Part shown: piece by piece, positions 1 through 34,318 of the stretch
How positions within the stretch are numbered: position 1 is the stretch's first letter
How the letters are laid out: every line of letters begins with the position of its first letter
Virus record (IMG/VR): IMGVR_UViG_2534681675_000028
Length of the DNA: 34,318 nt
Strand: one strand, 5' to 3'
Source of the DNA: a virus
Taxonomy: Duplodnaviria > Heunggongvirae > Uroviricota > Caudoviricetes
The notes under the pieces: generated by a model
What the model was told of the DNA's origin: nothing
What the model saw: the letters and a program-made list of their open reading frames with translations, nothing else
Databases searched by the model: none
Position numbers and translations under genes: made by a program

Positions 1-906
1 CTATATTTCCAGACATCTGTTATCACTTAACCCATTACAAGCCCGCTGCCGCAGATATTCCCGTGGCGAGCGATAACCCAGCGCACTATGCGGATGCCAT
101 TCGTTATAATGCTCGAACGCCTCTGCAAGGTTCTTTGCTGCCGTTAACCCGTCTGGTTTGGGCATGTTACTGATGTAGTCACGCTTTATCGTTTTCACGA
201 AGCTCTCTGCTATTCCGTTACTCTCCGGACTCCGCACCGCCGTGTTCTTCGGTTCAAGTCCCAACATCCGGGCGAACTGGCGTGTTTCATTAGCCCGGTA
301 GCATGAACCATTATCCGTCAGCCACTCCACTGGAGACGACGGAAGATCGTTGCCGAAGCGGCGTTCCACCGCTCCCAGCATGACGTCCTGTACTGTTTCA
401 CTGTTGAAGCCGCCGGTAGTGACCGCCCAGTGCAGTGCCTCACGATCACAGCAGTCCAGCGCGAACGTGACACGCAGTCTCTCTCCGTTATCACAGCAGA
501 ACTCGAACCCGTCAGAGCACCATCGCTGATTGCTTTCTTTCACGGCCACTCTGCCTGTATGTGCCCGTTTCGATGGCGGTACAGCAGGTTTTCGCTCAAG
601 CAACAGCGCATTCTGGCGCATGATCCGGTAAACACGTTTGGCATTGATCGCAGGCATACCATCAAGTTCTGCCTGTCTGCGAAGCAGCGCCCATACCCGA
701 CGATAACCATACGTGGGCAGCTCTCCGATAACATGGTGTATACGGAGAAGCACATCCGTATCATCAGTGTGACGACTGCGGCGGCCATCCATCCAGTCAT
801 CGGTTCGTCTGAGAATGACGTGCAACTGCGCACGCGACACCCGGAGACAACGGCTGACTAAGCTTACTCCCCATCCCCGGGCAATAAGGGCGCGTGCGCT
901 ATCCAC
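1..906 (-). CDS. insD: IS2 transposase OrfB (InsD), DDE integrase-like
   Basis: 301-aa ORF whose sequence I recognise as IS2 InsD; stop codon at window positions 1-3. Confidence 0.9.
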
Positions 907-1229
907 TTTTTTGCCCGTCCATATTCAACGGCTTCTTTGAGGAGTTCATTTTCCATCGTTTTCTTGCCGAGCAGGCGCTGGAGTTCTTTAATCTGCTTCA
1001 TGGCGGCAGCAAGTTCAGAGGCAGGAACAACCTGTTCTCCGGCGGCGACAGCAGTAAGACTTCCTTCCTGGTATTGCTTACGCCAGAGAAATAACTGGCT
1101 GGCTGCTACACCATGTTGCCGGGCAACGAGGGAGACCGTCATCCCCGGTTCAAAGCTCTGCTGAACAATTGCGATCTTTTCCTGTGTGGTACGCCGTCTG
1201 CGTTTCTCCGGCCCTAAGACATCAATCAT
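864..1229 (-). CDS. insC: IS2 OrfA (InsC), HTH transposase subunit
   Basis: ORF 864-1274 trimmed to the internal Met ([13 protein letters not shown]...), giving about 121 aa; overlaps insD as expected for IS3-family frameshifting. Confidence 0.85.
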
Positions 1230-1320
1230 CTGTTCTCCAATGACTAGTCTAAAAACTAGTATTAAGACTATCACTTATTTAAGTGATACTGGTTGTCTGG
1301 AGATTCAGGGGGCCAGTCTA

Positions 1321-1468
1321 CGGCAGAAATCCGGGGTATGGTGACGACAGTTACAGACCAGTCTGCATCGCAATCTGGATCAAAGTATTCAGGCTGAATG
1401 CGGGGACACCCGTGACGGTGTCGGTTTCAGGTAATGCAGTGACGGTTATCTGGATGTCGAAGGCGTAA
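1321..1468 (+). pseudogene. 3' remnant of a phage gene (possibly host-specificity/tail fibre J-like C-terminus) whose 5' part is cut off by IS2
   Basis: Reading frame is open from the IS2 boundary to a stop at 1466-1468 (…[21 protein letters not shown]); lies immediately upstream of a lom remnant as in lambda J-lom order. Confidence 0.3.
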
Positions 1469-1473
1469 ACACG

Positions 1474-1760
1474 ATGAAGATGCCACAACTACCGGCAAAA
1501 CTGAGTGCCGGGTATCTTCATGCCCGTTCTGATATGTCCGGCAGTGATGATTTAACCGGGTTCAATGTGAAATACCGCTATGAATTTACGGACACGCTGG
1601 GGCTGGTGACGTCATTCAGCTATGCAGGAGACAGGAATCGCCTGCTTACCCGTTACAGTTATACCCGCTGGCATGAAGACTCCGTGCGTAACTGCTAATT
1701 CAGCATGATGGCGGGTGTGGCTTACAGCCGTGTTTCCACCTTCTCCGGGGATTCGTAATT
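1474..1760 (+). pseudogene. lom: lom-like (Ail/Lom/PagC family) outer membrane protein remnant, lacking signal peptide and with internal deletion and premature stops
   Basis: Translation [44 protein letters not shown]…[10 protein letters not shown] then out-of-frame MAGVAYSRVSTFSGD matches my recollection of lambda Lom; no signal peptide, stop after RN. Confidence 0.6.
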
Positions 1761-1912
1761 AGCTTGCTAAGCATGCGATGTCAGGCTGATTAGTGAAGTG
1801 ATGTTGTTCGCATTTTGTCAGGGAGGGGGTATTGAGACTTTTTTGGAGAGTAGAGATCTGGTGTGGTTGTAAAAATTGTTGTTGGCATTGAGAGCTGAAA
1901 ATATACCAGGCT

Positions 1913-1948
1913 CTAAAAAACTAAGGGGTTACCATTTGGTAACCCCTT
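1913..1948 (-). terminator. Rho-independent terminator downstream of the tRNA-Ser 3' end
   Basis: Perfect 11-bp stem AAGGGGTTACC/GGTAACCCCTT with 4-nt loop; on the minus strand it is followed by a T6 run. Confidence 0.6.
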
Positions 1949-1956
1949 ATCTTATT

Positions 1957-2016
1957 TGGCGGAAGCGCAGAGATTCGAACTCTGGAACCCTTTCGGGTCG
2001 CCGGTTTTCAAGACCG
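1957..2016 (-). other. att core: 3'-terminal 60 nt of a tRNA-Ser (anticodon UGA, long variable arm, CCA end) without the 5' half
   Basis: Reverse complement reads CGGTCTTGAAAACCGGCGACCCGAAAGGGTTCCAGAGTTCGAATCTCTGCGCTTCCGCCA; sequence beyond 2016 does not continue the tRNA; directly adjacent to int. Confidence 0.7.
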
Positions 2017-2156
2017 AAGAAAAATAAAGAAAAATCAGTATAATACGCAAAATAGCCGAAAAGTTAATCAGACTTAACACCAAGAAAAATCAAGATGTTA
2101 GGGAGTTATTCAGAGTTAATATACCAGGTCTTTTGCCAGAAAATTTTCTGGATTGT

Positions 2157-3176
2157 CTACTTACTGACCACAAGCGGCAAATCCAGTGTTGGCGTGATTT
2201 TGGTTTTACGATCGTAAATCAACACCTGATTTTCTGTTTTGTGTCCACTGAAAATTTGTTTGTCGCGACTGCTGCCTTCGTAATCTGAAATTCCTTTGGC
2301 TTTTATGTCATGGAAGTTGCACCCAAACGGAACACCGGCTTTTTGCTCGGCTGCACGTTTAGCCTGATTCCACCAGTTGTTCAGCGTTTTAGCTATGACC
2401 TTCCCGCCTTTGGTTGTGTTGATCACATACTCGCATGTGCCGGAAGATACATTTCGGGCTAACTGGATCGCCGTACGTAATCGTGGAGACCATTCCTTGA
2501 TTTGTTTGGTGCCGGTCTTGTTTTGCTCAATGTAAATCCCTTTGTCCATAATATCCTGCCATTTCAGCTCGAGCACATCACCGAGCCTTGCCGCACAGAG
2601 ATAGGATATCTCCATTGCAATACGTAACTGTGGAATTGCTTCCGCATATATCGCAGCATACTGTTCATCGGTGATGTAAACAGTACGGGCTTTAAGCGTG
2701 AATTTTCTGACTCCTTTGCATGGATTATTTTTCACATACCCACGCTCATATCCCCATCCGTATACGCGACTCAGACTTGCCAGTTCATGGTTTGCCTGGG
2801 TCTTGCTCTCAAGCCCCCGCTTATCCATGAAAATTCTTACCTGCTCAATTTTTACATTATCAGCAAGCATTTTCCCGAATACCGCCAGTAATGCCCTTTG
2901 ATGTTGCCGATAATCTTTTTGGGTTCGGGGGGCCAGTTCTGTAAATGCAGGGGAGTCCATAAACATGTGCCATAATTTAGCTACGGTCATTATGTCGTGG
3001 AGTTTTGCCTTTTCCAGTTCATAATTTTGCCAGACTTTAGCCACGCTGGTTTCCCGCACTCTTCCTAGCTTTATCGTCCTTGTGCTTCCTTTGGGCTTCC
3101 ATACGTAACTGTAACCATTCGATCTAACGCGCGGTGGCAGTACATTATCTTTTTTGTCTTTTCTTGGTCTTCCCAT
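2157..3176 (-). CDS. int: Phage integrase, tyrosine recombinase (lambda Int family)
   Basis: 339-aa ORF; N-terminus MGRPRKDKKDNVLPP… and overall layout resemble lambda Int; adjacent to the tRNA-derived att core. Confidence 0.9.
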   Translation of the reverse strand: MGRPRKDKKDNVLPPRVRSNGYSYVWKPKGSTRTIKLGRVRETSVAKVWQNYELEKAKLHDIMTVAKLWHMFMDSPAFTELAPRTQKDYRQHQRALLAVFGKMLADNVKIEQVRIFMDKRGLESKTQANHELASLSRVYGWGYERGYVKNNPCKGVRKFTLKARTVYITDEQYAAIYAEAIPQLRIAMEISYLCAARLGDVLELKWQDIMDKGIYIEQNKTGTKQIKEWSPRLRTAIQLARNVSSGTCEYVINTTKGGKVIAKTLNNWWNQAKRAAEQKAGVPFGCNFHDIKAKGISDYEGSSRDKQIFSGHKTENQVLIYDRKTKITPTLDLPLVVSK

Positions 3177-3396
3177 TATTCAGTGCCTCAAAATCGGGTT
3201 CAGCAGAAACCAGTTCAGATACTTTTGACATTGCTGTTAGTCCACGTGGAATATCACAGCGTAGAACTATCGGCTCGTTTTTAGGCCCGATTAAAAATGG
3301 GATGCCGTGCAGTCTTAACTGGTGTTGCTGTCTTGTGTATCGCTTGTATTTCGTGATCTCTTGAATCTCTGCTGGCGATAGAGTTAATTCATACAT
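3145..3396 (-). CDS. Putative excisionase/small DNA-binding protein
   Basis: 83-aa ORF between int and the early-left operon, overlapping the int start as xis does in lambdoid phages; call is from position only. Confidence 0.35.
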   Translation of the reverse strand: MYELTLSPAEIQEITKYKRYTRQQHQLRLHGIPFLIGPKNEPIVLRCDIPRGLTAMSKVSELVSAEPDFEALNNGKTKKRQKR

Positions 3397-3462
3397 GTGG
3401 TCACATGCCTTACAGCATGACCGCCGCCAATATAATTCGGAGGCGGCGATCAGGGTTGAACA

Positions 3463-5946
3463 TTAAAAATCAGCCTGACTCGGGATCAGTTTTTGTATTG
3501 TAGCTGTAACGTATTTTGCCTGGTGACGGGCGTCATCCAGTGCATTGTGGTGCACGCCTTCGAATGGAATAACGGTTCTGGCATCAAAGTCGATTGTTTT
3601 TCCCAGCTCAACGATTGTGCGTACATCGCGATCGTTGTGGTAGCGCCACGGGCAGGGGATGTCCAGACGTTCGTATGAGGTGCGCAAAATTGCGTTATCG
3701 AAAGTTGCACCATTACCCCATACCTGAACGAATTTTTCATCTGAGTATTCGTTGATGAACTCCCGAAACCGCGAAAGGGCATCCTTCAGTTTTACCTGGT
3801 CTGTTAAAATGGCAGCTCTGGCTTCACTGGACTGCTTCAGCCACCATTCGATGGTTCCACCGTCAGGAACAGCCCCTGTATTCATTGCGTCAGTCAGACT
3901 GATAACGATATAAAATACTGGCCCGATTTCCCCTGTTTGTGGGTCGAAGAAAACCGCACCAATAACCACGATGGGCGCATTGGTGTTGGTTCCCATTGTT
4001 TCAAGGTCGATCATCAGGTGGTACCACACTCTGCTGGTGGATGTGATAACGTGATGACCGTTCACCGCAATTAAGGGATCTGCCGTCTCGCCAGTTTCAT
4101 TATCGCTGGCGTGGTCCTGAGCGCTGCCAGCATTCTCCTTGTGTGGATGTTCAGCGCCTTCCATTTCCTCCGGATCATTTTCCTGAACTTCAACCTGATT
4201 CTCTTCATCGAATGTTTCCTGGTATGTTGCGTCGCCCATCACCGCACCACAATCAGGGCAGTTGCCGCCGCCGGTCTGACCGCAGGCGGTGCAGACTTTT
4301 TCCGCTTCCTGTTGCGCTACTGGCTCAGGTTGTTTCGTTTCTGGCTCGTTTTGTAACGCATTTGGGCTGTTTTGTTCCGCGTTCTGGTCGTTCTGTTCCG
4401 TTTCTTGCTGGTTCTGATTCACAGAATCGCGGGTTTCAATCCCCTTCACCCATTTCGGATCATTCGGGTCGCTAATCCCTGCAACAAATTCACTACGTGA
4501 TACAGCAAGCAACTTATCGGCGTCAGGCTGGCTGATATTGGCTGCCTGCATAATTTTGTTTACTTCGTCAGCGGTAACTTTTACCGGCTCCGGTTGTGCG
4601 ATCGTGTCAGATGCACCAGTATTTTGTTGTGAACCTGAGTATGTACCGTTTTTGCGGGCAAAATATTCTTCTTTCGTGATTTCAGTAGCCCCTGCAGCCA
4701 GCGCCTTATTCAGACCAGAAAGTTTGTTTGCACGACCGTATTTTTCGCCATCCTTGTCGGTGAAGAGGAAGTAGAACGGCCCCTCACGCTCTACAGATGA
4801 TTCGACTTCCACTTTGCATTCGGTTTTTTCGTTGTCGTGAATTGCCGTTTCCACTGCGTCAGTTTCTGGTACTGGCGACGAGAGAGTATTAGCTGTGCCC
4901 TGATTTGTTCCTTCGTCATCTTCAAACACGCCCTTTGTAGTCAGGTATTCAGTGATGTATTTGTTCAGTGCCACGGGATCTTTGTGAATGTCGATCGGGC
5001 GTTCACGGACAAGGCCAAAAATAGTCTGGCGGCTGTAGCGAAGCGCATCAGGTTGTTTGCGCATTGATGCGGAGATGCGCTTCCAGTCTTCGCGATCTCT
5101 GGCGATAACTTCATTTTTAGCCCAGCGAAGGATGCTGCCGTCAATGTTTCCGGCATCCGCATCACCAGGCCAGAGATAGTAGGCCAGCTCCCTGTCCAGG
5201 GTTTTCCATGTCTGCTTGTATTCGCGATGAATGGCGGCAGTTACAGGAGGGATTTTTTCTGCTGGGTTTTCAGTGTGCTGTCGGTTGGCTTTGGCGCGGG
5301 CAAGATCAACAACAGACGTGTATTTTCCAGTCTCTTTGCGCTCTGCGTCCTGCCGTTTTTTCCAGTTACGTAATTCAACCTGAATTTCGGGCCATTTGGT
5401 ACCCGGCTTACATTTGTGTTTAACCCATCCGATAGCGAACAGTTTGCGTTCCGGATACATAGCGTTAATTTCAGGCGTTTTCATCAGTGCTTCAACGATA
5501 TGCCCGTCAAAGGTAGCCACGTCTTCTTGCAGTAATTCCTGCGCGTCAATCGCCATATCAACGGTGATGTTTTCACATGTACCGAACTTAACCAGGACCG
5601 CGTTCTGTACTTCAAGGGACAGCTTGTCAAAATTGACGTTAATAGGATCGGATTCTGGTTCGACCGGAATAAAGGAAGCGGATTCCTCATCCCAGTGGTT
5701 TTCCTGCATATATTCGGTATCCCAGGAGTCGATAGCAGGGCGGGGCATGCCGGGTTTATCTTCGCAGACAAGAAATTTATAAGCGCAGTCCTGAGCAGCA
5801 GGATATTGCTCCAGGAATTGCCAGGTAAATTTGGCACGGGCGCGGCGTTCATCACCGGCTTCAATGGCAGTGGCTACAGCAACTGCGCCCTCTTCTTTTA
5901 TTGCCTGTTCGTCCGGAATGGCGGCGCAAATAAAGACTTTACTCAT
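3463..5946 (-). CDS. Large prophage exonuclease: N-terminal region, acidic Q/E-rich linker with Cys4 zinc ribbon, C-terminal DnaQ-like DEDDh 3'-5' exonuclease domain
   Basis: 827-aa ORF; C-terminus has the Exo motifs MIDLETMG, WGNGATFDNAIL and HNALDDARHQAKY; CTACGQTGGGNCPDCG zinc ribbon. Confidence 0.7.
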   Translation of the reverse strand: MSKVFICAAIPDEQAIKEEGAVAVATAIEAGDERRARAKFTWQFLEQYPAAQDCAYKFLVCEDKPGMPRPAIDSWDTEYMQENHWDEESASFIPVEPESDPINVNFDKLSLEVQNAVLVKFGTCENITVDMAIDAQELLQEDVATFDGHIVEALMKTPEINAMYPERKLFAIGWVKHKCKPGTKWPEIQVELRNWKKRQDAERKETGKYTSVVDLARAKANRQHTENPAEKIPPVTAAIHREYKQTWKTLDRELAYYLWPGDADAGNIDGSILRWAKNEVIARDREDWKRISASMRKQPDALRYSRQTIFGLVRERPIDIHKDPVALNKYITEYLTTKGVFEDDEGTNQGTANTLSSPVPETDAVETAIHDNEKTECKVEVESSVEREGPFYFLFTDKDGEKYGRANKLSGLNKALAAGATEITKEEYFARKNGTYSGSQQNTGASDTIAQPEPVKVTADEVNKIMQAANISQPDADKLLAVSRSEFVAGISDPNDPKWVKGIETRDSVNQNQQETEQNDQNAEQNSPNALQNEPETKQPEPVAQQEAEKVCTACGQTGGGNCPDCGAVMGDATYQETFDEENQVEVQENDPEEMEGAEHPHKENAGSAQDHASDNETGETADPLIAVNGHHVITSTSRVWYHLMIDLETMGTNTNAPIVVIGAVFFDPQTGEIGPVFYIVISLTDAMNTGAVPDGGTIEWWLKQSSEARAAILTDQVKLKDALSRFREFINEYSDEKFVQVWGNGATFDNAILRTSYERLDIPCPWRYHNDRDVRTIVELGKTIDFDARTVIPFEGVHHNALDDARHQAKYVTATIQKLIPSQADF

Positions 5947-6039
5947 TTTGTTTTAACCTCATTACAGATTTAAGGGTGAACAAATCCCTGCCATTGCTGG
6001 CATATAAAAATGAAACCGGATATTAATTACGGTGCTGTT

Positions 6040-6231
6040 TTAAAGTCCTGCCGGTATTTCGTTATTATTAGTGTGAGTAGTTTTATCTACCGGATAACAG
6101 TTACCGGGAATTTTTTGTTCTGCTGCTGCAGCCATGCATTCTTTCATTGAACCGTATAAGCCAGTCACCAGCTCAAGAGATTCGCCGGAAACAAGATAAA
6201 CTGTCAGAACGAGTGCAAATGTTGTATTCAT
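6040..6231 (-). CDS. Hypothetical small protein with hydrophobic N-terminus (early-left operon)
   Basis: 63-aa ORF; start overlaps stop of the upstream gene (ATGA); AAAGGA Shine-Dalgarno 8 nt upstream. Confidence 0.4.
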   Translation of the reverse strand: MNTTFALVLTVYLVSGESLELVTGLYGSMKECMAAAAEQKIPGNCYPVDKTTHTNNNEIPAGL

Positions 6232-6416
6232 TGTTTATATCCTTTTTGCAGCAGGTCCAGACGAGCCAGCATTGAAGGAATGCATACTTCATTTAACAGG
6301 TCCTGCTCGAGTTTTCTCTGCTTAATGGCGTCTTCAATAAATGTTTTGTCTCCAGTGATAACGCCAATTTCGAAACGAAGTTCAGACGTGATGGCATTAC
6401 ATGATAACTTTTCCAT
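6228..6416 (-). CDS. Hypothetical small protein (early-left operon)
   Basis: ORF 6228-6521 trimmed to the internal Met (MEKLSCNAITSELRF…) that has a GAGG Shine-Dalgarno; the longer N-terminal extension has none. Confidence 0.4.
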   Translation of the reverse strand: MEKLSCNAITSELRFEIGVITGDKTFIEDAIKQRKLEQDLLNEVCIPSMLARLDLLQKGYKQ

Positions 6417-6993
6417 TATCGCGTCCTCAACAATGAATTTTGTGATGCGGTGCCTGGTGCCTCCAGGTGACGTTAACCAGTTAACAATTAACGCCGGATA
6501 CAGAGAATCCACCCATAACACTGTTTTTGGTTTTAACTGTTCCGCGTGCGCTGAGCCGCATTCACCGCATCACAAAATTCACTTTTAAAAAAGGGCGGCA
6601 GAGCAGTCACGGAGTAAAACTGATACCGCCAAATGTCACCAGAATATTGATAACAGAGGGCGTTGTAGCGGGGTTGTCACTTAAGCGTATGGTCAACCTG
6701 ACAACCCGGTGTCCTCAACGGGGAAAGGCGTCCCTCCCACCCCCGCCATACTTACCGCCGCGCCATTTCGCGGGTCGCCACAACCGGAAGCGCACGGTCG
6801 AATTAAATTTAACGACACCGTGCAGTGAGACGAACTTCGCCGTGCGCTTTCGTGTTGTGTGCCTGCTTTTAACCACGTCAGGCGAGGTGGTTTCCGTCAT
6901 TCCCCAACGACAGGAAATCTGTATAATCTGGGTATCCCCAACGATCCAAGGAAATCATATGACAGAGCAAAGAGCACAAGCAGGTGATGGTGT

Positions 6994-7200
6994 ATGGACC
7001 GGGATGATATTCTTGACAGAATTTTTTATGGCTATTTTCTTGAGCAACTGTTTTCTGTAGCGACTGGTCGTCTCGATAAACTTCTCTCAGTAGTGAGTAT
7101 TATCCTCGGTTCATCTGTCATTGGCGGATTCATTCCGGAAATTTCTGGCGTTTTTATTGTTGTGATCGCAACCGTCCAAACGATTTATGGATTCGGATAA
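6994..7200 (+). CDS. Small protein with C-terminal hydrophobic/transmembrane segment, opposite in orientation to the surrounding early-left genes
   Basis: 68-aa ORF with AGGTGA Shine-Dalgarno 6 nt upstream; AT-rich; C-terminal LLSVVSIILGSSVIGGFIPEISGVFIVVIATV. Confidence 0.35.
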   Translation: MDRDDILDRIFYGYFLEQLFSVATGRLDKLLSVVSIILGSSVIGGFIPEISGVFIVVIATVQTIYGFG

Positions 7201-7215
7201 AAGTCAGGTAATACC

Positions 7216-7440
7216 ATGAGAAAATCCGCAGAATATTTGCAGCTTTTTGATGATGCAGAAAAATATTCTGATTCGGAATTGAAAATTCAGTTAAAAACTC
7301 TGGAAAAAACAGATAATCATATTTGGTCATCACTTAAAGATATTGCGATCTTAAAAACACAGATCAAAATAGGCGTCTCCATCGAACAACAAGAGAAGTT
7401 GCCCACAAAATCCAAATTGATGCGATTTCTTTGTGGTTAG
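7216..7440 (+). CDS. Hypothetical 74-aa protein, second gene of the plus-strand pair
   Basis: ORF with AGGTAA Shine-Dalgarno 5 nt upstream, 15 bp after the previous gene; AT-rich. Confidence 0.35.
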   Translation: MRKSAEYLQLFDDAEKYSDSELKIQLKTLEKTDNHIWSSLKDIAILKTQIKIGVSIEQQEKLPTKSKLMRFLCG

Positions 7441-7529
7441 GAATATCCAGATTGTTAAAGAGCATGCCGGAGGTTTATCCGTGTCCGGCGCACGCACTTC
7501 ATCTGCGGAGAACTACTTGAGCTCATTGG

Positions 7530-7745
7530 TCAGTAGTTTTCAATCACTCGCGAAACGTTTAATGCCGCGCTTTTTGCCAGAGTGGTAATATCCTGCTCCG
7601 CTGACACCAGTTCTTTAGAGAGGCGCTCTTTGTAGTCAGCGGCCTGCTTCAGGTCATTAATGGCGCGTATCTTTCCGCACATCCATTCGTAAATTTCATC
7701 CTCGGTATAGTCTGGTGCGATGATGACGGGTTCTCGTTTCTGCAT
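7530..7745 (-). CDS. Hypothetical early-left protein
   Basis: 71-aa ORF with GAGG Shine-Dalgarno 7 nt upstream. Confidence 0.45.
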   Translation of the reverse strand: MQKREPVIIAPDYTEDEIYEWMCGKIRAINDLKQAADYKERLSKELVSAEQDITTLAKSAALNVSRVIENY

Positions 7746-7774
7746 ACTGATTCCTCGCGGTGCCGCTTCGCTTA

Positions 7775-7903
7775 TCAGTCGTTAGATTTTGCCGAACTGG
7801 AAAGCGCCTGTTTAAACTCACTGAAGCTGAGAGCTTCTTCGCCTTCGGCAAGGCCTTCGAAGTATTCTTCGTAAGCCTTTTCCATGATTGCGTCGAAATC
7901 CAT
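7775..7903 (-). CDS. Small acidic 42-aa protein (MDFDAIMEKAYEEYFEGLAEGEE…), not in the ORF track because it is under 60 aa
   Basis: Manual translation of the minus strand; AGGTGA Shine-Dalgarno; start overlaps upstream stop (TGAtATG), typical operon packing. Confidence 0.35.
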   Translation of the reverse strand: MDFDAIMEKAYEEYFEGLAEGEEALSFSEFKQALSSSAKSND

Positions 7904-7904
7904 A

Positions 7905-8060
7905 TCACTCACCTGAATTTCTTTCCAGCCAGCGACGCGCGCCAGCTTCGGTTTTAAACGTTTTGCTTCTGGTATACGTCATCGCGGTGAACGTGCCGTC
8001 CTGGTTGGGAAACACGCCGTACACCAGAGATTCGTTGTTGCCAAGATCGATAGTATCCAT
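7905..8060 (-). CDS. Small 51-aa early-left protein (MDTIDLGNNESLVYGVFPNQDGTFTAMTYT…), possibly Rac YdaF-like
   Basis: ORF 7905-8141 trimmed to the internal Met, which has a well-spaced GAGG Shine-Dalgarno; first gene downstream of the putative OL/pL region. Confidence 0.4.
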   Translation of the reverse strand: MDTIDLGNNESLVYGVFPNQDGTFTAMTYTRSKTFKTEAGARRWLERNSGE

Positions 8061-8242
8061 GCTGACCTCATTTCCCCTTAACGCCGGGGTAGCGGAACAA
8101 AAACCTGCTGCATAGTTATTAAAGTTGAACCCTGCCGTCATGTTCTTACGCCTCGGGCTGGCTACTTAACCCCTGACCACTGCCGGGTAACTCTAGGTAT
8201 TGCCCTGCGTTCTGTGGGGCGGGGTGGGTTGGCATGTATATA

Positions 8243-8283
8243 ATGTACTTTATGTTCAGTGTTGTAAAGTACTTTGAGTACAT
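8243..8283. promoter_or_regulatory. OL-like operator cluster (ATGTACT / AAAGTACTTT / GAGTACAT motifs) at the head of the early-left operon
   Basis: Repeated and palindromic GTAC-centred motifs; the same ATGTACTCAAA motif recurs, inverted, in the repressor/cro intergenic region. Confidence 0.4.
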
Positions 8284-8358
8284 TTTATGTGTAAAAAAAT
8301 GAGATGGGAAAAAGTGAAGCACAAACCCGGAGGGGGACGCTACCGGATTTATGCTGGT

Positions 8359-8778
8359 TTAAGAGGCTTTTTGTTTTTTCTTTCGTGCTAACTCTTCGTA
8401 AATTGCATTGTACTTTTGTTTTTTCTCCTCAAGAGTTTTTAAAAGTTCATCTGTCTCACTGTCAGGGAGCTCGTCCAGAAGATCAATGATGATTTTTTGT
8501 CTTGGATTTAACTCCTGATAGAAACGTACCTGTCCACTTTCTTCTGTATCCTCTCCCAAAAGATAGGTTGGTGTTGTTCCAATGAGTGTTGCTAATTCCC
8601 TTAATTTCTCTCGGCGAGGAATTGTTTCGCCATTAAACCATTTGCTAACCGCTTTTGGTGTTAATTTCATTCGACGGGCAATTTCTGCCTGCCTTCCATG
8701 TTGTTCATAACCAGCGTTTTCACAGGCTAGCGCAAGCCTACTGGCGAACTCTTTACGCGCTTTATCTTCATGAACCAT
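8359..8778 (-). CDS. Prophage repressor (CI-like function), XRE-family HTH, no S24 peptidase domain
   Basis: 139-aa ORF with HTH (QAEIARRMKLTPKAVSKWFNG); divergent from a cro-like gene; no Shine-Dalgarno upstream (possibly leaderless like lambda cI). Confidence 0.7.
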   Translation of the reverse strand: MVHEDKARKEFASRLALACENAGYEQHGRQAEIARRMKLTPKAVSKWFNGETIPRREKLRELATLIGTTPTYLLGEDTEESGQVRFYQELNPRQKIIIDLLDELPDSETDELLKTLEEKKQKYNAIYEELARKKKQKAS

Positions 8779-8857
8779 AAGTTCAATGATATTCGCTCTT
8801 GAATGTACTGTCAGTTCTGTTATAGCATGTACTCAAAGTTCACATTGTGAGGGTGAT
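8779..8857. promoter_or_regulatory. OR-like operator/divergent promoter region between repressor and cro-like gene
   Basis: 80-bp intergenic region containing two ATGTACT motifs (TGAATGTACTG, AGCATGTACTCAAAG). Confidence 0.45.
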
Positions 8858-9112
8858 ATGAACCAGAAAACACTTGAAGATGTAATCAAAACTGTTCGCG
8901 TTTCTGTTGTGGCCGACGTTTGTGGTGTCAGCCAAAGAGCAATCTACAAATGGATGGATAACGGAAAATTGCCTCGCACTGAATATACCGGCGAAACAAA
9001 TTATGCTGAAAAAATCGCTCATGCATCAAACGGATTATTTTCTGCCGATGCAATTTTAACTATTGGCAGAAATAAAACTACTACGAAAAAGCTGTTGGGA
9101 GTTGATTCATGA
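8858..9112 (+). CDS. Cro-like HTH regulator (YdaS-like by recollection)
   Basis: 84 aa from the ATG with a GAGGG Shine-Dalgarno; HTH (VADVCGVSQRAIYKWMDNGKLP); divergent from the repressor. Confidence 0.6.
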   Translation: MNQKTLEDVIKTVRVSVVADVCGVSQRAIYKWMDNGKLPRTEYTGETNYAEKIAHASNGLFSADAILTIGRNKTTTKKLLGVDS

Positions 9113-9534
9113 AAATCAAGCATGAGCACATCCGCATGGCGATGAATGCCTGGTCGCATCCGGACGGCGAAAAAGTTCCGGCAGCTGAAATAACCCGGGC
9201 TTATTTTGAACTGGGTATGACGTTTCCGGAACTGTACGACGATTCACACCCAGAAGCCCTGGCTCGCAATACTCAGAAGATTTTCCGCTGGGTGGAGAAA
9301 GACACCCCTGATGCGGTTAAAAAAATTCAGGCGTTGTTACCAGCGATCGAAAAAGCAATGCCACCTCTGCTGGTGGCCCGAATGCGCAGCCACAGTTCAA
9401 CCTGGTTTCGGGAGCTGGTGGAGACGCGGGAACGACTGGTGAGAGACGCTGATGATTTTGTCGCAGTGGCGATCGCTGGTTTCAATCAGATGAATCGTGG
9501 TGGTCCGGCGGGAAATGCCGTGGTGATGCACTAA
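9109..9534 (+). CDS. CII-like early regulator (YdaT-like by recollection)
   Basis: 141-aa ORF starting MKIKHEHI…; start overlaps the cro-like stop (ATGA); position equivalent to cII. Confidence 0.5.
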   Translation: MKIKHEHIRMAMNAWSHPDGEKVPAAEITRAYFELGMTFPELYDDSHPEALARNTQKIFRWVEKDTPDAVKKIQALLPAIEKAMPPLLVARMRSHSSTWFRELVETRERLVRDADDFVAVAIAGFNQMNRGGPAGNAVVMH

Positions 9535-9557
9535 AAGCACGGTGTTCGGAGTTTTTT

Positions 9558-10505
9558 ATGAGCAGCAAGCTTCATGGTCTTGTCTGGGAAGGGTGTGCCT
9601 TCACCGGCATGATCTTATCCAGGGTGGCAGTAATGGCTCGCCTTGCAGATTACAGCAATGACGAAGGTGTGTCATGGCCTGCAGTGGAGACCATTCGTCG
9701 TCAGATTGGGGCAAAGAGTGAATCAACGGTTAAAGCGGCGATAGCGGAACTGGAAAAGAACGGCTGGCTGACGAAGGAGGAACGTAAGGTCGGTGGGCGT
9801 AATGAAAGCAATATCTACCGTCTTAATGTGGAAAAACTCGAAGCAGCAGCAGCGGCGGCGCGTGAGGCATATAAACCGAAAAGAAAAATTAACCCGGTAA
9901 AAAATGACCCGTCAAATATTGACCCCTCAACGGTTGACCCCTCAAATTTTGATGGATCAACCGTTGATAAAAAACATTCGGTTAGGGGGACGATGGTTGG
10001 CCCCGATCCGTCAGTATTAAAACCTGATCCGCCAGATAAAAGATCTTCTTGTCCGGACGCTTCGCAACCGGACCCGCAGATGGCTGAACAGGATTTTTTA
10101 ACCCGACACCCTGACGCGGTTGTGTTCAGTGCGAAAAAACGCCAGTGGGGCAGCCAGGAAGATTTAGCGTGTGCGCAGTGGATCTGGGGGCGAATCGTGA
10201 GTCTTTACGAGCAGGCTGCCAGCGATGATGGCGAAATCATGCGACCGAAAGAACCAAACTGGACTGCATGGGCCAATGATGTGCGCACAATGCGGATGCT
10301 GGATGGCAGAACTCACAGACAAATTTGCGAAATGTTTGGTCGGGTACAGCGGGATCCATTCTGGGTAAAAAACATCATGAGTCCGGCAAAACTCCGGGAA
10401 AAATGGGATGAGCTGGTTATTCGTCTGGGGCGTTCGCCTGTACAGCGTTGCGTGAATCACATTTCTGAACCGGATACCGAAATTCCGCCGGGGTTCAGGG
10501 GGTAA
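9558..10505 (+). CDS. Replication initiator (lambda O-like function), winged-helix N-terminus, with origin iterons inside the gene
   Basis: 315-aa ORF in the O position; contains four 11-bp iterons spaced 15 bp apart, encoding the repetitive NDPSNIDPSTVDPSNFDGSTVD. Confidence 0.65.
   Translation: MSSKLHGLVWEGCAFTGMILSRVAVMARLADYSNDEGVSWPAVETIRRQIGAKSESTVKAAIAELEKNGWLTKEERKVGGRNESNIYRLNVEKLEAAAAAAREAYKPKRKINPVKNDPSNIDPSTVDPSNFDGSTVDKKHSVRGTMVGPDPSVLKPDPPDKRSSCPDASQPDPQMAEQDFLTRHPDAVVFSAKKRQWGSQEDLACAQWIWGRIVSLYEQAASDDGEIMRPKEPNWTAWANDVRTMRMLDGRTHRQICEMFGRVQRDPFWVKNIMSPAKLREKWDELVIRLGRSPVQRCVNHISEPDTEIPPGFRG
9906..9961. repeat. Four direct iterons (TGACCCGTCAA, TGACCCCTCAA, TGACCCCTCAA, TGATGGATCAA) on a 15-bp period: putative replication origin
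   Basis: Direct reading of the sequence; iteron starts at 9906, 9921, 9936 and 9951. Confidence 0.55.
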
Positions 10506-10547
10506 GTGTTGATTTGAGGTCATGAAGTTATTTTCTCAGGAGAGTTT

Positions 10548-10949
10548 ATGGGGGCTATTTATACCGAAGAACAGCGGGAAAGATTACAGCGTCACATCGT
10601 TGACCTTGTACGTAAAAACGGGCGTATGAAAATGCCACAACTGGCATCGGCAACATATGCTTCACATGATTCCATTCGCCGGTACCTGAAGATGCTGGTG
10701 AGCCAGGGCGAAGTGTATGTTGTCAGCGGAAAAGGGGTATTCCTTTCAGAGAGAGTTTACCGTGAATGGCTGGCAAGTTCGGCAAAAAAATCAAGGGTTA
10801 TCCGCAAACCAGCACAAAAACAGGGTAAGGCCGGAGTACAACCCTACGACCGGCACCAGAACGTAATTTGCCGGGAATGTCGTAACAGCGAATCAATGCA
10901 GCGGGTACTGGCTTTTTACCGGGGTGGATTTCAGGAGCTCGTATCGTGA
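10548..10949 (+). CDS. Hypothetical protein
   Basis: 133-aa ORF with CAGGAGAG Shine-Dalgarno; family not recognised. Confidence 0.5.
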   Translation: MGAIYTEEQRERLQRHIVDLVRKNGRMKMPQLASATYASHDSIRRYLKMLVSQGEVYVVSGKGVFLSERVYREWLASSAKKSRVIRKPAQKQGKAGVQPYDRHQNVICRECRNSESMQRVLAFYRGGFQELVS

Positions 10950-11254
10950 AAAAGTGGGTGCGTGCCGAGATACTGATTCTACGGCAGTGTGCGGGAACAA
11001 TGACGGTGGAATGTATCGGGATGCTTATTGGTCGTAGTGAGGCTGCGGTCAGAACGAAAGCGCGGGAACTGGGTATTAGTATGATGTTACGGGGTGATTA
11101 TCACCAGTCAGCAAAATATCCGCAGAGTGATATTGAGCTGGCGCGACAGCTGCATCAGCTTGGCGTGTCCAGGAGAGAAATCGCCAGAAAATTTGGAATG
11201 CCGCTGCGCACAGTGAATAACTACGTTTATTTCGACAGGAGGGTGTCTGCGTGA
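10946..11254 (+). CDS. Hypothetical DNA-binding protein with two HTH-like segments
   Basis: 102-aa ORF; GTG start overlapping the upstream stop, CAGGAG Shine-Dalgarno. Confidence 0.5.
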   Translation: MKKWVRAEILILRQCAGTMTVECIGMLIGRSEAAVRTKARELGISMMLRGDYHQSAKYPQSDIELARQLHQLGVSRREIARKFGMPLRTVNNYVYFDRRVSA

Positions 11255-11484
11255 AAATCCTGTATCAGGATTACGGCCCGGTGGGACAGGTGGTTATCAG
11301 CAGTACTGTAATGGAGTTCCGGAAGCATAACCGTGTGGTGGATGCAGTACTGTTAGCCTGTCCGGGGATATCGGCGAGCCGTGCAGGTGTGTTTTTTATG
11401 AAGACGAAGTTATATGGCAGTACAGCGTGGATAAAGAAGGCGTACCGGGTAGCGTTACAGGAGGTAAACAGTGAGCGAAATTAA
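11251..11484 (+). CDS. Hypothetical protein
   Basis: 77-aa ORF; GTG start overlapping the upstream stop, CAGGAGGG Shine-Dalgarno. Confidence 0.45.
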   Translation: MKILYQDYGPVGQVVISSTVMEFRKHNRVVDAVLLACPGISASRAGVFFMKTKLYGSTAWIKKAYRVALQEVNSERN

Positions 11485-11932
11485 CTGTCAGGCACTGCGA
11501 GAGGCGGCAGAGAAAGCAACTAAAGGAAGCTACATCGTAGGGCATACGTCTGTTAACCAGCATGGCAATTTAACAGGAGTTTTTGTTTGTCAAAAATGGA
11601 AAGGAGAACCCGGTGGCGTGATTGCAGAATGTCATGTTAACTGCCTGGTTGAAACAGATGCTCAGGCTTACGCAAACGCTGAATTTATTGCTGCCTTTAA
11701 TCCAAAGGTTGCGCTGGCGATACTGGATAAGCTGGAAGCTAAAGACAAGCGCATTGCAGAACTGGAGGCGAGGGAAATCCAGTTACCTGCTGGCTTCGAC
11801 CTTCGATATGGACACCCGATAAATGCTGATGAGCGACATGTGATGATACCTAAAGAAAATGGCAACTGGATTCATCGGACTGACTTAGAGCACTCACTAC
11901 GTGTTGCAGGGATTCGTATTAAAGGAGACTAA
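11471..11932 (+). CDS. Hypothetical protein, possibly ead/Ea22-like
   Basis: 153-aa ORF with AGGAGG Shine-Dalgarno; family assignment by recollection only. Confidence 0.45.
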   Translation: MSEINCQALREAAEKATKGSYIVGHTSVNQHGNLTGVFVCQKWKGEPGGVIAECHVNCLVETDAQAYANAEFIAAFNPKVALAILDKLEAKDKRIAELEAREIQLPAGFDLRYGHPINADERHVMIPKENGNWIHRTDLEHSLRVAGIRIKGD

Positions 11933-11933
11933 C

Positions 11934-12290
11934 GTGGAAATAAAACCAGAAGATGAGTTAAGTAATATTGTTTTATTTCCGGTAAAAGAGGATGACCCAC
12001 GTAATCAGGTTAATTTTCTTTATGAGCCATCGGAAAGACCATATTGTCATCACGACTCTGTCCGGGTTGACGAAAAAGAGCGTCAGGTCCGCTGTAAAAT
12101 CTGCGGTGCAGTTGTGGAGCCATTTGACTGGATGCTCTCTGTGGCGAAAAGAGAAACCAGACTGGCAGATGATGTAAGGATCTTGCGCCAGGAGGAACGG
12201 GAAAGGCGGAGAAATATAGAAAAGCTAATTCAGATTGAGCGTAACGTGAAAGCGCGGATACGCAGGGCGACAAAATCCAGAACAGAATAA
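11934..12290 (+). CDS. Hypothetical zinc-ribbon protein (C-x-HH … C-x2-C), basic C-terminus
   Basis: ORF 11901-12290 trimmed to GTG 11934, which has an AAAGGAG Shine-Dalgarno 6 nt upstream and follows the previous stop. Confidence 0.45.
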   Translation: MEIKPEDELSNIVLFPVKEDDPRNQVNFLYEPSERPYCHHDSVRVDEKERQVRCKICGAVVEPFDWMLSVAKRETRLADDVRILRQEERERRRNIEKLIQIERNVKARIRRATKSRTE

Positions 12291-12338
12291 TTAAATTTAG
12301 CACTGTTAAAAATTTAATCCTTAACCGGAGGTATATCA

Positions 12339-12533
12339 ATGTCAAACGCACAGAAAGTTATTAACGCTGAAAAATATAACGAGTGGGTGAAAAAGTTCTC
12401 AGAGCAGATTTTTAAAATTACTGGCGACGAGAATGCGGCAAAAAATGAATTAGAGCCGTGGACACCTGAAGGTGTCGCCCCAAATTATTGCTGGTGGATG
12501 TTGATCCAGTTGATGCTGCAAATGAAGCGATGA
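12339..12533 (+). CDS. Hypothetical small protein
   Basis: 64-aa ORF with GGAGG Shine-Dalgarno. Confidence 0.45.
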   Translation: MSNAQKVINAEKYNEWVKKFSEQIFKITGDENAAKNELEPWTPEGVAPNYCWWMLIQLMLQMKR

Positions 12534-12585
12534 GTTATCACAACGATTAATGTCAGGAGGCCGCCCGAAAGGGCGGTAATGAAAA

Positions 12586-13276
12586 GTGACTGAATTAACC
12601 AAAGAGCAATTAATCGAAGAAGCCAAATTAAAAATAGCGATTGCGAAATGCCACCCCAATTCAGGGATGGCACGGGTAGAGGGCGAGTTATTCAAAATTG
12701 CACTGGCATCGCTGGTAGCAGAACCGCTGGTGCCCGTCATGTATAAAGGAATGAAACTGTTAACAAAAGAGGGGCTTGAGCTTATTCGTGACGGTATTGC
12801 GGAGGCTACGGGACTGGAAGCAATGTGTATGGCTGATGCTTTGCTGTCTGGGGGGGGGGGCAGTGCCGTCAGTGCCGAAAGAAATGTATTGGCAGGATGC
12901 ACCAGTTGAAAGTAGCAGCAAAGCAGCTGCATACGCTACAGGCTGGAAAGCCTGCCGCGAAGCCATGCTTCAGTCCGGAAACTTTCGGGATAATAAGAAT
13001 TCGTCAACCAACAATTTTCGGGAAATCCCGGAAACGTCAACCAGCTCTCAGGGAACTCCGGCTGGCTGGATAAGCTGTAGTGATGCAGTTCCTGCTGAAT
13101 ATTGCGATGTGATTCTGCGCGATGATCTCGGGAATGTATTCCCCGGTTCATGGGATAAGGTTTTTTGCCCCACTCGTGGCGGGAATAAGATGGCTTTTGT
13201 GGACAAAGACGGCGTCGAAGTAGAGAGCTCAACCCACTGGATGCCGCTACCAGAATCGCCGAAGGTGGTGAAGTGA
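12586..13276 (+). CDS. Ea22-like/DUF551-type protein split into two overlapping ORFs (12586-12909 and 12776-13276) at a G11 homopolymer
   Basis: Two ORFs in frames +1 apart meet at the G run 12850-12860; removing one G gives a single ORF (…LLSGGG|AVPSVPKEMYWQ…); C-terminus has the HWMPLPE motif I associate with DUF551. Confidence 0.5.
12850..12860. repeat. G11 homopolymer inside a coding region
   Basis: Direct reading: ctg followed by ten g. Confidence 0.9.
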
Positions 13277-13450
13277 TGGAAAATGAATTCGAAAATGCTA
13301 TCGCCACGGTGCAGCCAAAATCAATAGTTGAGTAGACTTACTCTGAGGCTTGACTACGAGGTTACCATTAGGTGTAATTTAGAGTAAGTTGGTAGCCTCA
13401 GTTGTCGAAGAGGCATAATGGTGATTGTTAGTTGATGCAATAATTAAGGA

Positions 13451-13942
13451 ATGTTAATGCCTACTAATGCTGAACAACCAGTATCAATTAGTAAACCGAA
13501 GACCGTTACACTTCGTGCTTTTGAAATAAAAAACACTGCACTTTCGAAAAGTTCTAGCGAAGCTAAGGCCGATTTGATAGCAAGGCTTAGTCAAGTAAAA
13601 CAGGCAAAAGATAGATGCATGTTGTTAAATCCAGAAGATCCTAAGCAGGAAAGAGATGTTCTTTCGTATTTTAAAGAATCTCCTGTTACTGATTCAGTAT
13701 TTTGCACTATGTTAAGGATTACATCTGACAAAGAAATCCAACACATAACAGATTCTCTTTTTGAGAAAGAGGTCTTTTCTCTGGATGATATAGAAACATC
13801 TCATTTAGATGTGTCAGCAATATGTAAAGGCCATTACTATTTTTGCATGAGTGATGATTTTTTAGTTACAAATCTCCCATTAAATAAAACGATTGTGCGT
13901 TTACAAACGTATCTGAGTTGGTTTACAAATAATGAGCTTTAA
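13451..13942 (+). CDS. Hypothetical protein, gene A of an AT-rich accessory cassette
   Basis: 163-aa ORF; markedly AT-rich relative to flanking phage genes; family not recognised. Confidence 0.5.
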   Translation: MLMPTNAEQPVSISKPKTVTLRAFEIKNTALSKSSSEAKADLIARLSQVKQAKDRCMLLNPEDPKQERDVLSYFKESPVTDSVFCTMLRITSDKEIQHITDSLFEKEVFSLDDIETSHLDVSAICKGHYYFCMSDDFLVTNLPLNKTIVRLQTYLSWFTNNEL

Positions 13943-13957
13943 GAATTCACCCCACTA

Positions 13958-14470
13958 GTGTCAGCAAAAGGGAAAACGAAACTTAGTGATTTAAAAGCCA
14001 TAATCGTTAAAGATCCAGAACCGTTAGTACCGACTGCTATGTGTGATGAGTCTGGTGTTAGAAGTAAAAAGGGAGAAATTACGGTTAGCGAAGGTCATAA
14101 ATCTATCAAGTTAACACAAAAAGTTCTGGATATTATCAGGAGTTCGATGTCAGACTCTGAACAACTTAATGATATGATGCTGAGTCAAATGATTTCTGCT
14201 GAATTGTTAATAAAATTTAAAAAGCCACGCAGAATGACAGATGATGAATATAGTAGAGCTTTAGGGGCTTATTTGAAACCCGTTAGCGATCTTGATAATG
14301 TATCATTTAAGCGAAAAGATAACAAAACAGAAGTGAAAGGCAAGGATTTGCTGTTAACAAAGTCTGTAAGTATTGAAACGACACAGTCAGGTAAATTAGT
14401 TGAGCATCATTTGCTACAAGAGATGAGCAAGTTTTTGCTAGAGTTAAGCAATGAAAAAAATAGCGGTTAG
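13958..14470 (+). CDS. Hypothetical protein, gene B of the cassette; same reading frame as gene A, separated by a single TAA; no evident Shine-Dalgarno
   Basis: 170-aa ORF; in-frame continuation after the TAA at 13940-13942 reads EFTPLVSAKGKTK…. Confidence 0.4.
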   Translation: MSAKGKTKLSDLKAIIVKDPEPLVPTAMCDESGVRSKKGEITVSEGHKSIKLTQKVLDIIRSSMSDSEQLNDMMLSQMISAELLIKFKKPRRMTDDEYSRALGAYLKPVSDLDNVSFKRKDNKTEVKGKDLLLTKSVSIETTQSGKLVEHHLLQEMSKFLLELSNEKNSG

Positions 14471-14912
14471 CGTATTATCAATATTGCTGCTCACATTGTT
14501 GGCTAGTTCAGTCTGGGATGTTCGTCCGGACGGTTTTTTTGCGTCGACAGTTTTTACAATTTCTGGAATAATGTTCTCAATTGGATTAGGGCTAATTGTG
14601 AATTTTAGCACATCCGGTGTAAGGAACCGTGGATACATTCTGCGTATTAGACGTAATGTAATGAGGGTGAGGAATTCATTTCTATTATATTTTGGTTTGT
14701 CGACTTTTTCTTACATAGCAAATCAATATCTTACTGCTTTTGAGTTTTCTTTAACCTTTGGTGATGGTATCAAAACATGTTTTAGCGCATCCATATTCTT
14801 TTGCTTGCTTATAATTTATTCCTCTATATATTTTGTTGTTAATTTTATAGAGTTGCAAAAACTCAATAATGATATTTTTGATAAAGTCAATGCGGAAATA
14901 ACTAACAAATGA
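14451..14912 (+). CDS. Small polytopic membrane protein (about 4 predicted transmembrane helices), gene C of the cassette
   Basis: 153-aa ORF overlapping the end of gene B by 20 nt; four long hydrophobic segments; AT-rich. Confidence 0.55.
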   Translation: MKKIAVSVLSILLLTLLASSVWDVRPDGFFASTVFTISGIMFSIGLGLIVNFSTSGVRNRGYILRIRRNVMRVRNSFLLYFGLSTFSYIANQYLTAFEFSLTFGDGIKTCFSASIFFCLLIIYSSIYFVVNFIELQKLNNDIFDKVNAEITNK

Positions 14913-15123
14913 AATGGCTTTTGTGTGCATGTTAAATAAAGAATACATGGCATCATTTAATGATGTCATGTGTAACGAGCGAAAAGCCTTTTGAACGGTT
15001 TTCATAAGTTATATTGAAAGATAAAATTGCTGCGGGTGCTTGAGGCTATCTGCCTCAGGCATGAACACCAACGGCAGATAGATAAAAGCCCCACCCGACT
15101 ATAAATCGAAGTGAGGCCCCTAT

Positions 15124-15336
15124 ATGCTCGTCACATACAGATTGCCTCTTACGGACCGAAAGGTCAAGGAGAAGCAGGCTATGAAGCAGCAAAAGGCGAT
15201 GCTAATCGCCCTGATCGTCATCTGTTTAACCGTCATAGTGACGGCACTGGTAACGAGGAAAGACCTCTGCGAGGTACGAATCCGAACCGGCCAGACGGAG
15301 GTCGCTGTCTTCACAGCTTACGAACCTGAGGAGTAA
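15124..15336 (+). CDS. mok: mok-like reading frame (N-terminally extended, in frame with hok)
   Basis: ORF in the same frame as hok sharing its stop codon, the arrangement I recall for chromosomal mok/hok pairs. Confidence 0.5.
   Translation: MLVTYRLPLTDRKVKEKQAMKQQKAMLIALIVICLTVIVTALVTRKDLCEVRIRTGQTEVAVFTAYEPEE
15181..15336 (+). CDS. hok: Hok/Gef-family type I toxin (51 aa)
   Basis: MKQQKAMLIALIVICLTVIVTALVTRKDLCEVRIRTGQTEVAVFTAYEPEE closely resembles Hok (…[25 protein letters not shown]…); AGGAG Shine-Dalgarno. Confidence 0.8.
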   Translation: MKQQKAMLIALIVICLTVIVTALVTRKDLCEVRIRTGQTEVAVFTAYEPEE

Positions 15337-15403
15337 GAGACCTGGCGGGGAGAATTCCCTCGCCACCTCTGATGTGTCAGGCTTCCTCAACGCACCCGCA
15401 CTT

Positions 15404-15430
15404 AACCCGCTTCGGTGGGTTTTGTTTTTT
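15404..15430 (+). terminator. Rho-independent terminator after hok
   Basis: Hairpin AACCCGC-TTCG-GTGGGTT followed by TTTGTTTTTT. Confidence 0.6.
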
Positions 15431-15502
15431 CTGTGCATTCTGGTTTACAATTCGCACGCCAGCCTGAACAACTGGCACCTGCTGCGCCAGCAGAGACAAC
15501 CG

Positions 15503-15781
15503 ATGGCGCACGATACCAAATTACACAATTCTGATGATTCTGCCGTCTTTGCCAGCAGGCACGGGCTGCGTTCTCACGCATTCAAATATGACTGGTATCA
15601 GCACGATCCCTGTACTGAAGAACAGGCCGAATGGCTGATTCATAACTACCGCAGACGTGGGTATGAGTTTAAGAAAGCCCTCAGTCTCGATTATCGTCAC
15701 TGGATAATCTACGTCAGGCTCCCTTATTCCGAACGCCCGCCGCGTCCATCCCGCACATTCCAGCAACGGATCTGGAGGTAA
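15503..15781 (+). CDS. Hypothetical nin-region protein
   Basis: ORF 15374-15781 trimmed to the ATG at 15503, because the upstream part overlaps the hok terminator. Confidence 0.4.
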   Translation: MAHDTKLHNSDDSAVFASRHGLRSHAFKYDWYQHDPCTEEQAEWLIHNYRRRGYEFKKALSLDYRHWIIYVRLPYSERPPRPSRTFQQRIWR

Positions 15782-15782
15782 C

Positions 15783-16832
15783 GTGCGGGTATTACTTCGA
15801 CCTGTTCCGGTGCCGGAACTCGGGCTGGTGGTCCTTAAGCCGGGCCGTGAATCTATGCAGGTATTTCATAATCCCCGGGTACTGGTGGAGCCGGAACCGA
15901 AAAGCATGCGCGGTCTGCCGTCCGGAGCTGTTCCTGCCGTTCGCCAGGCGCTGGCGGAAGATAAATCATTACTGCCATTTTTCAGCGATGAGCGGGTGAT
16001 TCGTGCTGCTGGCGGCGCTGGTGCACTGTCTGACTGGCTGTTGCGTCATGTCAAATCCTGCCAGTGGCCTCATGGTGACTATCATCACAGTGAAACCGTC
16101 ATACATCGTTACGGTACCGGCGCGATGGTGTTGTGCTGGCACTGCGACAACCAGTTGCGTGACCAGACCTCCGAATCACTCGGGCAACTTGCTCATCAAA
16201 ACCTGTCGGCATGGATGATTGACGTCATACGCCACGCAATGAATGGCACACAAGAGCGGGAATTATCGCTGGCTGAATTGTACTGCTGGGCTGCTGTAAA
16301 TGATGTAGTGGATGCCATGACCGAAAATATGGCGCGTCGAATCCTGAAGCGTCCGGGTGAAAAAATCCGCTCAATATACCGCGAGAGCGACATCATACCG
16401 GGAGAACCGACAGCCACCAGCATACTGAAGCAGCGCACAAAAAATATTGCGCTACCACCTTACGCCCACCAGCAACAGAACCCACCACAGGAAAAGACGG
16501 TGGTCAGCATCGCCGTTGATCCGGAGTCTCCTGAATCTTTCATGAAGCGACCTAAACGTCGCCGTTGGGTAAATGAGAAATATACGCGCTGGGTGAAGAC
16601 TCAGCCGTGTGCGTGTTGTGGTCAACCAGCCGACGATCCCCATCACCTGATTGGTCATGGTCAGGGCGGAATGGGAACAAAGGCCCACGATATTTTTACA
16701 CTACCGCTGTGCCGGGAGCATCACAACGAACTTCATGCGGATCTGCTGGCGTTCGAAGAAAACCATGGTTCCCAGATTGATTTAATTTTTCGTTTTCTTG
16801 ATCACGCCTTTGCAACCGGCGTGCTTGGGTAA
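15783..16832 (+). CDS. DUF968-type prophage protein with C-terminal HNH-like Cys/His motif (YdfU-like by recollection)
   Basis: 349-aa ORF; GTG start with GGAGG Shine-Dalgarno; C-terminal CACCGQ…HHLIGHGQGGMGTKAHD…CREHHNELH. Confidence 0.6.
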   Translation: MRVLLRPVPVPELGLVVLKPGRESMQVFHNPRVLVEPEPKSMRGLPSGAVPAVRQALAEDKSLLPFFSDERVIRAAGGAGALSDWLLRHVKSCQWPHGDYHHSETVIHRYGTGAMVLCWHCDNQLRDQTSESLGQLAHQNLSAWMIDVIRHAMNGTQERELSLAELYCWAAVNDVVDAMTENMARRILKRPGEKIRSIYRESDIIPGEPTATSILKQRTKNIALPPYAHQQQNPPQEKTVVSIAVDPESPESFMKRPKRRRWVNEKYTRWVKTQPCACCGQPADDPHHLIGHGQGGMGTKAHDIFTLPLCREHHNELHADLLAFEENHGSQIDLIFRFLDHAFATGVLG

Positions 16833-16844
16833 AAGAGGTTACTG

Positions 16845-17216
16845 ATGCGTATAGAGTTTGTTTTGCCTTACCCGCCGACGGTGAACACCTACTGGCGACG
16901 TCATGGCAGCACATATTTTGTATCAAAAGCCGGTGAGCGTTATCGCCGTGATGTGGCGTTCATTGTTCGCCAGCAGCGGTTGAAATTAAACCTCTCCGGA
17001 AGGCTGGCGATAAAGATTATTGCAGAGCCACCGGATAAGCGCCGTCGTGACCTGGACAATATCCTGAAAGCACTGCTGGATGCGCTGACACATGCGGGGC
17101 TGCTTATAGACGACGACCAGTTTGATGAAATCAATATTGTGCATGGTCTGCCTGTTTGCGGTGGGCGACTGGGTGTGAATATATTCGTAATAAGAGGATG
17201 TAATGATGTTGCGTGA
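16845..17216 (+). CDS. rusA: Holliday junction resolvase RusA
   Basis: 123-aa ORF; YWRRHG…[22 protein letters not shown] matches RusA motifs as I recall them. Confidence 0.85.
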
Positions 17217-17577
17217 TATTCAGCTGGTTATGGAGCGGTGGGGAGCATGGGCAGCAAGTAATCATGAAGATGTAACATGGTCCTCGATAGCTGCTGGTTT
17301 TAAAGGATTAATCCCGACTAAAGTGAAATCACGTCCTCAGTGTTCTGATGATGACGCCATGATAATTTGTGGCTGTATGGCACGATTAAACAAGAATAAT
17401 CAGTATTTGCACGATTTGTTGGTGGATTATTACGTAGGTGGAATGACATTTATGGCTCTTGCACGTAAGCATAGATGTTCTGATGGGCTTATTGGTAAAA
17501 GACTTTATAAAGCTGAAGGTATTATTGAAGGAATGCTTATGGCTCTGAATGTCCGGTTAGATATGGATATGCGGTAG
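17203..17577 (+). CDS. Q: Late-gene antiterminator Q (phage 21/82-type, QuuD-like)
   Basis: 124-aa ORF; [34 protein letters not shown]…[16 protein letters not shown] matches my recollection of QuuD. Confidence 0.85.
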
Positions 17578-17670
17578 GGATATATAGTGACGAGGGTTAT
17601 GTTTTCCGTGTTTATAATTAATATGTTTATTTTTTGATGGTCATGAATTTTATGGAAGGTAAACAAAATG

Positions 17671-17699
17671 TTGCCAGGTGAATTGAAAATATTGATAAT
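17671..17699 (+). promoter_or_regulatory. Sigma70-type promoter (TTGCCA, 17-bp spacer, GATAAT) downstream of Q: candidate late promoter pR' or cargo promoter
   Basis: Direct reading: -35 at 17671-17676, -10 at 17694-17699; about 30 bp upstream of the next start codon. Confidence 0.45.
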
Positions 17700-17730
17700 C
17701 AATCATCATCATTAAATAAAAGGAGTGTTT

Positions 17731-18549
17731 ATGTGGATTGTGTTAGCACTGTCACTGTCAACTCTCAGTTGGCATAAGGTAGTGGCTTTTTCATTGTTGA
17801 CGGTGTCTGTTGTCCTGGCTGTGCTTAATGATATTATTGATTGGCCGGTGTTGTTTTTTGTTGCTACAATCGTTTTTTTTATTATTTTGAAGTTCAACTG
17901 GAAATATAACGCCTGGGCTAAATCCATATATGAAGCTGGCATAGTTTTATCAGCCATAGCATTATCTTTCCATTTATGGCCAGGGTTTCACAATCCTGTA
18001 GTGCTAAAGTCTGTCACTGTCGGACCTCAAAGCACTCCCTATACAATGTATTTTAATTTTGATAAAGCGCTGGTGCCATTTTTGTTAGTCCTGTGTACAG
18101 CTTCTTTGTTTAAAAAAGAAGTGAAATCAGAAGTGTCTTTGTGGAAATGGGGGGCTCTGTTGCTCTCTGTTCCTCTTATACTGTTTTTGGCTGTTTTTTT
18201 TGGTGGGTTAAAGCCAGAGATTCATTTTCCAGAGTGGTTGCCAGAGTTTATATTGGCTAATTTGTTTTTTGTGTCTCTGGCAGAGGAGTCATTATTTAGA
18301 GGGTATATTCAATCACGGCTATCAGAAGTGACGTCTCCATTGGTTGCGTTAATTGTGGCGTCTTTGTTGTTTGGTTTTTATCACTATTCAGGTGGTGCTT
18401 TACTTGTATTATTTGCCACGTTATCTGGTGTTGTGTATGGATTGTCATGGATGTGGAGTGGGTGCTTGTGGGTGGCAACCCTTTTCCATTTTGGTCTGAA
18501 TCTGTGTCACTTGTTATTCTTTACCTATCCATTCTTAAAACATAATTGA
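17731..18549 (+). CDS. CPBP-family (CAAX protease / Abi, PF02517-type) intramembrane metalloprotease
   Basis: 272-aa polytopic ORF with AGGAG Shine-Dalgarno; conserved motifs EExxxR (AEESLFRGY), FxxxH (FGFYHY) and HxxxN (HFGLNLCH). Confidence 0.75.
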   Translation: MWIVLALSLSTLSWHKVVAFSLLTVSVVLAVLNDIIDWPVLFFVATIVFFIILKFNWKYNAWAKSIYEAGIVLSAIALSFHLWPGFHNPVVLKSVTVGPQSTPYTMYFNFDKALVPFLLVLCTASLFKKEVKSEVSLWKWGALLLSVPLILFLAVFFGGLKPEIHFPEWLPEFILANLFFVSLAEESLFRGYIQSRLSEVTSPLVALIVASLLFGFYHYSGGALLVLFATLSGVVYGLSWMWSGCLWVATLFHFGLNLCHLLFFTYPFLKHN

Positions 18550-18688
18550 TTTTTTTCTATGGCTTTAAATTTATAACACTGAAAAATAGCAGTATGTGAC
18601 ATTTGCATGAAAAATATGCACGGCAAAGCATTTACGTACGTAAAAAATCATGTATGCTTTTAAGAGTGGTTATTTCACCGCATAGCCT

Positions 18689-18714
18689 GAACCCGCCTCT
18701 GAGCGGGTTTTTTG
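18689..18714 (+). terminator. Rho-independent terminator after the CPBP gene
   Basis: ACCCGC-CTCTGA-GCGGGT followed by TTTTTTG. Confidence 0.65.
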
Positions 18715-18836
18715 TGCCCGCAAAGTAGCGCAGTGCGTTAAATGTGCTGGTAGTTATTAATACTGGTCTTTCTGCTTGCTGGCTTTTTAGACAAGAGTTA
18801 TTGGTATGTCACGTTAACCAGAAAAGGGAAAAAGAC

Positions 18837-19034
18837 ATGCTAAAACAGCAGGATATGACCGAAACCGCCAGAGTGGTGTTTAATGAATTAAGCGTCACCG
18901 AACCGGCGACCGTCGGGGAGATTGCGCAGAATACTTACCTTTCACGCGAGCGCTGCCAGTTAATACTGACTCAGCTTGTTATGGCGGGTCTGGCAGATTA
19001 TCAGTTCGGTTGTTACAGACGCCTTCCGCAGTGA
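18837..19034 (+). CDS. Small hypothetical protein, possibly winged-helix DNA-binding
   Basis: ORF 18744-19034 trimmed to the internal ATG (MLKQQDMTET…) preceded by AAGGGAA. Confidence 0.4.
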   Translation: MLKQQDMTETARVVFNELSVTEPATVGEIAQNTYLSRERCQLILTQLVMAGLADYQFGCYRRLPQ

Positions 19035-19184
19035 AGGCTTTTTAATTTGTGGTAATGGGCGGCTGGTGGGTGTTAGCGGCACCTGCCAGCCATCTGCTCA
19101 TGCGTTGGGGTCACAAGCAAACCTCAGGCCCATCTGCTTTGCGCAAAAGCGGTATGAGCCTATCAGAGAAGTGCTTATTGATCT

Positions 19185-19734
19185 ATGGCTAATACTGTAA
19201 AAATATCCAGCTGCGAGTTAATCAACGCTGATTTCCTGGAATTTATCCAGACCTTACCGGAAAACTCTGTCGATCTGATAGTCACAGACCCGCCATACTT
19301 TAAAGTGAAGCCCGAGGGCTGGGATAACCAGTGGAAGGGCGACGATGATTACCTGAAATGGCTGGATCAGTGTCTGGCGCAGTTCTGGTGGGTATTAAAA
19401 CCCGCCGGAAGTCTTTACCTGTTCTGTGGTCATCGCCTGGCATCTGATATCGAAATCATGATGCGTGAGCGCTTTAATGTGCTGAACCACATTATCTGGG
19501 CGAAGCCGTCCGGGCGCTGGAACGGGTGCAACAAGGAAAGCCTGCGGGCGTATTTCCCGGCAACAGAGCGCATTCTGTTTGCGTCCGGGAGATTTGGTTG
19601 CCGACTTTTTCATGGGGTCAGGCTCCATAATAAAAGCAGCGCTGGCACTTGGGGGCATGGCGTTAAGCGTTGAACTTGAGTCTGAACGTTTTGAGCATAC
19701 TGCGGGTGAAATAGTTACGTTGGCAGATAATTAA
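19185..19734 (+). pseudogene. DNA N6-adenine (beta-class) methyltransferase with an apparent frameshift near 19585
   Basis: N-terminal frame has DPPY (motif IV); the +1 frame downstream reads RPGDLVADFFMGSGSIIKAALALGG (motif I, FxGxG); the two frames do not join without an indel. Confidence 0.6.
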
Positions 19735-19848
19735 ATCACTGCACAATAAGCTAATGAATTGATGTTAACTTCCCGTATTATTGGGCTACTTCGAGAGAAA
19801 GGTGCATTACATTTCAGATGTATTTCATCTCACATCCGAGGAAGCAAT

Positions 19849-19924
<76 letters not shown>

Positions 19925-19927
19925 TAT

Positions 19928-20002
<75 letters not shown>

Positions 20003-20281
20003 ACATTTGATAGAGGCGTATTGCAGCACTGGCGTATTTTTATTACGTGAGGACAGATTGTTTTTTTAGGAACTCTCAGTTTTCGGGCTATGTTTTGAGG
20101 CCAGGTTAGCCTCAGTGCTGATTTTTTACAATACCGGAATGGTGCATTATTGGTTGGGTTACGTAGTGAGCCCTATGGCAGGTACCGGTGATGCACCATT
20201 CCGATGTTGTAAACATCACTTAGAGTAAGTTATAGAACAATTTGCTACTAAGTAAAACCTGAAACCTGGGAATACATCTTT

Positions 20282-20307
20282 ACCGCCACACTTGGCGGTT
20301 TTTTTTT
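20282..20307 (+). terminator. Strong Rho-independent terminator downstream of the tRNA pair
   Basis: ACCGCC-ACACTT-GGCGGT followed by a T9 run. Confidence 0.7.
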
Positions 20308-20405
20308 ATTCTGTTTTTTCATGGCTCGCTACGGCGGCCTTTTTCATGTATACCCTGGCGGTTATTATGATGGCTTGTTTATTTGTTCATAAGAGGATTG
20401 ATACA

Positions 20406-20888
20406 GTGGTCACTTATGCTGATATCAGGGCAAAACGGGCCGAAATACTGAAAGCTAAGCAGGAATACATTCAGCGGTTGCGGGATACAGCCACAAGGCT
20501 GGTCAATGCCTATGAGTCTTCACTGGCGTTGCCGGAACTGCAATGGCGAGACATTGAGGGTGAGTTACATCCTTACGTCTATATTTGCTTCAATGGCTTC
20601 AGTGTCCGACCGGAGGATTTGCAGGTAGACCTTAGGGACGGAGTTGCGTTTAAATTATACACAGTTGTTGATGACAATCCCCGCCAGTCTGCAAGTATGG
20701 AAGTTGGTGTAAAGATTGTGCTGCTTGATGGCGATAACCTGACGATTTCAGTTAATGGTTATGGGGACAGAACATTTTCGCACGTAGATACCGATGCAAA
20801 AATTAACGAGGTATGCGAGTTCATCAAAGACAGTATTTTAATGTCGATGAATGATGTGAATTTGGCAAAGCATCTCTGCCGAAGATAG
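20406..20888 (+). CDS. Hypothetical cargo protein in the slot between the tRNAs and the lysis cassette; start uncertain
   Basis: ORF 20292-20888 in the track begins inside the terminator; GTG 20406 has an AAGAGGA Shine-Dalgarno; an alternative ATG at 20346 would add an N-terminal hydrophobic segment but has no Shine-Dalgarno. Confidence 0.4.
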   Translation: MVTYADIRAKRAEILKAKQEYIQRLRDTATRLVNAYESSLALPELQWRDIEGELHPYVYICFNGFSVRPEDLQVDLRDGVAFKLYTVVDDNPRQSASMEVGVKIVLLDGDNLTISVNGYGDRTFSHVDTDAKINEVCEFIKDSILMSMNDVNLAKHLCRR

Positions 20889-21098
20889 AAGGCAGGAGTC
20901 GTAAAAAGGAATCGTTCGAAAATCTCAGAATCACCAGGCTGCGCATTTGCGTGGCCTTTTTTGTATCCGCGCCACGCCCGGCGCATATCAAAAACCACAG
21001 AGCCTTTCAGGGGTGAGCTTACGGGATGGTCAGTGTGACTTTCTCTGTGGGCTGGTCACCCCCGGGCGCAGGCTCACCCACTAAAAGGAAAAGTCACG

Positions 21099-21524
21099 AT
21101 GTTTGGTATTTTCAAAAAGAAAACACGCAAGGCCATTACCGAAGTGAAGAAGATGGAGAACCGCGACGCAGTGGAGGCGACCGTCTGGGGTGCGTATTCC
21201 ATTGCATACGCTGACGACACCTGTGACTCGAAAGAAATCGCGGTACTGGAGAAAACCATTGCAGCACTTCCTGCCTTTGCGCCGTTCTCCGGTGAGATTG
21301 CACAAATGAGTGCAAATATCCGCGCCCGTTATGAAGCGTCGCCGCGCTCTGCCAATGCTGAAGCCCTTCGCCAGCTGGCTGATGTCGCCGGTACTGATGA
21401 CGCAGTGAATGTGCTGTGCCTGTGTCTGGATATTGCAGACCAGGATGGCATTGGGCCGGAGGAAGAAGTACAGCTCAAGAAAATTGCTCAGGCGCTTCAG
21501 TTACCGCTGGAGCAGTACCTGTGA
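21099..21524 (+). CDS. TerB-like (tellurite-resistance TerB / DjlA N-terminal domain family) protein
   Basis: 141-aa ORF; family assignment by recollection of prophage TerB-family proteins. Confidence 0.5.
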   Translation: MFGIFKKKTRKAITEVKKMENRDAVEATVWGAYSIAYADDTCDSKEIAVLEKTIAALPAFAPFSGEIAQMSANIRARYEASPRSANAEALRQLADVAGTDDAVNVLCLCLDIADQDGIGPEEEVQLKKIAQALQLPLEQYL

Positions 21525-21673
21525 AAAGTGCGCGCCTTGTACTGGCTGCCATCCTGCTGTTTCTGGTAGTGGTGGTGGATTTTACCGGACGGCTGATGTC
21601 GGTACTGGCAGATGGTGTGCTGGTGGTGATGGTGTTGGTCGTGCTCCGGCCTTTACTGCGCAAATCTGAATAA
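21521..21673 (+). CDS. Small hydrophobic protein (50 aa, two hydrophobic stretches), apparently translationally coupled to the TerB-like gene
   Basis: GTG start overlaps the TerB-like stop (GTGA); LVLAAILLFLVVVV and GVLVVMVLVVL segments; under 60 aa from its start. Confidence 0.35.
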   Translation: MKSARLVLAAILLFLVVVVDFTGRLMSVLADGVLVVMVLVVLRPLLRKSE

Positions 21674-21723
21674 CACCACGCAAAAGGCATCTGCGGGTGC
21701 CTTTGATTGGGTGTTGTTTTTAC

Positions 21724-21748
21724 GGGCCGCTGGTGGCCTTTTTTGTTT
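21724..21748 (+). terminator. Putative intrinsic terminator upstream of the holin gene
   Basis: GGCC-GCTGGT-GGCC hairpin followed by TTTTTTGTTT; preceded by a second 7-bp hairpin at 21683-21704. Confidence 0.4.
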
Positions 21749-21784
21749 CCATTATACAACGCCCGCATCTGCGAGGTGGGGGTT

Positions 21785-22000
21785 ATGAAATCCATGGACA
21801 AAATTTCAACGGGCATTGCCTATGGCACCTCCGCAGGCAGTGCTGGCTACTGGTTTTTACAGTGGCTTGATCAGGTCAGTCCGTCACAGTGGGCTGCGAT
21901 TGGTGTATTAGGGAGTCTGGTTCTGGGCTTCCTGACTTATCTGACAAATCTGTACTTCAAAATAAGAGAAGACAGAAGAAAGGCTGCGAGAGGTGAATAA
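21785..22000 (+). CDS. S: Class II holin of phage 21 type (S21-like pinholin) with dual-start motif MKSMDK
   Basis: [71 protein letters not shown] matches my recollection of S21; GAGGTG Shine-Dalgarno. Confidence 0.85.
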
Positions 22001-22497
22001 TGCCTCCATCATTACGAAAAGCCGTTGCTGCTGCTATTGGTGGCGGGGCTATTGCTATAGCATCTGTGTTAATCACTGGTCCAGGTGGTAACGATGGTCT
22101 GGAAGGTGTCAGTTACATACCATACAAAGATATTGTTGGTGTATGGACTGTATGCCACGGACACACCGGAAAAGACATCATGCTCGGTAAAACGTATACC
22201 GAAGCAGAATGCAAAGCCCTCCTGAATAAAGACCTTTCCACGGTCGCCAGACAAATTACCCCGTACATCAAAGTCGATATACCAGAAACAACGCGCGGCG
22301 CTCTTTACTCATTCGTCTATAACGTGGGTGCTGGAAATTTCAGAACATCGACTCTTCTTCGCAAAATAAACCAGGGTGATATCAAAGGCGCATGTGATCA
22401 GCTACGGCGCTGGACATACGCTGGCGGTAAGCAATGGAAAGGGCTGATGACCCGTCGTGATATTGAGCGTGAAGTCTGTTTGTGGGGGCAGCAATGA
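22000..22497 (+). CDS. R: SAR endolysin (lysozyme, R21-like) with N-terminal signal-anchor-release segment
   Basis: 165-aa ORF whose start overlaps the holin stop; hydrophobic Gly/Ala-rich N-terminus ([20 protein letters not shown]); lysozyme-like body. Confidence 0.8.
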
Positions 22498-22961
22498 GCA
22501 GAGTAACCGCGATTATCTCCGCTCTGATTATCTGCATCGTCGTCTGTCTGTCGTGGGCGGTCAATCATTACCGTGATAACGCCATCGCCTACAAAGAACA
22601 GCGTGATAAAAAAGTCAGTGAGCTGAAGCAGGCGACTGCCACCATCGCTGACATGCAGCAGCGTCAGCGTGATGTTGCTGCGCTCGATGCAAAGTACTCG
22701 AGAGAATTAGCCAATGCGCAAGCTGAAAATGAAACTCTGCGTGCTGATGTTACCGCTGGTCGTAAGCGCCTGCGGATCAACGCCACCTGTCCAGGCTCCG
22801 TGCGTGAAGCCACCGCCACCGCCCGCGTGGGCAATGATGCCAGCGTCGAACTCTCTCCAGTTGCTGGACGAAACGTTCTCGGTATCAGAGACGGAATCAT
22901 CAGCGACCAGGCAGCATTGAGAACGCTTCAGGAATATATCCGTACTCAGTGCCTGAAATAG
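22494..22961 (+). CDS. Rz: Rz i-spanin
   Basis: Start ATG overlaps the endolysin stop (ATGA); N-terminal transmembrane segment then coiled-coil-like body. Confidence 0.75.
22714..22920 (+). CDS. Rz1: Rz1 o-spanin lipoprotein embedded in the +1 frame of Rz
   Basis: [22 protein letters not shown]… has a lipobox followed by a proline-rich stretch ([10 protein letters not shown]), resembling lambda Rz1. Confidence 0.75.
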
Positions 22962-23417
22962 TTTTTTCAATGCGTTGTATCGTCGCCGTATTTCCGCATT
23001 AACAGAGACCGCAGCCCTATGGGGAGACTCCTCTGCGCGAGTGTGCGGGGATAATCAAAAACGATACACACCGGGGTTTACTGCGTTAACGGAGCGCGGC
23101 GTTGTCCCCTCATAGTCGCCTGGCCGGTGCGATGGTGGAAGAAACCGGAACACATTACAAAATGATAACAATTATCATTTTTCGGGTCCTCCTGGCGGGG
23201 TGGGCCTGTACACGGGGCGGGTCGGCGCGGAAAAAAGCGCATTTTTGTGATTTTATCGTCATCATCATCATGTATGTAAACTGTTGTTTTTAATGTAATT
23301 GATACAAAAAAGATGATGGTTGTGGCCAATTTTTGTTCGACATCTTTGTGTGGCGGCATTTCTTTACAAAAAAAACAGAATCACTTCTGTTCAGAGGGGT
23401 ATGTGGAGGAGGCGTAG

Positions 23418-23894
23418 ATGGACGGCGAGCTGAAAAATATGAAGTTAAATATTAATCAACTGGCAGCCCTTTCAGGCCTGCACCGGCAGACCGTTACCGC
23501 AAGAATGGCGGATGTTCCTCTTGCTCCGGGCAGTAATGAGAAGAAAAAACTTTATCTCCTGACGGACCTGATTACTGCGCTGCTGGCAAAAACACCATCT
23601 ACCGAAGATGAGGAGATGAATCCACACGATCGCAAGGCATGGTATCAGTCCGAGCGCGAGCGTCTTAAATTTCAGCATGAAACTGTTCAGCTTGTCCCTG
23701 TCAGTGATGTCAGGCGGTCGTTTTCCGTCGTGGTGAAAGCCATTGTGCAGATACTGGAAACCTGGCCTGACAGGCTGGAGAGGGACAGGGGGTGGACTGC
23801 ATCACAACTGAACGAAGTGCAGATCGTTGTTGATGAGATCCGTGACACGCTGGAAAAGGCAGTGATTGCCTGCTGTGATGAGGCTGATATGTGA
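23418..23894 (+). CDS. Terminase small subunit
   Basis: 158-aa ORF with GGAGGAGG Shine-Dalgarno, immediately upstream of and overlapping the large terminase. Confidence 0.65.
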   Translation: MDGELKNMKLNINQLAALSGLHRQTVTARMADVPLAPGSNEKKKLYLLTDLITALLAKTPSTEDEEMNPHDRKAWYQSERERLKFQHETVQLVPVSDVRRSFSVVVKAIVQILETWPDRLERDRGWTASQLNEVQIVVDEIRDTLEKAVIACCDEADM

Positions 23895-26014
23895 ATCCGG
23901 TTAACGAGTGCCATAGCCGCGCATCCGATATCTGGCGCGAAGTGGCCTCGCTGTTTCGCCCGCCTGGCCGGTTACCAGTAGCGGAAGCCATCAGGCGTTA
24001 TATGCGGGTACCACGGGGAGCCAACACTTCAGGTCCGTGGGAGTCATCGCTGACGCCCTATATGATTGACCCCATTAATACATTATCAGCCCGTGAATAT
24101 GACGCGGTGGTGTTTGTCGGACCGGCGCGAACCGGGAAAACCGAAGGGCTGATTGATGGCTGGATTGTGTACGGCATCATCTGTGATCCGGCGGATATGC
24201 TGGTGGTGCAGATGACTGAGACGAAGGCGCGTGAGCATTCCAGAACGCGTCTTTCCAGGACGTTTCGCCACAGTCCGGAGGTCAGTAAGCGCCTCAGTCC
24301 TTCCCGTAATGACAACAACGTCCACGACAAAATGTTTCTTGACGGCTCATTCCTGAAAATTGGCTGGCCGTCGATCACCGTATTTTCCTCCTCGGATTAC
24401 CGTCGTGTGGCGCTGACGGATTATGACCGTTTTCCTGAGAACGTCGACGGTGAAGGGGATGCCTTCACGCTGGCATCAAAGCGTACCACCACCTTTATGT
24501 CCTCGGGGATGACCCTGGTCGAAAGTTCGCCCGGGCGGGATATCACCGATACCAAATGGCGTTGTGGTGGCGCACATGAGGCACCGCCAACAACGGGGAT
24601 CCTGTCACTGTATAACCGGGGAGACCGCCGCCGGTGGTACTGGCCGTGTCCGCACTGCGGGGAATATTTTCAGCCGGTGATGGATAACATGACCGGTTAC
24701 CGGAATAACCCTGATTTTGTGGCTGCCGGGCAGGCGGCCCGCCTGATGTGTCCGCACTGCCGCGGCCTGATTGCTCCGGAACAGAAGCGTGAACTGAATA
24801 ACCAGGGGATCTGGCTGCGGGAAGGCGAACGGGCAGCGGCGGATGGCAGTATTACCGGAACCCCTCGAAATTCCAGAATAGCAAGTTTCTGGATGGAGGG
24901 GCCGGCAGCGGCGTTTCAGACCTGGGAACAACTGATTTTTAAGCTGCTGGCGGCAGAAGAAGAGTATGAGCGAACCGGCAGTGAAGAGACCCTGAAAGCG
25001 GTGGTAAACACCGATATCGGACGACCCTATCTGCCCCGTTCAGCCACGGAACAGCGTAAAAGTGAACTGCTTGAACAGCGTGCCGAGCCGTTTCCCCGGC
25101 GATCTGTGCCGGATGGTGTGCGTTTTATTGAGGCAACGGTTGACGTACAGGGCGGTAAAAATCGCCGTTTTGTTGTGCAGATCACCGGATACGGAGAACA
25201 GGGGGAACGCTGGATTGTTGATCGCTACAACATCCGGCATTCACTGCGCTGCAGTCCCAATGGTGAAAGTCTGCCGGTTGATCCGGCGGCATATCCGGAG
25301 GACTGGGATTTGTTGCTGACGGATGTGCTCCATAAAACATGGCCGCTGGCTTCTGATCCGGATGTGCGCATGCGTCTGATGGCCATGGCGGTGGATACGG
25401 GAGGGGAAGCCGGGGTGACAGATAATGCCTATCGTTTCTGGCGTCGTTGCCGGAGTGACGGACTGAGCAACAGGGTGTTTCTGTTCAAGGGGGATGGTCT
25501 TCGCCGTGACAGGCTGATTAACCGTACCTTCCCGGATAATACCGGCAGAAGTGCCCGCCGTGCCAGAGCCAGTGGCGATGTCGCGCTGTGGCTGGTTCAG
25601 ACGGATGCGTTTAAGGACCGTGTAAATAATGCCCTGTGGCGTGACACACCAGGGCCGAACTATATCCACTTTCCCGACTGGCTGGGGCGGTGGTTTTACG
25701 ATGAGCTGACCTATGAAGAGCGCGGCAGTGACGGAAAATGGCGAAAACCGGGCAGGGGCGCTAACGAGGCGTTTGACCTGCTGGTGTATGCGGATGCGCT
25801 TGCCGTTCTGCATGGTTACGAAAAGATCCGCTGGCCCTCCGCACCGGACTGGGCACAGCGGGAAACGTGGCTCGTTTTTCCGCAGGAGCGTTCTGGTGAA
25901 ACGGCATCCCCGGAACTGACGGCCGGGGCAGAAAAACGCCGTCGTCGGAAGAAAAAACTGCGGACGGAGCGTGCGGAAGATAATCCATGGATAACATCAG
26001 GAGGCTGGTTGTGA
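23891..26014 (+). CDS. Terminase large subunit (lambda gpA family)
   Basis: 707-aa ORF; Walker A GPARTGKT; size and position as lambda A. Confidence 0.85.
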   Translation: MNPVNECHSRASDIWREVASLFRPPGRLPVAEAIRRYMRVPRGANTSGPWESSLTPYMIDPINTLSAREYDAVVFVGPARTGKTEGLIDGWIVYGIICDPADMLVVQMTETKAREHSRTRLSRTFRHSPEVSKRLSPSRNDNNVHDKMFLDGSFLKIGWPSITVFSSSDYRRVALTDYDRFPENVDGEGDAFTLASKRTTTFMSSGMTLVESSPGRDITDTKWRCGGAHEAPPTTGILSLYNRGDRRRWYWPCPHCGEYFQPVMDNMTGYRNNPDFVAAGQAARLMCPHCRGLIAPEQKRELNNQGIWLREGERAAADGSITGTPRNSRIASFWMEGPAAAFQTWEQLIFKLLAAEEEYERTGSEETLKAVVNTDIGRPYLPRSATEQRKSELLEQRAEPFPRRSVPDGVRFIEATVDVQGGKNRRFVVQITGYGEQGERWIVDRYNIRHSLRCSPNGESLPVDPAAYPEDWDLLLTDVLHKTWPLASDPDVRMRLMAMAVDTGGEAGVTDNAYRFWRRCRSDGLSNRVFLFKGDGLRRDRLINRTFPDNTGRSARRARASGDVALWLVQTDAFKDRVNNALWRDTPGPNYIHFPDWLGRWFYDELTYEERGSDGKWRKPGRGANEAFDLLVYADALAVLHGYEKIRWPSAPDWAQRETWLVFPQERSGETASPELTAGAEKRRRRKKKLRTERAEDNPWITSGGWL

Positions 26015-26223
26015 GCACAGAAGAAGCCAGAGAAATGATACAGCGGTACCGTGAAGCGGAAATGGCCGTACTGGAGGGGAAGTCTGTCACCTTCAACGGA
26101 CAGCAACTGACGCTGGAAAGCCTTTCTCAGATCCGCGCCGGACGTCAGGAGTGGGAACGCAGGCTTGCCGCGATGGTGAGCCGCAGGCGGGGAAAACCGG
26201 GATTTAAACTGGCGAGGTTTTAA
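26011..26223 (+). CDS. Head-tail joining protein (lambda gpW-like)
   Basis: GTG 26011 with AGGAGG Shine-Dalgarno, overlapping the terminase stop; about 70 aa ending RRRGKPGF…, like lambda W; the track ATG at 25987 lacks a Shine-Dalgarno. Confidence 0.55.
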   Translation: MSTEEAREMIQRYREAEMAVLEGKSVTFNGQQLTLESLSQIRAGRQEWERRLAAMVSRRRGKPGFKLARF

Positions 26224-27725
26224 TGGCAATTATTGATGATGTGATAGGCGTGTTCTCTCCAGGCTGGAAAGCGACCAGACTGCGTTCAAGGGCGTTAATC
26301 ATGGCCTATGAGGCGGTGAAACCGACCCGGACACATAAAGCCCGGCGTGAAAATCGATCTGCTGATCAACTCAGTAAATATGGCGCGGTTTCCCTGCGGG
26401 AGCAGGCCCGTTTTCTGGATATCAATCATGACCTGGTGATTGGTGTGTTTGACAAGCTTGAAGAGCGGGTGATTGGTGCCAGAGGAATTACTGTGGATCC
26501 TCAGCCATTACGAAAAAACGGGGAAATGGCGGCAGAGCTGGCTGCGGATATCCGCCGGTTGTGGGCTGAATGGTCCGTGAGTCCCGATGTGACAGGGCAG
26601 TATACCCGTCCCGTGCTTGAGCGTTTACTGCTGCGGACCTGGCTGCGGGATGGTGAAGTGTTTGCGCAGATGGTCAGTGGTGCGGGAAACGGTCTGGAAC
26701 GGACGGCGGGAGTGCCATTCTGGCTTGAAGCGATGGAGCCGGATTTTGTTCCTATGCGCAGTGATGAATCCGCCGGGCTGAATCAGGGGGTTTTTCTTGA
26801 TGAGTGGGGCAGACCGAAAAAATATCTGGTTTATAAAAATTATCCGGTCAGTGGTCGGCAGAGTGATACGAAAGAAATCGCCGCCGGAAAAATGATCCAC
26901 CTGAAGTTCACTCGTCGTCTGCATCAGACGCGAGGCTCATCCATGTTATCGGGGGTGCTGATGCGGATCAGTGCCCTTAAGGAGTATGAGGATGCGGAAC
27001 TGACAGCGGCGCGTATTGCTGCGGCGCTGGGACTGTATATCCGTAAAGGTGACGGACAGGACTATGAAGATCCGGGGAGCAAAGAAACCGAGCGGGAAGT
27101 CCATATCACCCCGGGAATTATTTATGACGATTTGCGCAAGGGCGAGGATATCGGCATGGTCAAATCCGATCGTCCCAATCCCAACCTTGAAACTTTCCGC
27201 AACGGCCAGTTGCGTGCAGTGGCAGCTGGCAGTCGTCTGAGCTTTTCCAGTGCGGCGCGTAACTATAACGGCACCTACAGCGCCCAGCGGCAGGAGCTGG
27301 TCGAGTCCACGGATGGTTACCTGATCCTGCAGGACTGTTTTATTGGTGCGGTAACCCGCCCGGTGTACCGGACATGGCTGAATATGGTGGTTGCGGCAGG
27401 TCTGCTGAAAATTCCGGCGGATGTGGAGATGAAGACGCTATATAACGCGACGTATTCCGGTCCGGTGATGCCGTGGATTGACCCGGTTAAGGAGGCTGAA
27501 GCCTGGCGGATACAGATCCGGGGTGGTGCCGCGACGGAATCCGACTGGATCCGCGCAGGCGGGCGCAACCCGGATGAGGTCAAACGTCGCCGTAAGGCGG
27601 AAACTGAGGAAAACCGCAGGCTGGGGCTGGTCTTTGATACTGACCCCGCCAACGACAAAGGAGGCAACAGTGCCGGAACTGAACAACAGCGTCAGCAGGC
27701 CACCGACAGCCAGCATGAAGAATAA
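26223..27725 (+). CDS. Portal protein (lambda gpB family)
   Basis: 500-aa ORF after the W-like gene; start overlaps the W stop (TAATG). Confidence 0.8.
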   Translation: MAIIDDVIGVFSPGWKATRLRSRALIMAYEAVKPTRTHKARRENRSADQLSKYGAVSLREQARFLDINHDLVIGVFDKLEERVIGARGITVDPQPLRKNGEMAAELAADIRRLWAEWSVSPDVTGQYTRPVLERLLLRTWLRDGEVFAQMVSGAGNGLERTAGVPFWLEAMEPDFVPMRSDESAGLNQGVFLDEWGRPKKYLVYKNYPVSGRQSDTKEIAAGKMIHLKFTRRLHQTRGSSMLSGVLMRISALKEYEDAELTAARIAAALGLYIRKGDGQDYEDPGSKETEREVHITPGIIYDDLRKGEDIGMVKSDRPNPNLETFRNGQLRAVAAGSRLSFSSAARNYNGTYSAQRQELVESTDGYLILQDCFIGAVTRPVYRTWLNMVVAAGLLKIPADVEMKTLYNATYSGPVMPWIDPVKEAEAWRIQIRGGAATESDWIRAGGRNPDEVKRRRKAETEENRRLGLVFDTDPANDKGGNSAGTEQQRQQATDSQHEE

Positions 27726-29694
27726 ATCCTGGTTCAGGATGCAGGCGGGTGGTCAGGGTGAGGCGGATATTTATATTTATGACGAGATTGGTTTCTGGGG
27801 CGTCACCGCGAAGCAGTTTGTCAGCGATATGAATGCCCTGGGTGATATCACCCACATTAATCTCCACATCAACTCACCGGGTGGCGATGTCTTTGAAGGC
27901 ATCGCCATTTTTAATGCCCTGAAAAATCACGGTGCGGCCATTACCGTGTATGTGGATGGCGTTGCCGCCTCGATGGCATCCCTGATTGCGATGGCCGGTG
28001 ACACGGTCATTATGCCGGAAAATGCCTTCATGATGATCCATAAACCCTGGGGGATCAGCGGTGGTGATGCGGAGAAAATGCGCACTTATGCCGAACGTCT
28101 GGACAAACTTGAGTCGGTTATGGTGCCGGTATATGCGCAGAAAACCGGAAAAACTACCGATGAAATTGCCGCCATGCTGGCGGATGAGACCTGGATGTCC
28201 GGTGCCGAGTGTCTGGCACACGGATTTGCTGACCAGGTGACGCCAGCCGTTAAGGCAATGGCATGTATTCAGTCAACACGTACAGAGGAATTTAAAAAGA
28301 TGCCGGAATCCATCCGAAATATGATCACGCAGCCACACAACAGTGCCCCGCGTGATACCACAGTGACAATCCCTGCACCGGCGGTAACAGAACCATCACC
28401 GGTACCGGCAGTGTCTGATGAGGCGACCATTCGCGCCCGCGTTATGGCTGAGCAGAAAGCCCGCATGTCAGGCATTAACGATCTGTTTGCCATGTTTGGC
28501 GGGCGCTATCAGGCGCTTCAGGCGCAGTGTGTGGCCGATCCTGACTGTTCGCTGGAAATGGCCCGCGAGCGCCTTCTGAATGAAATGGGCAAGGAGTCCT
28601 CGCCGACCAACAAAAACACACCGGCCCATATTTATGCCGGAAACGGCAATTTTGTGGGAGACGGGATCCGCCAGGCGATGCTGGCCCGTGCCGGATATGA
28701 AAATGTCGAGAAGGATAATGTCTATAACGGGATGACCCTGCGTGAATGGGCTCGCATGTCACTGACCGAGCGTGGTATTGGGGTGGCCAGTTATAACCCC
28801 ATGCAGATGGTCGGGCTGGCGCTGACGCACAGCACCTCTGATTTTGGCAATATTCTGCTGGATGTGTCGAACAAGGGGCTGATCCAGGGCTGGGAGGAAT
28901 CAGAAGAAACCTTCCAGAAGTGGACCCGTAAGGGACGCCTGTCAGACTTCAAAACAGCGTATCGCGTGGGGATGGGCGGTTTTGGTTCTCTGCGTCAGGT
29001 TCGTGAAGGGGCGGAGTATAAATACATCACCACCTCAGATCGCAAGGAGACCATTGCTCTGGCCACTTACGGGGAGATTTTCTCCATCACCCGCCAGGCC
29101 ATTATCAATGATGACCTGAATATGCTGGTTGACGTGCCGATGAAGATGGGGCGTGCGGCGAAGGCAACGATTGGTGACCTGGTTTACAAGGTGCTGACGG
29201 ATAACCCGAAACTGTCAGACGGTAAGGCGCTGTTCCATGCCGATCACAAAAATATTGCCACCGGCGGGATCTCCGTTTCCGGGCTGGATGCGGCCCGTCA
29301 GATGATGCGCCTGCAGAAAGAAGGCGATCGCGCCCTGAATATCCGTCCGGCCTTTATGCTGGTGCCGGTGTCACTGGAGACGGTGGCGAACCAGACCATC
29401 AAATCGGCCAGTGTGAAAGGGGCGGATGCAAACGCCGGTGTCATTAACCCGATCCAGAACTTTGCCGAAGTAATTGCGGAAGCGCGTCTTGATGCGGCAG
29501 ATCCGAAAACCTGGTACCTGGCTGCGGCACAGGGCACCGACACCATTGAAGTGGCCTGGCTCGATGGTGTGGACACCCCCTACATTGACCAGCAGGAAGG
29601 TTTCACCACTGACGGTATCGCCACAAAAATCCGTATTGATGCCGGTGTGGCACCACTTGACTGGCGCGGGCTGGTGCGTTCGTCGGTGGCCTGA
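27670..29694 (+). CDS. Prohead protease (ClpP/S14-like) fused to scaffold and major capsid protein
   Basis: GTG start with AGGAGG Shine-Dalgarno; N-terminal ClpP-like region (INSPGGDV…GVAASMASLIAMAGD…MMIHKP); long C-terminal region in the capsid position. Confidence 0.7.
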   Translation: MPELNNSVSRPPTASMKNKSWFRMQAGGQGEADIYIYDEIGFWGVTAKQFVSDMNALGDITHINLHINSPGGDVFEGIAIFNALKNHGAAITVYVDGVAASMASLIAMAGDTVIMPENAFMMIHKPWGISGGDAEKMRTYAERLDKLESVMVPVYAQKTGKTTDEIAAMLADETWMSGAECLAHGFADQVTPAVKAMACIQSTRTEEFKKMPESIRNMITQPHNSAPRDTTVTIPAPAVTEPSPVPAVSDEATIRARVMAEQKARMSGINDLFAMFGGRYQALQAQCVADPDCSLEMARERLLNEMGKESSPTNKNTPAHIYAGNGNFVGDGIRQAMLARAGYENVEKDNVYNGMTLREWARMSLTERGIGVASYNPMQMVGLALTHSTSDFGNILLDVSNKGLIQGWEESEETFQKWTRKGRLSDFKTAYRVGMGGFGSLRQVREGAEYKYITTSDRKETIALATYGEIFSITRQAIINDDLNMLVDVPMKMGRAAKATIGDLVYKVLTDNPKLSDGKALFHADHKNIATGGISVSGLDAARQMMRLQKEGDRALNIRPAFMLVPVSLETVANQTIKSASVKGADANAGVINPIQNFAEVIAEARLDAADPKTWYLAAAQGTDTIEVAWLDGVDTPYIDQQEGFTTDGIATKIRIDAGVAPLDWRGLVRSSVA

Positions 29695-29716
29695 TAACCG
29701 CGTTATCACAATCACT

Positions 29717-29737
29717 GCCCGAAAGGGCTTTTTTTAT
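29717..29737 (+). terminator. Rho-independent terminator after the capsid gene
   Basis: GCCC-GAAA-GGGC hairpin followed by a T7 run. Confidence 0.55.
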
Positions 29738-29780
29738 GCCTGAAAACAGCCCCCCGGGGGCTGTCCGGAGAGACAGCATT

Positions 29781-30107
29781 ATGGCTAAAAATTTTGTACA
29801 GGACGGCACCACCATTGAGCTGGTGAATGCCGGGGATCAGACCATTCTGAGCGGTGCCGCTGTGGTGGTTGGCAGCATGGTGGCAGTGACCATTACCGAT
29901 ATTCCTGCCGGGAAGACTGGTGACGGGTTCGCCGAAGGCGTGTTCCTGCTGCCCAAACAGTCTGCCGACGATATTCAGGCCGGTGTGGCGGTTTATCTGA
30001 AGGACGGGACTGTGCAGCCTGCCGCAGACGGTGCAGTGGCGGCGGGAATGGCATGGGAGCATGCGCCGTCAGGCACCACCACGGTGGCGGTTAAAATCAA
30101 TGCCTGA
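29781..30107 (+). CDS. Small head protein, possibly decoration/DUF2190-like
   Basis: ORF 29736-30107 trimmed to the ATG at 29781 (GGAGAG Shine-Dalgarno); Gly/Ala/Val-rich beta-type sequence; position after the capsid gene. Confidence 0.45.
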   Translation: MAKNFVQDGTTIELVNAGDQTILSGAAVVVGSMVAVTITDIPAGKTGDGFAEGVFLLPKQSADDIQAGVAVYLKDGTVQPAADGAVAAGMAWEHAPSGTTTVAVKINA

Positions 30108-30381
30108 TCTGTTTGCGCGAATGTGCAGCCGGATGGACCTGGCGACCGTACGCATGATGGGGAAAACGGCGGAGATTAACGGCGTAGTGTATGACGTGAT
30201 ACCGGAGTATGAGTCTGCGGATATGGGGGCGCTTTCCGGCAGTCAGTTGTCACTGGTGGTGTTTTCAGCGCAGTACCGGCCGGCCCGCGATGATGTGGTT
30301 GTGTTTGACGGTCGCTCACTGGTGGTGACCCGTTATGACACGTACAACGGTAATCCCCGGATTTTTGTCGAACAGGAATAA
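30100..30381 (+). CDS. Head-tail connector/head completion protein (gpFII-like)
   Basis: Start overlaps the upstream stop (ATGCCTGA); size and position as lambda FII; weak resemblance by eye. Confidence 0.45.
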   Translation: MPDLFARMCSRMDLATVRMMGKTAEINGVVYDVIPEYESADMGALSGSQLSLVVFSAQYRPARDDVVVFDGRSLVVTRYDTYNGNPRIFVEQE

Positions 30382-30383
30382 GT

Positions 30384-31007
30384 ATGGCGATAAAAGGTCT
30401 GGCGCAGGCCATGAAAAATCTGGATGCGATTAACCGCCGTGCCGTTCCCCGGGCTGCCGCCACGACGCTTAACCGTGTGGCGGAGTCCATCATCGCGAAA
30501 ACGGCCTCTTCGGTTGCCCGGGAGCTGGCGGTCCCACACCGTCTCATCCGTGAGCGTATCCGCCTGCAACGGGCCAGCGCAGACAGGGTTTATGCGAAGG
30601 TCATCATCAACACCGGTAATCTGCCCGCCATAAAACTGGGGACGGCCAGCGTGCGGCTTTCCCGCAGAAAGCGGCGAAAGAAAGGTGAGCGTTCGGTCAC
30701 GAAAGGCGGTAGCAGTGTGCTGATTGTCGGGAAACGACGGATCCCGAATGCTTTTATTACCCGGCTGGAAAATGGCCGGTGGCATGTGATGCAGCGTATG
30801 CCGTGGGCATCATCGTCCACCGGTGCGGACAGCAAAGGGAGGACGAAACGCCACCGTCTGCCGATCGAAGTGGTGAAGATTCCGACTGCCGGACCGCTGG
30901 CAGAAACCTTTGAACGTGAACGGGACCGGATGTACCGGGAAAAATTACCGGTGCAGATGATGAAAGCCATGACGCATCAGTTACGCCTGGTGCTGAAAAG
31001 AAAATGA
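30384..31007 (+). CDS. Minor tail protein Z-like
   Basis: 207-aa ORF immediately upstream of the U-like gene, as in lambda. Confidence 0.6.
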   Translation: MAIKGLAQAMKNLDAINRRAVPRAAATTLNRVAESIIAKTASSVARELAVPHRLIRERIRLQRASADRVYAKVIINTGNLPAIKLGTASVRLSRRKRRKKGERSVTKGGSSVLIVGKRRIPNAFITRLENGRWHVMQRMPWASSSTGADSKGRTKRHRLPIEVVKIPTAGPLAETFERERDRMYREKLPVQMMKAMTHQLRLVLKRK

Positions 31008-31019
31008 CAGGGAGGGTGT

Positions 31020-31418
31020 ATGAAACACCGTGAAATACGGGCGGCAGTTCTGTCTGCCCTGAAAGAAAATATTTCTGAGCGGGTGAGCTGGTTTGACGGC
31101 CGCCCGGTTTTTATTGATGAACAGGAACTACCTGCTGTTGCTGTTTACCTGACTGATGCGTCTGCTGCTGACGAGTTCGTTGATGAGGGGACCTGGGAGG
31201 CGACACTGCATATTGAAGTTTTTCTCAGGGCAAAAGAACCGGACTCGGCACTGGATATGTGGATGGAAGAGAAAATCCTTCCTGCGCTGGAGGCGGTTCC
31301 CGGCCTCAGTGCGTTACTGCTGAAGATGAATCTTCAGGGGTATGACTACCGCCGGGATGATGAGTTTATGATGTGGGGATCGGCAGATCTCCTGTGGAAA
31401 ATTACCTACGAGATGTGA
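31020..31418 (+). CDS. U: Tail terminator protein U
   Basis: [14 protein letters not shown]…PAVAVYLT…LHIEVFL…GYDYRRDD…ITYEM closely parallels lambda gpU. Confidence 0.9.
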
Positions 31419-31425
31419 GGACGAT

Positions 31426-32175
31426 ATGGCAATACCAAATCCTCTTGAGCCGGTGAAAGGTTCCGGCACCACACTATGGGTGTACACCGGCACTGGTGAT
31501 GCTTATGCAAACCCGCTGTCAGACGATGAGTGGACGCGCCTGGCAAAAATAAAGGATCTGACACCCGGCGAGATGACGGCAGAATCCTACGATGATAACT
31601 ATCTGGATGATGATGATGCGGACTGGGTATCCACCGGGCAGGGGCAGAAATCAGCAGGGGATACCAGTTTTACGCTGGCCTGGAAGCCCGGCGAGAAAGG
31701 GCAGCGCGATTTGATCGCCTGGTTTGACAGCAGTGAGAGCCGAGCCTACAAAATCCGTTTCCCGAACGGCACGGTGGATGTGTTCCGTGGCTGGGTGAGC
31801 GCCATTGGTAAAGCGGTGACCGCCAAAGAGGTGATCACCCGTACCGTGAAGATCACCAATATCGGCCGTCCGTCGCTGGCGGAAGATCAGGGGGACATCA
31901 CGCCGGTCACCGGTATTACCGTGACGCCATCAACGGGCAATGTGGCAAAAGGTCAGAATATCACCCTGACTGTGGCCGTTCAGCCGGAAGGGGCGACGGA
32001 TAAAACCTTCCGCGCCACGTCAGCGAATCAGAATTTCGCCACCATTACCGTGAAAGGGAACACGATCACGGTGAAAGGTGTTGCGGCCGGTAAAGCGCAG
32101 ATCCCTGTGGTGACCGGAAATGGTCAGTTTGCGGCAGTGGCAGAAATTACCGTCACGGATGGTGTTGCGGGTTAA
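31426..32175 (+). CDS. V: Major tail protein V with C-terminal Ig-like domain
   Basis: [25 protein letters not shown]…[17 protein letters not shown]…AAVAEITVT closely parallels lambda gpV. Confidence 0.9.
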
Positions 32176-32195
32176 GCTGAGGGAGTGATAAAAGC

Positions 32196-32627
32196 ATGTT
32201 TCTGAAAACAGAACAATTTGAATATAACGGCGTGTCCGTCACCCTTTCCGAACTGTCTGCGCTGCAGCGTATTGAGCATCTTGCCCTCCTGAAACGGCGG
32301 GCAGAAGAGGCTGAAGCCAGCGGCAACCTGCAGGTGAGCGTGGAAGACCTTGTCAGAACCGGGGCGTTTCTGGTGGCGATGTCCCTGTGGCATAACCATC
32401 CACAGAAAACGGAGTCACCGTCAATGAATGAGGCTGTGATGCAGATTGAGCAGGAAGTCCTGACCACCTGGCCTGCTGATGCCATTGCCCGGGCGGAAGA
32501 CGTGGTGTTGCGTCTGTCCGGGATGAGTGAGCCTGTTCATGTGGATACGGATATCACCGAAGTGGCGAAAAATAATGCGCTTACTGATGATGATTTTTCT
32601 GCGGGAAAGTCTTCGACGGCGAGCTGA
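32196..32627 (+). CDS. G: Tail assembly chaperone G
   Basis: MFLKTEQFEYNGVSVTLSELSALQRIEHLAL… closely parallels lambda gpG. Confidence 0.9.
   Translation: MFLKTEQFEYNGVSVTLSELSALQRIEHLALLKRRAEEAEASGNLQVSVEDLVRTGAFLVAMSLWHNHPQKTESPSMNEAVMQIEQEVLTTWPADAIARAEDVVLRLSGMSEPVHVDTDITEVAKNNALTDDDFSAGKSSTAS
32603..32609 (+). other. Programmed -1 ribosomal frameshift slippery heptamer GGGAAAG (G to GT)
   Basis: gcG GGA AAG lies in the G frame 18 nt before the G stop; the -1 frame continues as VFDGELNFALRLAREMGRPDWR…, lambda T-like. Confidence 0.85.
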
Positions 32628-33058
32628 ATTTTGCCCTCAGACTGGCGCGTGAGATGGGGAGGCCTGACTGGCGCACCATGCTTGCCGGGATGACATCCAC
32701 CGAATATGCCGACTGGCACCGTTTTTACCGCACGCATTATTTTCAGGATACCCAGCTGGATATGCATTTTTCCGGGCTGATGTACGCCGTACTCAGCCTG
32801 TTTTTTTGCGATCCGGATATGCATCCGGCGGATTTCAGTCTGCTTGCACCCCGACGTGATGATGAGCAGACGGAGATGCCGGATGAGGACGATATGCTGA
32901 TGCGGAAAGCGGCAGGACTTTCTGGTGGTGTCCGCTTTGGGGCTGACGGGAAGGAAATCGTTACGGTCAGTGATGACATGCGGAGCAGTACAGAGGATGA
33001 AGCCATGCTGATGATGGTGTCTGAGGGAATTCCAGGAGGTGTACGCTATGGCGGGTAA
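32610..33058 (+). CDS. T: T portion of the G-T frameshift fusion tail assembly chaperone
   Basis: -1 frame open from the slippery site to the stop at 33056-33058; sequence parallels lambda gpT. Confidence 0.85.
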
Positions 33059-34318
33059 TTTTGCCGATCTGACAGCTGTTCTTACACTGGATTCAACCCG
33101 TTTTTCTGAAGAGGCTGCACGGGTAAAGAAAGAACTGGGTGAAACCAGTGACCTTGCGGATTTGATGGCCGGGCGTGTCAGCCAGTCTTTTAAGAAACAG
33201 GCCACTGCCGTTGAACAGGGCCTGAGCCGTCAGGCGCTGGCTGCACAAAAAGCCGGGATTTCCGTCGGGCAGTATAAAGCGGCCATGCGTACCCTGCCAG
33301 CACAGTTTACGGATATCGCCACGCAGCTTGCCGGTGGTCAGAATCCCTGGCTTATTCTGCTGCAACAGGGCGGTCAGGTGAAGGACGCCTTCGGCGGGAT
33401 GCTCCCCATGTTCAGGGGGCTTGCCGGTGCGATCACCCTGCCGATGGTCGGGGTCACCTCGCTGGCGGTGGCGACAGGTGCGCTGGCGTATGCCTGGTAC
33501 CAGGGGGATTCCACGCTTTCAGCGTTTAATAAAACCCTGGTTCTTTCCGGTAATCAGTCCGGACTGGCTGCCGATCGCATGCTGACGCTCTCCAGAGCCG
33601 GACAGGCAGCAGGGCTGACGTTTAACCAGGCGAGTGAGTCACTGGCAGCCCTGGTGAATGCCGGTGTGCGTGGTGGTGAACAGTTTGATGCCATCAACCA
33701 GAGTGTGGCGCGTTTTGCTTCTGTATCCGGTGTGGAAGTGGACAAGGTTGCAGAGGCTTTGGAAAGCTGACCACCGACCCGACGTCGGGACTGATGGCTA
33801 TGGCGCGCCAGTTCCGTAACGTGACGGCAGAGCAGATTGCGTATGTTGCGCAGCTGCAGCGTTCGGGTGATGAGGCAGGGGCCTTACAGGCGGCGAACGA
33901 TATCGCCACAAAAGGCTTTGATGAGCAGACCCGTCGCCTGAAAGAAAACATGGGGACGCTGGAAACCTGGGCGGATAAAACCGGGAAGGCATTCAAATTG
34001 ATGTGGGATGCCATCCTGGATATCGGTCGTCCTGAATCCTCAGCGGATATGCTCGCCAGTGCGCAGAAGGCATTTGATGAGGCGGATAAAAAATGGCAGT
34101 GGTACCAGAGCCGGAGTCAGCGCCGGGGAAAGACCTCCTCTTTCCGTGCCAACCTTCAGGGTGCATGGGATGACCGTGAAAATGCCCGTCTGGGGCTGGC
34201 GGCAGCCACGCTGCAGTCGGATATGGAAAAAGCCGGTGAACTGGTGGCAAGGGACCGGGCTGAGCGTGAGGCGTCACAGCTGAAGTATACCGGAGAGGCG
34301 CAGAAGGCGTATGAGCGC
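33048..34318 (+). CDS. H: Tail tape measure protein (lambda gpH-like), with an apparent 1-nt deletion at 33759; runs off the window
   Basis: ATG 33048 with AGGAGG Shine-Dalgarno; …QALAAQKAGISVGQYKAAMRTLPAQFTDIATQLAGGQNPWLILLQQGG… parallels lambda H; frame breaks at GCTTTGG, then continues in the +1 frame (LTTDPTSGLMAMARQF…) to the window end. Confidence 0.8.

Follow-up and report, generated by a model that had tools for sequence, protein, structure and literature searches.

A decayed prophage remnant meets a full-length lambdoid prophage at the serT attachment site of E. coli

How did fragments of phage tail genes, the 3′ end of a tRNA-Ser gene and a phage integrase gene come to lie side by side at the start of this stretch of DNA (34,318 nucleotides, hereafter the window)? 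An earlier note, made from the sequence alone, read their order as J-lom-att-int and proposed that it marks, at a single tRNA-Ser site, the junction of tandem or remnant prophages, or else that the phage is unintegrated or wrapped. According to our analysis, every element listed there is present close to the positions given, and the first proposal holds. The start of the window is the seam between a decayed prophage remnant (A) and a full-length lambdoid prophage (B), both inserted in the tRNA-Ser gene serT of E. coli. We are highly confident that two members of a tandem array adjoin here, inside the array, at the attachment site that serT provides in the chromosome between yccA and hyaA.

The window corresponds to the final 34,318 bases of the E. 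coli draft contig AEZI02000026.1, with 0 mismatches over the 7698 bases compared. On this contig (locus L008), yccA is followed by an orphan serT 3′ fragment, by about 2.65 kb of remnant A, by the att junction and then by int and the putative xis of B. Measured from the junction, the host gene yccA and the second att copy are 3.7 kb away on the left, and past yccA the contig continues into 500 kb of chromosome. Because yccA and a second att copy stand on the same contig, the window DNA is chromosomally integrated. Inspection of the flank, as proposed in the earlier note, did yield the second att copy, and in the comparison with an empty site serT of K-12 was found unoccupied. Neither of the results named beforehand as refuting, an intact tRNA-Ser immediately adjacent or ordinary host genes instead of phage remnants, was found.

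The source contig stops within the tape-measure gene of B, and serT and hyaA beyond B are visible only in near-identical relatives. The intact tRNA gene expected past the far tail end is indeed present in strain N96, beside hyaA, but the source contig ends before that point. Copies of the core occur in direct orientation on the left (L008 position 2500, with 2 substitutions), at the junction (window 1958-2016) and on the right (within intact serT in N96, beyond the end of the source contig). In the source strain, remnant A with its IS2 ends at position 1956 and B begins at 1957.

At the junction itself, the 3′-terminal 60 nt of serT, tRNA-Ser(UGA), lie on the minus strand at 1957-2016 and match K-12 serT exactly; this segment forms the att identity block. 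By chance alone, 0.00 matches of 59 nt are expected. A terminator scan detected an intrinsic terminator hairpin of 12 pairs followed by GTTTTTT (1922-1949, minus strand), downstream of this fragment. ARAGORN and Rfam detected no intact tRNA-Ser in the window. When attP of the free phage Evi is compared with attB of K-12, the identity starts in the anticodon stem (window 2016) and ends 5 nt past the tRNA 3′ end. The anticodon loop (2006-2012, minus strand) falls within the identity block, and strand exchange probably takes place there.

In the alignment of the att copies the terminator takes three forms, one each for the host, for A and for B/Evi. The copy beside yccA has the host variant GGGGTTAGC...GCTAACCCC, B and Evi have the variant GGGGCTACC, and the junction has the variant of phage A, GGGGTTACC...GGTAACCCC. 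The terminator supplied by the phage shows compensatory stem changes relative to that of the host.

The two arms of the junction likewise differ in origin. The left (P) arm (1753-1921) is non-coding and comes from phage A: it is identical in strains carrying the remnant only, where it abuts intact serT, and the right end of a full-length serT prophage from an O158:H23 strain resembles it with about 83% identity. Distant-mode blastn with this region (1740-1925) gave no match in the phage collection, and its relatives were found only in E. coli chromosomes. The right (P′) arm (2017-2156) belongs to prophage B and is near-identical to the int-side arm of the Evi attP and to that of the single lysogen L002. 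The att copy at the junction (1922-2016) is accordingly of A type on its left side, terminator included, and of B type on its right side in the alignment. Read from its sequence, the segment 1753-2156 is a hybrid attP-like site, P(A)-core-P′(B), and not the true attP of either phage.

Repeats of the form AAGAAAAAT(A/C)A begin at 2017, 2027 and 2082 in the P′ arm. The motif AATATACCAGG occurs once in the left arm (1900-1910) and a second time in the right arm (2118-2128). These copies are candidate arm-type Int sites, a role suggested by the position of the two exact copies on opposite sides of the core, 218 nt apart as in phage Evi. Genome-wide, ATATACCARG with one mismatch allowed was not enriched (5 matches against 2.7 expected, 5 being reached in 12 of 100 shuffles).

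The integrase gene of B, which the earlier note had correctly placed on one side of the tRNA fragment, occupies 2157-3176 on the minus strand and encodes a 339-aa protein of the lambda-Int family (Pfam Phage_integrase, PF00589, 35.1 bits, cut-off 27.1). It is annotated as a tyrosine recombinase in N96. Its residues 1-318 align to residues 1-339 of lambda Int (phmmer, 1z1b, E=1.2e-16), the N-terminal arm-binding domain included. The catalytic counterparts of lambda Arg212, Lys235, His308 and His333 align in ARLGD, EQNKTG, FHD and GHK, respectively. The alignment ends at query residue 318, and LIYDR in the translation presumably holds the equivalent of lambda Tyr342. The second catalytic arginine (lambda Arg311, box II HxxR) is replaced by a lysine (FHDIKAKG vs FHELRSL), and the same lysine is found in the Int of phage Evi and in the int scrap of remnant A. 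Repeated independent insertions into serT argue that the enzyme probably works despite this lysine. Members of this Int family may function with Lys where box II canonically has Arg, which would be an oddity.

A DUF4224 gene (3145-3396, minus strand; Pfam PF13986, E=9.5e-10) overlaps the start of int. Its position is constant in all B-type prophages and in phage Evi, which suggests that it is probably the excisionase or directionality factor (Xis). NCBIfam returned no useful family for either int or the DUF4224 gene.

Other strains present the serT site in each of several occupancy states. In K-12 it is empty. OkiPb01695 (L002) carries B only, with yccA, the host terminator and the 60-nt fragment followed by int. 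Remnant A is carried by roughly 27 assemblies. It stands alone at loci L003, L009 and L013; MFDS1022581, MFDS1019527 and a Logan contig, also with the remnant only, are 100% identical to the window over 1321-1960, and in them the remnant runs into intact serT beside hyaA. A remnant followed by a prophage is present in N96, in the source strain (L008) and at loci L010-L017. The closest complete genome, that of N96, matches the window at 99.7-99.8% identity across most of B and shows the same tandem without IS2; beyond the tail-fibre genes of B it has intact serT and hyaA. The O158:H23 strain carries a full-length A-like prophage in serT. Intact serT is regenerated at loci L003, L005 and L018. 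At locus L015 another phage (Exonuc_VIII/KilR), with a P′ arm unlike that of B, follows this remnant, so that the rebuilt serT has served as a target at least twice.

From these states we propose the following history. Phage A, a lambdoid phage whose attP would have carried a copy of the tRNA 3′ 55-60 nt and its own terminator, would have entered serT through Int-mediated site-specific recombination. Its integration would have moved the 3′ part of the host gene to the yccA side, while at the tail end of A the 28 nt of the host gene's 5′ part, joined to 60 nt of 3′ sequence and a terminator that both came from the phage, would have restored a working serT. A would then have decayed to the present remnant of about 2.65 kb, with its two tRNAs and its pieces of int, J (326 bp) and lom. 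Phage B, also lambdoid and with a closely related integrase of the same site specificity, would have entered the rebuilt serT. Its entry would have left the tRNA 3′ part donated by A, with the A terminator, beside the int of B, giving the hybrid site at 1753-2156, and would have formed a new working serT at the far end of B, beside hyaA, for which the B-type terminator (GGGGCTACC...GGTAACCCC) is predicted in the source strain. Later, in the source strain, IS2 would have transposed into the dead J scrap.

That A decayed before B arrived is the probable order; the remnant-only strains could also stem from excision of B. The same tandem could then have had another history, in which A and B formed a full-length double lysogen, A decayed in place and B was afterwards lost from some strains through Int/Xis. 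JE86-ST02 does carry a tandem pair of full-length prophages at serT, joined in the same manner, and excision of B would yield exactly the structure seen at L003, L009 and L013. However, an identical remnant (100% over 640 bp) precedes at least two different phages, namely that of B type and, at L015, the Exonuc_VIII/KilR phage. This is more simply explained by a remnant that came first and a serT that was re-used. In addition, the yccA-proximal orphan fragment carries substitutions in most strains while the junction copy carries none, a sign that the first event is much the older. We therefore consider the double-lysogen history unlikely and retain the one in which B entered a serT already bearing the remnant.

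The content of remnant A bears on the second proposal of the earlier note. The remnant contains a tRNA-Arg and a tRNA-Gly, besides pieces of int and lom and the final 326 bp of J, into which a complete IS2 is inserted. Of these 326 bp (about 108 codons across IS2), 148 bp lie in the window at 1321-1468 on the plus strand and correspond to the last 49 codons plus stop of J, the tail-tip gene of the lambda-J family, with 92-93% nucleotide identity to the in-frame J end of an E. coli M8 prophage. The fragment is truncated at its 5′ end and shows no continuous lambda J-type ORF of about 1130-1230 aa, so we class it as a gene scrap. Its 4-bp deletion and frameshift are also present in the IS2-free strain N96. 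The C-termini of J from prophage B and phage Evi gave no tblastn match in this region. The J scrap is a different C-terminal (receptor-binding) variant from the J of B and Evi, and it was identified only via the E. coli M8 prophage. The ORF annotated across the scrap in N96 had no tblastn match among 50,697 phage records; this chimeric ORF combines a scrap of stx-downstream sequence with J sequence in the wrong frame.

The lom pseudogene (1474-1752, plus strand) lies on the side of the tRNA fragment opposite int, again as the earlier note had described. It was recognized by Pfam Ail_Lom (PF06316, E=2.4e-29) and by tblastn with three intact Lom proteins. The fragment covers only residues ~26-130 of the 200-aa Lom outer-membrane protein, is shortened by an internal deletion and interrupted by a stop codon at 1696-1698, and is annotated in RefSeq as lacking both termini. 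No full-length Ail/Lom beta-barrel ORF (about 200 aa) is present, which makes it a pseudogene fragment. To judge from the spacing, the closeness of lom to att in the window is the result of a deletion, since in intact relatives about 2-3.5 kb, with side-tail-fibre genes, separate the two.

The gross order J, lom, att, int is that of an attP, as the earlier note had proposed, and is found in the free phage Evi (LR597642): Evi reads tail fibre, lom, more tail-fibre genes, attP, int and DUF4224 gene, its attP matches, and its P′ arm and integrase are near-identical to those of the window. The window could on this ground be taken for an unintegrated, circularly permuted or wrapped phage genome with its true attP at 1753-2156. 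Against this, only 148 bp of J (326 bp without IS2) and a lom fragment with a premature stop are present, the left arm is unlike the P arm of B-type phages (Evi, attR of N96) and matches remnant A, and B in N96 carries its own J and lom at the far end. This reading, to which we assign almost no likelihood, was rejected because the contig extends leftward into yccA and the chromosome.

The left end of the window is occupied by IS2, of the IS3 family (1-1320, minus strand), the BLAST matches of which are annotated "IS3-like element IS2 family transposase". Its orfB/InsD (1-906) and the overlapping orfA/InsC (864-1274), both on the minus strand, jointly carry the Pfam domains rve, rve_3, HTH_21 and HTH_Tnp_1. 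The window edge cuts the first 11 nt of the right inverted repeat of IS2. On the source contig the element is complete (1331 bp, L008 positions 4517-5847) with a direct CGGCA duplication on either side (GGAG CGGCA, IS2, CGGCA GAAATCC), the right copy being at 1321-1325 of the window; a single CGGCA stands at the matching point in N96. The full length of 1331 bp and the CGGCA duplication identify a simple insertion. With its length, its two overlapping ORFs (HTH_Tnp_1 then rve), its terminal inverted repeats and its 5-bp duplication, the element showed no difference from IS2.

The earlier note had described a phage ORF disrupted by IS2. The element does lie inside the J scrap, but this ORF was already a dead fragment before IS2 arrived. 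IS2 knocked out no working gene, since the scrap was already truncated and frameshifted. The IS2 junction (1221-1420) was spanned in 0 of the 5426 complete E. coli genomes searched, and the insertion is therefore recent and strain-specific. That an IS2-mediated deletion or rearrangement, rather than site-specific integration, brought the phage scraps beside int was considered as IS2 lies 640 bp from the att core, and was rejected as practically inconceivable in view of this recent date, the full-length element with its 5-bp target-site duplication, and the flanks, which are collinear with the IS2-free N96 and MFDS1022581, where the same junction is present.

The arrangement is textbook Campbell integration at a known site and is in this respect ordinary and already known. 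The serT/yccA locus is listed as a prophage site, and tandem prophages have been reported in STEC (PMC8767318, PMC10925052). O121:H19 has four tandem prophage sites and a serT prophage (PMC8767318), and for Sp4 of E. coli O157:H7 Sakai the site is given as yccA (PMC10925052). The locus resembles Campbell tandem lysogeny, as in lambda double lysogens and STEC, in its three direct core repeats, its attP-like internal junction and the restriction of host genes to the outer ends. It differs in that the first element is a 2.65-kb remnant of a different, related phage, and the internal site is a hybrid P(A)-O-P′(B). With the serT (yccA-hyaA) prophages Sp4, O121:H19 and Evi it shares site and orientation, int lying beside the displaced 3′ fragment on the yccA side; Sp4 is likened through its published site only.

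Here the identity block begins at the second base of the 5′ strand of the anticodon stem and extends past the CCA end by a few bases, and a functional tRNA is regenerated with phage-supplied sequence. This places the locus in the class of integration sites with an anticodon-loop crossover in a tRNA gene and an element carrying the tRNA 3′ part, a classification that reportedly goes back to Reiter et al. 1989 and Williams 2002, and nothing about it is unusual for that class.

The hybrid junction and the yccA-proximal attL of the remnant might both still be substrates for the Int/Xis of B, so that induction would give, besides B, alternative products, either the 2.65-kb remnant with IS2 alone or a packaged A+B. 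We hold this to be improbable; if true, the remnant with its tRNAs and IS2 would be hitch-hiking cargo of B.

The main use of these results is in annotation, where they correct the prophage boundaries of the source strain. They also show that lysogens of this kind have a chimeric working serT, whose 3′ 60 nt and terminator come from a phage. A prophage remnant is no bar to the re-use of a tRNA attachment site, and the locus is an example of the way in which prophages accumulate into arrays in E. coli, pathogenic and commensal alike.

The window opens with an IS2 element on the minus strand (1–1320), whose overlapping ORFs (1–906 and 864–1274) carry rve/rve_3/HTH_21 and HTH_Tnp_1 domains and which gives BLAST matches to annotated IS2; the window starts 11 nt inside its terminal repeat. 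The adjacent 3′ end of a lambda-J-family gene (1321–1468) shows 92–93% DNA identity to the in-frame J 3′ end of an E. coli M8 prophage, where an intact lom directly follows. In the window, lom is a fragment (1474–1752; Pfam Ail_Lom, E=2.4e-29) that spans residues ~26–130 of 200 and is interrupted by an internal deletion and a premature stop. A terminator scan located a hairpin with a 12-bp stem (1922–1949, minus), next to the last 60 nt of serT, the tRNA-Ser(UGA) gene between yccA and hyaA (1957–2016, minus). This fragment matches K-12 serT exactly, and according to the computed expectation a match of such length is not expected by chance; no intact tRNA-Ser was found anywhere in the window. 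Beyond it lie a 339-aa integrase (2157–3176, minus), which can be aligned with lambda Int from end to end, and upstream of int a DUF4224 gene (3145–3396) overlapping the int start. All the elements that the earlier note had read here, namely the tRNA fragment with its terminator, int on one side and the lom pseudogene and IS2 on the other, are present.

That order had been taken to mean either a tandem or remnant prophage junction at one tRNA-Ser site or a wrapped or unintegrated phage. The window is the final 34,318 bases of contig AEZI02000026.1 (assembly GCA_000194175.2), with 0 mismatches over 7698 compared bases; this contig is one of 24 that contain the exact sequence of the 74-aa lom-fragment ORF. 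To the left, the source contig continues through the IS2 end that the window lacks (11 nt), another CGGCA, the remaining part of a small prophage remnant (remnant A), a second, slightly mutated serT 3′ copy and yccA. The DNA is thus chromosomal and integrated, and the option of a free or wrapped phage is refuted. The junction reading holds, as the comparative loci below also show, and the second att copy expected in the flank lies between yccA and the remnant. On the right, the contig ends at 34318, which comparison with strain N96 places inside the tail tape-measure gene of the full-length lambdoid prophage (prophage B). The assembly break is thus inside B, and another contig carries its right attachment site together with the tail end.

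The missing 11 nt and the second CGGCA show that IS2 is complete (1331 bp) with a 5-bp target duplication, and this duplication together with the collinear flanks shows a simple transposition. The IS2 junction is spanned in 0 of 5426 complete genomes; by this comparison the insertion is strain-specific. The "IS2-disrupted phage ORF" of the earlier note goes too far: IS2 does lie inside J sequence, but it killed no gene, since N96, which lacks this IS2, retains no more than 326 bp of J, already joined upstream to unrelated DNA and frameshifted by a 4-bp deletion.

The structure is explained by six kinds of locus, which we compared by att alignment and classification. K-12 supplies the empty site proposed earlier for comparison: yccA, host terminator (GGGGTTAGC...GCTAACCCC), intact serT, hyaA. 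OkiPb01695, a single B-type lysogen, has yccA, host terminator, a 60-nt serT fragment and int. Remnant-only loci (MFDS1022581, MFDS1019527 and a Logan contig) run from yccA and the host terminator through a 54-nt serT fragment, a 171-bp int scrap, tRNA-Arg, tRNA-Gly, the J scrap and the lom fragment to a different terminator type (GGGGTTACC...GGTAACCCC), intact serT and hyaA, and are 100% identical to window 1321–1960. N96 shares this remnant with at least seven further assemblies; in these the tRNA copy breaks off after 60 nt, and int of a full-length lambdoid prophage comes next. The N96 prophage is 99.7–99.8% identical to the window for most of its length, apart from a replaced segment (12731–15404, partly 86% identical) and window 15404–18846 (96.8%); at the point equivalent to 18839–18846 it also contains a 2.7-kb IS66-family insertion, absent from the window. 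Its far end consists of tail-fibre genes, intact serT with a third terminator variant (GGGGCTACC...) and hyaA. The intact tRNA predicted beyond the tail end is therefore seen in N96; in the source strain, whose contig ends earlier, near-identical genomes suggest that B would likewise end on intact serT, then hyaA.

Three further genomes make up the last two kinds. The free phage Evi has the order tail fibre, lom, further tail-fibre genes, attP, int, DUF4224, with a P′ (int-side) arm nearly identical to window 2017–2156 and the B terminator variant. In an O158:H23 strain, a full-length prophage whose J end, lom and left arm are of the A type ends on serT and hyaA. JE86-ST02 carries two full-length lambdoid prophages in tandem at serT, with an internal junction of the same kind; a frameshifted YkgJ-family gene lies beside this attP-like junction (L019, the JE86-ST02 locus, 7000–8800), and the P (tail-side) arm of remnant A (window 1753–1850) is distantly related to this YkgJ-adjacent region in ~50 genomes.

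The three terminator variants serve as origin tags, those of A and the host differing by a compensatory stem change. In the window att copy, the left arm and terminator (1753–1949) come from A and the right arm (2017–2156) from B, with the serT identity block as the core between them, so that this copy is a hybrid of A and B. The locus states fit Campbell-type integration, twice at one site. The attP of each phage holds a copy of the serT 3′ part with a terminator; recombination with chromosomal serT pushes the resident 3′ part toward yccA and, in the same event, restores a working serT at the phage tail end. A probably integrated first and decayed, and B afterwards entered the serT rebuilt by A.

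Three observations favour an old A and a later B. Exactly the same remnant precedes at least two different phages: the occupant in contig L015 differs in its P′ arm and carries Exonuc_VIII and KilR genes. The orphan yccA-side fragment of most strains, the source among them, shows two substitutions and damage to its terminator stem, and the junction copy still equals functional serT. Finally, B is full length and A is down to scraps. A double lysogen in which A decayed later, with remnant-only strains produced by excision of B, is improbable beside these observations. The two substitutions of the orphan fragment (source contig 2470–2553, ~2 kb left of the window start) fall in the T-loop and variable arm, and its mutated stem reads GCTCACCCC; the fragment is unaltered in N96 and in contigs L011 and L016, and the junction copy is always identical to functional serT.

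At A-type junctions the identity block reaches ...TTTTCAA (window 2011), inside the anticodon loop, and at B-type junctions it extends 5 nt further (2016). From what is known of tRNA-targeting integrases, strand exchange probably occurs in or next to this loop, at 2006–2012. An 11-nt repeat, AATATACCAGG, has one copy on either side of the core (1900–1910 and 2118–2128), with the 218-nt spacing of the corresponding TATACCAAG repeats in Evi. These are plausible candidate arm-type Int sites; as the motif is not statistically enriched, we infer this role rather than assign it. The integrase reads FHDIKAKG near its C-terminus, with Lys at the position of lambda catalytic Arg311 (box II HxxR reads HDIK). 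Since the Evi integrase and the 57-aa int scrap of remnant A share this Lys, it characterises the family of serT integrases and is no lesion.

Remnant A in N96 (L001, the N96 locus, 18147–20000) carries the tRNA-Arg and tRNA-Gly genes and a 95-nt stretch that matches, at 90.5% identity, the sequence immediately downstream of stx in the Shigella phages 7888 and 75/02 Stx. This suggests an ancestor of A akin to Stx-type lambdoid phages; the remnant has no stx gene. Prophage B has tRNA-Thr(TGT) and tRNA-Gly(TCC) genes (19849–20002) which, from the N96 annotation, come after the Q antiterminator and a truncated DNA methyltransferase gene, the place in which Stx phages carry tRNAs and stx. B also encodes the DicF small RNA next to dicB (6593–6644, minus) and a hok/sok-type toxin-antitoxin locus (15034–15183, plus; sok RNA 102.9 bits), with a Hok/Gef gene annotated in N96.

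Integration at tRNA sites classically rebuilds the tRNA gene with 3′ sequence supplied by the phage, and the Campbell model directly implies polylysogen junctions that have attP structure. The prophage sites listed for STEC include serT/yccA ('yccA' is the entry for Sp4 of O157 Sakai, and a serT locus is reported in O121:H19), and tandem prophages at single sites have been reported (PMC10925052, PMC8767318). The junction is a feature of an already known kind, without departure from known tRNA-site and Campbell patterns.

What the first reader, a model, noticed from the sequence alone, without database searches (positions are those of the whole stretch)
6960..7460. Oppositely oriented AT-rich two-gene insert inside the leftward early operon
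Two plus-strand ORFs, each with a Shine-Dalgarno (68 aa with a C-terminal hydrophobic segment, and 74 aa), are embedded antisense within the minus-strand early-left operon. This is the region where lambda carries sieB/kil-type accessory genes, so this may be a superinfection-exclusion or toxin-antitoxin-like insert.
Basis: partly seen in the sequence, partly recalled or inferred. Interest (0 to 1): 0.45.

Follow-up and report, generated by a model that had tools for sequence, protein, structure and literature searches.

The report
Broken prophage SLATT-like membrane gene
The "two genes" are the two halves of one prophage gene for a small two-helix membrane protein, cut by a premature stop codon; intact copies belong to an unstudied gene pair found in many enterobacterial prophages that may block other phages.

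Summary
The ORFs exist as described: plus strand, 37% GC, antisense inside the minus-strand ydfABC-dicF-dicB early-left operon of an E. coli lambdoid prophage. But they are one gene. ORFs 6994-7200 and 7216-7440 share a frame. In relatives codon 69 is CAA, giving one 148-aa ORF; here it is TAA (7198-7200). The allele is real and clonal, seen in at least 50 assemblies.

The intact protein is under purifying selection (dN/dS about 0.1). It defines a family of about 139 clusters across Enterobacterales, annotated only as hypothetical. A confident AF2 model (pLDDT 94.5) shows a long helical hairpin carrying two transmembrane helices. Foldseek, NCBIfam SLATT_4 (35 of 87 members, below cut-off) and PADLOC all point to a remote, stand-alone SLATT-like effector.

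The real two-gene unit is a short proline-rich upstream ORF plus this gene, conserved in 12 of 13 lineages. Here a 118-bp deletion removed the upstream ORF, so both parts are damaged.

The cassette sits antisense in prophage accessory-gene slots, including the exact slot of sieB in K-12 Rac, but it is not SieB. An exclusion or abortive-infection role is inferred, not shown.

The parts
6994..7440 (+). Single 148-codon gene for a SLATT-like two-transmembrane protein, here a pseudogene or split allele
   Evidence: One intact 447-nt ORF in L001, L002 and L003. dN/dS 0.10-0.11. AF2 pLDDT 94.5. SLATT signals.
7198..7200 (+). Premature stop TAA (Gln69 CAA to TAA) that creates the apparent two ORFs
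   Evidence: Alignment and codon check. No exact 61-nt match in 5,426 complete E. coli genomes. The exact 68-aa and 74-aa products are on record in at least 50 assemblies whose loci are identical to the window.
6994..7200 (+). N-terminal fragment (68 aa): amphipathic helix plus the complete transmembrane hairpin
7216..7440 (+). C-terminal fragment (74 aa from internal Met75): the cytoplasmic helical part. It would be made only if ribosomes re-initiate 15 nt after the stop.
   Evidence: Re-initiation is inferred, not shown.
6959..7060 (+). Remnant of the proline-rich upstream ORF. Only its first 9 codons survive, then it runs out of frame across the start of the main gene (33 codons).
6976..6986 (+). 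Deletion junction. One copy of the 11-nt repeat ACAAGCAGGTG remains; relatives with the upstream ORF have two copies 118 bp apart.
   Evidence: L003 copies at 3436 and 3554.
6901..6944 (+). Putative promoter and 5' leader: direct-repeat boxes TCCCCAACGA at 6901-6910 and 6935-6944 flanking a perfect TATAAT at 6922-6927, followed by SD AAGGA and ATG 6959
   Evidence: The same layout occurs in distant loci, with the two boxes changing together. The consensus promoter scan did not call it because the -35 is weak. Function is inferred.
6861..6893 (.). Conserved 33-nt boundary element with interleaved complementary arms (GCCTG/CAGGC and AACCAC/GTGGTT) at the left edge of the insert
   Evidence: It flanks the cassette on both sides in L006, L018 and L022, also precedes Rac sieB, and is truncated in Qin.
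7466..7489 (.). Hairpin GCCGGA-N12-TCCGGC at the right edge of the insert. It belongs to the phage backbone, being present in K-12 Qin, which lacks the insert.
6593..6644 (-). DicF sRNA (context: shows that the insert lies inside the dicBF early-left operon)
   Evidence: 77 bits, gathering score 48.
7530..7745 (-). ydfC-like early-left gene on the other side of the insert (context)

Best explanation
The region holds one gene, not two. It encodes a 148-aa inner-membrane protein: an N-terminal amphipathic helix, a tight two-helix transmembrane hairpin, and a small cytoplasmic helical domain. It is a remote, stand-alone member of the SLATT fold group.

In intact relatives it is the second gene of a compact cassette. 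The parts, in order, are a leader with two identical boxes around a -10-like element, a 26-56-codon hydrophilic proline-rich ORF, a gap of 4-18 nt, and the SLATT-like gene. The cassette is inserted antisense into prophage accessory-gene slots: the early-left operon (the slot that holds sieB in Rac) or the site between Q and the lysis genes.

Inferred mechanism: the cassette is transcribed from its own promoter in the lysogen, independently of and convergent with the repressed phage operons. Translation of the membrane protein is coupled to, or limited by, the proline-rich upstream ORF. On an unknown cue during superinfection the protein oligomerises and permeabilises the inner membrane, aborting the incoming phage, as proposed for SLATT effectors of CBASS, Thoeris VII and DRT10.

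In this window the cassette is decayed. A 118-bp deletion between 11-nt repeats removed the upstream ORF, and CAA to TAA at codon 69 cut the protein just after the membrane hairpin, so it is most likely non-functional.

Shown: the gene structure, the mutations, conservation, fold, and the positions and orientation of the cassette. Inferred: promoter use, translational coupling, membrane permeabilisation and any anti-phage role.
For: One gene: same frame, with CAA in L001, L002 and L003 against TAA here.

Real coding gene: dN/dS 0.10-0.11. It is full length in 72 of 5,426 complete E. coli genomes. There are 139 clusters at 50% identity, and named sources include Enterobacter, Klebsiella, Serratia, Yersinia, Providencia, Edwardsiella and Salmonella.

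Fold: AF2 pLDDT 94.5, pTM 0.85, helices 3-44 and 48-86 plus three short helices; hydrophobic residues 27-68.

SLATT relation:
- NCBIfam SLATT_4 is hit by 35 of 87 members (best 2.2e-5) and SLATT_1 by 11. The P0058 alignment is collinear: residues 25-102 against profile positions 25-106 of 154.
- PADLOC RT-associated SLATT and CBASS 2TM effector models are hit weakly.

Cassette: an upstream Pro-rich ORF (10-31% Pro) occurs in 12 of 13 independent lineages, ending 4-18 nt before the main start.

Position and orientation: antisense in the early-left region in the window, L001-3, L005, L006, L008-10, L016 and L018-23; antisense between Q and the lysis or late genes in L007 and L017. Rac sieB occupies the same slot, also antisense.

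Decay after loss of the upstream ORF: among the 39 IMG/VR loci with upstream sequence (of 40 found), 31 of 31 with the upstream ORF have an intact main gene. Of the 8 with the deletion, 3 are disrupted, by two different mutations.

Literature on SLATT as a membrane cell-killing effector: bioRxiv 10.64898/2025.12.03.692087, 10.64898/2026.04.29.721553 and PMC9503650.
Against: - No experiment or transcript data were available. The promoter is only a TATAAT with a weak -35, and the consensus scan did not call it.
- No curated SLATT model is reached: Pfam gives nothing at E <= 0.1 for 87 members, and the best NCBIfam score is 24 bits against a cut-off of 55. Part of the similarity could reflect transmembrane composition.
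- Foldseek E-values are weak (5.6e-3 or worse), and no solved structure matches.
- Known SLATT effectors work with a signal-making enzyme (CD-NTase, TIR or RT). None is adjacent here, so the trigger is unknown.
- PADLOC 2023 has no matching single-gene system.
- The split allele persists unchanged in at least 50 assemblies, so residual function of the fragments cannot be excluded.
Confidence: 0.55

Rival explanations
1. Toxin-antitoxin or addiction-type module. The membrane protein is a toxin, and the small proline-rich upstream product, or its translation, neutralises it and so stabilises the prophage.
For: The pair is tightly linked with the small gene first, as in type II TA operons. Main-gene disruptions are seen only in loci that lost the small ORF (3 of 8 against 0 of 31), as expected if the unprotected toxin is counter-selected. 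The window also carries hok/sok elsewhere, so such modules are tolerated in this phage.
Against: Six loci (L001, L032-34, L047, L049) keep the large gene intact without the small ORF. The small product is a low-complexity Pro/Lys-rich peptide with no family match and no DNA-binding fold signal, and it is conserved mainly in composition. The cassette sits in prophage accessory-gene slots rather than on plasmids (0 of 95 places on plasmids).
Confidence: 0.13
2. A lytic-cycle accessory of the phage itself, such as a holin-like or antiholin-like membrane protein or a host-shutoff factor akin to Kil/DicB, rather than a lysogen-expressed exclusion factor.
For: It is a small two-transmembrane protein. 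It neighbours kilR or dicB in the early-left region and lies between Q and holin in phage EKP1 and L007.
Against: It is always on the strand opposite to the early or late operon it sits in, so PL or PR' transcripts cannot express it. It carries its own leader. It is low in GC and patchily distributed among otherwise near-identical phages, in 72 of 5,426 genomes, while the flanking backbone occurs in 4,560. There are no holin family hits.
Confidence: 0.12
3. The split allele is still functional. The 68-aa membrane hairpin and the 74-aa cytoplasmic part (re-initiated at Met75) act as two subunits, or the C-terminal fragment acts as a regulator. This would match the first reader's two-gene picture and would parallel the Esc product made from an internal start in P22 sieB (recalled from memory, not checked here).
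For: The stop falls exactly at the kink between transmembrane helix 2 and the next helix (DSSP break at residue 66). An SD-like AGGTAA and an ATG follow 15 nt downstream. The allele is stable in at least 50 assemblies with no further changes.
Against: The identical sequences indicate a young clone, so lack of further decay says little. Met75 is not conserved outside the E. coli clade. A second, unrelated frameshift in the same deletion clade points to loss of constraint. One member has an IS inserted immediately downstream (L029).
Confidence: 0.08
4. Chance ORFs in an AT-rich non-coding spacer of the dicBF operon.
For: The ORFs are short, there are no Pfam hits, and all annotations read 'hypothetical'.
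Against: dN/dS is 0.1. Homologues extend down to about 20-30% identity with a confidently predicted common fold. The insert is absent from K-12 Qin, which has only about 35 nt at this place.
Confidence: 0.02

Closest known systems
[quoted passage not shown]
   Same: Same predicted architecture: N-terminal helix, two-transmembrane hairpin and a cytoplasmic helical extension. SLATT-annotated proteins make up most of the named Foldseek hits, and there are recurrent sub-threshold, collinear hits to SLATT_4 and SLATT_1 and to PADLOC SLATT/2TM effector models. It is carried on mobile elements in a phage-conflict context.
   Different: It reaches no curated cut-off. It is not next to any cyclase, TIR, SLOG or reverse transcriptase. 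Instead it is paired with a short proline-rich ORF and a repeat-bearing leader. At 148 aa it is at the small end of the range, and its trigger is unknown.
SieB superinfection exclusion protein (Pfam PF14163) of lambda, P22 and Rac
   Same: Same slot and same antisense orientation as Rac sieB, between the kil/sRNA genes and the DUF1391 gene. Similar size (148 against 162 aa) and layout: two N-terminal hydrophobic helices followed by a cytoplasmic tail. Both are preceded by the same boundary element.
   Different: No sequence or profile relation: hhalign probability 0.4%, and no PF14163 hit in 87 members, whereas Rac SieB scores 1.5e-31. SieB has no proline-rich upstream ORF in Rac.
Leader-peptide or upstream-ORF control by proline codons (for example the mgtL/mgtP leaders and EF-P-dependent polyproline pausing; from general knowledge, not tested here)
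   Same: A short ORF ends 4-18 nt before the main start, with PPP or PP runs or XPXP repeats near its end in most lineages.
   Different: No alternative RNA structures linking the upstream ORF to the main SD were found. Some lineages lack consecutive prolines (L002, L003, L007, L008, L021). The peptide motif H(I/M)PEK(D/N)IR is conserved among the closer lineages, which suggests the peptide itself may matter (dN/dS 0.26-0.52).

Membership tests
SLATT domain superfamily | Two adjacent transmembrane helices forming a hairpin, flanked by an N-terminal helix and C-terminal cytoplasmic helices | tested here: met
   AF2 model at pLDDT 94.5 with helices 3-44, 48-65/67-86, 93-105, 113-126 and 138-147. 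Hydrophobic stretch at residues 27-68 with a 2-3-residue turn.
SLATT domain superfamily | Match to a curated SLATT sequence model at or above its cut-off | tested here: not met
   Pfam: no SLATT family at E <= 0.1 for any of 87 members. NCBIfam SLATT_4: best 24.1 bits against a cut-off of 55.
SLATT domain superfamily | Consistent remote sequence similarity across the family | tested here: inconclusive
   SLATT_4 is hit by 35 of 87 members (best E 2.2e-5), SLATT_1 by 11 and SLATT_fungal by 2. PADLOC RT-associated SLATT is hit by 6 and a CBASS 2TM effector model by 8. The hits are collinear but below threshold, and transmembrane composition may contribute.
SLATT domain superfamily | Structural similarity to SLATT-annotated proteins | tested here: inconclusive
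   In Foldseek against BFVD, 11 of the top 20 hits carry a SLATT name (most at probability 0.99-1.00, TM-scores up to 0.61), but E-values are only 5.6e-3 to 0.35 and the two best hits are unnamed. No solved SLATT structure was found in the PDB searches. The afdb50 library was unavailable.
SLATT domain superfamily | Gene-neighbourhood link to a signal-generating enzyme (CD-NTase/SMODS, SLOG, TIR or reverse transcriptase) | tested here: not met
   None was seen in any of about 20 independent contexts. The neighbours are phage early or late genes and a small Pro-rich ORF.
SLATT domain superfamily | Ligand- or signal-triggered membrane permeabilisation | not testable with these tools
   Requires expression and membrane-integrity assays.
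SieB (PF14163) | Sequence membership in PF14163 | tested here: not met
   No hit in 87 members. Positive control: Rac SieB at E 1.5e-31. hhalign of the family profile against Rac SieB gives probability 0.4%.
SieB (PF14163) | Location in the early-left region with its own, opposite-strand expression, as in Rac | tested here: met
   Rac order is kilR(-) kilS(-) sieB(+) ydaF(-); the window order is dicB(-) DicF(-) gene(+) ydfC-like(-).
SieB (PF14163) | Aborts lytic growth of superinfecting lambdoid phages | not testable with these tools
   A phenotype assay is needed.
Type II toxin-antitoxin module | The upstream small gene encodes a folded antitoxin that is indispensable while the toxin gene is intact | tested here: not met
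   The small product has no family match and is a low-complexity Pro/Lys-rich peptide. The large gene is intact in six loci lacking the small ORF: L001, L032-34, L047 and L049.
Holin / lysis cassette protein | Encoded in the late lysis operon on the late-transcript strand, next to the endolysin | tested here: not met
   Where it is near lysis genes (L007, L017) it lies on the opposite strand. Most copies are in the early-left region. There are no holin family hits.

The most novel reading that the evidence does not exclude
Stand-alone SLATT-like proteins paired with a proline-rich leader ORF are a previously undescribed, self-contained prophage exclusion module that has replaced SieB in its slot. 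The membrane effector would be controlled not by a nucleotide-making partner enzyme but by translation of the Pro-rich upstream ORF. For example, ribosome pausing at PPP/XPXP, sensitive to EF-P or to translation stress caused by an infecting phage, would set how much effector is made. The co-varying box repeats and the repeated 33-nt boundary element would be its regulatory and recombination signals. Loss of the leader ORF would then lead to decay of the effector gene, as seen in this window.
Probability: 0.15. Interest if true: 0.7.

Novelty: new variant of a known kind. Interest (0 to 1): 0.42.

Why it matters
For this window the result is corrective. Databases list two 'hypothetical proteins' (68 and 74 aa) that are really one nonsense-split gene, and the copy is probably dead.

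Beyond the window, the locus points to an uncharacterised family with no Pfam or NCBIfam assignment (PHROG 6315, 'unknown function'). It is spread through prophages of Enterobacterales and always forms the same small cassette in accessory-gene slots.

If the SLATT-like protein works alone, it would be a minimal system for asking how SLATT effectors are triggered and how they breach the membrane. Recent DRT10 work calls this a central open question. It would also add another occupant to the sieB exclusion slot of lambdoid phages.

Tried and rejected
- Pfam, PHROGs and NCBIfam on the intact protein alone gave nothing useful: PHROG 6315 of unknown function and a chance S1-domain hit.
- The afdb50 fold library was not available.
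- The first AF2 run, with 6 close sequences, was mediocre (pLDDT 69) and was replaced by the 87-sequence run.
With A3 it found nothing in one-genome-per-species contigs.
- A profile search of the 5.8-billion-sequence set found only more unannotated family members and no bridge to Pfam-annotated SLATT proteins.
- An Rfam E-value scan of 6640-7520 gave only chance hits in the AT-rich stretch. The promoter and terminator scan called nothing on the plus strand upstream of the gene.
- RNAalifold supports only a short hairpin in the leader.
- Literature searches for the accessions, the PHROG id, and SLATT with prophage or with sieB hotspots found no description of this family. Burroughs et al. 2015, the original SLATT paper, is not held.
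- I first took the nonsense allele for a private mutation or sequencing error. That was rejected when the exact products turned up in at least 50 assemblies.

Full report
**1. What is in the sequence**

The window is a lambdoid (Rac/Qin-like) E. coli prophage. On the minus strand lie, in order:
- a repressor gene (8359-8778);
- a DUF1391 gene, ydfB and a ydfC-like gene (7530-8141);
- the DicF sRNA (6593-6644; Rfam 77 bits);
- dicB, a DUF1482 gene and an 827-aa exonuclease.

Between the ydfC-like gene and DicF lie two plus-strand ORFs, 6994-7200 (68 aa) and 7216-7440 (74 aa), each with an AGGT upstream. They are 36.9% GC, against 49.8% for the window.

**2. It is one gene**

Both ORFs share a frame and are separated by TAA at 7198-7200. 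A genome 99.7% identical over this region (06-00048, L001) and two more distant alleles (L002, L003) have CAA at that codon. Each has a single 447-nt ORF that PGAP annotates as one 148-aa hypothetical protein.

The second 'start' (Met75, preceded by AGGTAA) is made of ordinary internal codons. Met75 is not conserved in distant homologues.

No complete RefSeq E. coli genome in the collection carries the TAA. Even so, the exact 68-aa and 74-aa products are on record in at least 50 public assemblies. Their loci are identical to the window over 3.2 kb. The allele is therefore real and belongs to a young clone. Intact alleles are far commoner, on more than 800 contigs. They are full length in 72 of 5,426 complete genomes.

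**3. The gene is real and widespread**

dN/dS is 0.10-0.11 against the 90%-identical allele, and dS is saturated against the 60%-identical homologues. An exhaustive profile search finds 139 clusters at 50% identity, nearly all stand-alone proteins of 145-180 aa. Named sources include Enterobacter, Klebsiella, Serratia, Yersinia, Providencia, Edwardsiella, Citrobacter, Salmonella and Arsenophonus, and all are annotated 'hypothetical' with no Pfam domain. Two isolated temperate phages carry it: Providencia phage PSTNGR2lys and phage EKP1.

**4. What the protein is**

With an 87-sequence alignment AF2 gives a confident model (pLDDT 94.5, pTM 0.85). It shows a long helical hairpin (helices 3-44 and 48-86) followed by three short helices. 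Residues 27-68 are hydrophobic, the turn is 2-3 residues, and basic residues follow the second helix. This suggests an N-in/C-in two-transmembrane hairpin (the topology is inferred).

Several lines point to SLATT:
- PDB searches gave only generic helical matches.
[quoted passage not shown] E-values are only 5.6e-3 to 0.35 and the two best hits are unnamed.
- Scanning every family member against NCBIfam, 35 of 87 hit SLATT_4 (best 2.2e-5), 11 hit SLATT_1 and 2 hit SLATT_fungal. The hits are collinear but well below the curated cut-off, for example 24 bits against 55.
- PADLOC gives weak hits to RT-associated SLATT and CBASS 2TM effector models.
- Pfam gives no SLATT hit.

I conclude that this is a remote, SLATT-like family, not a certified member. 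SLATT proteins are described as membrane-spanning cell-killing effectors of CBASS, type VII Thoeris and DRT10. How they are triggered is an open question.

**5. The true cassette**

Upstream of the gene, 12 of 13 independent lineages have a short hydrophilic ORF of 26-56 codons. It is 10-31% proline, often has PPP, PP or XPXP near its end, and stops 4-18 nt before the main start. Among the closer lineages the motif H(I/M)PEK(D/N)IR is conserved (dN/dS 0.26-0.52). It has no family match.

In the window and its nearest relatives this ORF was removed by a 118-bp deletion between two copies of ACAAGCAGGTG. What remains is a 33-codon out-of-frame remnant starting at 6959.

IMG/VR returned 40 prophage loci, 39 of which include upstream sequence. 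All 31 with the upstream ORF have an intact main gene. Of the 8 with the deletion, 3 are disrupted by two different mutations: Q69* and a frameshift near codon 104. These loci are related, so this is a hint rather than a statistic. It fits decay, or counter-selection, after loss of the leader ORF.

**6. Leader and boundaries**

Ahead of the upstream ORF the layout is conserved across lineages whose proteins are only 30-60% identical:
- a 33-nt element with interleaved complementary arms (window 6861-6893);
- a box (6901-6910);
- a -10-like hexamer (TATAAT, 6922-6927);
- the same box again (6935-6944);
- then the SD and ATG.

The box sequence differs between lineages, but its two copies change together: TCCCCAACGA, CCACAACG, CTCACACACAAA and TTCCACGCAAAA.

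The 33-nt element flanks the cassette on both sides in L006, L018 and L022. It also precedes sieB in Rac and is truncated in Qin. Compared with K-12 Qin, which has about 35 nt here, the insert spans roughly 6894-7465 and ends at a backbone hairpin (7466-7489). Other phages, such as mEp460, carry a different plus-strand ORF at the same place. This is an exchange hotspot for accessory genes.

**7. Position and orientation**

In every context examined the cassette is antisense to the operon it interrupts. Most copies are in the early-left region near the repressor and the kil/dicB genes. Two are between Q and the lysis or late genes.

In K-12 Rac the same slot holds sieB, also antisense. The family is not SieB: there is no PF14163 hit, the positive control scores 1.5e-31, and hhalign gives probability 0.4%. 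The architecture is similar, however.

**8. Most likely mechanism (inferred)**

The cassette is probably a lysogen-expressed accessory unit. Its membrane protein would be made at a level set by translation of the proline-rich upstream ORF. On superinfection it would permeabilise the membrane, giving exclusion or abortive infection. Induction of the resident phage would drive convergent early-left transcription across the cassette and could silence it.

In this window the cassette is decayed and probably inert. Rival readings are given with their tests: a TA-like module, a lytic accessory, and a still-functional split protein.

**9. Verdict**

The ORFs are real, but they are one gene.
The slot and the protein class fit, but this is not SieB, it is probably not a TA pair, and no function has been shown.
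- The family is a new variant of a known kind: a stand-alone SLATT-like effector with a leader ORF.
- The copy in this window is a pseudogene, so interest is moderate.

Noticed in passing
window 6861-6893; also L006 2999 and 3743, L018 4812 and 5872, L022 4759 and 5526, L014 (Rac) 4567: A conserved 33-nt element (GCCTG-cTTTT-AACCAC-gtCAGGC-gag-GTGGTT) has two interleaved complementary arm pairs, a pseudoknot-like or double-palindrome layout. The arms show compensatory changes: CCAC/GTGG becomes CTAC/GTAG in L008 and CCTC/GAGG in L016, and GCCTG/CAGGC becomes CCCGG/CCGGG in Rac. It flanks the cassette on both sides in three loci, precedes Rac sieB and is truncated in Qin. It may be a recombination boundary or a regulatory site for accessory genes in this slot.
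   Followed up: partly
window 6901-6910 and 6935-6944; L007, L012, L016, L006, L008, L018 leaders: Two identical 8-12-nt C/A-rich boxes flank the -10-like hexamer. The box sequence differs between lineages, but both copies always match each other, which suggests a function that needs identical copies. Some look like (ARN)n Hfq-type motifs (my reading, untested).
   Followed up: partly
IMG/VR loci L032-L071: Disruptions of the main gene (Q69* in L042 and L044; a frameshift near codon 104 in L071) occur only among the 8 loci that lost the upstream ORF. All 31 loci with the upstream ORF are intact.
   Followed up: partly
E. coli O145:H28 genomes (H110-H121): Seventeen complete genomes keep only the first 92 nt of the gene (92% identity), with nothing annotated there. 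This is another, larger decay event at the same slot.
   Followed up: no
L029 2001-3207: In one assembly carrying the split allele, an IS3-type element (HTH_Tnp_1 plus rve) is inserted right at the end of the C-terminal fragment, which becomes 78 aa.
   Followed up: no
L004 (phage mEp460) 3420-3620; Other lambdoid phages share the backbone up to about window 6904-6920 and then carry an unrelated plus-strand ORF at the same slot. The slot therefore holds exchangeable antisense cargo.
   Followed up: partly
window 7205-7218: An internal SD-like AGGTAA plus ATG (Met75) is conserved in the E. coli clade of the intact gene. It recalls the internal start that yields Esc within P22 sieB (from memory). 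It could give a C-terminal product even from intact alleles.
   Followed up: no
window 15034-15183 (+): A Sok antitoxin RNA (Rfam RF01794, 102.9 bits) indicates a hok/sok-type type I toxin-antitoxin locus in the same prophage.
   Followed up: no
window 19849-20002 (+): Two adjacent tRNA genes, Thr (TGT) and Gly (TCC), lie in the phage late-regulatory region.
   Followed up: no
L024 (Arsenophonus nasoniae) 5001-5504: This is the one homologue examined that lacks a Pro-rich upstream ORF. It follows a DUF3164 gene on the same strand, outside a lambdoid early-left context.
   Followed up: no
NCBIfam hits: Seven family members also give weak hits to TIGR04402 'mobilome CxxCx(11)CxxC protein' over the same transmembrane region. 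That mobile-element family may contain a related two-transmembrane module.
   Followed up: no

Follow-up and report, generated by a model that had tools for sequence, protein, structure and literature searches.

The S24 domain of LexA/CI-type repressors performs RecA-stimulated autocleavage. Among the lambdoid phages closest to the switch described here, it is found in the CI protein of HK022 (~235 aa) and in that of 933W. A shorter type of prophage repressor does without this domain: the Gifsy repressors are uncleaved and are inactivated by antirepressors (PMC3121763), and Lemire et al. (2011) already counted DicA and RacR in this group and predicted repressors of the kind to be widespread in E. 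coli (PMC3121763). DicA itself, the 135-aa repressor of E. coli K-12's cryptic Qin prophage, controls the dicBp promoter, which is derepressed 165-fold by the protein Rem (PMC10448788).

We analysed one prophage locus within a 34,318-nt stretch of viral DNA (the window) and compared it with these systems. It is the immunity region of a Qin/Rac-like, lambdoid prophage of E. coli (Table 1). The leftward operon reads ydfA-ydfB-ydfC-dicF-dicB-ydfD, as in Qin, and its DUF1391 gene occupies the position of ydfA in Qin and of ydaF in Rac; the left operon of HK022, with Nun and put sites, is different. On the right, the Cro-like protein is 58% identical to Cro of HK75/HK022 and 47% identical to that of 24B, and shows no similarity to DicC. 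The CII-like gene that follows is only 31% identical in phage 666R9, although 666R9 has the same repressor and cro; judged by these comparisons, it lies outside the exchangeable immunity cassette. Outside that cassette, ydfA, hok and a DUF977 gene are all that the three phages with this repressor have in common. Matches to the cassette region are frequent: among 5426 complete E. coli genomes, 1046 (~19%) match at least 80% of a 1.1-kb query spanning it. The window stops inside the tail genes, so that the right end of the prophage lies beyond view.

Table 1. Features of the immunity region, with positions in the window. PWM, score with the operator weight matrix.
Feature	Position	Strand	Details
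First PL-operon gene, DUF1391 (ydfA/ydaF-like)	7905..8141	-	Pfam E = 6e-28
Predicted PL	8240..8268	-	-35 TTTACA, 17-nt spacer, -10 CATTAT
Candidate OL1, TGTACTTTATGTTCA	8244..8258		PWM 15.7; aligned with HK75 oL1 TGTACCTAAAGTTCA; overlaps PL -10
Candidate OL2, AGTACTTTGAGTACA	8268..8282		PWM 13.2; aligned with HK75 oL2 AGTACCAGTAGTACA; overlaps PL -35; 24 bp from OL1
Terminator-like hairpin and U-rich tract	8318..8355	-	Directly past repressor stop codon
Maintenance repressor gene	8359..8778	-	139-aa ORF; stop codon 8359-8361
C-terminal helical hairpin, residues 88-139	8362..8517	-	DicA/GtgR type
N-terminal DNA-binding domain, residues 1-76	8551..8778	-	HK022/933W CI type
Candidate OR3, TGAACCATAAGTTCA	8771..8785		PWM 20.0, best in window; overlaps repressor ATG and predicted PRM +1
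Predicted PRM	8786..8814	-	-35 CTGACA (8814-8809), 17-nt spacer, -10 TATCAT (8791-8786)
Predicted PR	8799..8828	+	-35 TTGAAT (8799-8804), -10 TATAGC (8821-8826) or TAGCAT (8823-8828)
Candidate OR2, TGTACTGTCAGTTCT	8804..8818		PWM 13.7; in PR spacer, overlaps PRM -35
Candidate OR1, TGTACTCAAAGTTCA	8828..8842		PWM 16.5, second best in window; aligned with HK75 oR1; over PR -10 end and start region
Cro-like gene, 84 aa	8858..9112	+	Shine-Dalgarno GAGGGTG; phrog_35
CII-like / YdaT-family gene	9109..9534	+	Pfam YdaT_toxin; phrog_163 'CII-like activator'

The repressor gene stands between OL and OR, in the cI position and divergent from the cro-like gene, and its 139-aa product, which belongs to a 411-member cluster, carries a single N-terminal XRE-type HTH. 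Pfam searches returned HTH_3/HTH_31 only (residues 10-73, with HTH_3 at 29-73) and no Peptidase_S24 (PF00717) even at E <= 0.1; aligned with S24 relatives, the protein has no Ala-Gly site and lacks both the serine of their GDSM motif and the S24 lysine. Both the N-terminal HTH and the lack of a LexA/S24-type peptidase region, which a first-pass annotation had read from the sequence alone, are borne out by these searches. Identity to S24 repressors ends at about residue 76 (YLLGE), where the S24 proteins go on with SAGPG...GDSM...HVKRL. The present protein ends 52 residues past the linker, which sets it outside the LexA/CI-type S24 autocleaving class.

Up to that point, the protein is of HK022/933W type. 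Residues 1-76 are 47% identical to HK022 CI, 50.7% identical to 933W CI and 62-72% identical to S24 repressors of 235-240 aa; the relatives of this domain include Raoultella/Klebsiella CI, and these, as well as HK022 and 933W CI, carry S24 domains. The alignment conserves the lysines K42 and K46, for which base contacts have been modelled in the 933W repressor (PMC3317979). Position 41 is Pro here and in HK022, whereas it is Ser in 933W. The recognition helix TPKAVSKWFNGE differs in one residue from the HK75 helix TPKAISKWFNGE. From this near-identity, together with an oR3 sequence identical to that of HK75, we infer that the repressor would bind these HK022-type sites and may confer HK022 immunity.

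The half that carries the S24 domain in HK022 CI is replaced here by a helical hairpin. In AlphaFold2 models, the HTH is confident and linker residues 77-86 fall below pLDDT 50 (whole protein), while the hairpin alone reaches a pLDDT of 93.8, its two helices, a short one at 92-103 and a long one at 106-138, being separated by a turn at LPDSE. The linker between the two parts is accordingly modelled as disordered, and the earlier description of the C-terminus as coiled-coil-like was a fair one. BLASTP aligns the protein with DicA as far as the C-terminal end (29% over 112 aa), and hhalign matches the hairpin to Gifsy-2 GtgR (99.4%). The wider family was found by phmmer over all cluster representatives, of which at least 30, diverse and short (115-167 aa), align to the C-terminal end; a word-indexed search for the last 62 residues recovered close relatives only. 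Across an alignment of 33 diverse sequences, the motif LTxRxxxLLxLFxxLPxxEQxxLxxxLEEKKxxYDxLxEELL recurs, and the hairpin is conserved across strongly divergent DNA-binding domains. A basic run plus a small residue often closes the members of the family (KKKQKAS, RRKIAS, KKRRA). The search for a Pfam family covering the 52-aa hairpin found none, and neither profile nor fold comparison gave a significant PDB match for it. With the whole-protein model, Foldseek returned weak, HTH-driven analogues (E 0.01-0.05), namely SinR-SinI (1b0n), SPC32H Rep-Ant (5d4z) and an arbitrium-phage repressor/antirepressor (9iaq); these are XRE repressors whose small helical C-terminal oligomerisation domains are the target of small antagonist proteins, and they combine an HTH with a short helical tail, a likeness of design and not demonstrated homology. 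The hairpin is probably a dimerisation and/or antirepressor-binding module, and as a conserved but uncatalogued domain it deserves a structure.

The best NCBIfam match of the repressor is NF007257, 'transcriptional repressor DicA' (E = 2e-15; repressor residues 29-137 against model positions 20-132 of 135), yet its 56.8 bits stay below the curated cutoff of 101 bits, where K-12 DicA scores 234 bits. The repressor is therefore to be classed as DicA-like, not as DicA. It resembles DicA in size, in its order of XRE HTH, linker and LLxLFxxLPxSE hairpin, and in lacking S24; it differs from it in sequence (29% identity), in having an HK022-type DNA-binding domain, Cro and operators, and in that the window holds no Rem homolog. 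The repressors of Gifsy-1, -2 and -3 (GfoR, GtgR/GftR and GfhR) are likewise short and free of S24, and GtgR has the module LLSLFNQLPEAE; identity to them is 25%, however, and no dinI/LexA-box antirepressor unit was found in the window. By size, single HTH, missing S24 domain and shared C-terminal module, the protein would belong with the Gifsy/DicA-type short prophage repressors, and its two halves mark it as a natural hybrid of an HK022-type DNA-binding half and a DicA/Gifsy-type helical tail. The class is known and the repressor is conceptually not new; it extends the work of Lemire et al. (2011) and Ragunathan et al. (2023).

The operators point in the same direction as the DNA-binding domain. 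The first-pass annotation had proposed recurring ATGTACT motifs on both sides of the gene as OL and OR half-sites. This heptamer has five copies in the 34-kb window, four of which lie at 8243, 8277 (minus strand), 8803 and 8827; taken alone, the count is not significant (2.5 expected; at least 5 in 13 of 100 shuffles). The predicted operator unit is a 15-bp palindrome of HK022 type, TGWAC-N5-GTWCA, with ATGTACT as its half. With at most one mismatch, ATGTACTNNNNGTWC has five matches at four sites, OL2 being matched on both strands; all fall within 8243-8283 and 8803-8841, and five were reached in none of 100 shuffles. A weight matrix made solely from annotated HK75/HK022 operators provided an independent test. 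Its five best matches in the whole window start at 8771, 8828, 8244, 8804 and 8268, compared with a mean of 0.31 and a maximum of 2 matches in shuffled sequence at that threshold. What makes the operators significant is thus the 15-mer pattern together with the independent matrix, not the 7-mer count. The proposed motifs remain as predicted operator halves on both sides, but the unit is the 15-mer, and OR3 had been missed.

The arrangement of these sites also follows HK75. The HK022/HK75 immunity region comprises CI, Cro, oR1-3, oL1-3, pR and pL. OR2 shares 13 of 15 bases with HK75 oR2 (TGTACTATCAGTTCC), its 24-bp distance from OR1 is that found in HK75, and OR3 has the very sequence of HK75 oR1/oR3. 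The distance of 33 bp between OR2 and OR3 recurs in HK75, in Salmonella and Raoultella relatives and in a relative from a metagenome, and OR can be aligned throughout between the window, HK75, Salmonella, 24B and Tritos. The 24/33-bp spacing is common to short-type and S24-type relatives. Promoter placement and the position of oR3 over the cI start are further likenesses to HK022/HK75. The 933W/phi24B switch has 15-bp operators as well, with a G(T/A)AC core, and there too 7 nt separate the pRM -10 from the ATG (PMC3317979). With 15-bp operators, three of them in OR and two in OL at 24 bp, and a homologous Cro, the locus has the predicted make-up of an HK022-type switch.

The predicted PRM is the best promoter-like site of the region (10/12 in a promoter scan). 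Its -10 ends 7 nt before the repressor ATG, and no Shine-Dalgarno is found in the 20 nt upstream of that codon. The same order of -10, 7 nt and ATG occurs in the 933W-type phage 24B, in the record of which the pRM start is placed 1 nt ahead of the cI ATG. This geometry predicts a leaderless mRNA or one with a 1-nt leader, and we consider such a transcript plausible. Leaderless repressor mRNA also occurs in lambda cI. A further case is PaaR2 from the lambdoid cryptic prophage CP-933P of E. coli O157:H7, a short repressor in the cI position beside ydaS/ydaT-type genes, for which 5'RACE and N-terminal sequencing showed a leaderless mRNA (PMC8630535). PaaR2, likened here by arrangement, is cited only as an earlier case of a short repressor with a leaderless mRNA, and unlike the present operon its own has a toxin-antitoxin pair. 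The suggestion in the first-pass annotation that the repressor is possibly leaderless is thus in keeping with promoter geometry and the lack of a Shine-Dalgarno, the start position itself being a prediction. In public RNA data, four runs with the cassette are assembled contigs, whose breaks at 8098/8147/8179 and 9098-9132 are graph branch points and not transcript ends, and four raw-read runs of 2026 contain almost zero reads from the prophage; neither set yielded a 5' end.

Of the other two promoters, PR falls below the threshold of the promoter scan and was placed by positional homology with HK75 pR (TTGACT-16-CATAAT), while the hexamers predicted for PL are identical to those of annotated HK75 pL and have the same position. 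The hairpin past the repressor stop codon has an MFE of -20.8 kcal/mol and a z-score of -4.24, equalled in 0 of 200 shuffles; it was not among the calls of a simple terminator scan.

How such a prophage might be woken can be approached through phage Tritos, whose 'CI repressor' is 100% identical to the 139-aa repressor. Tritos is a plaque-forming, spontaneously produced phage of an adherent-invasive strain, and its 'CI repressor' is transcribed, 24-fold over background (PMC9928086). Ciprofloxacin induction was reported only for the prophages Gally and Cyrano, with Tritos not listed, and trimethoprim slightly lowered the Tritos yield (PMC9928086). In this, Tritos differs from the Gifsy phages, whose induction is linked to SOS. 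Given that the repressor has neither a cleavage site nor a catalytic dyad, RecA should be unable to inactivate it directly, and RecA autocleavage is, we infer, ruled out; the earlier expectation that induction proceeds without it gains support from the absent S24 half.

By analogy with Gifsy and DicA-Rem, an antirepressor would be the likeliest induction input. The window holds no homologs of Rem or of the Gifsy-2 dinI region (tblastn E > 0.1), none of its scanned ORFs matches an antirepressor-annotated family, and a phrog_340 (Rem-family) gene is absent from both Tritos and 666R9; within the window, then, no recognisable cognate antirepressor of Rem or GfoA type accompanies the repressor. Antirepressors of the Gifsy/DicA class can act in trans, and a missing gene therefore does not exclude membership of that class. 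The chromosome of OkiPb01695 carries two Rem-family copies elsewhere, which is compatible with action in trans and proves nothing. The one candidate in the window is a 92-aa ORF (15503-15781), which lies where synteny would place rem, with hok on one side and the DUF968 gene on the other. It is present in Tritos (91%) and absent from 666R9. As a Rem it was rejected, having no Rem similarity and belonging to PHROG 1212 rather than 340. The antirepressor idea of the first-pass annotation thus has a published mechanism behind it in the family of the hairpin, but no candidate could be identified with it.

We consider it probable that the locus is an HK022/933W-type switch in which a hybrid repressor, with the hairpin in place of the S24 half, is blind to autocleavage and is released by an antagonist. 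Sequence comparison shows homology with HK022/HK75 for the N-terminal HTH, for Cro and for the five 15-bp operators with their spacing. Repressor dimers joined by the hairpin would occupy OR1/OR2 and OL1/OL2 and so block PR (cro, the cII-like gene and the replication genes) and PL (ydfA...dicB...recE). At a higher level, the repressor would also fill OR3, placed over the ATG and the predicted +1 of the repressor's promoter, and would in this way limit its own synthesis. The repressor mRNA would start at the AUG or 1 nt earlier and end at the hairpin past the stop codon. Derepression would most likely come from a small protein antagonist that binds the repressor, comparable to the Gifsy repressors and DicA-Rem, and this antagonist would be of an unrecognised family or encoded by another prophage. 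Stochastic flipping through Cro would provide a background route.

That background route might be the only one. The prophage could lack a dedicated antirepressor and leave lysogeny by stochastic repressor/Cro flipping together with repressor instability or proteolysis, perhaps via the basic C-terminal tail. The three phages with this repressor have no antirepressor candidate in common, Tritos is spontaneously produced and is not among the ciprofloxacin-induced prophages, and dicBp itself switches on spontaneously in ~1% of cells without Rem, with a contribution of DicC (PMC10448788). A degron would also suit the basic run and small residue at many C-termini of the family. We nevertheless regard this explanation as unlikely, if the most serious of the competitors, because antirepressors are present in Gifsy and DicA alike, the two branches of the family that have been studied, and because a hairpin kept across strongly divergent DNA-binding domains is more readily explained as a shared protein-protein interface than as a simple degron. 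A Gifsy-like arrangement, in which induction is coupled indirectly to SOS by an antirepressor gene that the prophage itself carries and LexA represses, is published for the Gifsy-1, -2 and -3 repressors (PMC3121763), and such a gene could lie in the part of the prophage beyond the window. The LexA box CTGT-N8-ACAG has 19 matches in the window with at most one mismatch, against 10 expected, and one of its two perfect copies, at 15610-15625, falls in the 92-aa ORF. However, both perfect copies are intragenic, the other (29761-29776) lying inside a 738-aa late-region ORF, and no box in the window is in a promoter position; we therefore rejected the boxes as evidence of SOS control. With no dinI-like or Gifsy-2 dinI-region homolog in the window, and with the drug responses of Tritos described above, this arrangement seems improbable here.

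Least of all do we expect that the gene is a decayed S24 repressor that has lost its C-terminal half, or that it is no maintenance repressor but, for example, an antitoxin-like regulator, even if its nearest N-domain relatives are full-length S24 repressors. Its last 52 residues are no out-of-frame debris but form the conserved module that DicA and GtgR share with dozens of divergent clusters, modelled with the high pLDDT given above. The size of its cluster and the number of genomes that match the cassette query speak against decay as well, as do its transcription as the 'CI repressor' of a plaque-forming phage and its cI position between OL and OR.

An antagonist-driven switch with a hybrid repressor would have implications beyond this locus. 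Tentatively, and with less confidence than we place in the switch itself, we propose that one immunity specificity, made up of the HK022-type DNA-binding domain, Cro and operators, is served by two interchangeable input modules, the S24 autopeptidase, through which the repressors of HK022, HK75 and the Raoultella/Klebsiella relatives would sense RecA directly, or the portable 52-aa hairpin, attached to the front end at the linker. The S24-type relatives on the same operators would then be a natural experiment in which the induction input is exchanged and the immunity specificity is kept. If the two front ends bind each other's operators, prophages of this type would be immune to HK022-like phages and yet blind to DNA damage. 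Their inducer would be an unrecognised antirepressor family, or one borrowed from a co-resident prophage, that is aimed at the hairpin. Short, non-cleavable repressors govern the waking of a large share of enterobacterial prophages. Their signals are known only for the Gifsy phages, where antirepressors relay SOS, and partly for Qin, where Rem acts. The cassette described here would control cell-division inhibitors of the dicB/dicF type.

The window covers part of an E. coli prophage of the lambdoid kind, whose integration site adjoins yccA. Reading rightward, genes for an integrase, an excisionase and an 827-aa exonuclease come first, followed by ydfD, dicB, DicF, ydfC/B/A, the repressor, cro, a cII/YdaT-like gene, an O-like replication gene, hok/sok, DUF968, RusA, Q, and genes for lysis and the head. 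The DicF sRNA is full-length (Rfam 77 bits, E = 1.5e-15) and the hok/sok module looks intact (Rfam sok, 102.9 bits); HokD was by a wide margin the top-expressed gene of phage Tritos in LF82 (PMC9928086). The immunity feature at 8243-8857, reaching from the leftward early promoter up to the cro start, is real and was correctly interpreted in the first-pass annotation.

By sequence, the repressor is a two-part hybrid of an HK022/933W-like front end and a tail homologous to DicA (Qin prophage) and GtgR (Gifsy-2). In tblastn searches against phages, residues 1-73 shared 50.7% identity with 933W-type CI and residues 4-102 shared 47% with HK022 CI; alignments over the full length were confined to DicA-type repressors and a few more short ones. 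Lys42 and Lys46, which contact bases in a model of the 933W repressor (PMC3317979), are conserved, and the recognition helix is one conservative residue apart from that of phage HK75. AlphaFold2 placed residues 2-74 in a five-helix HTH domain. Consistent with the earlier reading of an N-terminal HTH without a LexA/S24 peptidase, Pfam matched HTH_3/HTH_31 only, with no Peptidase_S24 even at E <= 0.1, and PHROGs matched only 'transcriptional regulator/repressor' families. The closest N-domain relatives in a large protein collection were 235-240-aa Raoultella and Klebsiella proteins with Peptidase_S24, at 62-72% identity across the first 55-73% of the window repressor. In a joint alignment, this likeness stops at about residue 76, at YLLG(E/D). 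Beyond this point the S24 relatives carry the cleavage site (SAGPG), the serine (GDSM) and the lysine (HVKRL); every S24 feature is absent from the window repressor.

In the window protein and its Salmonella relatives (62-65% identity, 138-151 aa), a short acidic linker follows instead, succeeded by ...LNPRQKIIIDLLDELPDSETDELLKTLEEKKQKYNAIYEELARKKKQKAS, a stretch that can be aligned to the K-12 DicA C-terminus. A family search of every 50%-cluster representative (E <= 0.001) matched 983 proteins; of the 150 best, 30 or more were short (115-167 aa) and aligned through to the last residues, with the tail consensus LTxRxxxLLxLFxxLPxxEQxxLxxxLEEKKxxYDxLxEELLxxR. The same module is present in GtgR (LDEKEETLLSLFNQLPEAEK), with an hhalign probability of 99.4%. 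No Pfam family matched the tail, neither its sequence profile nor its fold found a significant match in the PDB, and the best NCBIfam model for the repressor, DicA, scored 56.8 bits, under its cutoff of 101. The charged, coiled-coil-like C-terminus proposed earlier was borne out as a two-helix hairpin in AlphaFold2 (helix 92-103, turn LPDSE, helix 106-138; pLDDT 93.8 when modelled alone with 31 sequences), preceded by a disordered linker (residues 77-86, pLDDT < 50). At the very end of the protein, a stretch of basic residues precedes small ones (KKKQKAS), and comparable endings are seen in many family members (RRKIAS, KKRRA, SKKVS, ARKAS). Such endings resemble ClpX C-terminal recognition motifs, and may serve as a degron or in non-specific DNA contact.

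The ATGTACT motifs flanking the gene are, on sequence grounds, parts of predicted HK022-type operators, five in all. Each ATGTACT comprises one flanking base, a TGTAC half-site and one spacer base. The earlier proposal of operator half-sites holds for the TGTAC halves; it missed OR3, which overlies the start codon of the repressor gene and has TGAAC halves. In the HK75 record, oR1-3, oL1-3, pR and pL are annotated as 'similar to HK022'. When a weight matrix built from the HK75 sites only was run over the 34-kb window, the top five positions were exactly OR1-3 and OL1-2, against a shuffled mean of 0.31 such matches. The window's OR region can be aligned base for base with those of HK75, 24B (933W-like), Tritos and a Salmonella relative. 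The start-to-start OR spacing of 24 and 33 bp recurs in HK75, Tritos, 666R9 (vB_EcoS-666R9) and Salmonella short-repressor prophages, as well as in two sources with S24-type repressors, a Raoultella genome and a contig from a metagenome; the 24-bp OL pair is also found in Tritos, 666R9 and Salmonella prophages. In a variant allele from other strains, the changes inside OL1 (8252) and OL2 (8276) both fall at position 7', the weakly specified operator centre; a total of eleven changes is too small to support statistics. Downstream of cro, HK022 possesses an additional operator, OFR. In the window, a palindrome-like sequence at the 3' end of the cII/YdaT-like gene, extending across the short interval that precedes the O-like gene, matched the matrix weakly (score 7.9).

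Features of the immunity region, its surroundings and reference sites
Feature	Position	Strand	Details
DicF sRNA	6593-6644	-	
Possible module boundary, left	~8098-8179		divergence in other strains
PL (predicted)	8268..8240	-	TTTACA-17-CATTAT; OL1 and OL2 overlap
OL1 (predicted)	8244-8258		TGTACTTTATGTTCA
OL2 (predicted)	8268-8282		AGTACTTTGAGTACA
Hairpin and U-rich tract	8318-8355	-	directly 3' of repressor stop codon
Repressor ORF	8359-8778	-	139 aa
Basic C-terminal end	8362-8385		KKKQKAS
OR3 (predicted)	8771-8785		TGAACCATAAGTTCA
PRM (predicted)	8814..8786	-	CTGACA-17-TATCAT; 10/12 positions
OR2 (predicted)	8804-8818		TGTACTGTCAGTTCT
OR1 (predicted)	8828-8842		TGTACTCAAAGTTCA
PR (predicted)			TTGAAT ... 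TATAGC/TAGCAT; from alignment with HK75 pR; OR2 and OR1 overlap
Cro-like protein gene	8858-9112		
Possible module boundary, right	~9098-9132		divergence in other strains
Palindrome-like sequence	9527-9541		TGCACTAAAAGCACG
hok/sok module	15034-15336		Hok ORF 15124-15336
92-aa ORF	15503-15781	+	phrog_1212, function unknown
CTGT-N8-ACAG	15610-15625		perfect match
HK75 oR1 and oR3			TGAACCATAAGTTCA
HK75 oR2			TGTACTATCAGTTCC
HK75 oL1			TGTACCTAAAGTTCA
HK75 oL2			AGTACCAGTAGTACA
HigB-toxin/HTH insert, Salmonella L008	9553-10220		OL operators of the Salmonella relatives at 10313, 10337
HigB-toxin/HTH insert, Salmonella L009	9588-10255		

The predicted PRM is the top promoter-like site on the repressor strand in the region, and only 7 nt (TGAACTT), containing no Shine-Dalgarno sequence, separate its -10 from the ATG. 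In 24B, TAGTAT is likewise followed by 7 nt and the ATG, and the record puts the pRM start 1 nt upstream of the cI ATG. For PaaR2, the repressor at the cI position of CP-933P, a lambdoid cryptic prophage, 5'RACE and N-terminal sequencing showed a leaderless mRNA (PMC8630535). Because of this geometry, the 24B arrangement and the PaaR2 precedent, the suggestion that the repressor mRNA is possibly leaderless is well founded. None of the public RNA runs yielded a 5' end for it. The stable hairpin beyond the stop codon (z = -4.24) is likely the terminator of the maintenance transcript.

In the mechanism we propose, repressor dimers formed via the hairpin would bind OR1/OR2 and OL1/OL2 to shut PR and PL, and binding at OR3 would block the repressor's own promoter. 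We infer that inactivation cannot proceed by RecA-stimulated self-cleavage, a route already judged unlikely in the first-pass annotation. By analogy, we favour inactivation by a small antirepressor, since both studied branches of the family, Gifsy and DicA, use one; Cro-driven stochastic switching would provide a background route. Gifsy repressors remain uncleaved; the antirepressors that bind them are under LexA control, and some act across prophages (PMC3121763). Rem relieves DicA repression of dicBp 165-fold, the trigger of Rem being unknown, and dicBp fires spontaneously in ~1% of cells, influenced by DicC (PMC10448788).

Neither Rem nor the ORFs around Gifsy-2 dinI showed similarity to anything in the window, no antirepressor-annotated family matched among the ~30 window ORFs scanned, and the window holds no LexA box in promoter position. 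The perfect CTGT-N8-ACAG lies inside the coding sequence of the 92-aa ORF between hok and the DUF968 gene. This ORF takes the slot filled in Qin by rem, but its sequence is unrelated to Rem; it is 91% conserved in Tritos and absent from 666R9. Tritos is produced spontaneously in LF82 and forms plaques, ciprofloxacin induction was reported only for the LF82 prophages Gally and Cyrano, and trimethoprim lowered the Tritos yield 3.4-fold (PMC9928086). Taken together, the antirepressor negatives, the lack of a promoter LexA box, the Tritos induction data and the gene comparisons given below speak against an SOS link encoded in cis as in Gifsy. This leaves an antirepressor of an unrecognised family, one acting in trans, or none. 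Outside the cassette (OL-repressor-OR-cro), the three phages with the window repressor have in common only ydfA, a DUF977 gene and hok. A Rem-family gene (phrog_340) is absent from Tritos and 666R9, and the closest complete genome has two such genes at other chromosomal locations.

The annotated Tritos 'CI repressor' is 100% identical to the window repressor and the 666R9 copy 99%, and 1046 of 5426 complete E. coli genomes matched at least 80% of a 1.1-kb query spanning the cassette. The Cro-like protein shares 58% identity with HK022 Cro and 47% with 24B Cro; DicC shows no similarity to it and YdaS hardly any. In 666R9, repressor and cro are 99% like those of the window and the cII-like gene is just 31% identical. 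RNA-run contigs from other strains match the cassette with 16 differences and diverge to unrelated sequence on either side, at what look like recombination endpoints delimiting an OL-repressor-OR-cro module that can be exchanged. In the Salmonella prophages whose short repressor is 62-65% identical, a HigB-toxin/HTH pair is inserted between the repressor gene and OL, the position of rexAB in lambda.

In the literature searched, we found no description of an HK022-specificity front end joined to a DicA/Gifsy-type tail, and no structural or database description of the tail. The HK022/933W type of switch is already well studied; the DicA antirepressor was found in 2023 (PMC10448788), and the class of short non-cleavable repressors was described in 2011, together with a prediction that E. 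coli would contain many of them (PMC3121763).

Follow-up and report, generated by a model that had tools for sequence, protein, structure and literature searches.

A length-variable G tract splits a DUF551 gene in a lambdoid prophage of Escherichia coli

What does it mean for a prophage gene to be broken by a run of one nucleotide? The question is raised by a viral record of 34,318 bp (IMGVR_UViG_2534681675_000028; the whole stretch analyzed is called the window here), in which 11 consecutive G residues (G11) put the DUF551 gene at 12586-13276 out of frame. The original prediction had considered a phase-variable switch, programmed frameshifting, and a homopolymer sequencing error. Having compared the tract with its counterparts in other assemblies, we favor, with some reserve, another answer, namely, that it is a replication-slippage hot spot in a nonessential DUF551 accessory gene, where changes in length would be tolerated rather than exploited.

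The split gene and its prophage

The tract is flanked on the left by TGCTGTCT and on the right by CAGTGCCG (with longer flanks, ...GCTTTGCTGTCT-G11-CAGTGCCGTCAGTGCCGAAAGAAATG...). It is the sole run of G or C longer than 6 in the window, the next longest being two G6 runs and one C6 run, which bears out the claim that such a run is unusual for this kind of genome. In dinucleotide-preserving shuffles, the expected number of runs of at least nine G was 0.19, and 1 shuffle out of 100 had as many matches as the tract gives. The features of the gene are listed below.

12586..12909, plus strand: ORF1, GTG start, 107 aa, frame 1
12850..12860, plus strand: G11 homopolymer, hypervariable tract (G7 to G13 in other copies)
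12861..12878, plus strand: 9-nt tandem duplicate CAGTGCCGT/CAGTGCCGA, encoding VPSVP, directly 3' of the tract
12861..13276, plus strand: rest of the gene, linker and DUF551 domain, frame 2
12863..12865, plus strand: GTG in the DUF551 frame, 2 nt past the G run
12884..12886, plus strand: ATG in frame with DUF551, used by NCBI to begin a 130-aa product (P0125, WP_001360559.1)
13064..13264, plus strand: DUF551 domain (PF04448), residues 160 to 226 of the restored protein, Pfam

ORF1, the protein of which is identical to a recorded protein (P0133), comprises an N-terminal helical module (residues 1 to 88), the Gly codons, and a 15-aa out-of-frame tail, SAVSAERNVLAGCTS, followed by TGA. The downstream ORF in frame 2 is open from 12776 to the stop at 13276, and the segment from 12861 onward belongs to one protein only with G7, G10, or G13. 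As had been predicted, removal of one G from G11 restores a single ORF (229 aa), while addition of two gives an ORF of 230 aa. Read in frame, the tract supplies Gly2-4 of the motif L-S-G(n)-A-V-P. Gene callers start a 137-aa product (P0129) at the GTG 2 nt past the run in G11 and G8 copies, and one might speculate that initiation there allows the DUF551 part to be made separately. The 9-nt duplicate is a second small repeat at the domain junction, present in one or two copies in relatives. Immediately 5' of the GTG start of the gene, at about 12558 to 12578, there is a GC-rich hairpin, GGCCGCCC-GAAA-GGGCGGT, without a T tail.

The gene had been described as Ea22/DUF551-like, and only the second half of this name was retained. 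The restored protein matched PF04448 over the whole 68-position profile (E value of 8e-17; 62.3 bits against a cutoff of 22), while no match to Ead/Ea22 (PF13935) at an E value of ≤1 was obtained with Pfam in either the restored protein or ORF1; the PF13935 match belongs to a separate upstream ORF at 11471-11932, the true Ead/Ea22-like gene. No Pfam domain was found in ORF1, no PDB relative was found by sequence, and the PHROGs families matched were all of "unknown function." DUF551 has been described as a portable C-terminal domain of unknown function, present in the V2 variant of Ea22 from Stx phages and in YfdS (PMC10834534, PMC4776307). An AlphaFold2 model was built on the G7 allele, and given its scores (pLDDT of 57 and pTM of 0.32), the domain layout alone was used. 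In this layout, helices at residues 6 to 87 are followed by a low-confidence segment (90 to 156), which the Gly codons open, and then by a beta domain (about 160 to 221; pLDDT of 74 to 80). The tract is thus predicted to encode the start of a flexible interdomain linker between the helical module and the DUF551 domain, and such a position would explain why two, three, or four Gly residues are all tolerated and why the tract coincides with a recombination junction (see below).

The window corresponds to a lambdoid E. coli prophage, in which the integrase is followed by an exonuclease, DicF, repressor/cro-like genes, replication genes, and a nin-like block of small accessory genes, the DUF551 gene among them, and then by hok/sok; DUF968, RusA, and Q; tRNA-Thr and tRNA-Gly; and lysis, terminase, portal, head, and tail genes. 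The landmarks used in this work are as follows.

1..906, minus strand: IS3-family orfB (rve), running off the window
864..1274, minus strand: IS3-family orfA (HTH_Tnp_1)
2157..3176, minus strand: integrase
6593..6644, minus strand: DicF antisense RNA (Rfam RF00039, 77 bits)
13457..14470: gene after the DUF551 gene, 337 aa, no Pfam match, split by a stop at 13940-13942 into 161 and 170 aa
15034..15183 and about 15209: sok antitoxin RNA (Rfam RF01794, 102.9 bits) and intact hok
19849..20002: tRNA-Thr(UGU) and tRNA-Gly(UCC), downstream of Q

Positions 1923 to 21748 of the window are collinear with, and 99.3% identical to, a prophage beside yccA in E. coli OkiPb01695 (NZ_AP042570.1). The late region of the window (21749 to 34318), with a lambda-like terminase, portal, and head, is not collinear with that prophage, which has a P27-type small terminase, an HK97-type head, and a tail sheath among its late genes. 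By this pattern of collinearity, the two prophages are mosaics that share the early half only. DicF adjoins dicB/ydfA/ydfB-like genes, so that the immunity region resembles those of the Qin/Kim-type cryptic prophages. The IS3-family pair has the arrangement typical of -1 frameshifting, with an overlap of 43 nt between orfA and orfB. It is situated beyond the integrase end of the prophage, at the place occupied by yccA in OkiPb01695; a similar IS was found just downstream of the DUF551 gene in one of the other copies (L055).

Variation in tract length on nearly identical flanks

In order to find other copies of the gene, protein searches with the restored sequence were combined with the cluster listing. 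Among the proteins found were some that only a change in tract length could explain, and the DNA was then fetched from public assemblies. The tract was read directly in the DNA of 36 further loci, corresponding to 35 distinct copies (the OkiPb01695 region is represented twice, by L002 and L008). The number of loci per length, the approximate number of recorded contigs per allele, and the product are given below; the loci were sought via the protein of each allele, and the samples are clonal rather than independent, so that allele frequencies are biased.

G7: 1 locus (L039), about 1 contig, product of 228 aa
G8: 1 locus (L054), about 1 contig, product of 106 aa
G9: 9 loci, about 16 contigs, product of 161 aa
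G10: 4 loci (L008, L052, L053, and L055), about 7 contigs, product of 229 aa
G11: 9 loci and the window, about 24 contigs besides the window, product of 107 aa
G12: 9 loci, about 24 contigs, product of 162 aa
G13: 3 loci, about 3 contigs, product of 230 aa

All three frames were therefore represented. Lengths for which n mod 3 = 1 (7, 10, and 13) give the full protein of 228 to 230 aa, while those of 8 and 11 end in the 15-aa out-of-frame tail and those of 9 and 12 end in a tail of 71 aa, the DUF551 domain being absent in both cases. In-frame contigs made up ca. 11 of 77 (about 14%), below the one-third expected by chance. Going by its sequence, the window carries the common out-of-frame (OFF) allele. 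Large assemblies also disagree with each other: OkiPb01695 and AP025751 have G10, a 5.19-Mb contig has G12, and a 4.37-Mb contig has G11. In the annotation of OkiPb01695, the gene appears as a single intact DUF551 coding sequence (WP_464291680.1). Among contigs from different samples, there were pairs with total lengths exactly one base apart (14,642/14,643, 8,451/8,452, 3,378/3,379, and 3,357/3,358). Some of the one-base differences in the tract fall between isolates of a single sequencing series; like the contig breaks described below, they are at most a hint of frequent switching within a clonal population.

The flanks were compared without gaps, up to 3 kb per side, and the copies were sorted into haplotypes. 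The window haplotype, with G11, G12, or G13, was found at 21 other places, with 1 mismatch in 88,308 flank bases, and yet the tract differed in length from that of the window at 12 of the 21. The OkiPb01695 haplotype, 14 single nucleotide polymorphisms (SNPs) away from the window type, carried G8, G9, or G10 with 0 flank mismatches; L055 (G10) differed from the window type by two SNPs and the IS insertion, and G7 was found on a third haplotype. As a control, 14 other homopolymers of 6 to 7 nt within ±3 kb were invariant. Per locus, divergence was about 5 × 10^4 times as frequent in the tract as at a base of the flanks, a crude figure because the samples were neither independent nor randomly ascertained. 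This length polymorphism on conserved flanks strongly supports the view that the tract is, across isolates, a hypermutable slipped-strand site, in agreement with the original prediction.

The pure run is rare, having been found in 1 of 5,426 complete E. coli genomes. A pattern scan of a genome collection with one genome per species returned only chance matches in unrelated taxa, and scans of viral and metagenome contigs returned interrupted alleles only, with no further tract lengths.

Probable origin of the tract and reliability of the calls

In relatives with the same N-terminal module, the DUF551 gene lacks the pure run and stays in frame across this site. Three versions of this sequence were found.

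TCT GGG GCG TCA GTG CCG: ECCNB12-2, 25 complete E. coli genomes, two IMG/VR contigs, and three metagenome contigs
TCT GGG GTG TCA: one metagenome contig
TCT GCG CCG TCA: PK8241

The interrupted alleles had one fixed in-frame length in the 25 complete genomes (all spans of 240 bp), the 2 IMG/VR contigs, and 4 metagenome contigs. The comparison of orthologues, which had been proposed as a check, thus yielded a stable in-frame tract for the interrupted alleles only, the pure G run being variable. The similarity of Stx-phage DUF551 genes to the window does not set in until the first base past the tract (query position 276), which places the run on a domain and mosaic junction. No full-length orthologue was present in the phage collection, where Stx phages had the middle module alone, with its start directly 3' of the tract.

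Slippage of the polymerase is accepted as the mechanism behind homopolymer contingency loci. In the present case, the ancestor was most likely the stable, in-frame GGGGCGT or GGGGTGT of the relatives; two substitutions in GGGGCGT would have produced G7, without change of length or frame, and gains or losses of single G residues would then have led to lengths of G8 to G13, presumably by slippage of DNA polymerase on the uninterrupted run. The G7 to G13 series would in this way show how such a tract arises, apparently by two substitutions at a domain linker.

We next considered how far the lengths can be trusted. Within a given study, the calls were reproducible, with an identical G10 contig in 11 samples and, in another series, G9 contigs in about 18 samples and G10 contigs in one or two. 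There were seven lengths in all, their ranges were specific to the haplotype, and within a haplotype, they lay within ±1 to 2 of a mode (11/12 for haplotype A and 9 for haplotype B), a clustering that is also expected from technical error around one true length. Failures do occur: a short-read contig at NCBI (L060) ends one base before the tract, another (L061, 1765 to 1879) runs on as G13-C-G22 followed by garbled sequence, and several partial proteins at NCBI stop at residues 84 to 88, that is, at the tract. The break in the former contig and the junk in the latter are failures of assembly or base calling caused by the G run. We conclude that the length polymorphism is largely real, although any single call, including that of the window, could be off by one.

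For the window itself, a miscall or assembly error would mean that the source strain really had G10 or G13, and hence an intact frame, or G12. The nearest complete genome, OkiPb01695, does have G10 and an intact coding sequence, and the window also exceeds it by one base at two T7 runs and one T9 run; the short-read contigs that fail at the tract point the same way. However, OkiPb01695 belongs to a different flank haplotype and is therefore the wrong reference for the length in the window, whereas 24 other contigs, obtained from independent samples by independent pipelines, have G11 as well and match the window exactly in their flanks. Moreover, the window has no other indel within ±3 kb with respect to same-haplotype copies, the 14 control homopolymers included. 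Its length is thus neither unique to this assembly nor accompanied by other homopolymer indels relative to the closest relatives, and we regard an error of this kind as improbable.

In the comparison of the window with OkiPb01695 alone, homopolymers differed at 18550 (T7/T6), 20061 (T7/T6), 20299 (T9/T8), 21059 (C5/C7), and 15347 (G4/G5), the window being longer at all three T runs, of which at least that at 18550 is intergenic. These differences could be either real polymorphism or platform bias.

Recoding, tolerated instability, or a switch

Could the G11 allele nevertheless yield the full-length protein, by +1 (or -2) ribosomal frameshifting on the GGG codons or by slippage of RNA polymerase on the run? 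A tRNA-Gly would be able to re-pair in any frame on the G run, the prophage has a tRNA-Gly(UCC) of its own, the run is Shine-Dalgarno-like, and the 100 nt 3' of it are moderately structured, with a fold better than that of shuffles (z = -2.8). However, the fold across the tract is unremarkable (z = -1.2), with no covariation to be expected among identical sequences, and no slow, rare, or stop codon that would assist a +1 shift was found at the site. Above all, no frame relation is fixed and conserved among orthologues: G8 and G11 would need a shift of +1 and G9 and G12 one of -1, while G7, G10, and G13 need none, and where relatives lack the run, a single ORF simply reads through the site. Programmed frameshifting, one of the options raised at the outset, is therefore not supported. 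As for transcriptional slippage, it calls for an A or T run of about 9 nt or longer in the transcript, whereas the run here consists of G; in E. coli, the insertions that arise when homopolymers are transcribed were confined to A/T runs, G/C runs being considered not prone to slippage (PMC5574713). Recoding of the G11 allele to full length appears very improbable to us, although there may be low-level, unprogrammed leakiness. Going by the sequence alone, a role as a G-quadruplex was also given little weight, as a lone G11 without neighboring G tracts could form at best a weak two-tetrad structure.

The main question is then whether the instability is used. We consider it probable that it is simply tolerated and that a dispensable gene drifts between ON and OFF, mostly OFF, with no adaptive use. 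Along these lines, other genes nearby have also been disrupted in one haplotype or another. All copies of the window haplotype have a TTA-to-TAA nonsense mutation at 13941, in the 337-aa gene that follows, which is intact in OkiPb01695-type copies. The latter have a Trp-to-stop change that leaves 132 aa of the Ead/Ea22-like gene (L008, 13730 to 14053), the 153 aa of which are intact in the window, and their hok is frameshifted by an 11-bp tandem duplication (T + CTGATCGTCA) common to the Illumina copies of this haplotype. Together, the low share of in-frame contigs and the nonsense mutations and duplication in neighboring genes suggest relaxed selection, although the excess of out-of-frame alleles could also reflect selection for OFF instead of neutrality. 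Besides, the DUF551 gene lies in the early lytic operon, where a scan of 11400 to 13600 for promoters and terminators gave nothing above shuffles, so that the gene is probably silent in lysogens.

Alternatively, the tract could be a true contingency locus, kept by selection for mutability, in which reversible, stochastic ON/OFF switching of the full-length DUF551 protein benefits the prophage or its host, e.g., through the balance of lysis and lysogeny, a stress response, or exclusion. At the sequence level, the tract has the features of simple-sequence-repeat contingency-type loci in phages and prophages: an uninterrupted run of at least 7 G in a coding region, switching between full-length and truncated frames, and length polymorphism on identical flanks. 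The run has, furthermore, persisted and lengthened on three haplotypes instead of being interrupted. DUF551 is also present in the Ea22 V2 variant of Stx phages, which is prolysogenic, and in YfdS, which has been linked to H2O2 sensitivity (PMC10834534), and contingency loci have been documented in phages (bioRxiv 10.1101/2025.10.21.683753), as has a prophage-borne repeat in neuO of E. coli K1 (PMC3046976). Against this, full-length alleles are less frequent than chance would give, the neighboring genes are being inactivated, the gene is probably silent in the lysogen, its PHROGs families and the PDB offer no function or relative, and the tract-bearing allele is rare among complete genomes. 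We therefore think it unlikely that switching is adaptive. More specifically, it seems a long shot that slippage operates as a working switch of a temperate coliphage, toggling the DUF551 protein between a fused form and an uncoupled one, the latter consisting of the N-terminal module alone, with the DUF551 part possibly reinitiated at the GTG past the Shine-Dalgarno-like run. If it did, a population of lysogens would be in mixed states, with the gene, like the Ea22 variant of Stx phages that bears DUF551, biasing lysis versus lysogeny or stress survival, and E. coli, usually considered almost devoid of such loci, would have a homopolymer switch.

In order to put the tract into perspective, we compared it with known systems. 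To our knowledge, the Campylobacter host of the Fletchervirus phages lacks mismatch repair. These phages have hypermutable poly(G) tracts (G7 to G11) in receptor-binding protein genes (Sorensen et al. 2021 Cell Rep 35:109214, via bioRxiv 10.1101/2025.10.21.683753), and in the account given there, as in our case, an intragenic run of similar length in a phage shifts the frame when it changes length, creating subpopulations in Fletchervirus. According to the same account, Fletchervirus phages are virulent, with a demonstrated host-range phenotype, whereas ours is a temperate lambdoid prophage of E. coli for which no phenotype is known. In the contingency loci of phages T2 and T4 (agt and rIIA), slippage frameshifts are reversible, at ca. 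10,000-fold the reversion of point mutations (Gomez, Barrick and Waters, bioRxiv 10.1101/2025.10.21.683753). These are likewise coding homopolymers of coliphages, and the excess of tract over flank divergence obtained here, crude as it is, is of the same order; however, they are homopolymers of at least 6 bases in virulent phages and were measured, while ours is an 11-nt G run in a prophage, assessed by comparing populations.

Within temperate E. coli prophages, a parallel is found in neuO, the repeat unit of which is reportedly a heptanucleotide. In this gene of prophage CUS-3 of E. coli K1, a simple-sequence repeat switches the frame ON and OFF (PMC3046976), and it shares with our tract the shifting of a reading frame in a temperate prophage. 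Unlike the tract, the neuO repeat is near the 5' end, and the gene encodes a known polysialic acid O-acetyltransferase, expressed in the lysogen, with a clear surface phenotype. The classical poly(G/C) contingency genes of Campylobacter, Neisseria, Haemophilus, and Bordetella (e.g., PMC1891110, PMC5084427) resemble the tract in being uninterrupted, changing in steps of ±1, and becoming stable once interrupted, but those species have many such loci, acting on surface structures, and here we have an isolated case. As in Ea22 V2 of Stx phages and YfdS of cryptic prophage CPS-53, a C-terminal DUF551 domain is joined to variable N-terminal parts in mosaic early genes; however, the N-terminal module here has no Ead_Ea22 signature, and a homopolymer switch has been reported in neither of those genes (PMC10834534, PMC4776307). 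The longest coding homopolymer in E. coli K-12 is 9 nt (PMC5574713).

The tract is thus a rare natural case of hypermutability in E. coli, where long coding G/C homopolymers are almost absent. If switching turned out to have a phenotype, phage contingency loci would extend to temperate lambdoid phages, and the tract would provide a handle on the function of DUF551. In practical terms, automatic annotation of this gene will vary among isolates between intact, split, and "frameshifted," and assemblies from short reads break at the run. The tract length might also be useful as a rapidly evolving marker in prophages that are otherwise identical. As a minor observation, the tRNA-Gly(UCC) carried by the prophage reads GGA and GGG, the latter being the codon made by the tract, which is probably a coincidence.

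Follow-up and report, generated by a model that had tools for sequence, protein, structure and literature searches.

A RexA-like gene split by a nonsense codon and its overlapping membrane-protein gene form a probable RexAB-type cassette in a Qin-like lambdoid prophage

Position and composition of the cassette

The window analyzed here is the whole stretch of 34,318 nucleotides of the IMG/VR record IMGVR_UViG_2534681675_000028. It contains an AT-rich cassette (13324..15017, no strand assigned) which is inserted in the variable slot between DUF551 and hok of a Qin-like lambdoid prophage. The GC content of the cassette was 0.345, compared with 0.468 in the left flank, 0.526 in the right flank and 0.498 in the whole window. 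Windowed values ranged from 0.33 to 0.35 across 13501–15000 and were approximately 0.45–0.54 on both sides. The borders of the cassette were set to 13324 and 15017, since nucleotide homology to the related STEC005 prophage ended at 13323 and restarted at 15018. An initial annotation of this DNA had correctly recognized an AT-rich block, but its bounds of 13300–14912 have to be replaced. The neighboring genes were those named there as well: Ead/Ea22 and DUF551 on the 5' side and Hok/Gef, DUF968 and RusA on the 3' side. Several E. coli prophages that differ in their backbone carry the same cassette in the DUF551-hok slot. A megablast search of the cassette against phage genomes resulted in zero matches.

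The genes are preceded by a non-coding leader (13324..13456, plus strand), as read from the sequence. By eye, a candidate sigma-70 promoter can be assigned within the leader, composed of TTGACT (13350–13355), a spacer of 17 nt and TGTAAT (13373–13378). In a consensus scan for promoters and terminators from 13100 to 15400 the sites did not exceed those of shuffled sequence. A Shine-Dalgarno sequence, AAGGA, is located at 13446–13450. In the Salmonella copy the nucleotide homology to the window begins only at 13445. Furthermore, the leader holds three crossing short inverted repeats. A structured leader RNA was considered and dropped, since the RNA fold was not significant (z = -1.5).

The RexA-like gene is split by a single nonsense codon

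Three ORFs are present within the cassette: ORF A (13451..13942, 163 aa) and ORF B (13958..14470, 170 aa), which share a common frame, and gene C (14451..14912, 153 aa), which overlaps ORF B by 20 nt. Lengths, frame and overlap agree with the initial annotation. Its description as a three-ORF cassette with two soluble ORFs does not hold, because a nonsense codon divides what is a single gene into A and B.

This gene, here named AB, comprises 337 codons, and its two halves are separated only by a TAA at 13940..13942 (plus strand; TTA to TAA, Leu162 to stop). A and B are regarded as one gene because E. coli OkiPb01695 and eight further E. coli loci read TTA at this position. The OkiPb01695 locus is near-identical, with TTA (Leu) at the site and a single CDS of 337 aa. 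The intact 337-aa orthologue is P0001 (WP_464291681.1). At base 13941 the window carries an A, whereas locus L001 carries a T. In total, TTA was found in nine other loci (L001, L050–L053, L055–L057 and L059) and TAA also in L054 and L058. In agreement with a split gene, A matched the AB family profile at positions 6–160 (E = 5.7e-74) and B at positions 162–333 (E = 6.9e-70).

The likely start codon of the RexA-like gene is ATG 13457, six nucleotides after AAGGA. It is favored over the first ATG because the latter carries a SNP in other alleles and because PGAP starts at the second ATG. Counted from this start, the 5' fragment A (13457..13942, plus strand) consists of 161 codons and ends at the premature stop. 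The 3' part B (13943..14470, plus strand) contains the ORF of 170 codons which opens with GTG 13958.

The 161-aa fragment was present on 84 contigs, and split fragments are on record for E. coli strain STEC_7v. In the sequences compared, the TAA allele represents one clonal lineage. Some 170-aa B proteins share polymorphisms with different intact alleles, and from this the idea of a nonsense mutation that arose repeatedly in different allelic backgrounds had emerged. It was rejected. The 170-aa entries from L055 and L056 are gene-calling artefacts, since the DNA of both loci has TTA and an open frame of 337 codons.

Of the seven strands of the globular domain, two are lost by truncation at codon 162, together with the entire C-terminal half of the protein. 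Accordingly, the two final strands of this domain are encoded by B, as are a variable linker, the equivalent of the RexA dimerisation domain and the C-terminal helix (AlphaFold layout compared with the description in PMC11077077). If a RexAB-type system is required to have two intact genes, the window copy falls short, as its sensor gene carries a TAA at codon 162. As the sensor is truncated, the system is probably inactive here. The window copy is thus most likely either inactive or left with only its membrane protein.

Conservation and sequence searches

Homologues of AB were numerous. The database matches (n = 195) were 310–350 aa in size and shared 16 invariant columns, R53, D67, R87 and K274 being among the invariant residues, and a profile search yielded 418 clusters at 50% identity with E<=1e-3, 183 of them with E<=1e-30. 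In 50,697 phage genomes, tblastn with AB matched only Escherichia phage PhiR68_2 and Acinetobacter phage TCUAN1. For C, 93 homologues of conserved length with 12 invariant columns were obtained. Judged by the conserved length and the invariant residues, the AB ORFs and C are real conserved genes.

As stated in the initial annotation, neither protein belongs to a recognizable sequence family: AB and C yielded no meaningful match when scanned against Pfam, PADLOC, PHROGs and NCBIfam, and a sequence search of the PDB with the AB profile gave 0 matches. Four profile libraries without a match, together with the annotation by PGAP of a complete genome, in which gene C was left uncalled and a minus-strand ORF was called instead, could be taken to mean that these ORFs arose by chance in AT-rich junk DNA. 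However, hundreds of full-length homologues from several bacterial orders with invariant residues and a conserved gene order, as well as confident AlphaFold models, speak against it. This explanation is refuted by the conservation data and its probability is negligible.

Searches directed at RexA were negative as well. With the RexA profile (Pfam PF15969) no match at E<=10 was found for P0001 or any of 68 AB members. The PADLOC RexA profile (PDLC02339) was unmatched by AB, whereas the control, lambda RexA, matched at 1.3e-108. Comparison of the AB profile with lambda RexA alone by hhalign gave no signal, and an AB profile of 185 sequences reached a probability of <1% against RexA under several settings, the RexA profile being a shallow one of four sequences.

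AB shares the fold of lambda RexA

The AlphaFold model of AB had a pLDDT of 77.8 and a pTM of 0.74. Its best Foldseek match in the PDB was lambda RexA (8twq_B; E = 1.4e-5, probability 1.00). The TM-scores of this comparison were low (0.34–0.39), presumably because the two domains differ in orientation. The order of structural elements is that of RexA. The model consists of a globular N-terminal domain with seven strands and a C-terminal domain, equivalent to the RexA dimerisation domain, with four strands and helices, followed by a long C-terminal helix. Additionally, a basic motif, KFKKPR(K/R) at residues 253–259, is conserved and lies in the domain equivalent to that which carries R219/K221 in RexA (PMC11077077). 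When intact, AB is therefore modelled as a cytoplasmic two-domain protein with the fold of lambda RexA. By analogy it may act as a dimeric sensor that binds DNA non-specifically.

Secondary structural matches were RdgC and the kinetochore proteins IML3/CHL4/CENP-N, as published for RexA. They share the two-domain DNA-binding scaffold with AB. However, they scored below RexA, lack a membrane partner and occur in another genomic context and biology. RdgC (Pfam PF04381) was neither a sequence match nor the best structural match of AB. It is very unlikely that AB modulates recombination or nucleoid function in phage DNA metabolism in the manner of RdgC and that C is an unrelated neighbor.

Gene C encodes the putative membrane partner

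Gene C (14451..14912, plus strand) occupies the position of rexB and encodes a predicted inner-membrane protein of 153 aa. Conserved motifs are SGIMFSIGLGLIVTFN..GVKN and NFxExQKLNNDIFDK. The AlphaFold model (pLDDT 82.8) consists of four helices (residues 2–21, 28–50, 60–94 and 113–152), in line with the four hydrophobic helices of the initial annotation. At a Kyte-Doolittle threshold of 1.6 only three of them pass; the third (about 75–95) is weaker, yet it is a helix in the model. The N-terminus is basic, the central loop is strongly so, and the C-terminal helix is conserved and predicted to be cytoplasmic. C thus agrees with the description of RexB-type proteins as inner-membrane proteins of about 144 aa with four helices and a gene right after rexA. 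The loop-charge pattern of C resembles that of RexB, but the third helix of C stays below the hydropathy threshold.

As for AB, this resemblance was not reflected in sequence. Among 56 C members no match to the RexB profile (Pfam PF15968) was found at E<=10, and the PADLOC RexB profile (PDLC02340), run with a positive control, was unmatched by C. The C profile gave no signal against RexB alone (hhalign) and a probability of 0.1% against an alignment of 14 RexB sequences in a profile-profile comparison. In a Foldseek search of BFVD the C model had no match at E<=1e-3 and RexB was outside the best 50, although searches of this kind are poor at telling small helical membrane bundles apart. By its position and topology, C could be the membrane effector of the pair.

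AB and C are strictly linked

C followed AB in 23 of 23 sources scanned. Of 73 IMG/VR loci, 72 showed the same order, and in the last one the contig stops before the position of C could be assessed (72/72 assessable). In most pairs the stop and start codons overlap, and in one Campylobacteraceae MAG both proteins are fused (P0224, 452 aa). The family ranges over prophages of E. coli, Salmonella, Klebsiella, Enterobacter, Yersinia, Acinetobacter baumannii, Haemophilus, Neisseria and others.

A co-oriented repressor gene of the CI/HTH_3 or HTH plus Peptidase_S24 type is located immediately upstream of AB, or one or two small genes away, in loci of Salmonella, Acinetobacter, Photorhabdus, Leminorella, Atlantibacter, Aggregatibacter, Oligella and Orbaceae. 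Of 50 distinct nearest upstream ORFs in viral contigs, 26 matched HTH_3 and 22 matched Peptidase_S24. In Escherichia phage PhiR68_2 the gene order is ren-P-O-cII-cro | cI, AB, C, gam-bet-exo. Here, AB-C occupies the rexA-rexB slot of lambda.

Settings without a repressor were found, too. These are the nin region (the window and other E. coli prophages), a tail-gene region in Xenorhabdus and positions between housekeeping genes in Pasteurellaceae, Haemophilus and Neisseria. The usual arrangement of the family is a RexA-fold protein and its membrane partner downstream of an immunity repressor, while the pair of the window sits elsewhere, between DUF551 and hok.

Taken together, the analogy to RexA/RexB drawn in the initial annotation gained support from the best PDB match of AB, the strict linkage of the pair and the relatives in the Rex slot downstream of cI.

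The frequent neighborhood of repressor and cro genes is also compatible with a pair that mainly modulates the lysis-lysogeny switch. AB would bind DNA near the operators or contact CI and bias the prophage to lytic growth, as lambda RexA is reported to do, and C would antagonise it. The RexA fold of AB fits as well, given that a role of lambda RexA in the bistable switch, independent of RexB and outside defence, is described in bioRxiv 10.1101/2021.04.19.439022 and PMC11077077. However, not all copies of the module lie near a repressor (nin region, Xenorhabdus tail genes, housekeeping loci), and a switch alone hardly accounts for the strict pairing with a membrane protein. In lambda the switch and exclusion roles do not exclude each other. 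We regard this explanation as unlikely.

The linkage also bears on the proposal that C acts alone, either as a membrane toxin or by blocking the entry of DNA, and that AB only regulates or neutralises it in the manner of a toxin-antitoxin or superinfection-exclusion pair. C is intact and identical in the TAA lineage, the cassette adjoins the hok toxin locus, and in phage Butters the roles of the two Rex-like proteins gp30/gp31 are reversed. Nevertheless, none of the 95 pairs examined had C without AB, with AB being fragmented in a few. Were AB an essential antitoxin, cells with the TAA allele would be expected to die, but this allele is found on 84 contigs. C also matched no known toxin or Sie family in Pfam, PADLOC, PHROGs or NCBIfam. 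A function of C on its own therefore seems quite improbable.

Proposed function

In our opinion the block is probably a two-gene RexAB-type prophage moron which belongs to a phage-exclusion family and whose sensor gene is broken in the window.

Since the repressor gene of the prophage usually lies directly upstream of AB-C, the pair would be expressed in lysogens. In analogy to lambda Rex and RexABpp of Pseudomonas putida, infection of the lysogen by another phage would activate the AB sensor, perhaps through DNA-protein intermediates of replication or recombination. Activated AB would then trigger C, leading to an ion leak or membrane depolarisation. Finally, the cell would be arrested and the infection aborted. 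In the window the cassette has been placed into the DUF551-hok slot of the nin region instead of the site downstream of the repressor.

As a more tentative extension, RexA-fold sensors might be modular and combine with unrelated small membrane effectors, so that C would have been recruited independently and would not be a diverged RexB. In the TAA lineage C might even serve beside hok without the sensor. A model for such a role is lambda RexB, which was proposed to interfere with the protease-dependent turnover of antitoxins. We regard this extension as possible but doubtful. If the modular reading is true, the AB-C family would be the main Rex-type system of prophages in Gamma- and Betaproteobacteria and larger than that of lambda.

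Comparison with known Rex-like systems

Rex has been known longer than any other phage-exclusion system. The natural diversity of the AB-C family may be useful for comparing the ways in which RexA-fold sensors are coupled to membrane effectors. A ready experimental contrast is provided by the intact and the nonsense allele, which occur in otherwise near-identical cassettes. Moreover, the annotation of genes labelled as hypothetical or left uncalled can be corrected. The message specific to the window is modest, as this copy is probably dead.

Five Rex-like systems have been described so far (PMC12894663, January 2026). The designation of the cassette as undescribed in the initial annotation thus applies to the AB-C family itself, but not to the RexAB type. 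The AB-C family would represent a sixth Rex-like lineage with several hundred diverged members, missed by Pfam, PADLOC, NCBIfam and PHROGs, and it stands in for rexAB in an otherwise lambda-like E. coli phage. The defence gene gipd474 of Gifsy-1, considered from the literature, encodes an ATPase and is unrelated to the cassette.

The Rex-like pairs of actinobacteriophages (Sbash gp30/31, CarolAnn gp44/43 and Butters gp30/31) resemble AB-C in that a prophage encodes a cytoplasmic RexA-like protein (337–372 aa) and a membrane protein. Several of them adjoin the immunity repressor, and they exclude heterotypic phages. In contrast to AB-C they have actinobacterial hosts and were identified by BLAST to RexA in actinophage databases.

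RexABpp of Pseudomonas putida prophage P1 (PP_5643/PP_5644; PMC12894663) is located downstream of a CI-like repressor, as are AB-C relatives. Compared by the published description, its sensor of approximately 37 kDa (37.5 kDa when His-tagged) is similar to the 337-aa AB (PMC12894663). However, HHpred detects RexA with PP_5643, whereas profile comparisons with AB do not, and RexBpp is longer (at least 181 aa) than C with about 150 aa (PMC12894663). BLAST relatives of RexABpp were reported to be confined to pseudomonads, while the named sources of AB homologues include no Pseudomonas.

Lambda RexA-RexB (PDB 8TWQ; PF15969/PF15968; PDLC02339/02340) shares the basic layout with AB-C, i.e. a soluble two-domain protein followed by a four-helix membrane protein of approximately 145–153 aa. 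Like many AB-C relatives, it is located directly downstream of cI in the immunity region, and RexB and C are similar in their pattern of charge and topology. Sequence similarity is undetectable for either protein. AB exceeds lambda RexA by about 60 residues, and its two domains are joined by a variable, disordered linker of about 30 residues. The AB and C genes overlap, whereas rexA and rexB of lambda are separated. The cassette of the window further differs from lambda rexAB by its position in the nin region and its broken sensor gene. In the same kind of search, the family of C comprised 93 clusters compared with 23 for RexB.

Composition and boundaries of the cassette

Overall, the window is a lambdoid prophage that carries replication, nin and Q genes, tRNA genes, and genes for lysis and the head. 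The three ORFs of the initial annotation were recovered on the plus strand: ORF A (13451..13942, 163 aa), ORF B (13958..14470, 170 aa, in the same frame as A) and gene C (14451..14912, 153 aa), which overlaps B by 20 nt. The block is AT-rich as described, with a GC content of 0.33-0.35 over 13501-15000 versus roughly 0.45-0.54 on both sides, and its neighbours are likewise those given there: Ead/Ea22 and DUF551 upstream, Hok/Gef, DUF968 and RusA downstream. The cassette was delimited to 13324-15017, since homology to the related E. coli prophage STEC005 stops at 13323 and restarts at 15018. In STEC005 the slot between DUF551 and hok is occupied by an unrelated hypothetical gene, and ORF6N or KilA-N genes fill it in other genomes, next to rem and hokD. 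Several different E. coli lambdoid backbones carry a nearly identical cassette in the same DUF551-hok slot.

Nucleotide similarity to the Salmonella copy was restricted to coding DNA (13445-14882); therefore the 133-nt leader is specific to the E. coli nin-region version. A possible promoter, TTGACT-17-TGTAAT at 13350-13378, was read by eye; a promoter consensus scan showed no enrichment, and the fold of the leader RNA was not significant (z = -1.5). At 13336-13422 the leader also contains three short inverted repeats, all perfect and with arms that cross one another (9 nt, 13336/13381; 8 nt, 13343/13394; 7 nt, 13364/13416); these may represent chance or protein-binding sites.

The Hok/Gef toxin ORF (15124-15336; Pfam HOK_GEF, 2.9e-23) adjoins the right end of the cassette and has an in-frame upstream extension. 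The hok copy of E. coli OkiPb01695 is annotated as frameshifted, and sister prophages carry a ParDE pair or rem in this neighbourhood. A second AT-rich block (GC 0.35-0.41 over 17501-18500) lies just past the Q antiterminator gene, where the product of 17725-18549 is a CPBP/Rce1-like intramembrane protease (PF02517 in L054, an E. coli locus identical here). This is another moron-like insertion, and a link to immunity or defence may exist. Genes for tRNA-Thr (TGT) and tRNA-Gly (TCC) at 19849-20002, between the Q region and the lysis genes, are annotated in the OkiPb01695 prophage as well.

AB is one gene interrupted by a nonsense codon

A and B are not two separate soluble ORFs, as had been proposed, but a single gene (here named AB) in which a TTA codon has become a TAA stop. 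Among 5,426 complete E. coli genomes the block was found in one, OkiPb01695 (99.8% identity, megablast), where PGAP annotates a single 337-aa CDS over A and B. Both loci differ at three positions between 13300 and 14950, one of which, 13941, is A in the window and T in OkiPb01695 (TTA, Leu, to TAA); the OkiPb01695 locus translates into one unbroken protein. An identical gene C was found in ten more E. coli loci. AB had TTA and an open frame in eight of these and TAA in the other two (L054 and L058), both 100% identical to the window over 13200-15100.

The start of AB is likely the second ATG (13457), because it lies 6 nt past AAGGA and is used by PGAP, and because other alleles have a SNP in the first ATG. 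Counted from there, the mutation changes Leu162 to a stop. The resulting 161-aa fragment is present on 84 contigs in the protein collection; the stop is therefore a genuine allele that has spread clonally, rather than a sequencing read error. Recurrent independent nonsense mutation of AB was rejected, the many 170-aa "B" database entries being gene-calling artefacts on intact alleles. At loci such as L055 and L056 (3508-4020) gene callers often give only a 170-aa GTG-started ORF despite the open 337-codon frame, which inflates the apparent number of split alleles. AB was frameshifted at four loci too (L020, L023, L091 and L133), so that decay of the putative sensor gene is not unique to the window.

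In the AlphaFold model of AB, the stop at codon 162 comes ahead of the two final strands of the N-terminal sheet and of the entire C-terminal half. On this model the truncated product would be unlikely to fold or dimerise. Since the sensor is truncated, the cassette copy of the window is probably without activity, or C is all that remains of it. A sensor-independent role has been proposed for lambda RexB, and C might conceivably act likewise in the window.

The DUF551 gene upstream of the cassette also seems frameshifted. Two ORFs (12586..12909 and 12776..13276) cover 691 nt in the window (12586-13276), where OkiPb01695 has a single 690-nt CDS and register with this locus is lost near 12850. 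The call is likewise split in L058, which also belongs to the TAA lineage. Together with the stop in AB, at least two inactivating lesions would thus lie within 1.2 kb in this prophage lineage. Decay of canonical rexA beside an intact rexB, a pattern matching the cassette of the window, was seen in lambda-type modules (loci L047 1632-2476 and L046 2501-2944): in one contig rexA is found in pieces of 68 and 152 aa upstream of an intact rexB, and a Sodalis contig carries rexB without a called rexA upstream.

Conservation and linkage of AB and C

Intact AB has 195 homologues (E<=0.01), nearly all full length (310-350 aa), all labelled hypothetical and none with a Pfam domain. Among the named sources are Escherichia, Salmonella, Cedecea, Klebsiella/Raoultella, Enterobacter, Yersinia, Pantoea, Serratia, Pectobacterium, Photorhabdus, Xenorhabdus, Proteus, Providencia, Acinetobacter, Neisseria, Oligella, Haemophilus, Actinobacillus, Avibacterium and Glaesserella. 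An alignment of 68 sequences showed conserved N- and C-terminal parts, a variable linker and 16 invariant columns. Against 1.84 billion cluster representatives the AB profile matched 418 clusters at E<=1e-3 and 183 at E<=1e-30.

For gene C, 93 homologues of about 150 aa were found; 12 columns of their alignment are invariant, and SGIMFSIGLGLIVTFN..GVKN and NFxExQKLNNDIFDK form two strong motifs. Neither AB nor C had a meaningful match in Pfam, PADLOC, PHROGs or NCBIfam. In OkiPb01695, C is absent from the PGAP annotation, which instead has a 72-aa minus-strand ORF over the 3' end of C (L001, the OkiPb01695 locus, 9452-9670; window 14751-14969). Because C is conserved, this call is almost certainly wrong.

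When AB and C profiles were run against six-frame ORFs, C directly followed AB in each of the initial 23 sources (the window, E. coli, Salmonella, Acinetobacter, Photorhabdus, Xenorhabdus, Leminorella, Atlantibacter, Orbaceae, Oligella, Pasteurellaceae, Aggregatibacter, Haemophilus, Neisseria and a Deferribacterales MAG). The same was true for 72 of 73 IMG/VR viral contigs, the remaining one ending too early to tell. In most pairs the AB stop and the C start overlap. A 452-aa protein of a Campylobacteraceae MAG (P0224, MFV0481862.1) has AB-like residues 2-308 fused in frame to C-like residues 308-450 (E = 5e-40). This single case is suggestive, and represents a natural fusion or a one-base assembly error.

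Genomic context of the pair

In a Salmonella prophage, cII/YdaS is divergent from a CI-type HTH repressor, which is followed by AB, C and kilR-gam-recT. Acinetobacter prophages and phage TCUAN1 show an HTH+S24 repressor, a 71-aa ORF, AB and C. According to Pfam, the upstream co-oriented gene carries HTH_3 and/or Peptidase_S24 at loci of Photorhabdus, Leminorella, Orbaceae, Atlantibacter, Oligella, Acinetobacter and Aggregatibacter. Among 50 distinct nearest upstream co-oriented ORFs, taken from 66 viral contigs with enough upstream DNA, 26 matched HTH_3 and 22 Peptidase_S24. The clearest case is the lambda-like Escherichia phage PhiR68_2, annotated as ren-P-O-cII-cro / cI, hypothetical proteins of 341 and 149 aa, another hypothetical and gam-bet-exo; the 341-aa and 149-aa proteins are homologues of AB and C, and fill the slot of rexA-rexB in lambda.

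Next to a repressor, the pair might be purely a modulator of the lysis-lysogeny switch, a weaker reading than an exclusion module; a role in the switch and one in defence are not mutually exclusive. The pair is also found among tail genes in Xenorhabdus, and in Pasteurellaceae, Haemophilus and Neisseria it has housekeeping genes on both sides.

A DUF3024 gene (L048 1205-1546) lies directly upstream of canonical rexA in Dryocola. In three viral contigs (IMG/VR loci, alignment A4) DUF3024 is also the closest gene upstream of an AB-family member, and it may accompany Rex-type modules repeatedly.

Predicted structures and comparison with RexA/RexB

The AlphaFold model of intact AB, built from the alignment, had a mean pLDDT of 77.8 and a pTM of 0.74. 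Residues 15-185 make up an N-terminal domain with seven strands, and a disordered linker (190-219) connects it to a C-terminal domain (219-306) in which four strands are combined with several helices; a long helix (316-336) ends the chain. The top PDB match in Foldseek was lambda RexA (8twq_B, E = 1.4e-5, probability 1.00). The globular domain of RexA, which has a seven-stranded sheet, is interrupted by a dimerisation domain of four strands and four helices, and a C-terminal helix closes the fold (PMC11077077). TM-scores to RexA were low (0.34-0.39), which would fit a differing orientation of the two hinged domains. The PDB relatives of AB are those published for RexA itself; an RdgC-like recombination factor is a weaker reading than a Rex-like exclusion module.

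The model of C (pLDDT 82.8) shows helices at 2-21, 28-50, 60-94 and 113-152, the third weakly hydrophobic, with a short hairpin between the last two. C resembles RexB in layout: basic N-terminus, two helices, a strongly basic loop (seven K/R in C versus five in RexB), two further helices and a short tail of polar residues. A reading in which C drives a toxin-antitoxin or Sie-like pair is likewise weaker than the Rex-like one.

We consider it fairly probable that AB-C is a Rex-like exclusion module. AB, presumably dimeric and able to bind DNA, would detect infection and activate C, a small inner-membrane effector that might depolarise the membrane, and the cell would be arrested. Both would normally be co-expressed with the prophage repressor and may confer anti-phage activity. 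The data establish how the genes are built, the nonsense mutation, conservation, linkage, synteny and fold; analogy with Rex is the basis for DNA binding, for the coupling of sensor to effector, for depolarisation of the membrane and for activity against phages.

At the sequence level AB-C is set apart from the lambda family. The PADLOC RexA and RexB models recognised the lambda proteins used as control (1e-108 and 9e-61) and left AB and C unmatched, and no AB or C family member scanned matched Pfam RexA or RexB. Profile-profile and profile-sequence comparisons with Rex were negative, a test limited by the shallow RexA profile (four sequences). In the same database the lambda RexB family comprised 23 clusters versus 93 for C. 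In fold (8twq_B first), gene order, membrane partner and the slot downstream of cI, AB-C is a RexAB-type system, which bears out the RexA/RexB analogy drawn initially. The kind of system is already known and the concept ordinary; AB-C is an unannotated and widespread Rex-type family.

Follow-up and report, generated by a model that had tools for sequence, protein, structure and literature searches.

Exclusion by phage lambda requires both RexA and RexB. RexA also has functions that are independent of RexB (PMC11077077), and the authors of its structure ask whether exclusion is its primary function (PMC11077077). Another described pair is RexABpp, encoded by prophage P1 of P. putida (PP_5643/PP_5644; PMC12894663); this pair defends against phage, and an excess of its RexA-like protein arrests growth by way of the membrane partner (PMC12894663). 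The RexA/RdgC fold is also found in non-defence proteins, such as RdgC and kinetochore subunits; the E. coli RdgC is a chromosomal recombination-associated protein and has neither a membrane partner nor the context of a prophage moron.

The DNA analysed here, called the window throughout, is a stretch of 34,318 nucleotides from a Caudoviricetes virus (IMG/VR record IMGVR_UViG_2534681675_000028), and it carries a cassette that looks like a distant, unannotated relative of the lambda RexA/RexB exclusion system. The evidence as a whole makes it very likely that a rexA-like gene, belonging to a RexAB-type two-gene cassette, has been cut in this prophage by a T-to-A change at position 13941. The features of the cassette, in window coordinates, are:

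13336 to 13401, no strand assigned: two interleaved perfect inverted repeats in the non-coding leader upstream of the cassette, one of 9 nt (ACTTACTCT/AGAGTAAGT) and one of 8 nt (CTGAGGCT/AGCCTCAG)
13446 to 13450, plus strand: Shine-Dalgarno AAGGA, 6 nt before ATG 13457, as read from the sequence
13451 or 13457 (ATG) to the TAA at 13940-13942, plus strand: ORF A, as read from the sequence
13457 to 14470, plus strand: the whole gene, very likely rexA-like, of 337 codons and a stop; a pseudogene here, with one internal TAA
13457 to 13942, plus strand: 'gene A', codons 1-161 and TAA, giving an 18.4-kDa N-terminal fragment (exact protein P0082)
13940 to 13942, plus strand: the premature TAA, from TTA (Leu162) by T-to-A at 13941
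13943 to 14470, plus strand: 'gene B', the orphaned 3' part, codons 163-337, with the frame open to TAG 14468-14470
14138 to 14149, plus strand: AGGAG (14138-14142), a 4-nt spacer and the in-frame ATG 14147, with a predicted C-terminal fragment of 107 aa and 12.2 kDa
14451 to 14912, plus strand: gene C, an intact gene for a 153-aa small membrane protein, the candidate RexB-like partner

A sequence-only reading of this region had described ORFs A and B as a single frame broken by one TAA, and the frame indeed contains only that one internal stop. About 27 stops would be expected in 338 codons at 35% G+C, the other two frames hold 33 and 49 across the same stretch, and as few stops as observed occurred in 0 of 20000 shuffles, a deficit that points to one long coding frame and not to a chance opening. 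The cassette stretch has 33-37% G+C, in a region that is otherwise at about 50%. The real start of the large gene is ATG 13457, since the AAGGA motif precedes it and the start called by PGAP in a close relative agrees with it; the intact product has a predicted mass of 38.0 kDa. Past the premature stop, five sense codons (GAA TTC ACC CCA CTA) separate the TAA from GTG 13958, which starts 16 nt beyond it and which, like ATG 14039, has no purine-rich Shine-Dalgarno upstream, as had also been noted. ATG 14147 is the only in-frame internal start with a good Shine-Dalgarno and, judged by this motif, the only plausible internal restart, its use being putative; the ORF that begins there is called by some annotation pipelines (P0326).

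The nearest relative of the locus is E. coli OkiPb01695 (NZ_AP042570.1, locus L001), which is 99.8% identical and is the only complete E. coli genome with the cassette in the collection searched. It differs from the window at three positions in 1751 nt: position 13941, where it has TTA (Leu) and the window has TAA; position 13920, where it has a W-to-L change at residue 155; and position 14141, where the change is S to G. In this genome the PGAP annotation has one CDS of 337 aa, equivalent to 13457 to 14470 of the window, and the large-gene ORF is also intact in loci L002-L005 and L007. More distant homologues were found in a first search of a large protein database, which returned 81 of them, nearly all of 307-357 aa and with a query coverage of 94-100%, from Salmonella, Klebsiella, Enterobacter, Yersinia, Serratia, Photorhabdus and Proteus to Chryseobacterium, that is, from Enterobacterales to Bacteroidota. 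A profile search against 1.84 billion cluster representatives gave 455 family clusters at 50% identity, and among the best 150 matches listed nearly all were of about 300-345 aa and aligned in one stretch. The ORF runs uninterrupted over the whole profile in 75 of 80 IMG/VR loci, the other five being one copy of the same E. coli TAA allele, two frameshifted genes and two genes cut by contig ends. The two frameshifted genes, in L054 (3983-5007) and L097 (3920-4986), lie across two frames, and these apparent frameshifts are either further independent disruptions or sequencing errors.

The premature stop falls inside the conserved motif NNEL-L-EFTP, where it takes the place of the second Leu. Every aligned homologue has a hydrophobic sense residue in this column (L, F, V, I or Y), and next after it come the near-invariant E163 and T165 and the invariant P166. 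With TTA and one 337-aa CDS in the relative, and with homologues that are single proteins of about 310-350 aa, A and B are almost certainly one ancestral gene of about 340 aa with a nonsense mutation, which had been one of the three explanations put forward for the interrupted frame. The check proposed with them was an alignment to homologous cassettes; it was carried out and showed that one long protein is encoded, and homologues consistently divided into two separate genes were not found. The question of whether the cassette is a two- or a three-protein system is thereby answered in favour of two proteins, given that the homologues are not split.

The 170-aa 'B' call is present in the databases on 83 contigs, but it exists only as a gene call, and gene B is not a gene in its own right. 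Five variants of 'B' had raised the suspicion that an identical split recurs on several backgrounds, which was rejected when the DNA of these loci was found to hold the intact ORF with TTA; the 170-aa calls in intact-ORF loci are annotation artefacts. Some B-like and A-like short proteins from elsewhere were likewise considered as natural two-gene forms and discarded, P0296 and P0332 starting 130 and 74 nt from contig ends. As a consequence for annotation, the 161- and 170-aa "hypothetical proteins" of many E. coli genomes should be treated as one pseudogene, and it should be kept in mind that several pipelines call the 170-aa product even where the 337-codon ORF is intact.

The two other explanations that had been offered for the TAA, an error and a readthrough site, did not hold up. 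The TAA allele is real and derives from a single event in one clonal prophage lineage, as follows from its presence in many assemblies and from seven near-identical loci that carry it. If the TAA were an error of sequencing or assembly, the true genome would have the intact 337-codon gene, and a single base is indeed all that separates the window from the intact allele; nevertheless, a 161-aa product identical to that of the window is found on 84 contigs (133 index blocks), which come from numerous independent assemblies, complete chromosomes among them, the TAA is found in all seven retrieved loci and in one IMG/VR locus, and the change is a substitution and not a homopolymer indel. The seven loci are identical to each other over the cassette and 99.97-100% identical to the window over 4.7-6.5 kb, barring one IS insertion in L010, and an error is left with next to no probability. 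Programmed readthrough or suppression would give a low, regulated amount of full-length protein beside the short form, and would agree with a frame that stays open past the TAA without another stop and with the overlap of gene C with the distal end, as if gene C were coupled to full-length translation. However, of the three stop codons UAA is terminated most efficiently in E. coli, none of the homologues has a stop in this L/F/V/I/Y column, the TAA allele is confined to one clonal lineage, and folding of the 120 nt downstream of the stop is not stronger than that of shuffled sequence (z +0.95). A suppressor tRNA was also sought in the window and not found, the only tRNAs there being tRNA-Thr(tgt) and tRNA-Gly(tcc). 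With no conserved stop, no downstream RNA structure and no suppressor tRNA in the window, readthrough is extremely improbable.

Gene C begins 20 nt before the large gene ends, with no more than a weak GAG ahead of its start. For gene C, 93 homologues of about 150 aa were found, several of which share a contig with a homologue of the large protein, and in 78 of 78 informative IMG/VR loci a gene C homologue lies directly downstream of the large gene or overlaps it; the pairing was also seen in Klebsiella, E. coli and Chryseobacterium loci. The protein P0205 (452 aa, from the representative library) is a natural in-frame fusion of large-protein and gene C homologues and supports a direct functional link between the two proteins. 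On the basis of the conserved adjacency and of this fusion, the large protein and gene C form a conserved two-protein unit. The structural model of gene C is helical (pLDDT 87), with four long helices and a beta-hairpin, and its hydropathy profile has three clear hydrophobic segments and one weaker segment. In NZ_AP042570.1, gene C (7151-7613) is left unannotated by RefSeq/PGAP, and a 72-aa minus-strand CDS (7452-7670) is called instead, which is probably spurious in view of the 93 homologues and the conserved synteny of gene C. At 14511-14540, inside the 5' end of gene C and over the conserved RPDxFF codons, there is a hairpin of 7 bp (4 of them GC pairs) with a run of seven T after it, which resembles a terminator. 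A scan of the cassette for promoters and terminators gave site counts equal to chance expectation.

Some likenesses to lambda concern the arrangement of the genes. In both systems a cytosolic protein of about 280-340 aa is followed on the same strand by a multi-pass membrane protein of about 145-153 aa, and in many relatives of the cassette, including that of Escherichia phage PhiR68_2, the pair is located directly downstream of cI and co-oriented with it, as in lambda (PDB 8TWQ; PMC11077077). The order in PhiR68_2 is O, cII, Cro and then, divergently, cI, a 341-aa gene and a 149-aa gene, with Gam and Bet further on, and the position of its pair is the rexA-rexB slot of lambda. In 26 of 87 loci a repressor of the cI/LexA type is found on the same strand at most 400 nt upstream, and in about 15 more it overlaps or lies further upstream. 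The Chryseobacterium pair has DarT, the ADP-ribosylglycohydrolase partner of DarT and a UvrD helicase as neighbours. In the window, no repressor adjoins the cassette, which, unlike the lambda pair, is placed in a nin-type region with a DUF551 gene on one side and hok/sok on the other, and which has a broken large gene. Further differences are that the two cassette genes overlap, whereas those of lambda are 15 nt apart; that the large protein is about 60 aa longer than RexA and has a disordered linker of about 30 residues; and that gene C, of 153 aa, has three strong hydrophobic segments, where RexB (about 144 aa) has four TM helices. RexBpp, compared by its description, is longer, with at least 181 residues against 153 (PMC12894663). 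A megablast search against a phage collection gave no match, and tblastn gave two phage records only.

Homology to lambda RexA/RexB was rejected at the level of sequence. The large protein of the window and gene C had no match in Pfam, PADLOC, PHROGs or NCBIfam, while, as a control, the PADLOC Rex models recognised lambda RexA (9e-110) and RexB (8.6e-61), and the PHROGs Rex models also recognised the lambda proteins. The hhalign probabilities were 0.1 against RexA and 0.5 against RexB, which gives no sequence-level link, and a PDB sequence search with the large protein was empty. For the P. putida protein, HHpred linked RexApp to RexA (PMC12894663), whereas hhalign did not link the window family to lambda RexA. 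A search with a profile of distant family members toward RexApp returned 14 matches, almost all of them unnamed.

Likeness to RexA is found in the fold. An AlphaFold2 model of the intact large protein, built from a 75-sequence alignment (pLDDT 77, pTM 0.72), has an N-terminal domain of seven strands (residues 15-184), then a linker that is disordered (190-219), and a C-terminal part with four strands, several helices and a final long helix (316-336). The protein has the elements of the RexA/RdgC-type fold, namely a globular domain of seven strands, a dimerisation domain of four strands and, at the C-terminus, a returning helix. Foldseek gave low TM-scores to RexA (0.33-0.38), which would fit a different relative orientation of the domains, and the match to E. 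coli RdgC (PDB 2OWL) is at the level of the fold only, with 8% identity. A search of BFVD with the gene C model returned no RexB, only uncharacterised proteins. The fold of the large protein, together with genomic position, marks the family as a remote RexAB-type system that occupies lambda's rexAB slot in other temperate phages. With its 455 clusters the family is sizeable, and it is absent from Pfam, PADLOC, PHROGs and NCBIfam. It extends the range of a classic exclusion system for which the mechanism is not yet settled, and both intact and broken natural alleles are on hand for direct testing.

By analogy with lambda RexAB and P. putida RexABpp, a Rex-type abortive-infection mechanism is rather probable for this cassette. 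The cassette would be a moron of temperate phages that encodes a 337-aa protein of the RexA/RdgC fold and a membrane partner of about 150 aa. The large protein, as a cytosolic DNA-binding dimer, would sense an infecting phage and would then activate the membrane partner, gene C, whose product would damage or depolarise the membrane, so that growth stops and the infection is aborted. In the window, translation would end after residue 161, inside the N-terminal domain, and the product would, according to the model, be without the final two strands of its N-terminal sheet, the entire presumed dimerisation domain and the helix at the C-terminus. The 18.4-kDa fragment A is unlikely to fold or function, because the stop lies within a conserved structural block, and not in the variable linker 190-219, and two strands of the sheet and everything downstream are gone. 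On this structural evidence, the sensor gene of the window is probably dead and exclusion lost. Gene C may be affected as well: its weak GAG and the family-wide overlap with the end of the large gene suggest that it probably relies on translational coupling, which a premature stop 510 nt upstream would abolish, and Rho-dependent polarity on gene C is possible.

Other readings concern the function of the unit and the fate of the broken gene. It is unlikely, though less so than any other alternative considered here, that the two-gene unit, though real, serves something different from abortive infection, for example mainly the tuning of the lysis-lysogeny switch or a superinfection block at the membrane, the RexA-like fold then reflecting general DNA binding only. 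Such a reading is favoured by the lack of sequence homology to RexA or RexB, by a likeness of gene C to RexB that its fold did not confirm, by the occurrence of the fold in non-defence proteins and by the question that the authors of the RexA structure themselves ask about exclusion (PMC11077077). On the other hand, rexAB is mirrored in the order and sizes of the genes, in the membrane partner and in the cI-adjacent position, the Chryseobacterium pair lies beside DarT, and the comparably remote RexAB-type pair of P. putida does defend against phage (PMC12894663). A functional split of the large gene, in which A and a re-initiated B (from GTG 13958 or ATG 14147) would act as subunits or the N-terminal fragment would have a new role, making in effect three proteins, is very unlikely. 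The TAA allele does make up about half of the sampled E. coli copies, GTG 13958 is close enough to the stop for termination-reinitiation, ATG 14147 has its good AGGAG, and lambda RexA has functions that do not depend on RexB (PMC11077077). Against these points, the stop is placed in a conserved structural block and not in the disordered linker, the sheet of fragment A would be two strands short, neither GTG 13958 nor ATG 14039 is preceded by a Shine-Dalgarno, and no other lineage is so divided, the apparent cases being artefacts. In addition, near-identical E. coli copies are disrupted independently and at other sites, in a way that resembles decay: L023 has a CAA-to-TAA change at Q150 (Q150*), and L006 has a deletion of 1 nt from a run of four A (A4) near codon 30.

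The same disruptions led to the proposal that the break is not neutral decay, but that selection on lysogens favoured the silencing of a costly, self-toxic Rex-type sensor and the retention of gene C or the N-terminal fragment for a separate role. The OkiPb01695 allele also belongs here: it has Leu at the near-invariant Trp155, 21 nt upstream of the window TAA, while the window keeps the ancestral Trp, and this W155L change, found on 20 Logan contigs and in sampled loci with the 170-aa call P0085 (32 contigs in total), may be another route, through missense, by which function was reduced. Gene C is intact in both alleles. Selected silencing is proposed on the grounds that L162*, Q150*, the 1-nt deletion and W155L cluster in the sensor gene while gene C stays intact and that the TAA allele accounts for about half of the copies, and it gains plausibility from lambda, where RexB and RexA each have functions independent of the partner; it is quite improbable all the same, and the commonness of the TAA allele in public assemblies could reflect either the sampling of one clone or a retained or new role. 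If selected silencing were true, the RexAB-type family would offer a natural setting in which to study what abortive-infection genes cost and how they decay. The reading preferred here is that the feature is an ordinary nonsense pseudogene in a clonal prophage lineage. As in other prophage pseudogenes of this kind, one clonal lineage has acquired a premature stop by a single-base change while intact alleles remain in circulation, and decay is also seen in the neighbours, with a DUF551 gene frameshifted at a poly-G tract and a hok annotated as frameshifted in the relative; nothing material differs.

Several observations were made in the surroundings of the cassette. In the non-coding leader, the order of the arms bars the two inverted repeats from pairing together in a single hairpin, and the repeats may be regulatory, acting as an operator or as alternative structures. 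The IS of L010 is inserted between their arms, just upstream of the cassette, at the equivalent of window positions 13361-13365. The window itself has an IS element at its left end (1-1320), with HTH_Tnp_1 and rve transposase genes, and the IS inserted in L010 (AP025751.1, 1585-2904) is a copy 99.8% identical to it. Upstream of the cassette, the poly-G tract of the DUF551 gene (G11, 12850-12860) lies within the ORFs 12586-12909 and 12776-13276. Among near-identical prophages the tract has between 9 and 13 G, G10 giving an intact 229-aa gene (L001 and L010) and G11 the frameshift of the window; this variation could be real hypermutable slippage or homopolymer assembly noise. The two tRNA genes of the window, tRNA-Thr(tgt) and tRNA-Gly(tcc), are at 19849-20002, in the late-regulatory region downstream of the Q antiterminator, and the relative has these two annotated as well. 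The cassette is followed directly by a hok/sok type I toxin-antitoxin system (15034-15183 and 15124-15336; Rfam sok, 102.9 bits, and a Hok family match), whose hok is the one annotated as frameshifted in OkiPb01695. The cassette and hok/sok together form a module (13231-15396) that moves between different lambdoid backbones.

Follow-up and report, generated by a model that had tools for sequence, protein, structure and literature searches.

A hokD-type hok/mok/sok module of a lambdoid Escherichia coli prophage and the AT-rich cassette beside it

Introduction

Does this lambdoid prophage carry a complete hok/sok locus, antisense gene included, and does that locus belong together with the AT-rich cassette that precedes it? 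The question concerns a 34,318-nucleotide stretch of viral DNA (IMG/VR record IMGVR_UViG_2534681675_000028), which is referred to here as the window and to which all positions refer. An earlier reading made from the letters alone, hereafter the sequence-only reading, had proposed a hok/mok type I toxin module next to the cassette and had suggested that the two form an accessory or defence islet in the nin region.

Results and Discussion

Genomic place and distribution of the module

A hokD-type hok/mok/sok type I toxin-antitoxin module, intact and borne by a lambdoid E. coli prophage, very probably occupies positions 14999-15431 of the window. Every feature that the sequence-only reading had described is present, and chance does not account for them. 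The proposed nin location was confirmed, as the module occupies the nin-equivalent region, with variable cargo on one side and the DUF968, rusA and Q genes on the other. The module is already known, being an ordinary complete hok/sok copy of a kind common in E. coli lambda-like prophages. Among 5426 complete E. coli genomes, megablast detected the locus in 4713; 3501 have a copy that spans 80% or more of its length and is annotated by PGAP as hokD. About two thirds of these genomes thus carry it nearly in full, and a prophage cousin, hokW-sokW, has been characterised.

The Hok toxin and the mok reading frame

The coding features of the module are as follows.

15113-15116, plus strand: mok Shine-Dalgarno GAGG, 7 nt 5′ of the mok ATG, read from the sequence
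15124-15336, plus strand: mok ORF of 70 aa, with the frame and stop of hok, adding 19 aa to the Hok N-terminus
15166-15171, plus strand: hok Shine-Dalgarno AAGGAG, overlapping the Sok -35 of the opposite strand
15181-15336, plus strand: hok coding sequence, 51 aa, Pfam HOK_GEF; peptide MKQQKAMLIALIVICLTVIVTALVTRKDLCEVRIRTGQTEVAVFTAYEPEE
15319-15322, plus strand: UACG at codon Tyr47, a candidate for A-to-I editing by TadA that would give Cys; motif taken from the sequence

The assignment of the toxin to the Hok family was upheld. Hok matches PF01848 (HOK_GEF) at 82.9 bits (E 1.2e-23; cut-off 22 bits) and also PHROG 251, 'MokW-like host killing'. Moreover, it shows 100% amino acid identity to HokD (RelF) of K-12, with one synonymous nucleotide difference between the genes, and the HokD peptide, identical to the window Hok, was the toxic control in 10.1101/2025.08.07.668861. 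Editing of hokB and of hokC/D/E has been reported, according to literature that the same source summarises. In most computed folds the hok Shine-Dalgarno is paired with 15147-15150.

The in-frame mok extension was also correctly recognised, and the arrangement is that of mokC/hokC in K-12. The exact 70-aa Mok-Hok sequence occurs on ~999 contigs, where it is named 'Hok family toxin'. With mok and hok in one frame, ribosomes that start at the mok ATG would themselves make a lengthened Hok of putative activity. An in-frame mok is not a family-wide trait, since in R1 and in K-12 mokB the offset between the two starts is 58 nt and mok lies in a different frame (R1 positions: mok ATG 116-118, hok ATG 174-176; PMC9841398). 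Across 80 related phage loci with near-identical Hok the mok Shine-Dalgarno and ATG are kept, with the frame open through the hok start, in 80/80, and the 51-aa hok is intact in 79/80. Of these loci, 39 have a mok-hok offset of 56 nt, 28 one of 57 nt and 13 one of 58 nt. An offset of 57 nt puts mok in frame with hok, 58 nt gives the R1-like overlapping frame, and with 56 nt mok stops at a UGA that overlaps the hok AUG (AUGA). That the mok start is always kept while all three frames are used is support from natural variation for the published view that it is translation of mok, and not the Mok product, that matters.

Another candidate for an R1-style mok, the GTG-initiated ORF at 15111-15329 (72 aa, other frame), was rejected. 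It has neither a Shine-Dalgarno nor a Pfam match, and the majority short allele lacks a start codon in that frame.

The hok mRNA

The elements of the transcript are listed in order of position.

14999-15027, plus strand: hok mRNA promoter; -35 TTTTCA (14999-15004), 17-nt spacer, -10 TAAAAT (15022-15027)
15034-15431, plus strand: predicted full-length hok (mok-hok) mRNA, ~397 nt; 5′ end from the RF01794 start, 3′ end from the terminator
15034-15045, plus strand: tac element GGGUGCUUGAGG at the mRNA 5′ end, pairing with fbi in the full-length minimum free energy (MFE) fold
15046-15081, plus strand: 5′ leader hairpin, stems 15046-15054 and 15073-15081; MFE fold and first RF01794 helix
15088-15097, plus strand: ucb-like box GCCCCACCCG, pairing with 15107-15117, GAGG included, in the full-length MFE fold
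15344-15364, plus strand: G+C-rich 3′ UTR hairpin, present in all computed folds
15385-15397, plus strand: fbi element CCUCAA(C)GCACCC, complementary to tac
15404-15431, plus strand: intrinsic terminator; 7-bp stem, 4-nt loop (hairpin 15404-15421), T-run; terminator scan

The sequence-only reading had begun the module at 15090, which is too far downstream, as the mRNA 5′ end falls at ~15034 and the promoter lies further 5′ still. We infer transcription from this promoter, which scores 9/12 against the consensus in a sigma-70 scan and shares its geometry (-10, 6 nt, G at +1) with the R1-type locus L094 (TATGAT) and with K-12 hokC (TATAAT). The same 5′ end is given by homology to the R1-type 5′ end GGCGCUUGAGG, and homology to phage genomes starts at ~15018-15030. 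At the other end of the module the 3′ terminator hairpin that had been noted was recovered, followed by its T-run.

A covariance-model search for the hok mRNA, which had been proposed as a check, returned RF01794 on the plus-strand leader at 15034-15183 (102.9 bits, E 1.7e-22; gathering score 59), the final three bases of the match being the hok AUG. When the same search was run on the annotated hokC/mokC/sokC locus of K-12 it matched the sense strand, opposite the sokC ncRNA. Therefore, because the model sits on the sense strand, the match is evidence for a hok leader only and is no evidence of an antisense transcript. RF01794, although named 'sok', was built on the hok sense strand, and a match to it should not be taken as an antisense gene on the matching strand.

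The MFE fold of 15034-15430 has an energy of -157.8 kcal/mol (z = -6.5 against shuffles) and contains the long-range 5′-3′ pairing of tac with fbi that is typical of the family, a duplex of 12 bp with one bulged C (ΔG -21.5 kcal/mol). The tac element is invariant in 78/80 phage loci. Among close relatives the duplex changes only at the bulged base (C, T or A) and in one G-C to G-U pair, so tac/fbi covariation is uninformative within the 80 close phage loci and a comparison with an R1-type locus was needed. In the intact R1-type locus L094 the two strands read GGCGC/GCGCC, whereas the window has GGGUGC/GCACCC, a compensatory difference. The leader of L094 is 173 nt long, in agreement with the published position of the R1 hok ATG at 174-176; it was chosen since the leader of L092, also R1-type, is interrupted by IS150 and L093 and L095 likewise lack a leader. 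The covariation comparison left out hokC, hokE and hokA of K-12, because IS186 or IS150 is annotated beside or within these loci, as well as the fbi of hokB.

The ucb-like box is 100% conserved across alleles. When fbi was removed in silico, with the RNA ending at 15384 or 15368, tac paired with the segment just downstream of it, a predicted local pairing similar to the metastable hairpin known from published work. With the RNA ending at 15375, the MFE fold pairs tac with ucb (15086-15092) and partly frees the mok Shine-Dalgarno. Both the ucb/Shine-Dalgarno and the tac/ucb pairings thus occur in MFE folds, and in these thermodynamic predictions the dominant one depends on the 3′ end chosen. 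The same three conformations have been described for R1 hok mRNA (PMC9841398).

The Sok antisense gene

An antisense Sok RNA over the mok start on the minus strand had been anticipated in the sequence-only reading, which reported no promoter for it. A promoter-like site, followed by a hairpin and U-tail placed as in known Sok genes, now points to such a gene. In the mok/hok region a consensus sigma-70 scan returned no promoter on the minus strand, because the -10 hexamer CAATCT is weak: it shares just the key A and final T with the consensus (2/6 positions) and stays below the threshold. The promoter was instead placed by positional homology to known Sok promoters, with which it aligns column for column.

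15139-15167, minus strand: Sok promoter; -35 TTGACC (15167-15162), 17-nt spacer, -10 CAATCT (15144-15139)
15078-15132, minus strand: predicted Sok RNA, ~55 nt; 5′ tail GACGAGCAUAUAGG, hairpin, then GGGGCUUUUAUCUAU
R1-type Sok promoter, aligned: TTGCGC, 17 nt, TATCCT
K-12 hokB Sok promoter, aligned: TTGCCG, 17 nt, TAAGAT
K-12 hokC Sok promoter, aligned: TTGACC, 17 nt, CACTCT

Read along the minus strand, the site is CTCCTTGACC-TTTCGGTCCGTAAGAGG-CAATCT-GTATGT-G, with a predicted start at G15132, 7 nt after the -10, as in annotated SokC and SokB. The site lines up, too, with the promoter region of sokW in prophage Sp5, onto which published primers were mapped; in Sp5 a mutation of the sokW promoter abolished antitoxin activity (PMC8621323). 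The predicted RNA forms a hairpin followed by the U-tail UUUUAU and is complementary to the mok Shine-Dalgarno and AUG, and the fold of 15132-15072 (61 nt, running 6 nt past the predicted Sok 3′ end) has an energy of -24.8 kcal/mol (z = -4.9). In its sequence, then, the window has a putative cis-encoded antisense Sok gene over the mok start, as is characteristic of the family.

The locus varies most at this gene. Alleles are 82-100% identical in the 5′ part of the leader, the Sok promoter, the coding sequence and, for the most part, the 3′ UTR, whereas identity drops to 25-34% in the Sok body (15094-15135), the hokW-like locus L083 included. At least three mutually unrelated alleles of the Sok segment exist. 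The window carries the 'short' one, common to more than 20 loci, in which a 1-nt deletion relative to the long allele changes the Sok -10 from TAATCT to CAATCT.

Comparison with known hok/sok loci

Among the closest known systems, hokD of the Qin prophage of K-12 shares with the window the 3′ UTR, fbi and terminator and its position 5′ of DUF968 (ydfU) and the Q genes in a lambdoid prophage. However, homology to K-12 hokD runs only from 15167 onwards; upstream of this point K-12 has relBE, and its copy is devoid of the hok promoter, tac, ucb, the mok start, the Sok body and the Sok -35. Because the K-12 copy matches only from 15167, the window shows the complete form of the locus. K-12 hokD is thus a truncated derivative, and it is complete copies such as that of the window that show the locus intact.

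The hokW-sokW locus of the Stx2 prophage Sp5 (O157:H7 Sakai) is likewise a lambdoid-prophage module, and experiments have shown it to be a type I toxin-antitoxin pair that becomes active upon induction. The 5′ end agrees with the published primer at 49/50 positions, and the -35 region, the hok Shine-Dalgarno and the N-terminal Hok residues are shared. The two differ in that the hokW-sokW -10 is GGCTAACC and that of the window GGCAATCT, the HokW C-terminus departs from that of the window Hok (primer YO-369), and the Sok allele is a different one, so that primers inside the Sok segment do not align. Results obtained with hokW may not transfer to the window, because its Sok allele differs sharply from sokW.

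The hokC/mokC/sokC (gef) locus of K-12 resembles the window in its in-frame mok, 57-nt offset and common mokC/hokC stop, in a sokC promoter of the form TTGACC-17-CAxTCT with the same spacing to the transcription start, and in an annotated 59-nt SokC that overlaps the mokC start, as is predicted for the window Sok. It differs in being chromosomal and outside any prophage, with IS186 annotated ~20 nt past the hokC stop, and in encoding a 50-aa HokC with several substitutions relative to the window Hok. The hok/mok/sok (parB) locus of R1 has the same architecture of tac/fbi and ucb elements, and its mok-coupled translation and cis-antisense over the mok start (PMC9841398) are the regulation predicted for the window module. 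Its tac and fbi differ from those of the window in a compensatory way, its mok lies in a different frame (58-nt offset), its leader measures 173 nt against 147 nt in the window and its Hok is divergent (R1 Hok and the related HokW have a published identity of 44%). Moreover, R1 is a plasmid on which the role is post-segregational killing, whereas the window is a prophage.

Could the locus nevertheless be a silent or decaying relic with no working toxin-antitoxin pair, as has been proposed for several chromosomal hok copies of K-12? Such decay is seen elsewhere. The leader, mok and Sok are gone from K-12 hokD, and in L001, the closest chromosomal relative (99.1% identity over 6.5 kb), hok is frameshifted by an 11-nt insertion and the module is therefore dispensable. 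The weak Sok -10 would fit the same picture, as would work cited in 10.1101/2025.08.07.668861 in which chromosomal hokA/B/C are reported not to give post-segregational killing. However, the annotated sRNA gene sokC of K-12 has a -10 (CACTCT) that is just as weak and stands in the same position, and every element of the window copy is intact. The 51-aa hok and the mok start persist in the phage relatives, as counted above, despite frame-changing indels, the tac and fbi elements are invariant with variation confined to the bulge, and the related hokW-sokW is functional (PMC8621323). We consider a relic highly unlikely.

Proposed mechanism and function

By analogy with R1 (PMC9841398), the full-length ~397-nt mRNA would be translationally closed, with tac held on fbi and ucb on the mok Shine-Dalgarno. 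Slow 3′ trimming, for which the 15344-15364 hairpin is a possible exonucleolytic stop point, would take off fbi, upon which tac would re-pair with ucb and open the mok Shine-Dalgarno. Ribosomes on mok would then unfold the hok start, and the Hok so made would depolarise the inner membrane. The short-lived ~55-nt Sok would counter this by pairing over the mok Shine-Dalgarno and AUG (15111-15132), which would block mok translation and trigger cleavage by RNase III, so that the cell would survive only while Sok transcription continues.

A helper role in lysis or induction is the most likely function of the window module, by analogy with Sp5. There, on RecA-dependent induction, Sok of hokW-sokW is lost and HokW accumulates; lysis is faster and phage release doubled, and deletion of the locus halves release (PMC8621323). 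In the window hok is co-oriented with the early rightward operon, and a terminator scan found none in 14850-15033, between the end of the cassette and the start of hok. For these two reasons read-through that collides with Sok transcription may be the trigger, and an early operon opposing Sok in this way is plausible.

A functional module might instead serve mainly in prophage addiction, by killing on loss or excision, or in abortive infection. Post-segregational killing is described as the classic role of plasmid hok/sok in work cited in PMC8621323 and PMC9841398, which also cite partial exclusion of T4 by R1 hok/sok, and hok is enriched in prophages (23% against 5% expected; 10.1101/2025.08.07.668861). 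However, the only direct test in a lambdoid prophage gave the faster lysis and twofold release described above and not stabilisation (PMC8621323), and the post-segregational-killing tests that the chromosomal copies failed, as cited in 10.1101/2025.08.07.668861, count against addiction too. We therefore regard addiction or abortive infection as a possible but rather unlikely main role, and a lysis or induction helper remains the preferred reading.

The adjacent cassette and its relation to hok/sok

The cassette has a GC content of ~0.33 and comprises two genes.

13451-14470, plus strand: cassette gene A, RexA-fold, 337 aa when intact; neighbour, outside hok/sok
14451-14912, plus strand: cassette gene B, 153-aa four-helix membrane protein, overlapping A by 20 nt; neighbour, outside hok/sok

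In the window gene A is split by a TAA at 13940-13942 into same-frame ORFs of 163 aa and 170 aa. E. coli OkiPb01695 has TTA at this codon and a single annotated protein of 337 aa (NZ_AP042570, 1171714-1172727), with the membrane-protein gene downstream of it. The split allele is common in E. coli, with the 170-aa piece on at least 83 contigs and intact 337-aa forms on ~70. For the protein of gene B a predicted model has four long helices (pLDDT 84), and its hydrophobic segments were confirmed. Homologues of A (mostly 300-360 aa) and of B occur together from Salmonella to Photorhabdus, as well as in Chryseobacterium, and every one is annotated as hypothetical.

Searches of Pfam, PADLOC, PHROGs and NCBIfam returned nothing for the cassette proteins, protein B had no significant match in BFVD, and a megablast of 13000-16000 against phage genomes left the cassette without any match. 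The cassette looks like an unnamed relative of the RexAB exclusion system of phage lambda. It shares with RexAB-type systems (lambda RexAB, and RexABpp of P. putida, PMC12894663) a two-gene, prophage-borne and AT-rich operon, a first gene for a RexA-fold, putatively DNA-binding protein and, as second gene, a small multi-pass membrane protein, of ~150 aa and four helices. It differs from them in lacking detectable sequence homology to RexA or RexB (hhalign probability 0.1% for A against lambda RexA and 0.35% for B against RexB), in not lying beside a cI repressor and in its TAA-interrupted gene A. In the window the cassette is probably inactivated.

The sequence-only reading had seen here two membrane-directed functions in a row, and from them an accessory or defence islet. 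The first is a fair description of what stands side by side, although the two are independent modules, one of them probably inactivated. Of the islet, the setting and the RexAB-type look of the cassette stand, in that hok is preceded by a hotspot of variable cargo, sometimes with defence genes. Sorted by the 1.5 kb in front of hok, 79 loci form 27 unrelated groups. Defence-type genes (BstA-like, PD-Lambda-2_C, Mrr-like nuclease, SIR2-like, C13-peptidase-like) are present in some of these, and paa, a LysR regulator or QueH in others.

What does not stand is the bond between the two. If hok/sok and the cassette were one co-selected defence islet, a RexB-like protein and Hok would depolarise the membrane jointly against superinfecting phage. 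However, the cassette occurs in only 3/79 hok loci (only L001 and L008 share the cassette of the window), and the varied upstream contents include the non-defence genes named above. Moreover, an A/B pair with the same 20-nt overlap is found in a different prophage in Klebsiella, on the strand opposite to its neighbours, and among the called genes of that prophage none has a Hok/Gef Pfam match. In the window gene A has its nonsense codon, whereas in the relative whose gene A is intact an 11-nt insertion disrupts hok, a reciprocal pattern. Hok is also not enriched near defence systems (12% against 9.4% expected; 10.1101/2025.08.07.668861). We find a joint islet distinctly improbable; the cassette and hok/sok are independent, separately mobile cargo.

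The more interesting lead is the cassette itself, a pair of a RexA-fold and a membrane protein that is named by no defence database and merits a separate look. We tentatively suggest, while leaning somewhat towards doubt, that 13451-14912 is an unnamed but widespread RexAB-type abortive-infection pair, with a RexA-fold sensor and a four-helix membrane effector, found from Enterobacterales to Chryseobacterium. It would sit in a cargo and defence hotspot whose fixed right border in lambdoid phages is hok/sok, and the exchangeable Sok 'specificity' segment of the latter would let several copies per genome coexist without cross-talk. In the Klebsiella prophage the A/B pair lies two genes from a superinfection-immunity gene.

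Variation within related hok loci

The Sok-encoding segment (15094-15135) is the hypervariable part of the module. Across the window and 80 related phage hok loci, alleles of this segment share only 25-34% identity, whereas the remainder of the same loci is 82-100% identical. At least three unrelated alleles of the segment occur, one of which carries a 21-nt insertion. A genome can hold up to 10 hok copies, and this hypervariability may diversify Sok specificity among them.

The start of mok is kept throughout the 80 phage loci, yet its distance to the hok ATG varies (15124 versus 15181 in the window). The offset is 56 nt in 39 loci, 57 nt in 28 and 58 nt in 13, giving respectively a mok that overlaps through its stop (AUGA), a mok in frame with hok, and an R1-like overlapping frame. 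All three arrangements occur among near-identical alleles.

The Rfam model RF01794, although named 'sok antitoxin', represents sense-strand hok sequence, reaching from the 5′ end of the mRNA as far as the AUG of hok (15034-15183 in the window). At the K-12 hokC/mokC/sokC locus, its match and the annotated sokC are on opposite strands. A match to RF01794 is a marker of the hok leader and not of the Sok strand.

Within hok itself, the Tyr47 codon lies in a UACG (15319-15322), which is the TadA recognition motif, making this a candidate A-to-I site. Such editing, converting Tyr to Cys, has been published for hokB and hokC/D/E (literature summarised in 10.1101/2025.08.07.668861).

The region upstream of hok

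Directly 5′ of hok lies a cargo hotspot: among 79 loci from the set L002-L084, the 1.5 kb at this position has 27 unrelated contents. These include BstA-like, PD-Lambda-2_C, Mrr-like, SIR2-like and C13-peptidase-like genes, as well as paa, a LysR regulator, QueH and relBE.

In the window, cassette gene A, encoding the RexA-fold protein, is interrupted by a TAA codon at 13940-13942, leaving ORFs of 163 and 170 aa in one frame. E. coli OkiPb01695 has TTA in its place and an intact gene. Both split and intact alleles are frequent in E. coli: at least 83 contigs carry the 170-aa piece, and about 70 have 337-aa forms. In the relative carrying the unbroken gene A, an 11-nt insertion at 15208 disrupts hok.

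A separate observation concerns the Klebsiella virulence plasmid pSH12_Vir, which has a relB-relE-hok arrangement. Its RelB and RelE carry the same accessions as those of K-12 and adjoin an R1-like Hok; as in K-12 hokD, the hok leader is absent.

Other RNA genes in the window

6593-6644, minus strand, full-length DicF sRNA gene (RF00039, 77 bits)
19849-19924, plus strand, phage-borne tRNA-Thr(TGT) gene
19928-20002, plus strand, phage-borne tRNA-Gly(TCC) gene

DicF is typical of Qin/Kim-like lambdoid prophages. Both tRNA genes lie downstream of the Q antiterminator region.

Follow-up and report, generated by a model that had tools for sequence, protein, structure and literature searches.

Is a gene that lies directly downstream of the antiterminator gene Q in a lambdoid prophage placed under the control of Q, as stx is in Shiga-toxin phages, or does it follow a regulation of its own? 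This question is raised by a CPBP intramembrane protease gene found in a 34,318-nt stretch of viral DNA, called the window below. The first-pass annotation had described it as the first gene after Q, in the pR′ or late-cargo position that is typical of stx. The features that matter for the first of these statements are the following:

17203-17577, + strand: Q antiterminator gene, QuuD/Q933 family, 124 aa (PF06530, E=2.8e-51)
17578-17730, + strand: Q-CPBP intergenic region, 153 nt, which accompanies the CPBP gene
17671-17699, + strand: predicted sigma-70 promoter of the CPBP gene, TTGCCA-17-GATAAT (10/12 match to consensus, expected start about 17706)
17731-18549, + strand: CPBP (Rce1-like) intramembrane glutamic protease gene, 272 aa, about 37% G+C

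The CPBP gene is indeed the first after Q, since the PF06530 gene at 17203-17577 lies directly upstream. The setting is a lambdoid E. coli prophage adjoining yccA, with the gene order DUF968-RusA-Q-CPBP-small wHTH gene-(truncated) DNA methylase-tRNAs-TerB-holins-endolysin-terminase. The Q protein shares 83% identity with QuuD of the K-12 prophage DLP12, and is a distant relative of Q21 (structures 6p18 and 6jnx). Base composition sets the CPBP region apart from its flanks, which is one of the marks of a moron: G+C is 34-40% over 17400-18750, compared to about 50-58% upstream (15000-17250) and about 42-56% past 18750, and the 3′ half of Q is likewise low in G+C.

The open reading frame extends from 17725 or 17731 to 18549 on the + strand. 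The ATG at 17731 is most likely the start codon of this 17725-18549 frame, and a strong ribosome-binding site, AGGAG, is placed 5 nt before it. In a profile search, the protein matched the Rce1-like Pfam family PF02517 with E=5.5e-19 and 68.7 bits, the gathering score being 22.4 bits. It stayed below the cut-offs of all specific NCBIfam CPBP subfamilies (myxosortases, ABC-permease fusion), and is therefore a member of none of them. The intact EExxxR, FxxxH and HxxxN motifs announced beforehand were all recovered. Motif 1 reads EESLFR (residues 185-190), motif 2 FGFYH (214-218), and motif 3, of the general form HxxxN/D, HFGLN (253-257); their residues E185, E186, R190, F214, H218, H253 and N257 are invariant (32 homologues). 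The N-terminal half carries a family-specific invariant set of its own, made of H81, G85, N88, S101, N109, D111 and K112. An AlphaFold2 model, obtained from an alignment of 31 homologues (45-85% identity, aligned across the full length), is confident (pLDDT 95.4, pTM 0.91) and has an Rce1-type membrane fold. Among PDB structures, only the two solved CPBP proteins, SpdC and MmRce1, clearly resemble it; a sequence search of solved structures with the protein gave no match.

We conclude that the gene is real, and that its assignment to the CPBP/Rce1-like family, with intact motifs, is sound. The gene is already annotated in databases, as "CPBP family intramembrane glutamic endopeptidase" in RefSeq, as "phage CAAX amino terminal protease family protein" for the copy ECs1085 in prophage Sp4 of the Sakai strain, and as phrog_13291, function unknown, in PHROGs; both CPBP proteases and cargo between Q and the lysis genes are of known kinds. 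Judging from its sequence, the product is probably a catalytically competent inner-membrane protease, borne by the prophage. Some CPBP members, such as SpdC and LnsB, act without proteolysis, so that intact motifs are insufficient as proof of protease activity.

The placement in a late, stx-like position did not stand, as a PR′ cassette was found at 18631-18713, downstream of the CPBP gene and ahead of the first late genes:

18631-18658, + strand: putative late promoter PR′, with -35 TTTACG (18631-18636), a 16-nt spacer and -10 TATGCT (18653-18658); start about 18665
18659-18713, + strand: PR′ leader and intrinsic terminator, with a conserved GTTAAGAGTGGTTA box, a hairpin at 18690-18709 and a T-run to 18713
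18727-19034, + strand: first late-side stretch, common to prophages with other Q types (in 2827 genomes)
18837-19034, + strand: first late-side gene, encoding a 65-aa winged-helix-like protein that matches phrog_331

In this cassette, the -35 TTTACG sits within the palindrome TTTACGTACGTAAA, the promoter as a whole reads TTTACGTACGTAAAAAATCATG-TATGCT, and the conserved leader sequence is TTAAGAGTGGTTATTTC. The hairpin, AACCCGC-CTCTGA-GCGGGTT (18690-18709), is followed by six T, and the leader RNA folds with -20.4 kcal/mol (z=-2.75). The cassette is conserved in DLP12, in CFT073, in ev207 and in all CPBP lineages, from 100% down to 59% amino-acid identity. It is placed about 200 nt upstream of essD in the DLP12 and CFT073 prophages, past the oppositely oriented porin gene nmpC/ompC, and 219 nt upstream of the holin gene S in the active phage ev207, again past a porin gene; in other QuuD-type prophages, it lies upstream of wHTH/methylase genes. 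The cassette goes together with this Q family: among complete E. coli genomes, 3565 contain the cassette and 3926 the Q, and the corresponding numbers among phage records are 363 and 401, with an identical organism breakdown. Matches to the downstream common sequence begin at 18727-18759 of the window. Prophages encoding a lambda-like Q of 273 aa, or a DUF1133 Q, have different promoter-terminator cassettes that all join this same sequence from about 18727-18759, and the stretch 18727-19034 follows lambda-type or DUF1133-type Q cassettes in the loci L003-L005.

A homologue of the cassette, 78% identical over 85 nt, is present in Stx1a and Stx2a phages of the 933W/H-19B type, where it overlaps the Q stop codon and reads TTTACGATCGTAAA...TATCAT...GATAAGAGTGGTTAC...hairpin. 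In these phages, a start placed 6-8 nt past TATCAT is exactly 258 nt away from the T-run of the downstream tR′ terminator. This predicted start fits the published size of the PR′-tR′ transcript, the StxS precursor, which is 258 nt long, is encoded directly downstream of Q, and correlates with Q phylogeny (Sy et al., PMC7547250). In the annotated genome of phage 21, which has its own Q, the arrangement is the same: a -35, a Q-binding element in the spacer, a -10, a start, a sigma-dependent pause element and a terminator that ends near +50. Based on homology and on this architecture, we infer that 18631-18713 is the PR′-leader-terminator unit of the phage.

The idea that TTTACG...TATGCT is itself transcribed, as an IsrK-like 5′ hairpin, instead of being a promoter was rejected because the hairpin is not conserved, whereas the TATnnT hexamer and the 16-nt spacing are. 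The leader gave a weak full-length match to the Rfam family isrK (21.9 bits, for a gathering score of 50), and a weak one to P9 on the opposite strand; both are sub-threshold and were taken as an analogy. Finally, the DLP12 lysis-operon reporter was not retained to define PR′, as mapping of its forward primer puts that +1 about 320 nt upstream of the cassette.

A terminator had been reported to follow the CPBP gene. The strong hairpin and T-run at 18690-18713 are there, but they belong to the PR′ leader: the conserved promoter at 18631-18658 stands between the CPBP stop codon and the hairpin, which is thus not a dedicated CPBP terminator, and no separate terminator was found between the stop codon (18549) and PR′ (18631). 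The gene therefore differs from a moron provided with its own terminator, the first hairpin downstream being that of the PR′ leader.

With PR′ positioned in this way, the CPBP gene sits in the gap between Q and PR′, upstream of PR′. As Q engages RNA polymerase only further downstream, the gene should be expressed independently of Q. In 933W-type phages, the PR′ -35 palindrome abuts Q or overlaps it; in the window, 1,053 nt separate the two and the CPBP gene lies in this interval, like a moron placed between elements that adjoin each other in related phages.

The sequence between Q and the CPBP gene (17578-17730) was found by blastn in 572 genomes, with the CPBP gene present in all 40 rows of a spread sample, and homology to other QuuD-type prophages ends near the Q stop codon. 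TTGCCA-17-GATAAT, already pointed out in the first-pass annotation, does occur at 17671-17699 as a predicted promoter, and it recurs in close alleles: TTGCCT, TTGCCA or TTGTCA, 17 nt and GATAAT, ending 31 nt from the ATG, are seen in 38 of the 41 IMG/VR copies. Of 2000 dinucleotide-shuffled versions of the 153-nt region, 72 (3.6%) scored as high, which makes the match suggestive, moderately unusual and not compelling. As the CPBP gene is AT-rich, silencing by H-NS in the lysogen is possible. Our search of the literature for this gene, including transcript or expression data, returned nothing.

It could be argued that TTGCCA-17-GATAAT is itself a Q-dependent PR′ with a qut site. The CPBP gene would then be the first late gene, the hairpin at 18690-18713 would be overridden by Q, and high-level expression would occur only after induction, as for stx. 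The promoter is placed directly after Q, like PR′ in lambda, phage 21 and 933W; direct repeats in its spacer, ATTGAAAA/ATTGATAA, resemble the Q21 binding element ATTGAGCA/AATGAGCA and have the same relative position; a -10-like CATCAT is found past the predicted start; and in the IMG/VR locus L074, a 55%-identical CPBP gene comes after the PR′-like promoter and the strong terminator of a lambda-type Q (PF03589). We nevertheless consider this very unlikely. The intergenic sequence accompanies the CPBP gene only, and the 83-84%-identical Q proteins of DLP12 and of the active phage ev207 are encoded without it. Moreover, the element that goes with this Q family, and that has its homologue in the 933W-type PR′, is another one, located downstream of the CPBP gene, and it is this cassette, not the intergenic region, that is conserved in the CPBP lineages at 63% and 59% identity.

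The ATTGA direct repeats of the spacer, whose likeness to the Q21 binding element is faint, are seen again in diverged lineages. They leave a small probability of an action of Q at the CPBP promoter.

The gap between Q and PR′ has other occupants: the porin gene nmpC/lc, a lipocalin gene, an ORF of 148 aa, and a group encoding a DUF262 protein, a HEPN-like nuclease and a cytosine methylase (Dcm). Cargo is thus found repeatedly at this site in the phage group. As the late promoter of QuuD-type prophages comes after the cargo gap, the genes found first after Q, the CPBP gene among them, are best viewed as lysogen or early genes, and not as late genes controlled by Q like stx. Like the lambdoid cargo genes lc/nmpC, bor and stx, the CPBP gene has a foreign composition and is a cargo unrelated to phage growth. 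It shares its slot with the lc/nmpC porin genes of PA-2 and DLP12, but these are on the opposite strand and have their own terminators, whereas the CPBP gene is co-oriented with Q and borrows the PR′ leader hairpin as terminator. The difference from stx is one of position, stx being downstream of PR′/tR′ and Q-dependent, and the CPBP gene upstream of PR′. Both arrangements coexist in Stx1d prophages, where an 85%-identical CPBP gene precedes the cassette and stx1dAB lies beyond it, so that the two genes hold different regulatory positions within one phage. The stx-like placement initially proposed is therefore wrong for the window; a CPBP gene lying after PR′/qut and its terminator was encountered only in one distant relative, L074. 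From this locus it follows that the position of the gene relative to PR′ is not conserved, a variability that fits a gene which does not rely on Q.

Among the 5,426 complete E. coli genomes, 572-613, about one in ten, have the unit made of Q, the intergenic region and the CPBP gene. Carriers include O157:H7 (Sakai ECs1085), O55:H7, O103:H2, O111 and O145 strains, and related CPBP genes are found in the Stx1d prophages mentioned above. The gene was absent from 50,697 sequenced phage records searched by megablast and tblastn, so that all known copies are in prophages, some of them decayed.

Could the gene then be a silent hitch-hiker, devoid of current function and held by its linkage to Q? It consists of AT-rich foreign DNA, has no match to known defence families and is absent from isolated phages. 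A few copies are moreover disrupted: one has IS1 between Q and the CPBP gene together with a frameshift, and 3-4 of the 41 copies in IMG/VR are broken. This explanation appears quite unlikely, as a comparison of the window and O157 alleles gives a dN/dS ratio of 0.13-0.15 (about 0.14): the gene is under purifying selection. In addition, the intact IMG/VR copies (37 of 41) represent 17 distinct alleles, with the catalytic motifs kept in 37 of 37, and the residues invariant in the whole family have been kept at only about 50% identity to the chromosomal homologues described below.

Homologues of about 50% identity are single-copy chromosomal genes across Enterobacterales, encoding roughly 275 aa. 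In Hafnia and Providencia they follow modF, in Salmonella the gene is part of an IS-rich island, and in Dickeya, Pantoea, Enterobacter and one metagenome contig the contexts are others; no conserved partner gene was seen near them or near the phage CPBP gene. In the E. coli genomes examined, CPBP genes of this family were found in prophages only. The Q-linked prophage alleles group as a single clade within the chromosomal family in a neighbour-joining tree (without support values). Being a clade within a chromosomal Enterobacterales family, the phage gene looks like a captured host gene, and the prophage copies look like descendants of that family.

Taken together, these observations lead us to favour, as somewhat the more probable reading, a prophage cargo gene located between Q and PR′, which has its own promoter and encodes an envelope protease expressed in the lysogen. 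Transcription in the lysogen would start from the sigma-70-type promoter at 17671-17699. After induction, read-through from the early operon via Q into the CPBP gene would be expected, because no terminator separates the two genes (none was seen between 17578 and 17730). Both transcripts would be expected to end at 18690-18713, with the first hairpin of the PR′ leader. Q would load on RNA polymerase only at PR′, further downstream, leaving CPBP expression Q-independent.

The same read-through is at the basis of the main rival explanation, in which the delayed-early operon ends with the CPBP gene, transcribed together with Q and having no meaningful promoter of its own. The protein would then act in lytic growth and not in the lysogen, for instance by targeting a host envelope protein or by affecting when lysis occurs. 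The gene is on the same strand as DUF968, RusA and Q, and no terminator was seen between Q and CPBP; 41 of 44 IMG/VR loci share the Q-CPBP order, cassette included, and this order persists as CPBP diverges down to 59%; and the gene is always co-oriented with Q, unlike the other cargo of the slot, which is mostly on the opposite strand. We hold this explanation for rather improbable. A near-consensus promoter stands at a fixed distance from the ATG in the 38 of 41 copies counted above, and the 63% and 59% lineages, whose intergenic sequences are unrelated, each have promoter-like matches of their own. In decayed prophages that have lost or rearranged their lytic genes, such as Sakai Sp4, the CPBP gene is still intact, which argues for a benefit to the lysogen; in the copy of this prophage in O157:H7 strain 86-24, it is the downstream neighbour that is frameshifted. 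Finally, the chromosomal homologues are stand-alone host genes.

For a lysogen-expressed envelope protease, several lines of evidence point to a benefit at the level of the lysogen envelope: the catalytic residues are kept, purifying selection extends to decayed prophages, a promoter-like element stands at a fixed distance from the ATG, and the slot is otherwise taken by a porin, a lipocalin and defence-like genes. The protease would cleave a peptide or a protein embedded in the membrane, and the lysogen would gain protection from it. By analogy, lysogenic conversion of the envelope is the most likely role, albeit with low certainty. The protective part of the proposal comes from the analogy with CPBP/Abi bacteriocin immunity and from the envelope and defence cargo of the same slot; the most attractive guess would be immunity to a peptide that targets membranes, or exclusion of incoming phage.

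Known CPBP systems offer partial guidance. MmRce1 (PDB 4cad, PF02517) has the family and the fold in common with the phage protein, at about 18% identity; the phage CPBP family differs by an N-terminal half of its own, with the invariant boxes HLxPGFHN and NFDKALVPF. We know of no CAAX-prenylated substrate in bacteria. S. aureus SpdC/LyrA (PDB 6u0o) and other Gram-positive CPBP proteins (MroQ, LnsB, Abx1) show a family likeness. SpdC is not known to have catalytic activity and is a partner of SagB and WalK, whereas the phage protein keeps every catalytic residue and has no linked partner gene. The Abi/CPBP immunity proteins, which are of the same family, provide a precedent for a protective role. 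In lactic acid bacteria, bacteriocin immunity due to such proteins (PlnI, PlnLR, SkkI) reportedly depends on the conserved motifs, in work attributed to Kjos et al. 2010. Their genes are found inside bacteriocin operons, whereas the phage gene is borne by a prophage in a Gram-negative host. The annotated prophage at L001, a near-identical locus, contains no bacteriocin structural or export gene, none was found beside the chromosomal homologues either, and no defence-protein profile of PADLOC-DB 2.0 matched the CPBP protein at E<=0.1.

A more precise version of the protective role can be put forward by the same analogy. The gene might be a new kind of Gram-negative determinant protecting the lysogen by intramembrane proteolysis, which would destroy or inactivate either a membrane-inserting peptide toxin (a microcin or colicin domain), or a component required by incoming phages for crossing the inner membrane; we view this as a speculative possibility, with the odds rather against it. 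If it were true, an immunity or exclusion function would have gone unrecognised in about 10% of E. coli, including major EHEC lineages, and a protease-based mechanism against toxins or phages would join the prophage-encoded host defences of enterobacteria.

A last observation concerns the cassette downstream, a PR′-tR′-like feature that is outside the CPBP gene itself. Its layout is the same as that of the short PR′-tR′ transcripts known as lambda 6S RNA, StxS, and IsrK of Gifsy-1. The prophage small RNA HnrS (PMC13502914) was set aside as unrelated, being located in other Sakai prophages. The promoter and first hairpin of the cassette have their homologues at the beginning of the StxS region in Stx phages. 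The leader of the window would be about 50 nt long and end at this first hairpin, compared to 258 nt, up to the second terminator, for the published transcript of 933W-type phages.

The region 3′ of the CPBP gene contains the following features (window coordinates):

18631-18713, conserved promoter-leader-terminator cassette, the putative PR′, with the palindrome TTTACGTACGTAAA, a −10 TATGCT, a GTTAAGAGTGGTTA box, and a hairpin followed by T6
18837-19034, first gene past the cassette, whose 65-aa product is winged-helix-like and matches phrog_331 and, weakly, TrmB
19185-19734, DNA methyltransferase gene (PF01555), truncated or frameshifted, present as a 162-aa ORF and a 51-aa ORF
19849-19921 and 19928-19999, two tRNA genes, for which the near-identical locus has the annotations Thr and Gly

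The cassette was found in approximately 3,565 E. coli genomes, and its homologue in 933W-type Stx phages is the PR′ start region. The predicted leader in the window is only ∼50 nt long, whereas the precursor of StxS, the short PR′-tR′ transcript of Stx phages, measures 258 nt (PMC7547250). Separately, window 2205-2218, close to the integrase end of the prophage, contains a palindrome, TTTACGATCGTAAA, identical in sequence to the one that the 933W-type PR′ has at its −35 element.

In Stx1d prophages, a CPBP gene whose product is 85% identical to that of the window is followed by a decayed copy of the cassette, in which the hairpin is broken, and then by a StxS-like leader that provides a second terminator ahead of the toxin genes. 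The complete order, Q, CPBP, decayed cassette, leader and stx1dAB, was observed at L029 4479-7833 (GCA_012267765.1) and also at H229-H232; 4 complete genomes show it. Two late-leader modules lie in tandem in this locus (L029 5894-6400) and in another compared locus, L026 (5919-6330): the TTTACG cassette with the first hairpin comes first, followed by a StxS-like stretch closed by a GCCAGC…GCTGGC-T7 terminator. These tandem modules suggest that recombination has occurred repeatedly at the late-leader junction.

The CPBP gene occupies a late, stx-like position in the phage of locus L074 (2905-4807, IMGVR_UViG_2880355930_000006). There, a PR′-like promoter and then a strong terminator (L074 3798-3823) separate a lambda-type Q (PF03589) from the downstream CPBP gene, whose product shares 55% identity with that of the window. 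Other genes are found next to a variant of the window-type cassette in locus L006 (1-2857, NZ_OZ547155.1), where defence-like genes, namely DUF262, a MAE_28990-family HEPN-like nuclease and a DNA cytosine methyltransferase, stand immediately 5′ of it. No Q gene is visible within L006 1-2857, and we assume that these genes sit in the same Q-to-PR′ gap.

Between Q and CPBP, the CPBP promoter-like element contains ATTG(A) direct repeats (window 17682-17698, ATTGAAAAtATTGATAA), which recur in the corresponding intergenic regions of diverged lineages (L028, L026). They are similar to the Q-binding element of phage 21, ATTGAGCA/AATGAGCA, and may represent either a chance likeness or a candidate binding site. 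The Q-CPBP unit is itself subject to decay, as exemplified by one strain (L014 1713-3464, NZ_CM149872.1) with an IS1 between the two genes and a frameshifted CPBP gene.

Past the cassette, more than 2,800 E. coli genomes retain the winged-helix-like gene together with the methylase region that flanks it, and at least three different Q types precede them; in O157:H7, the winged-helix-like gene is frameshifted. The methyltransferase is ∼350 aa long in related prophages, in contrast to the two short ORFs of the window, and RefSeq flags the copy in the near-identical locus as incomplete. The two tRNA genes lie between this methylase remnant and the lysis region, a site where many related prophages carry Ile/Arg tRNAs.
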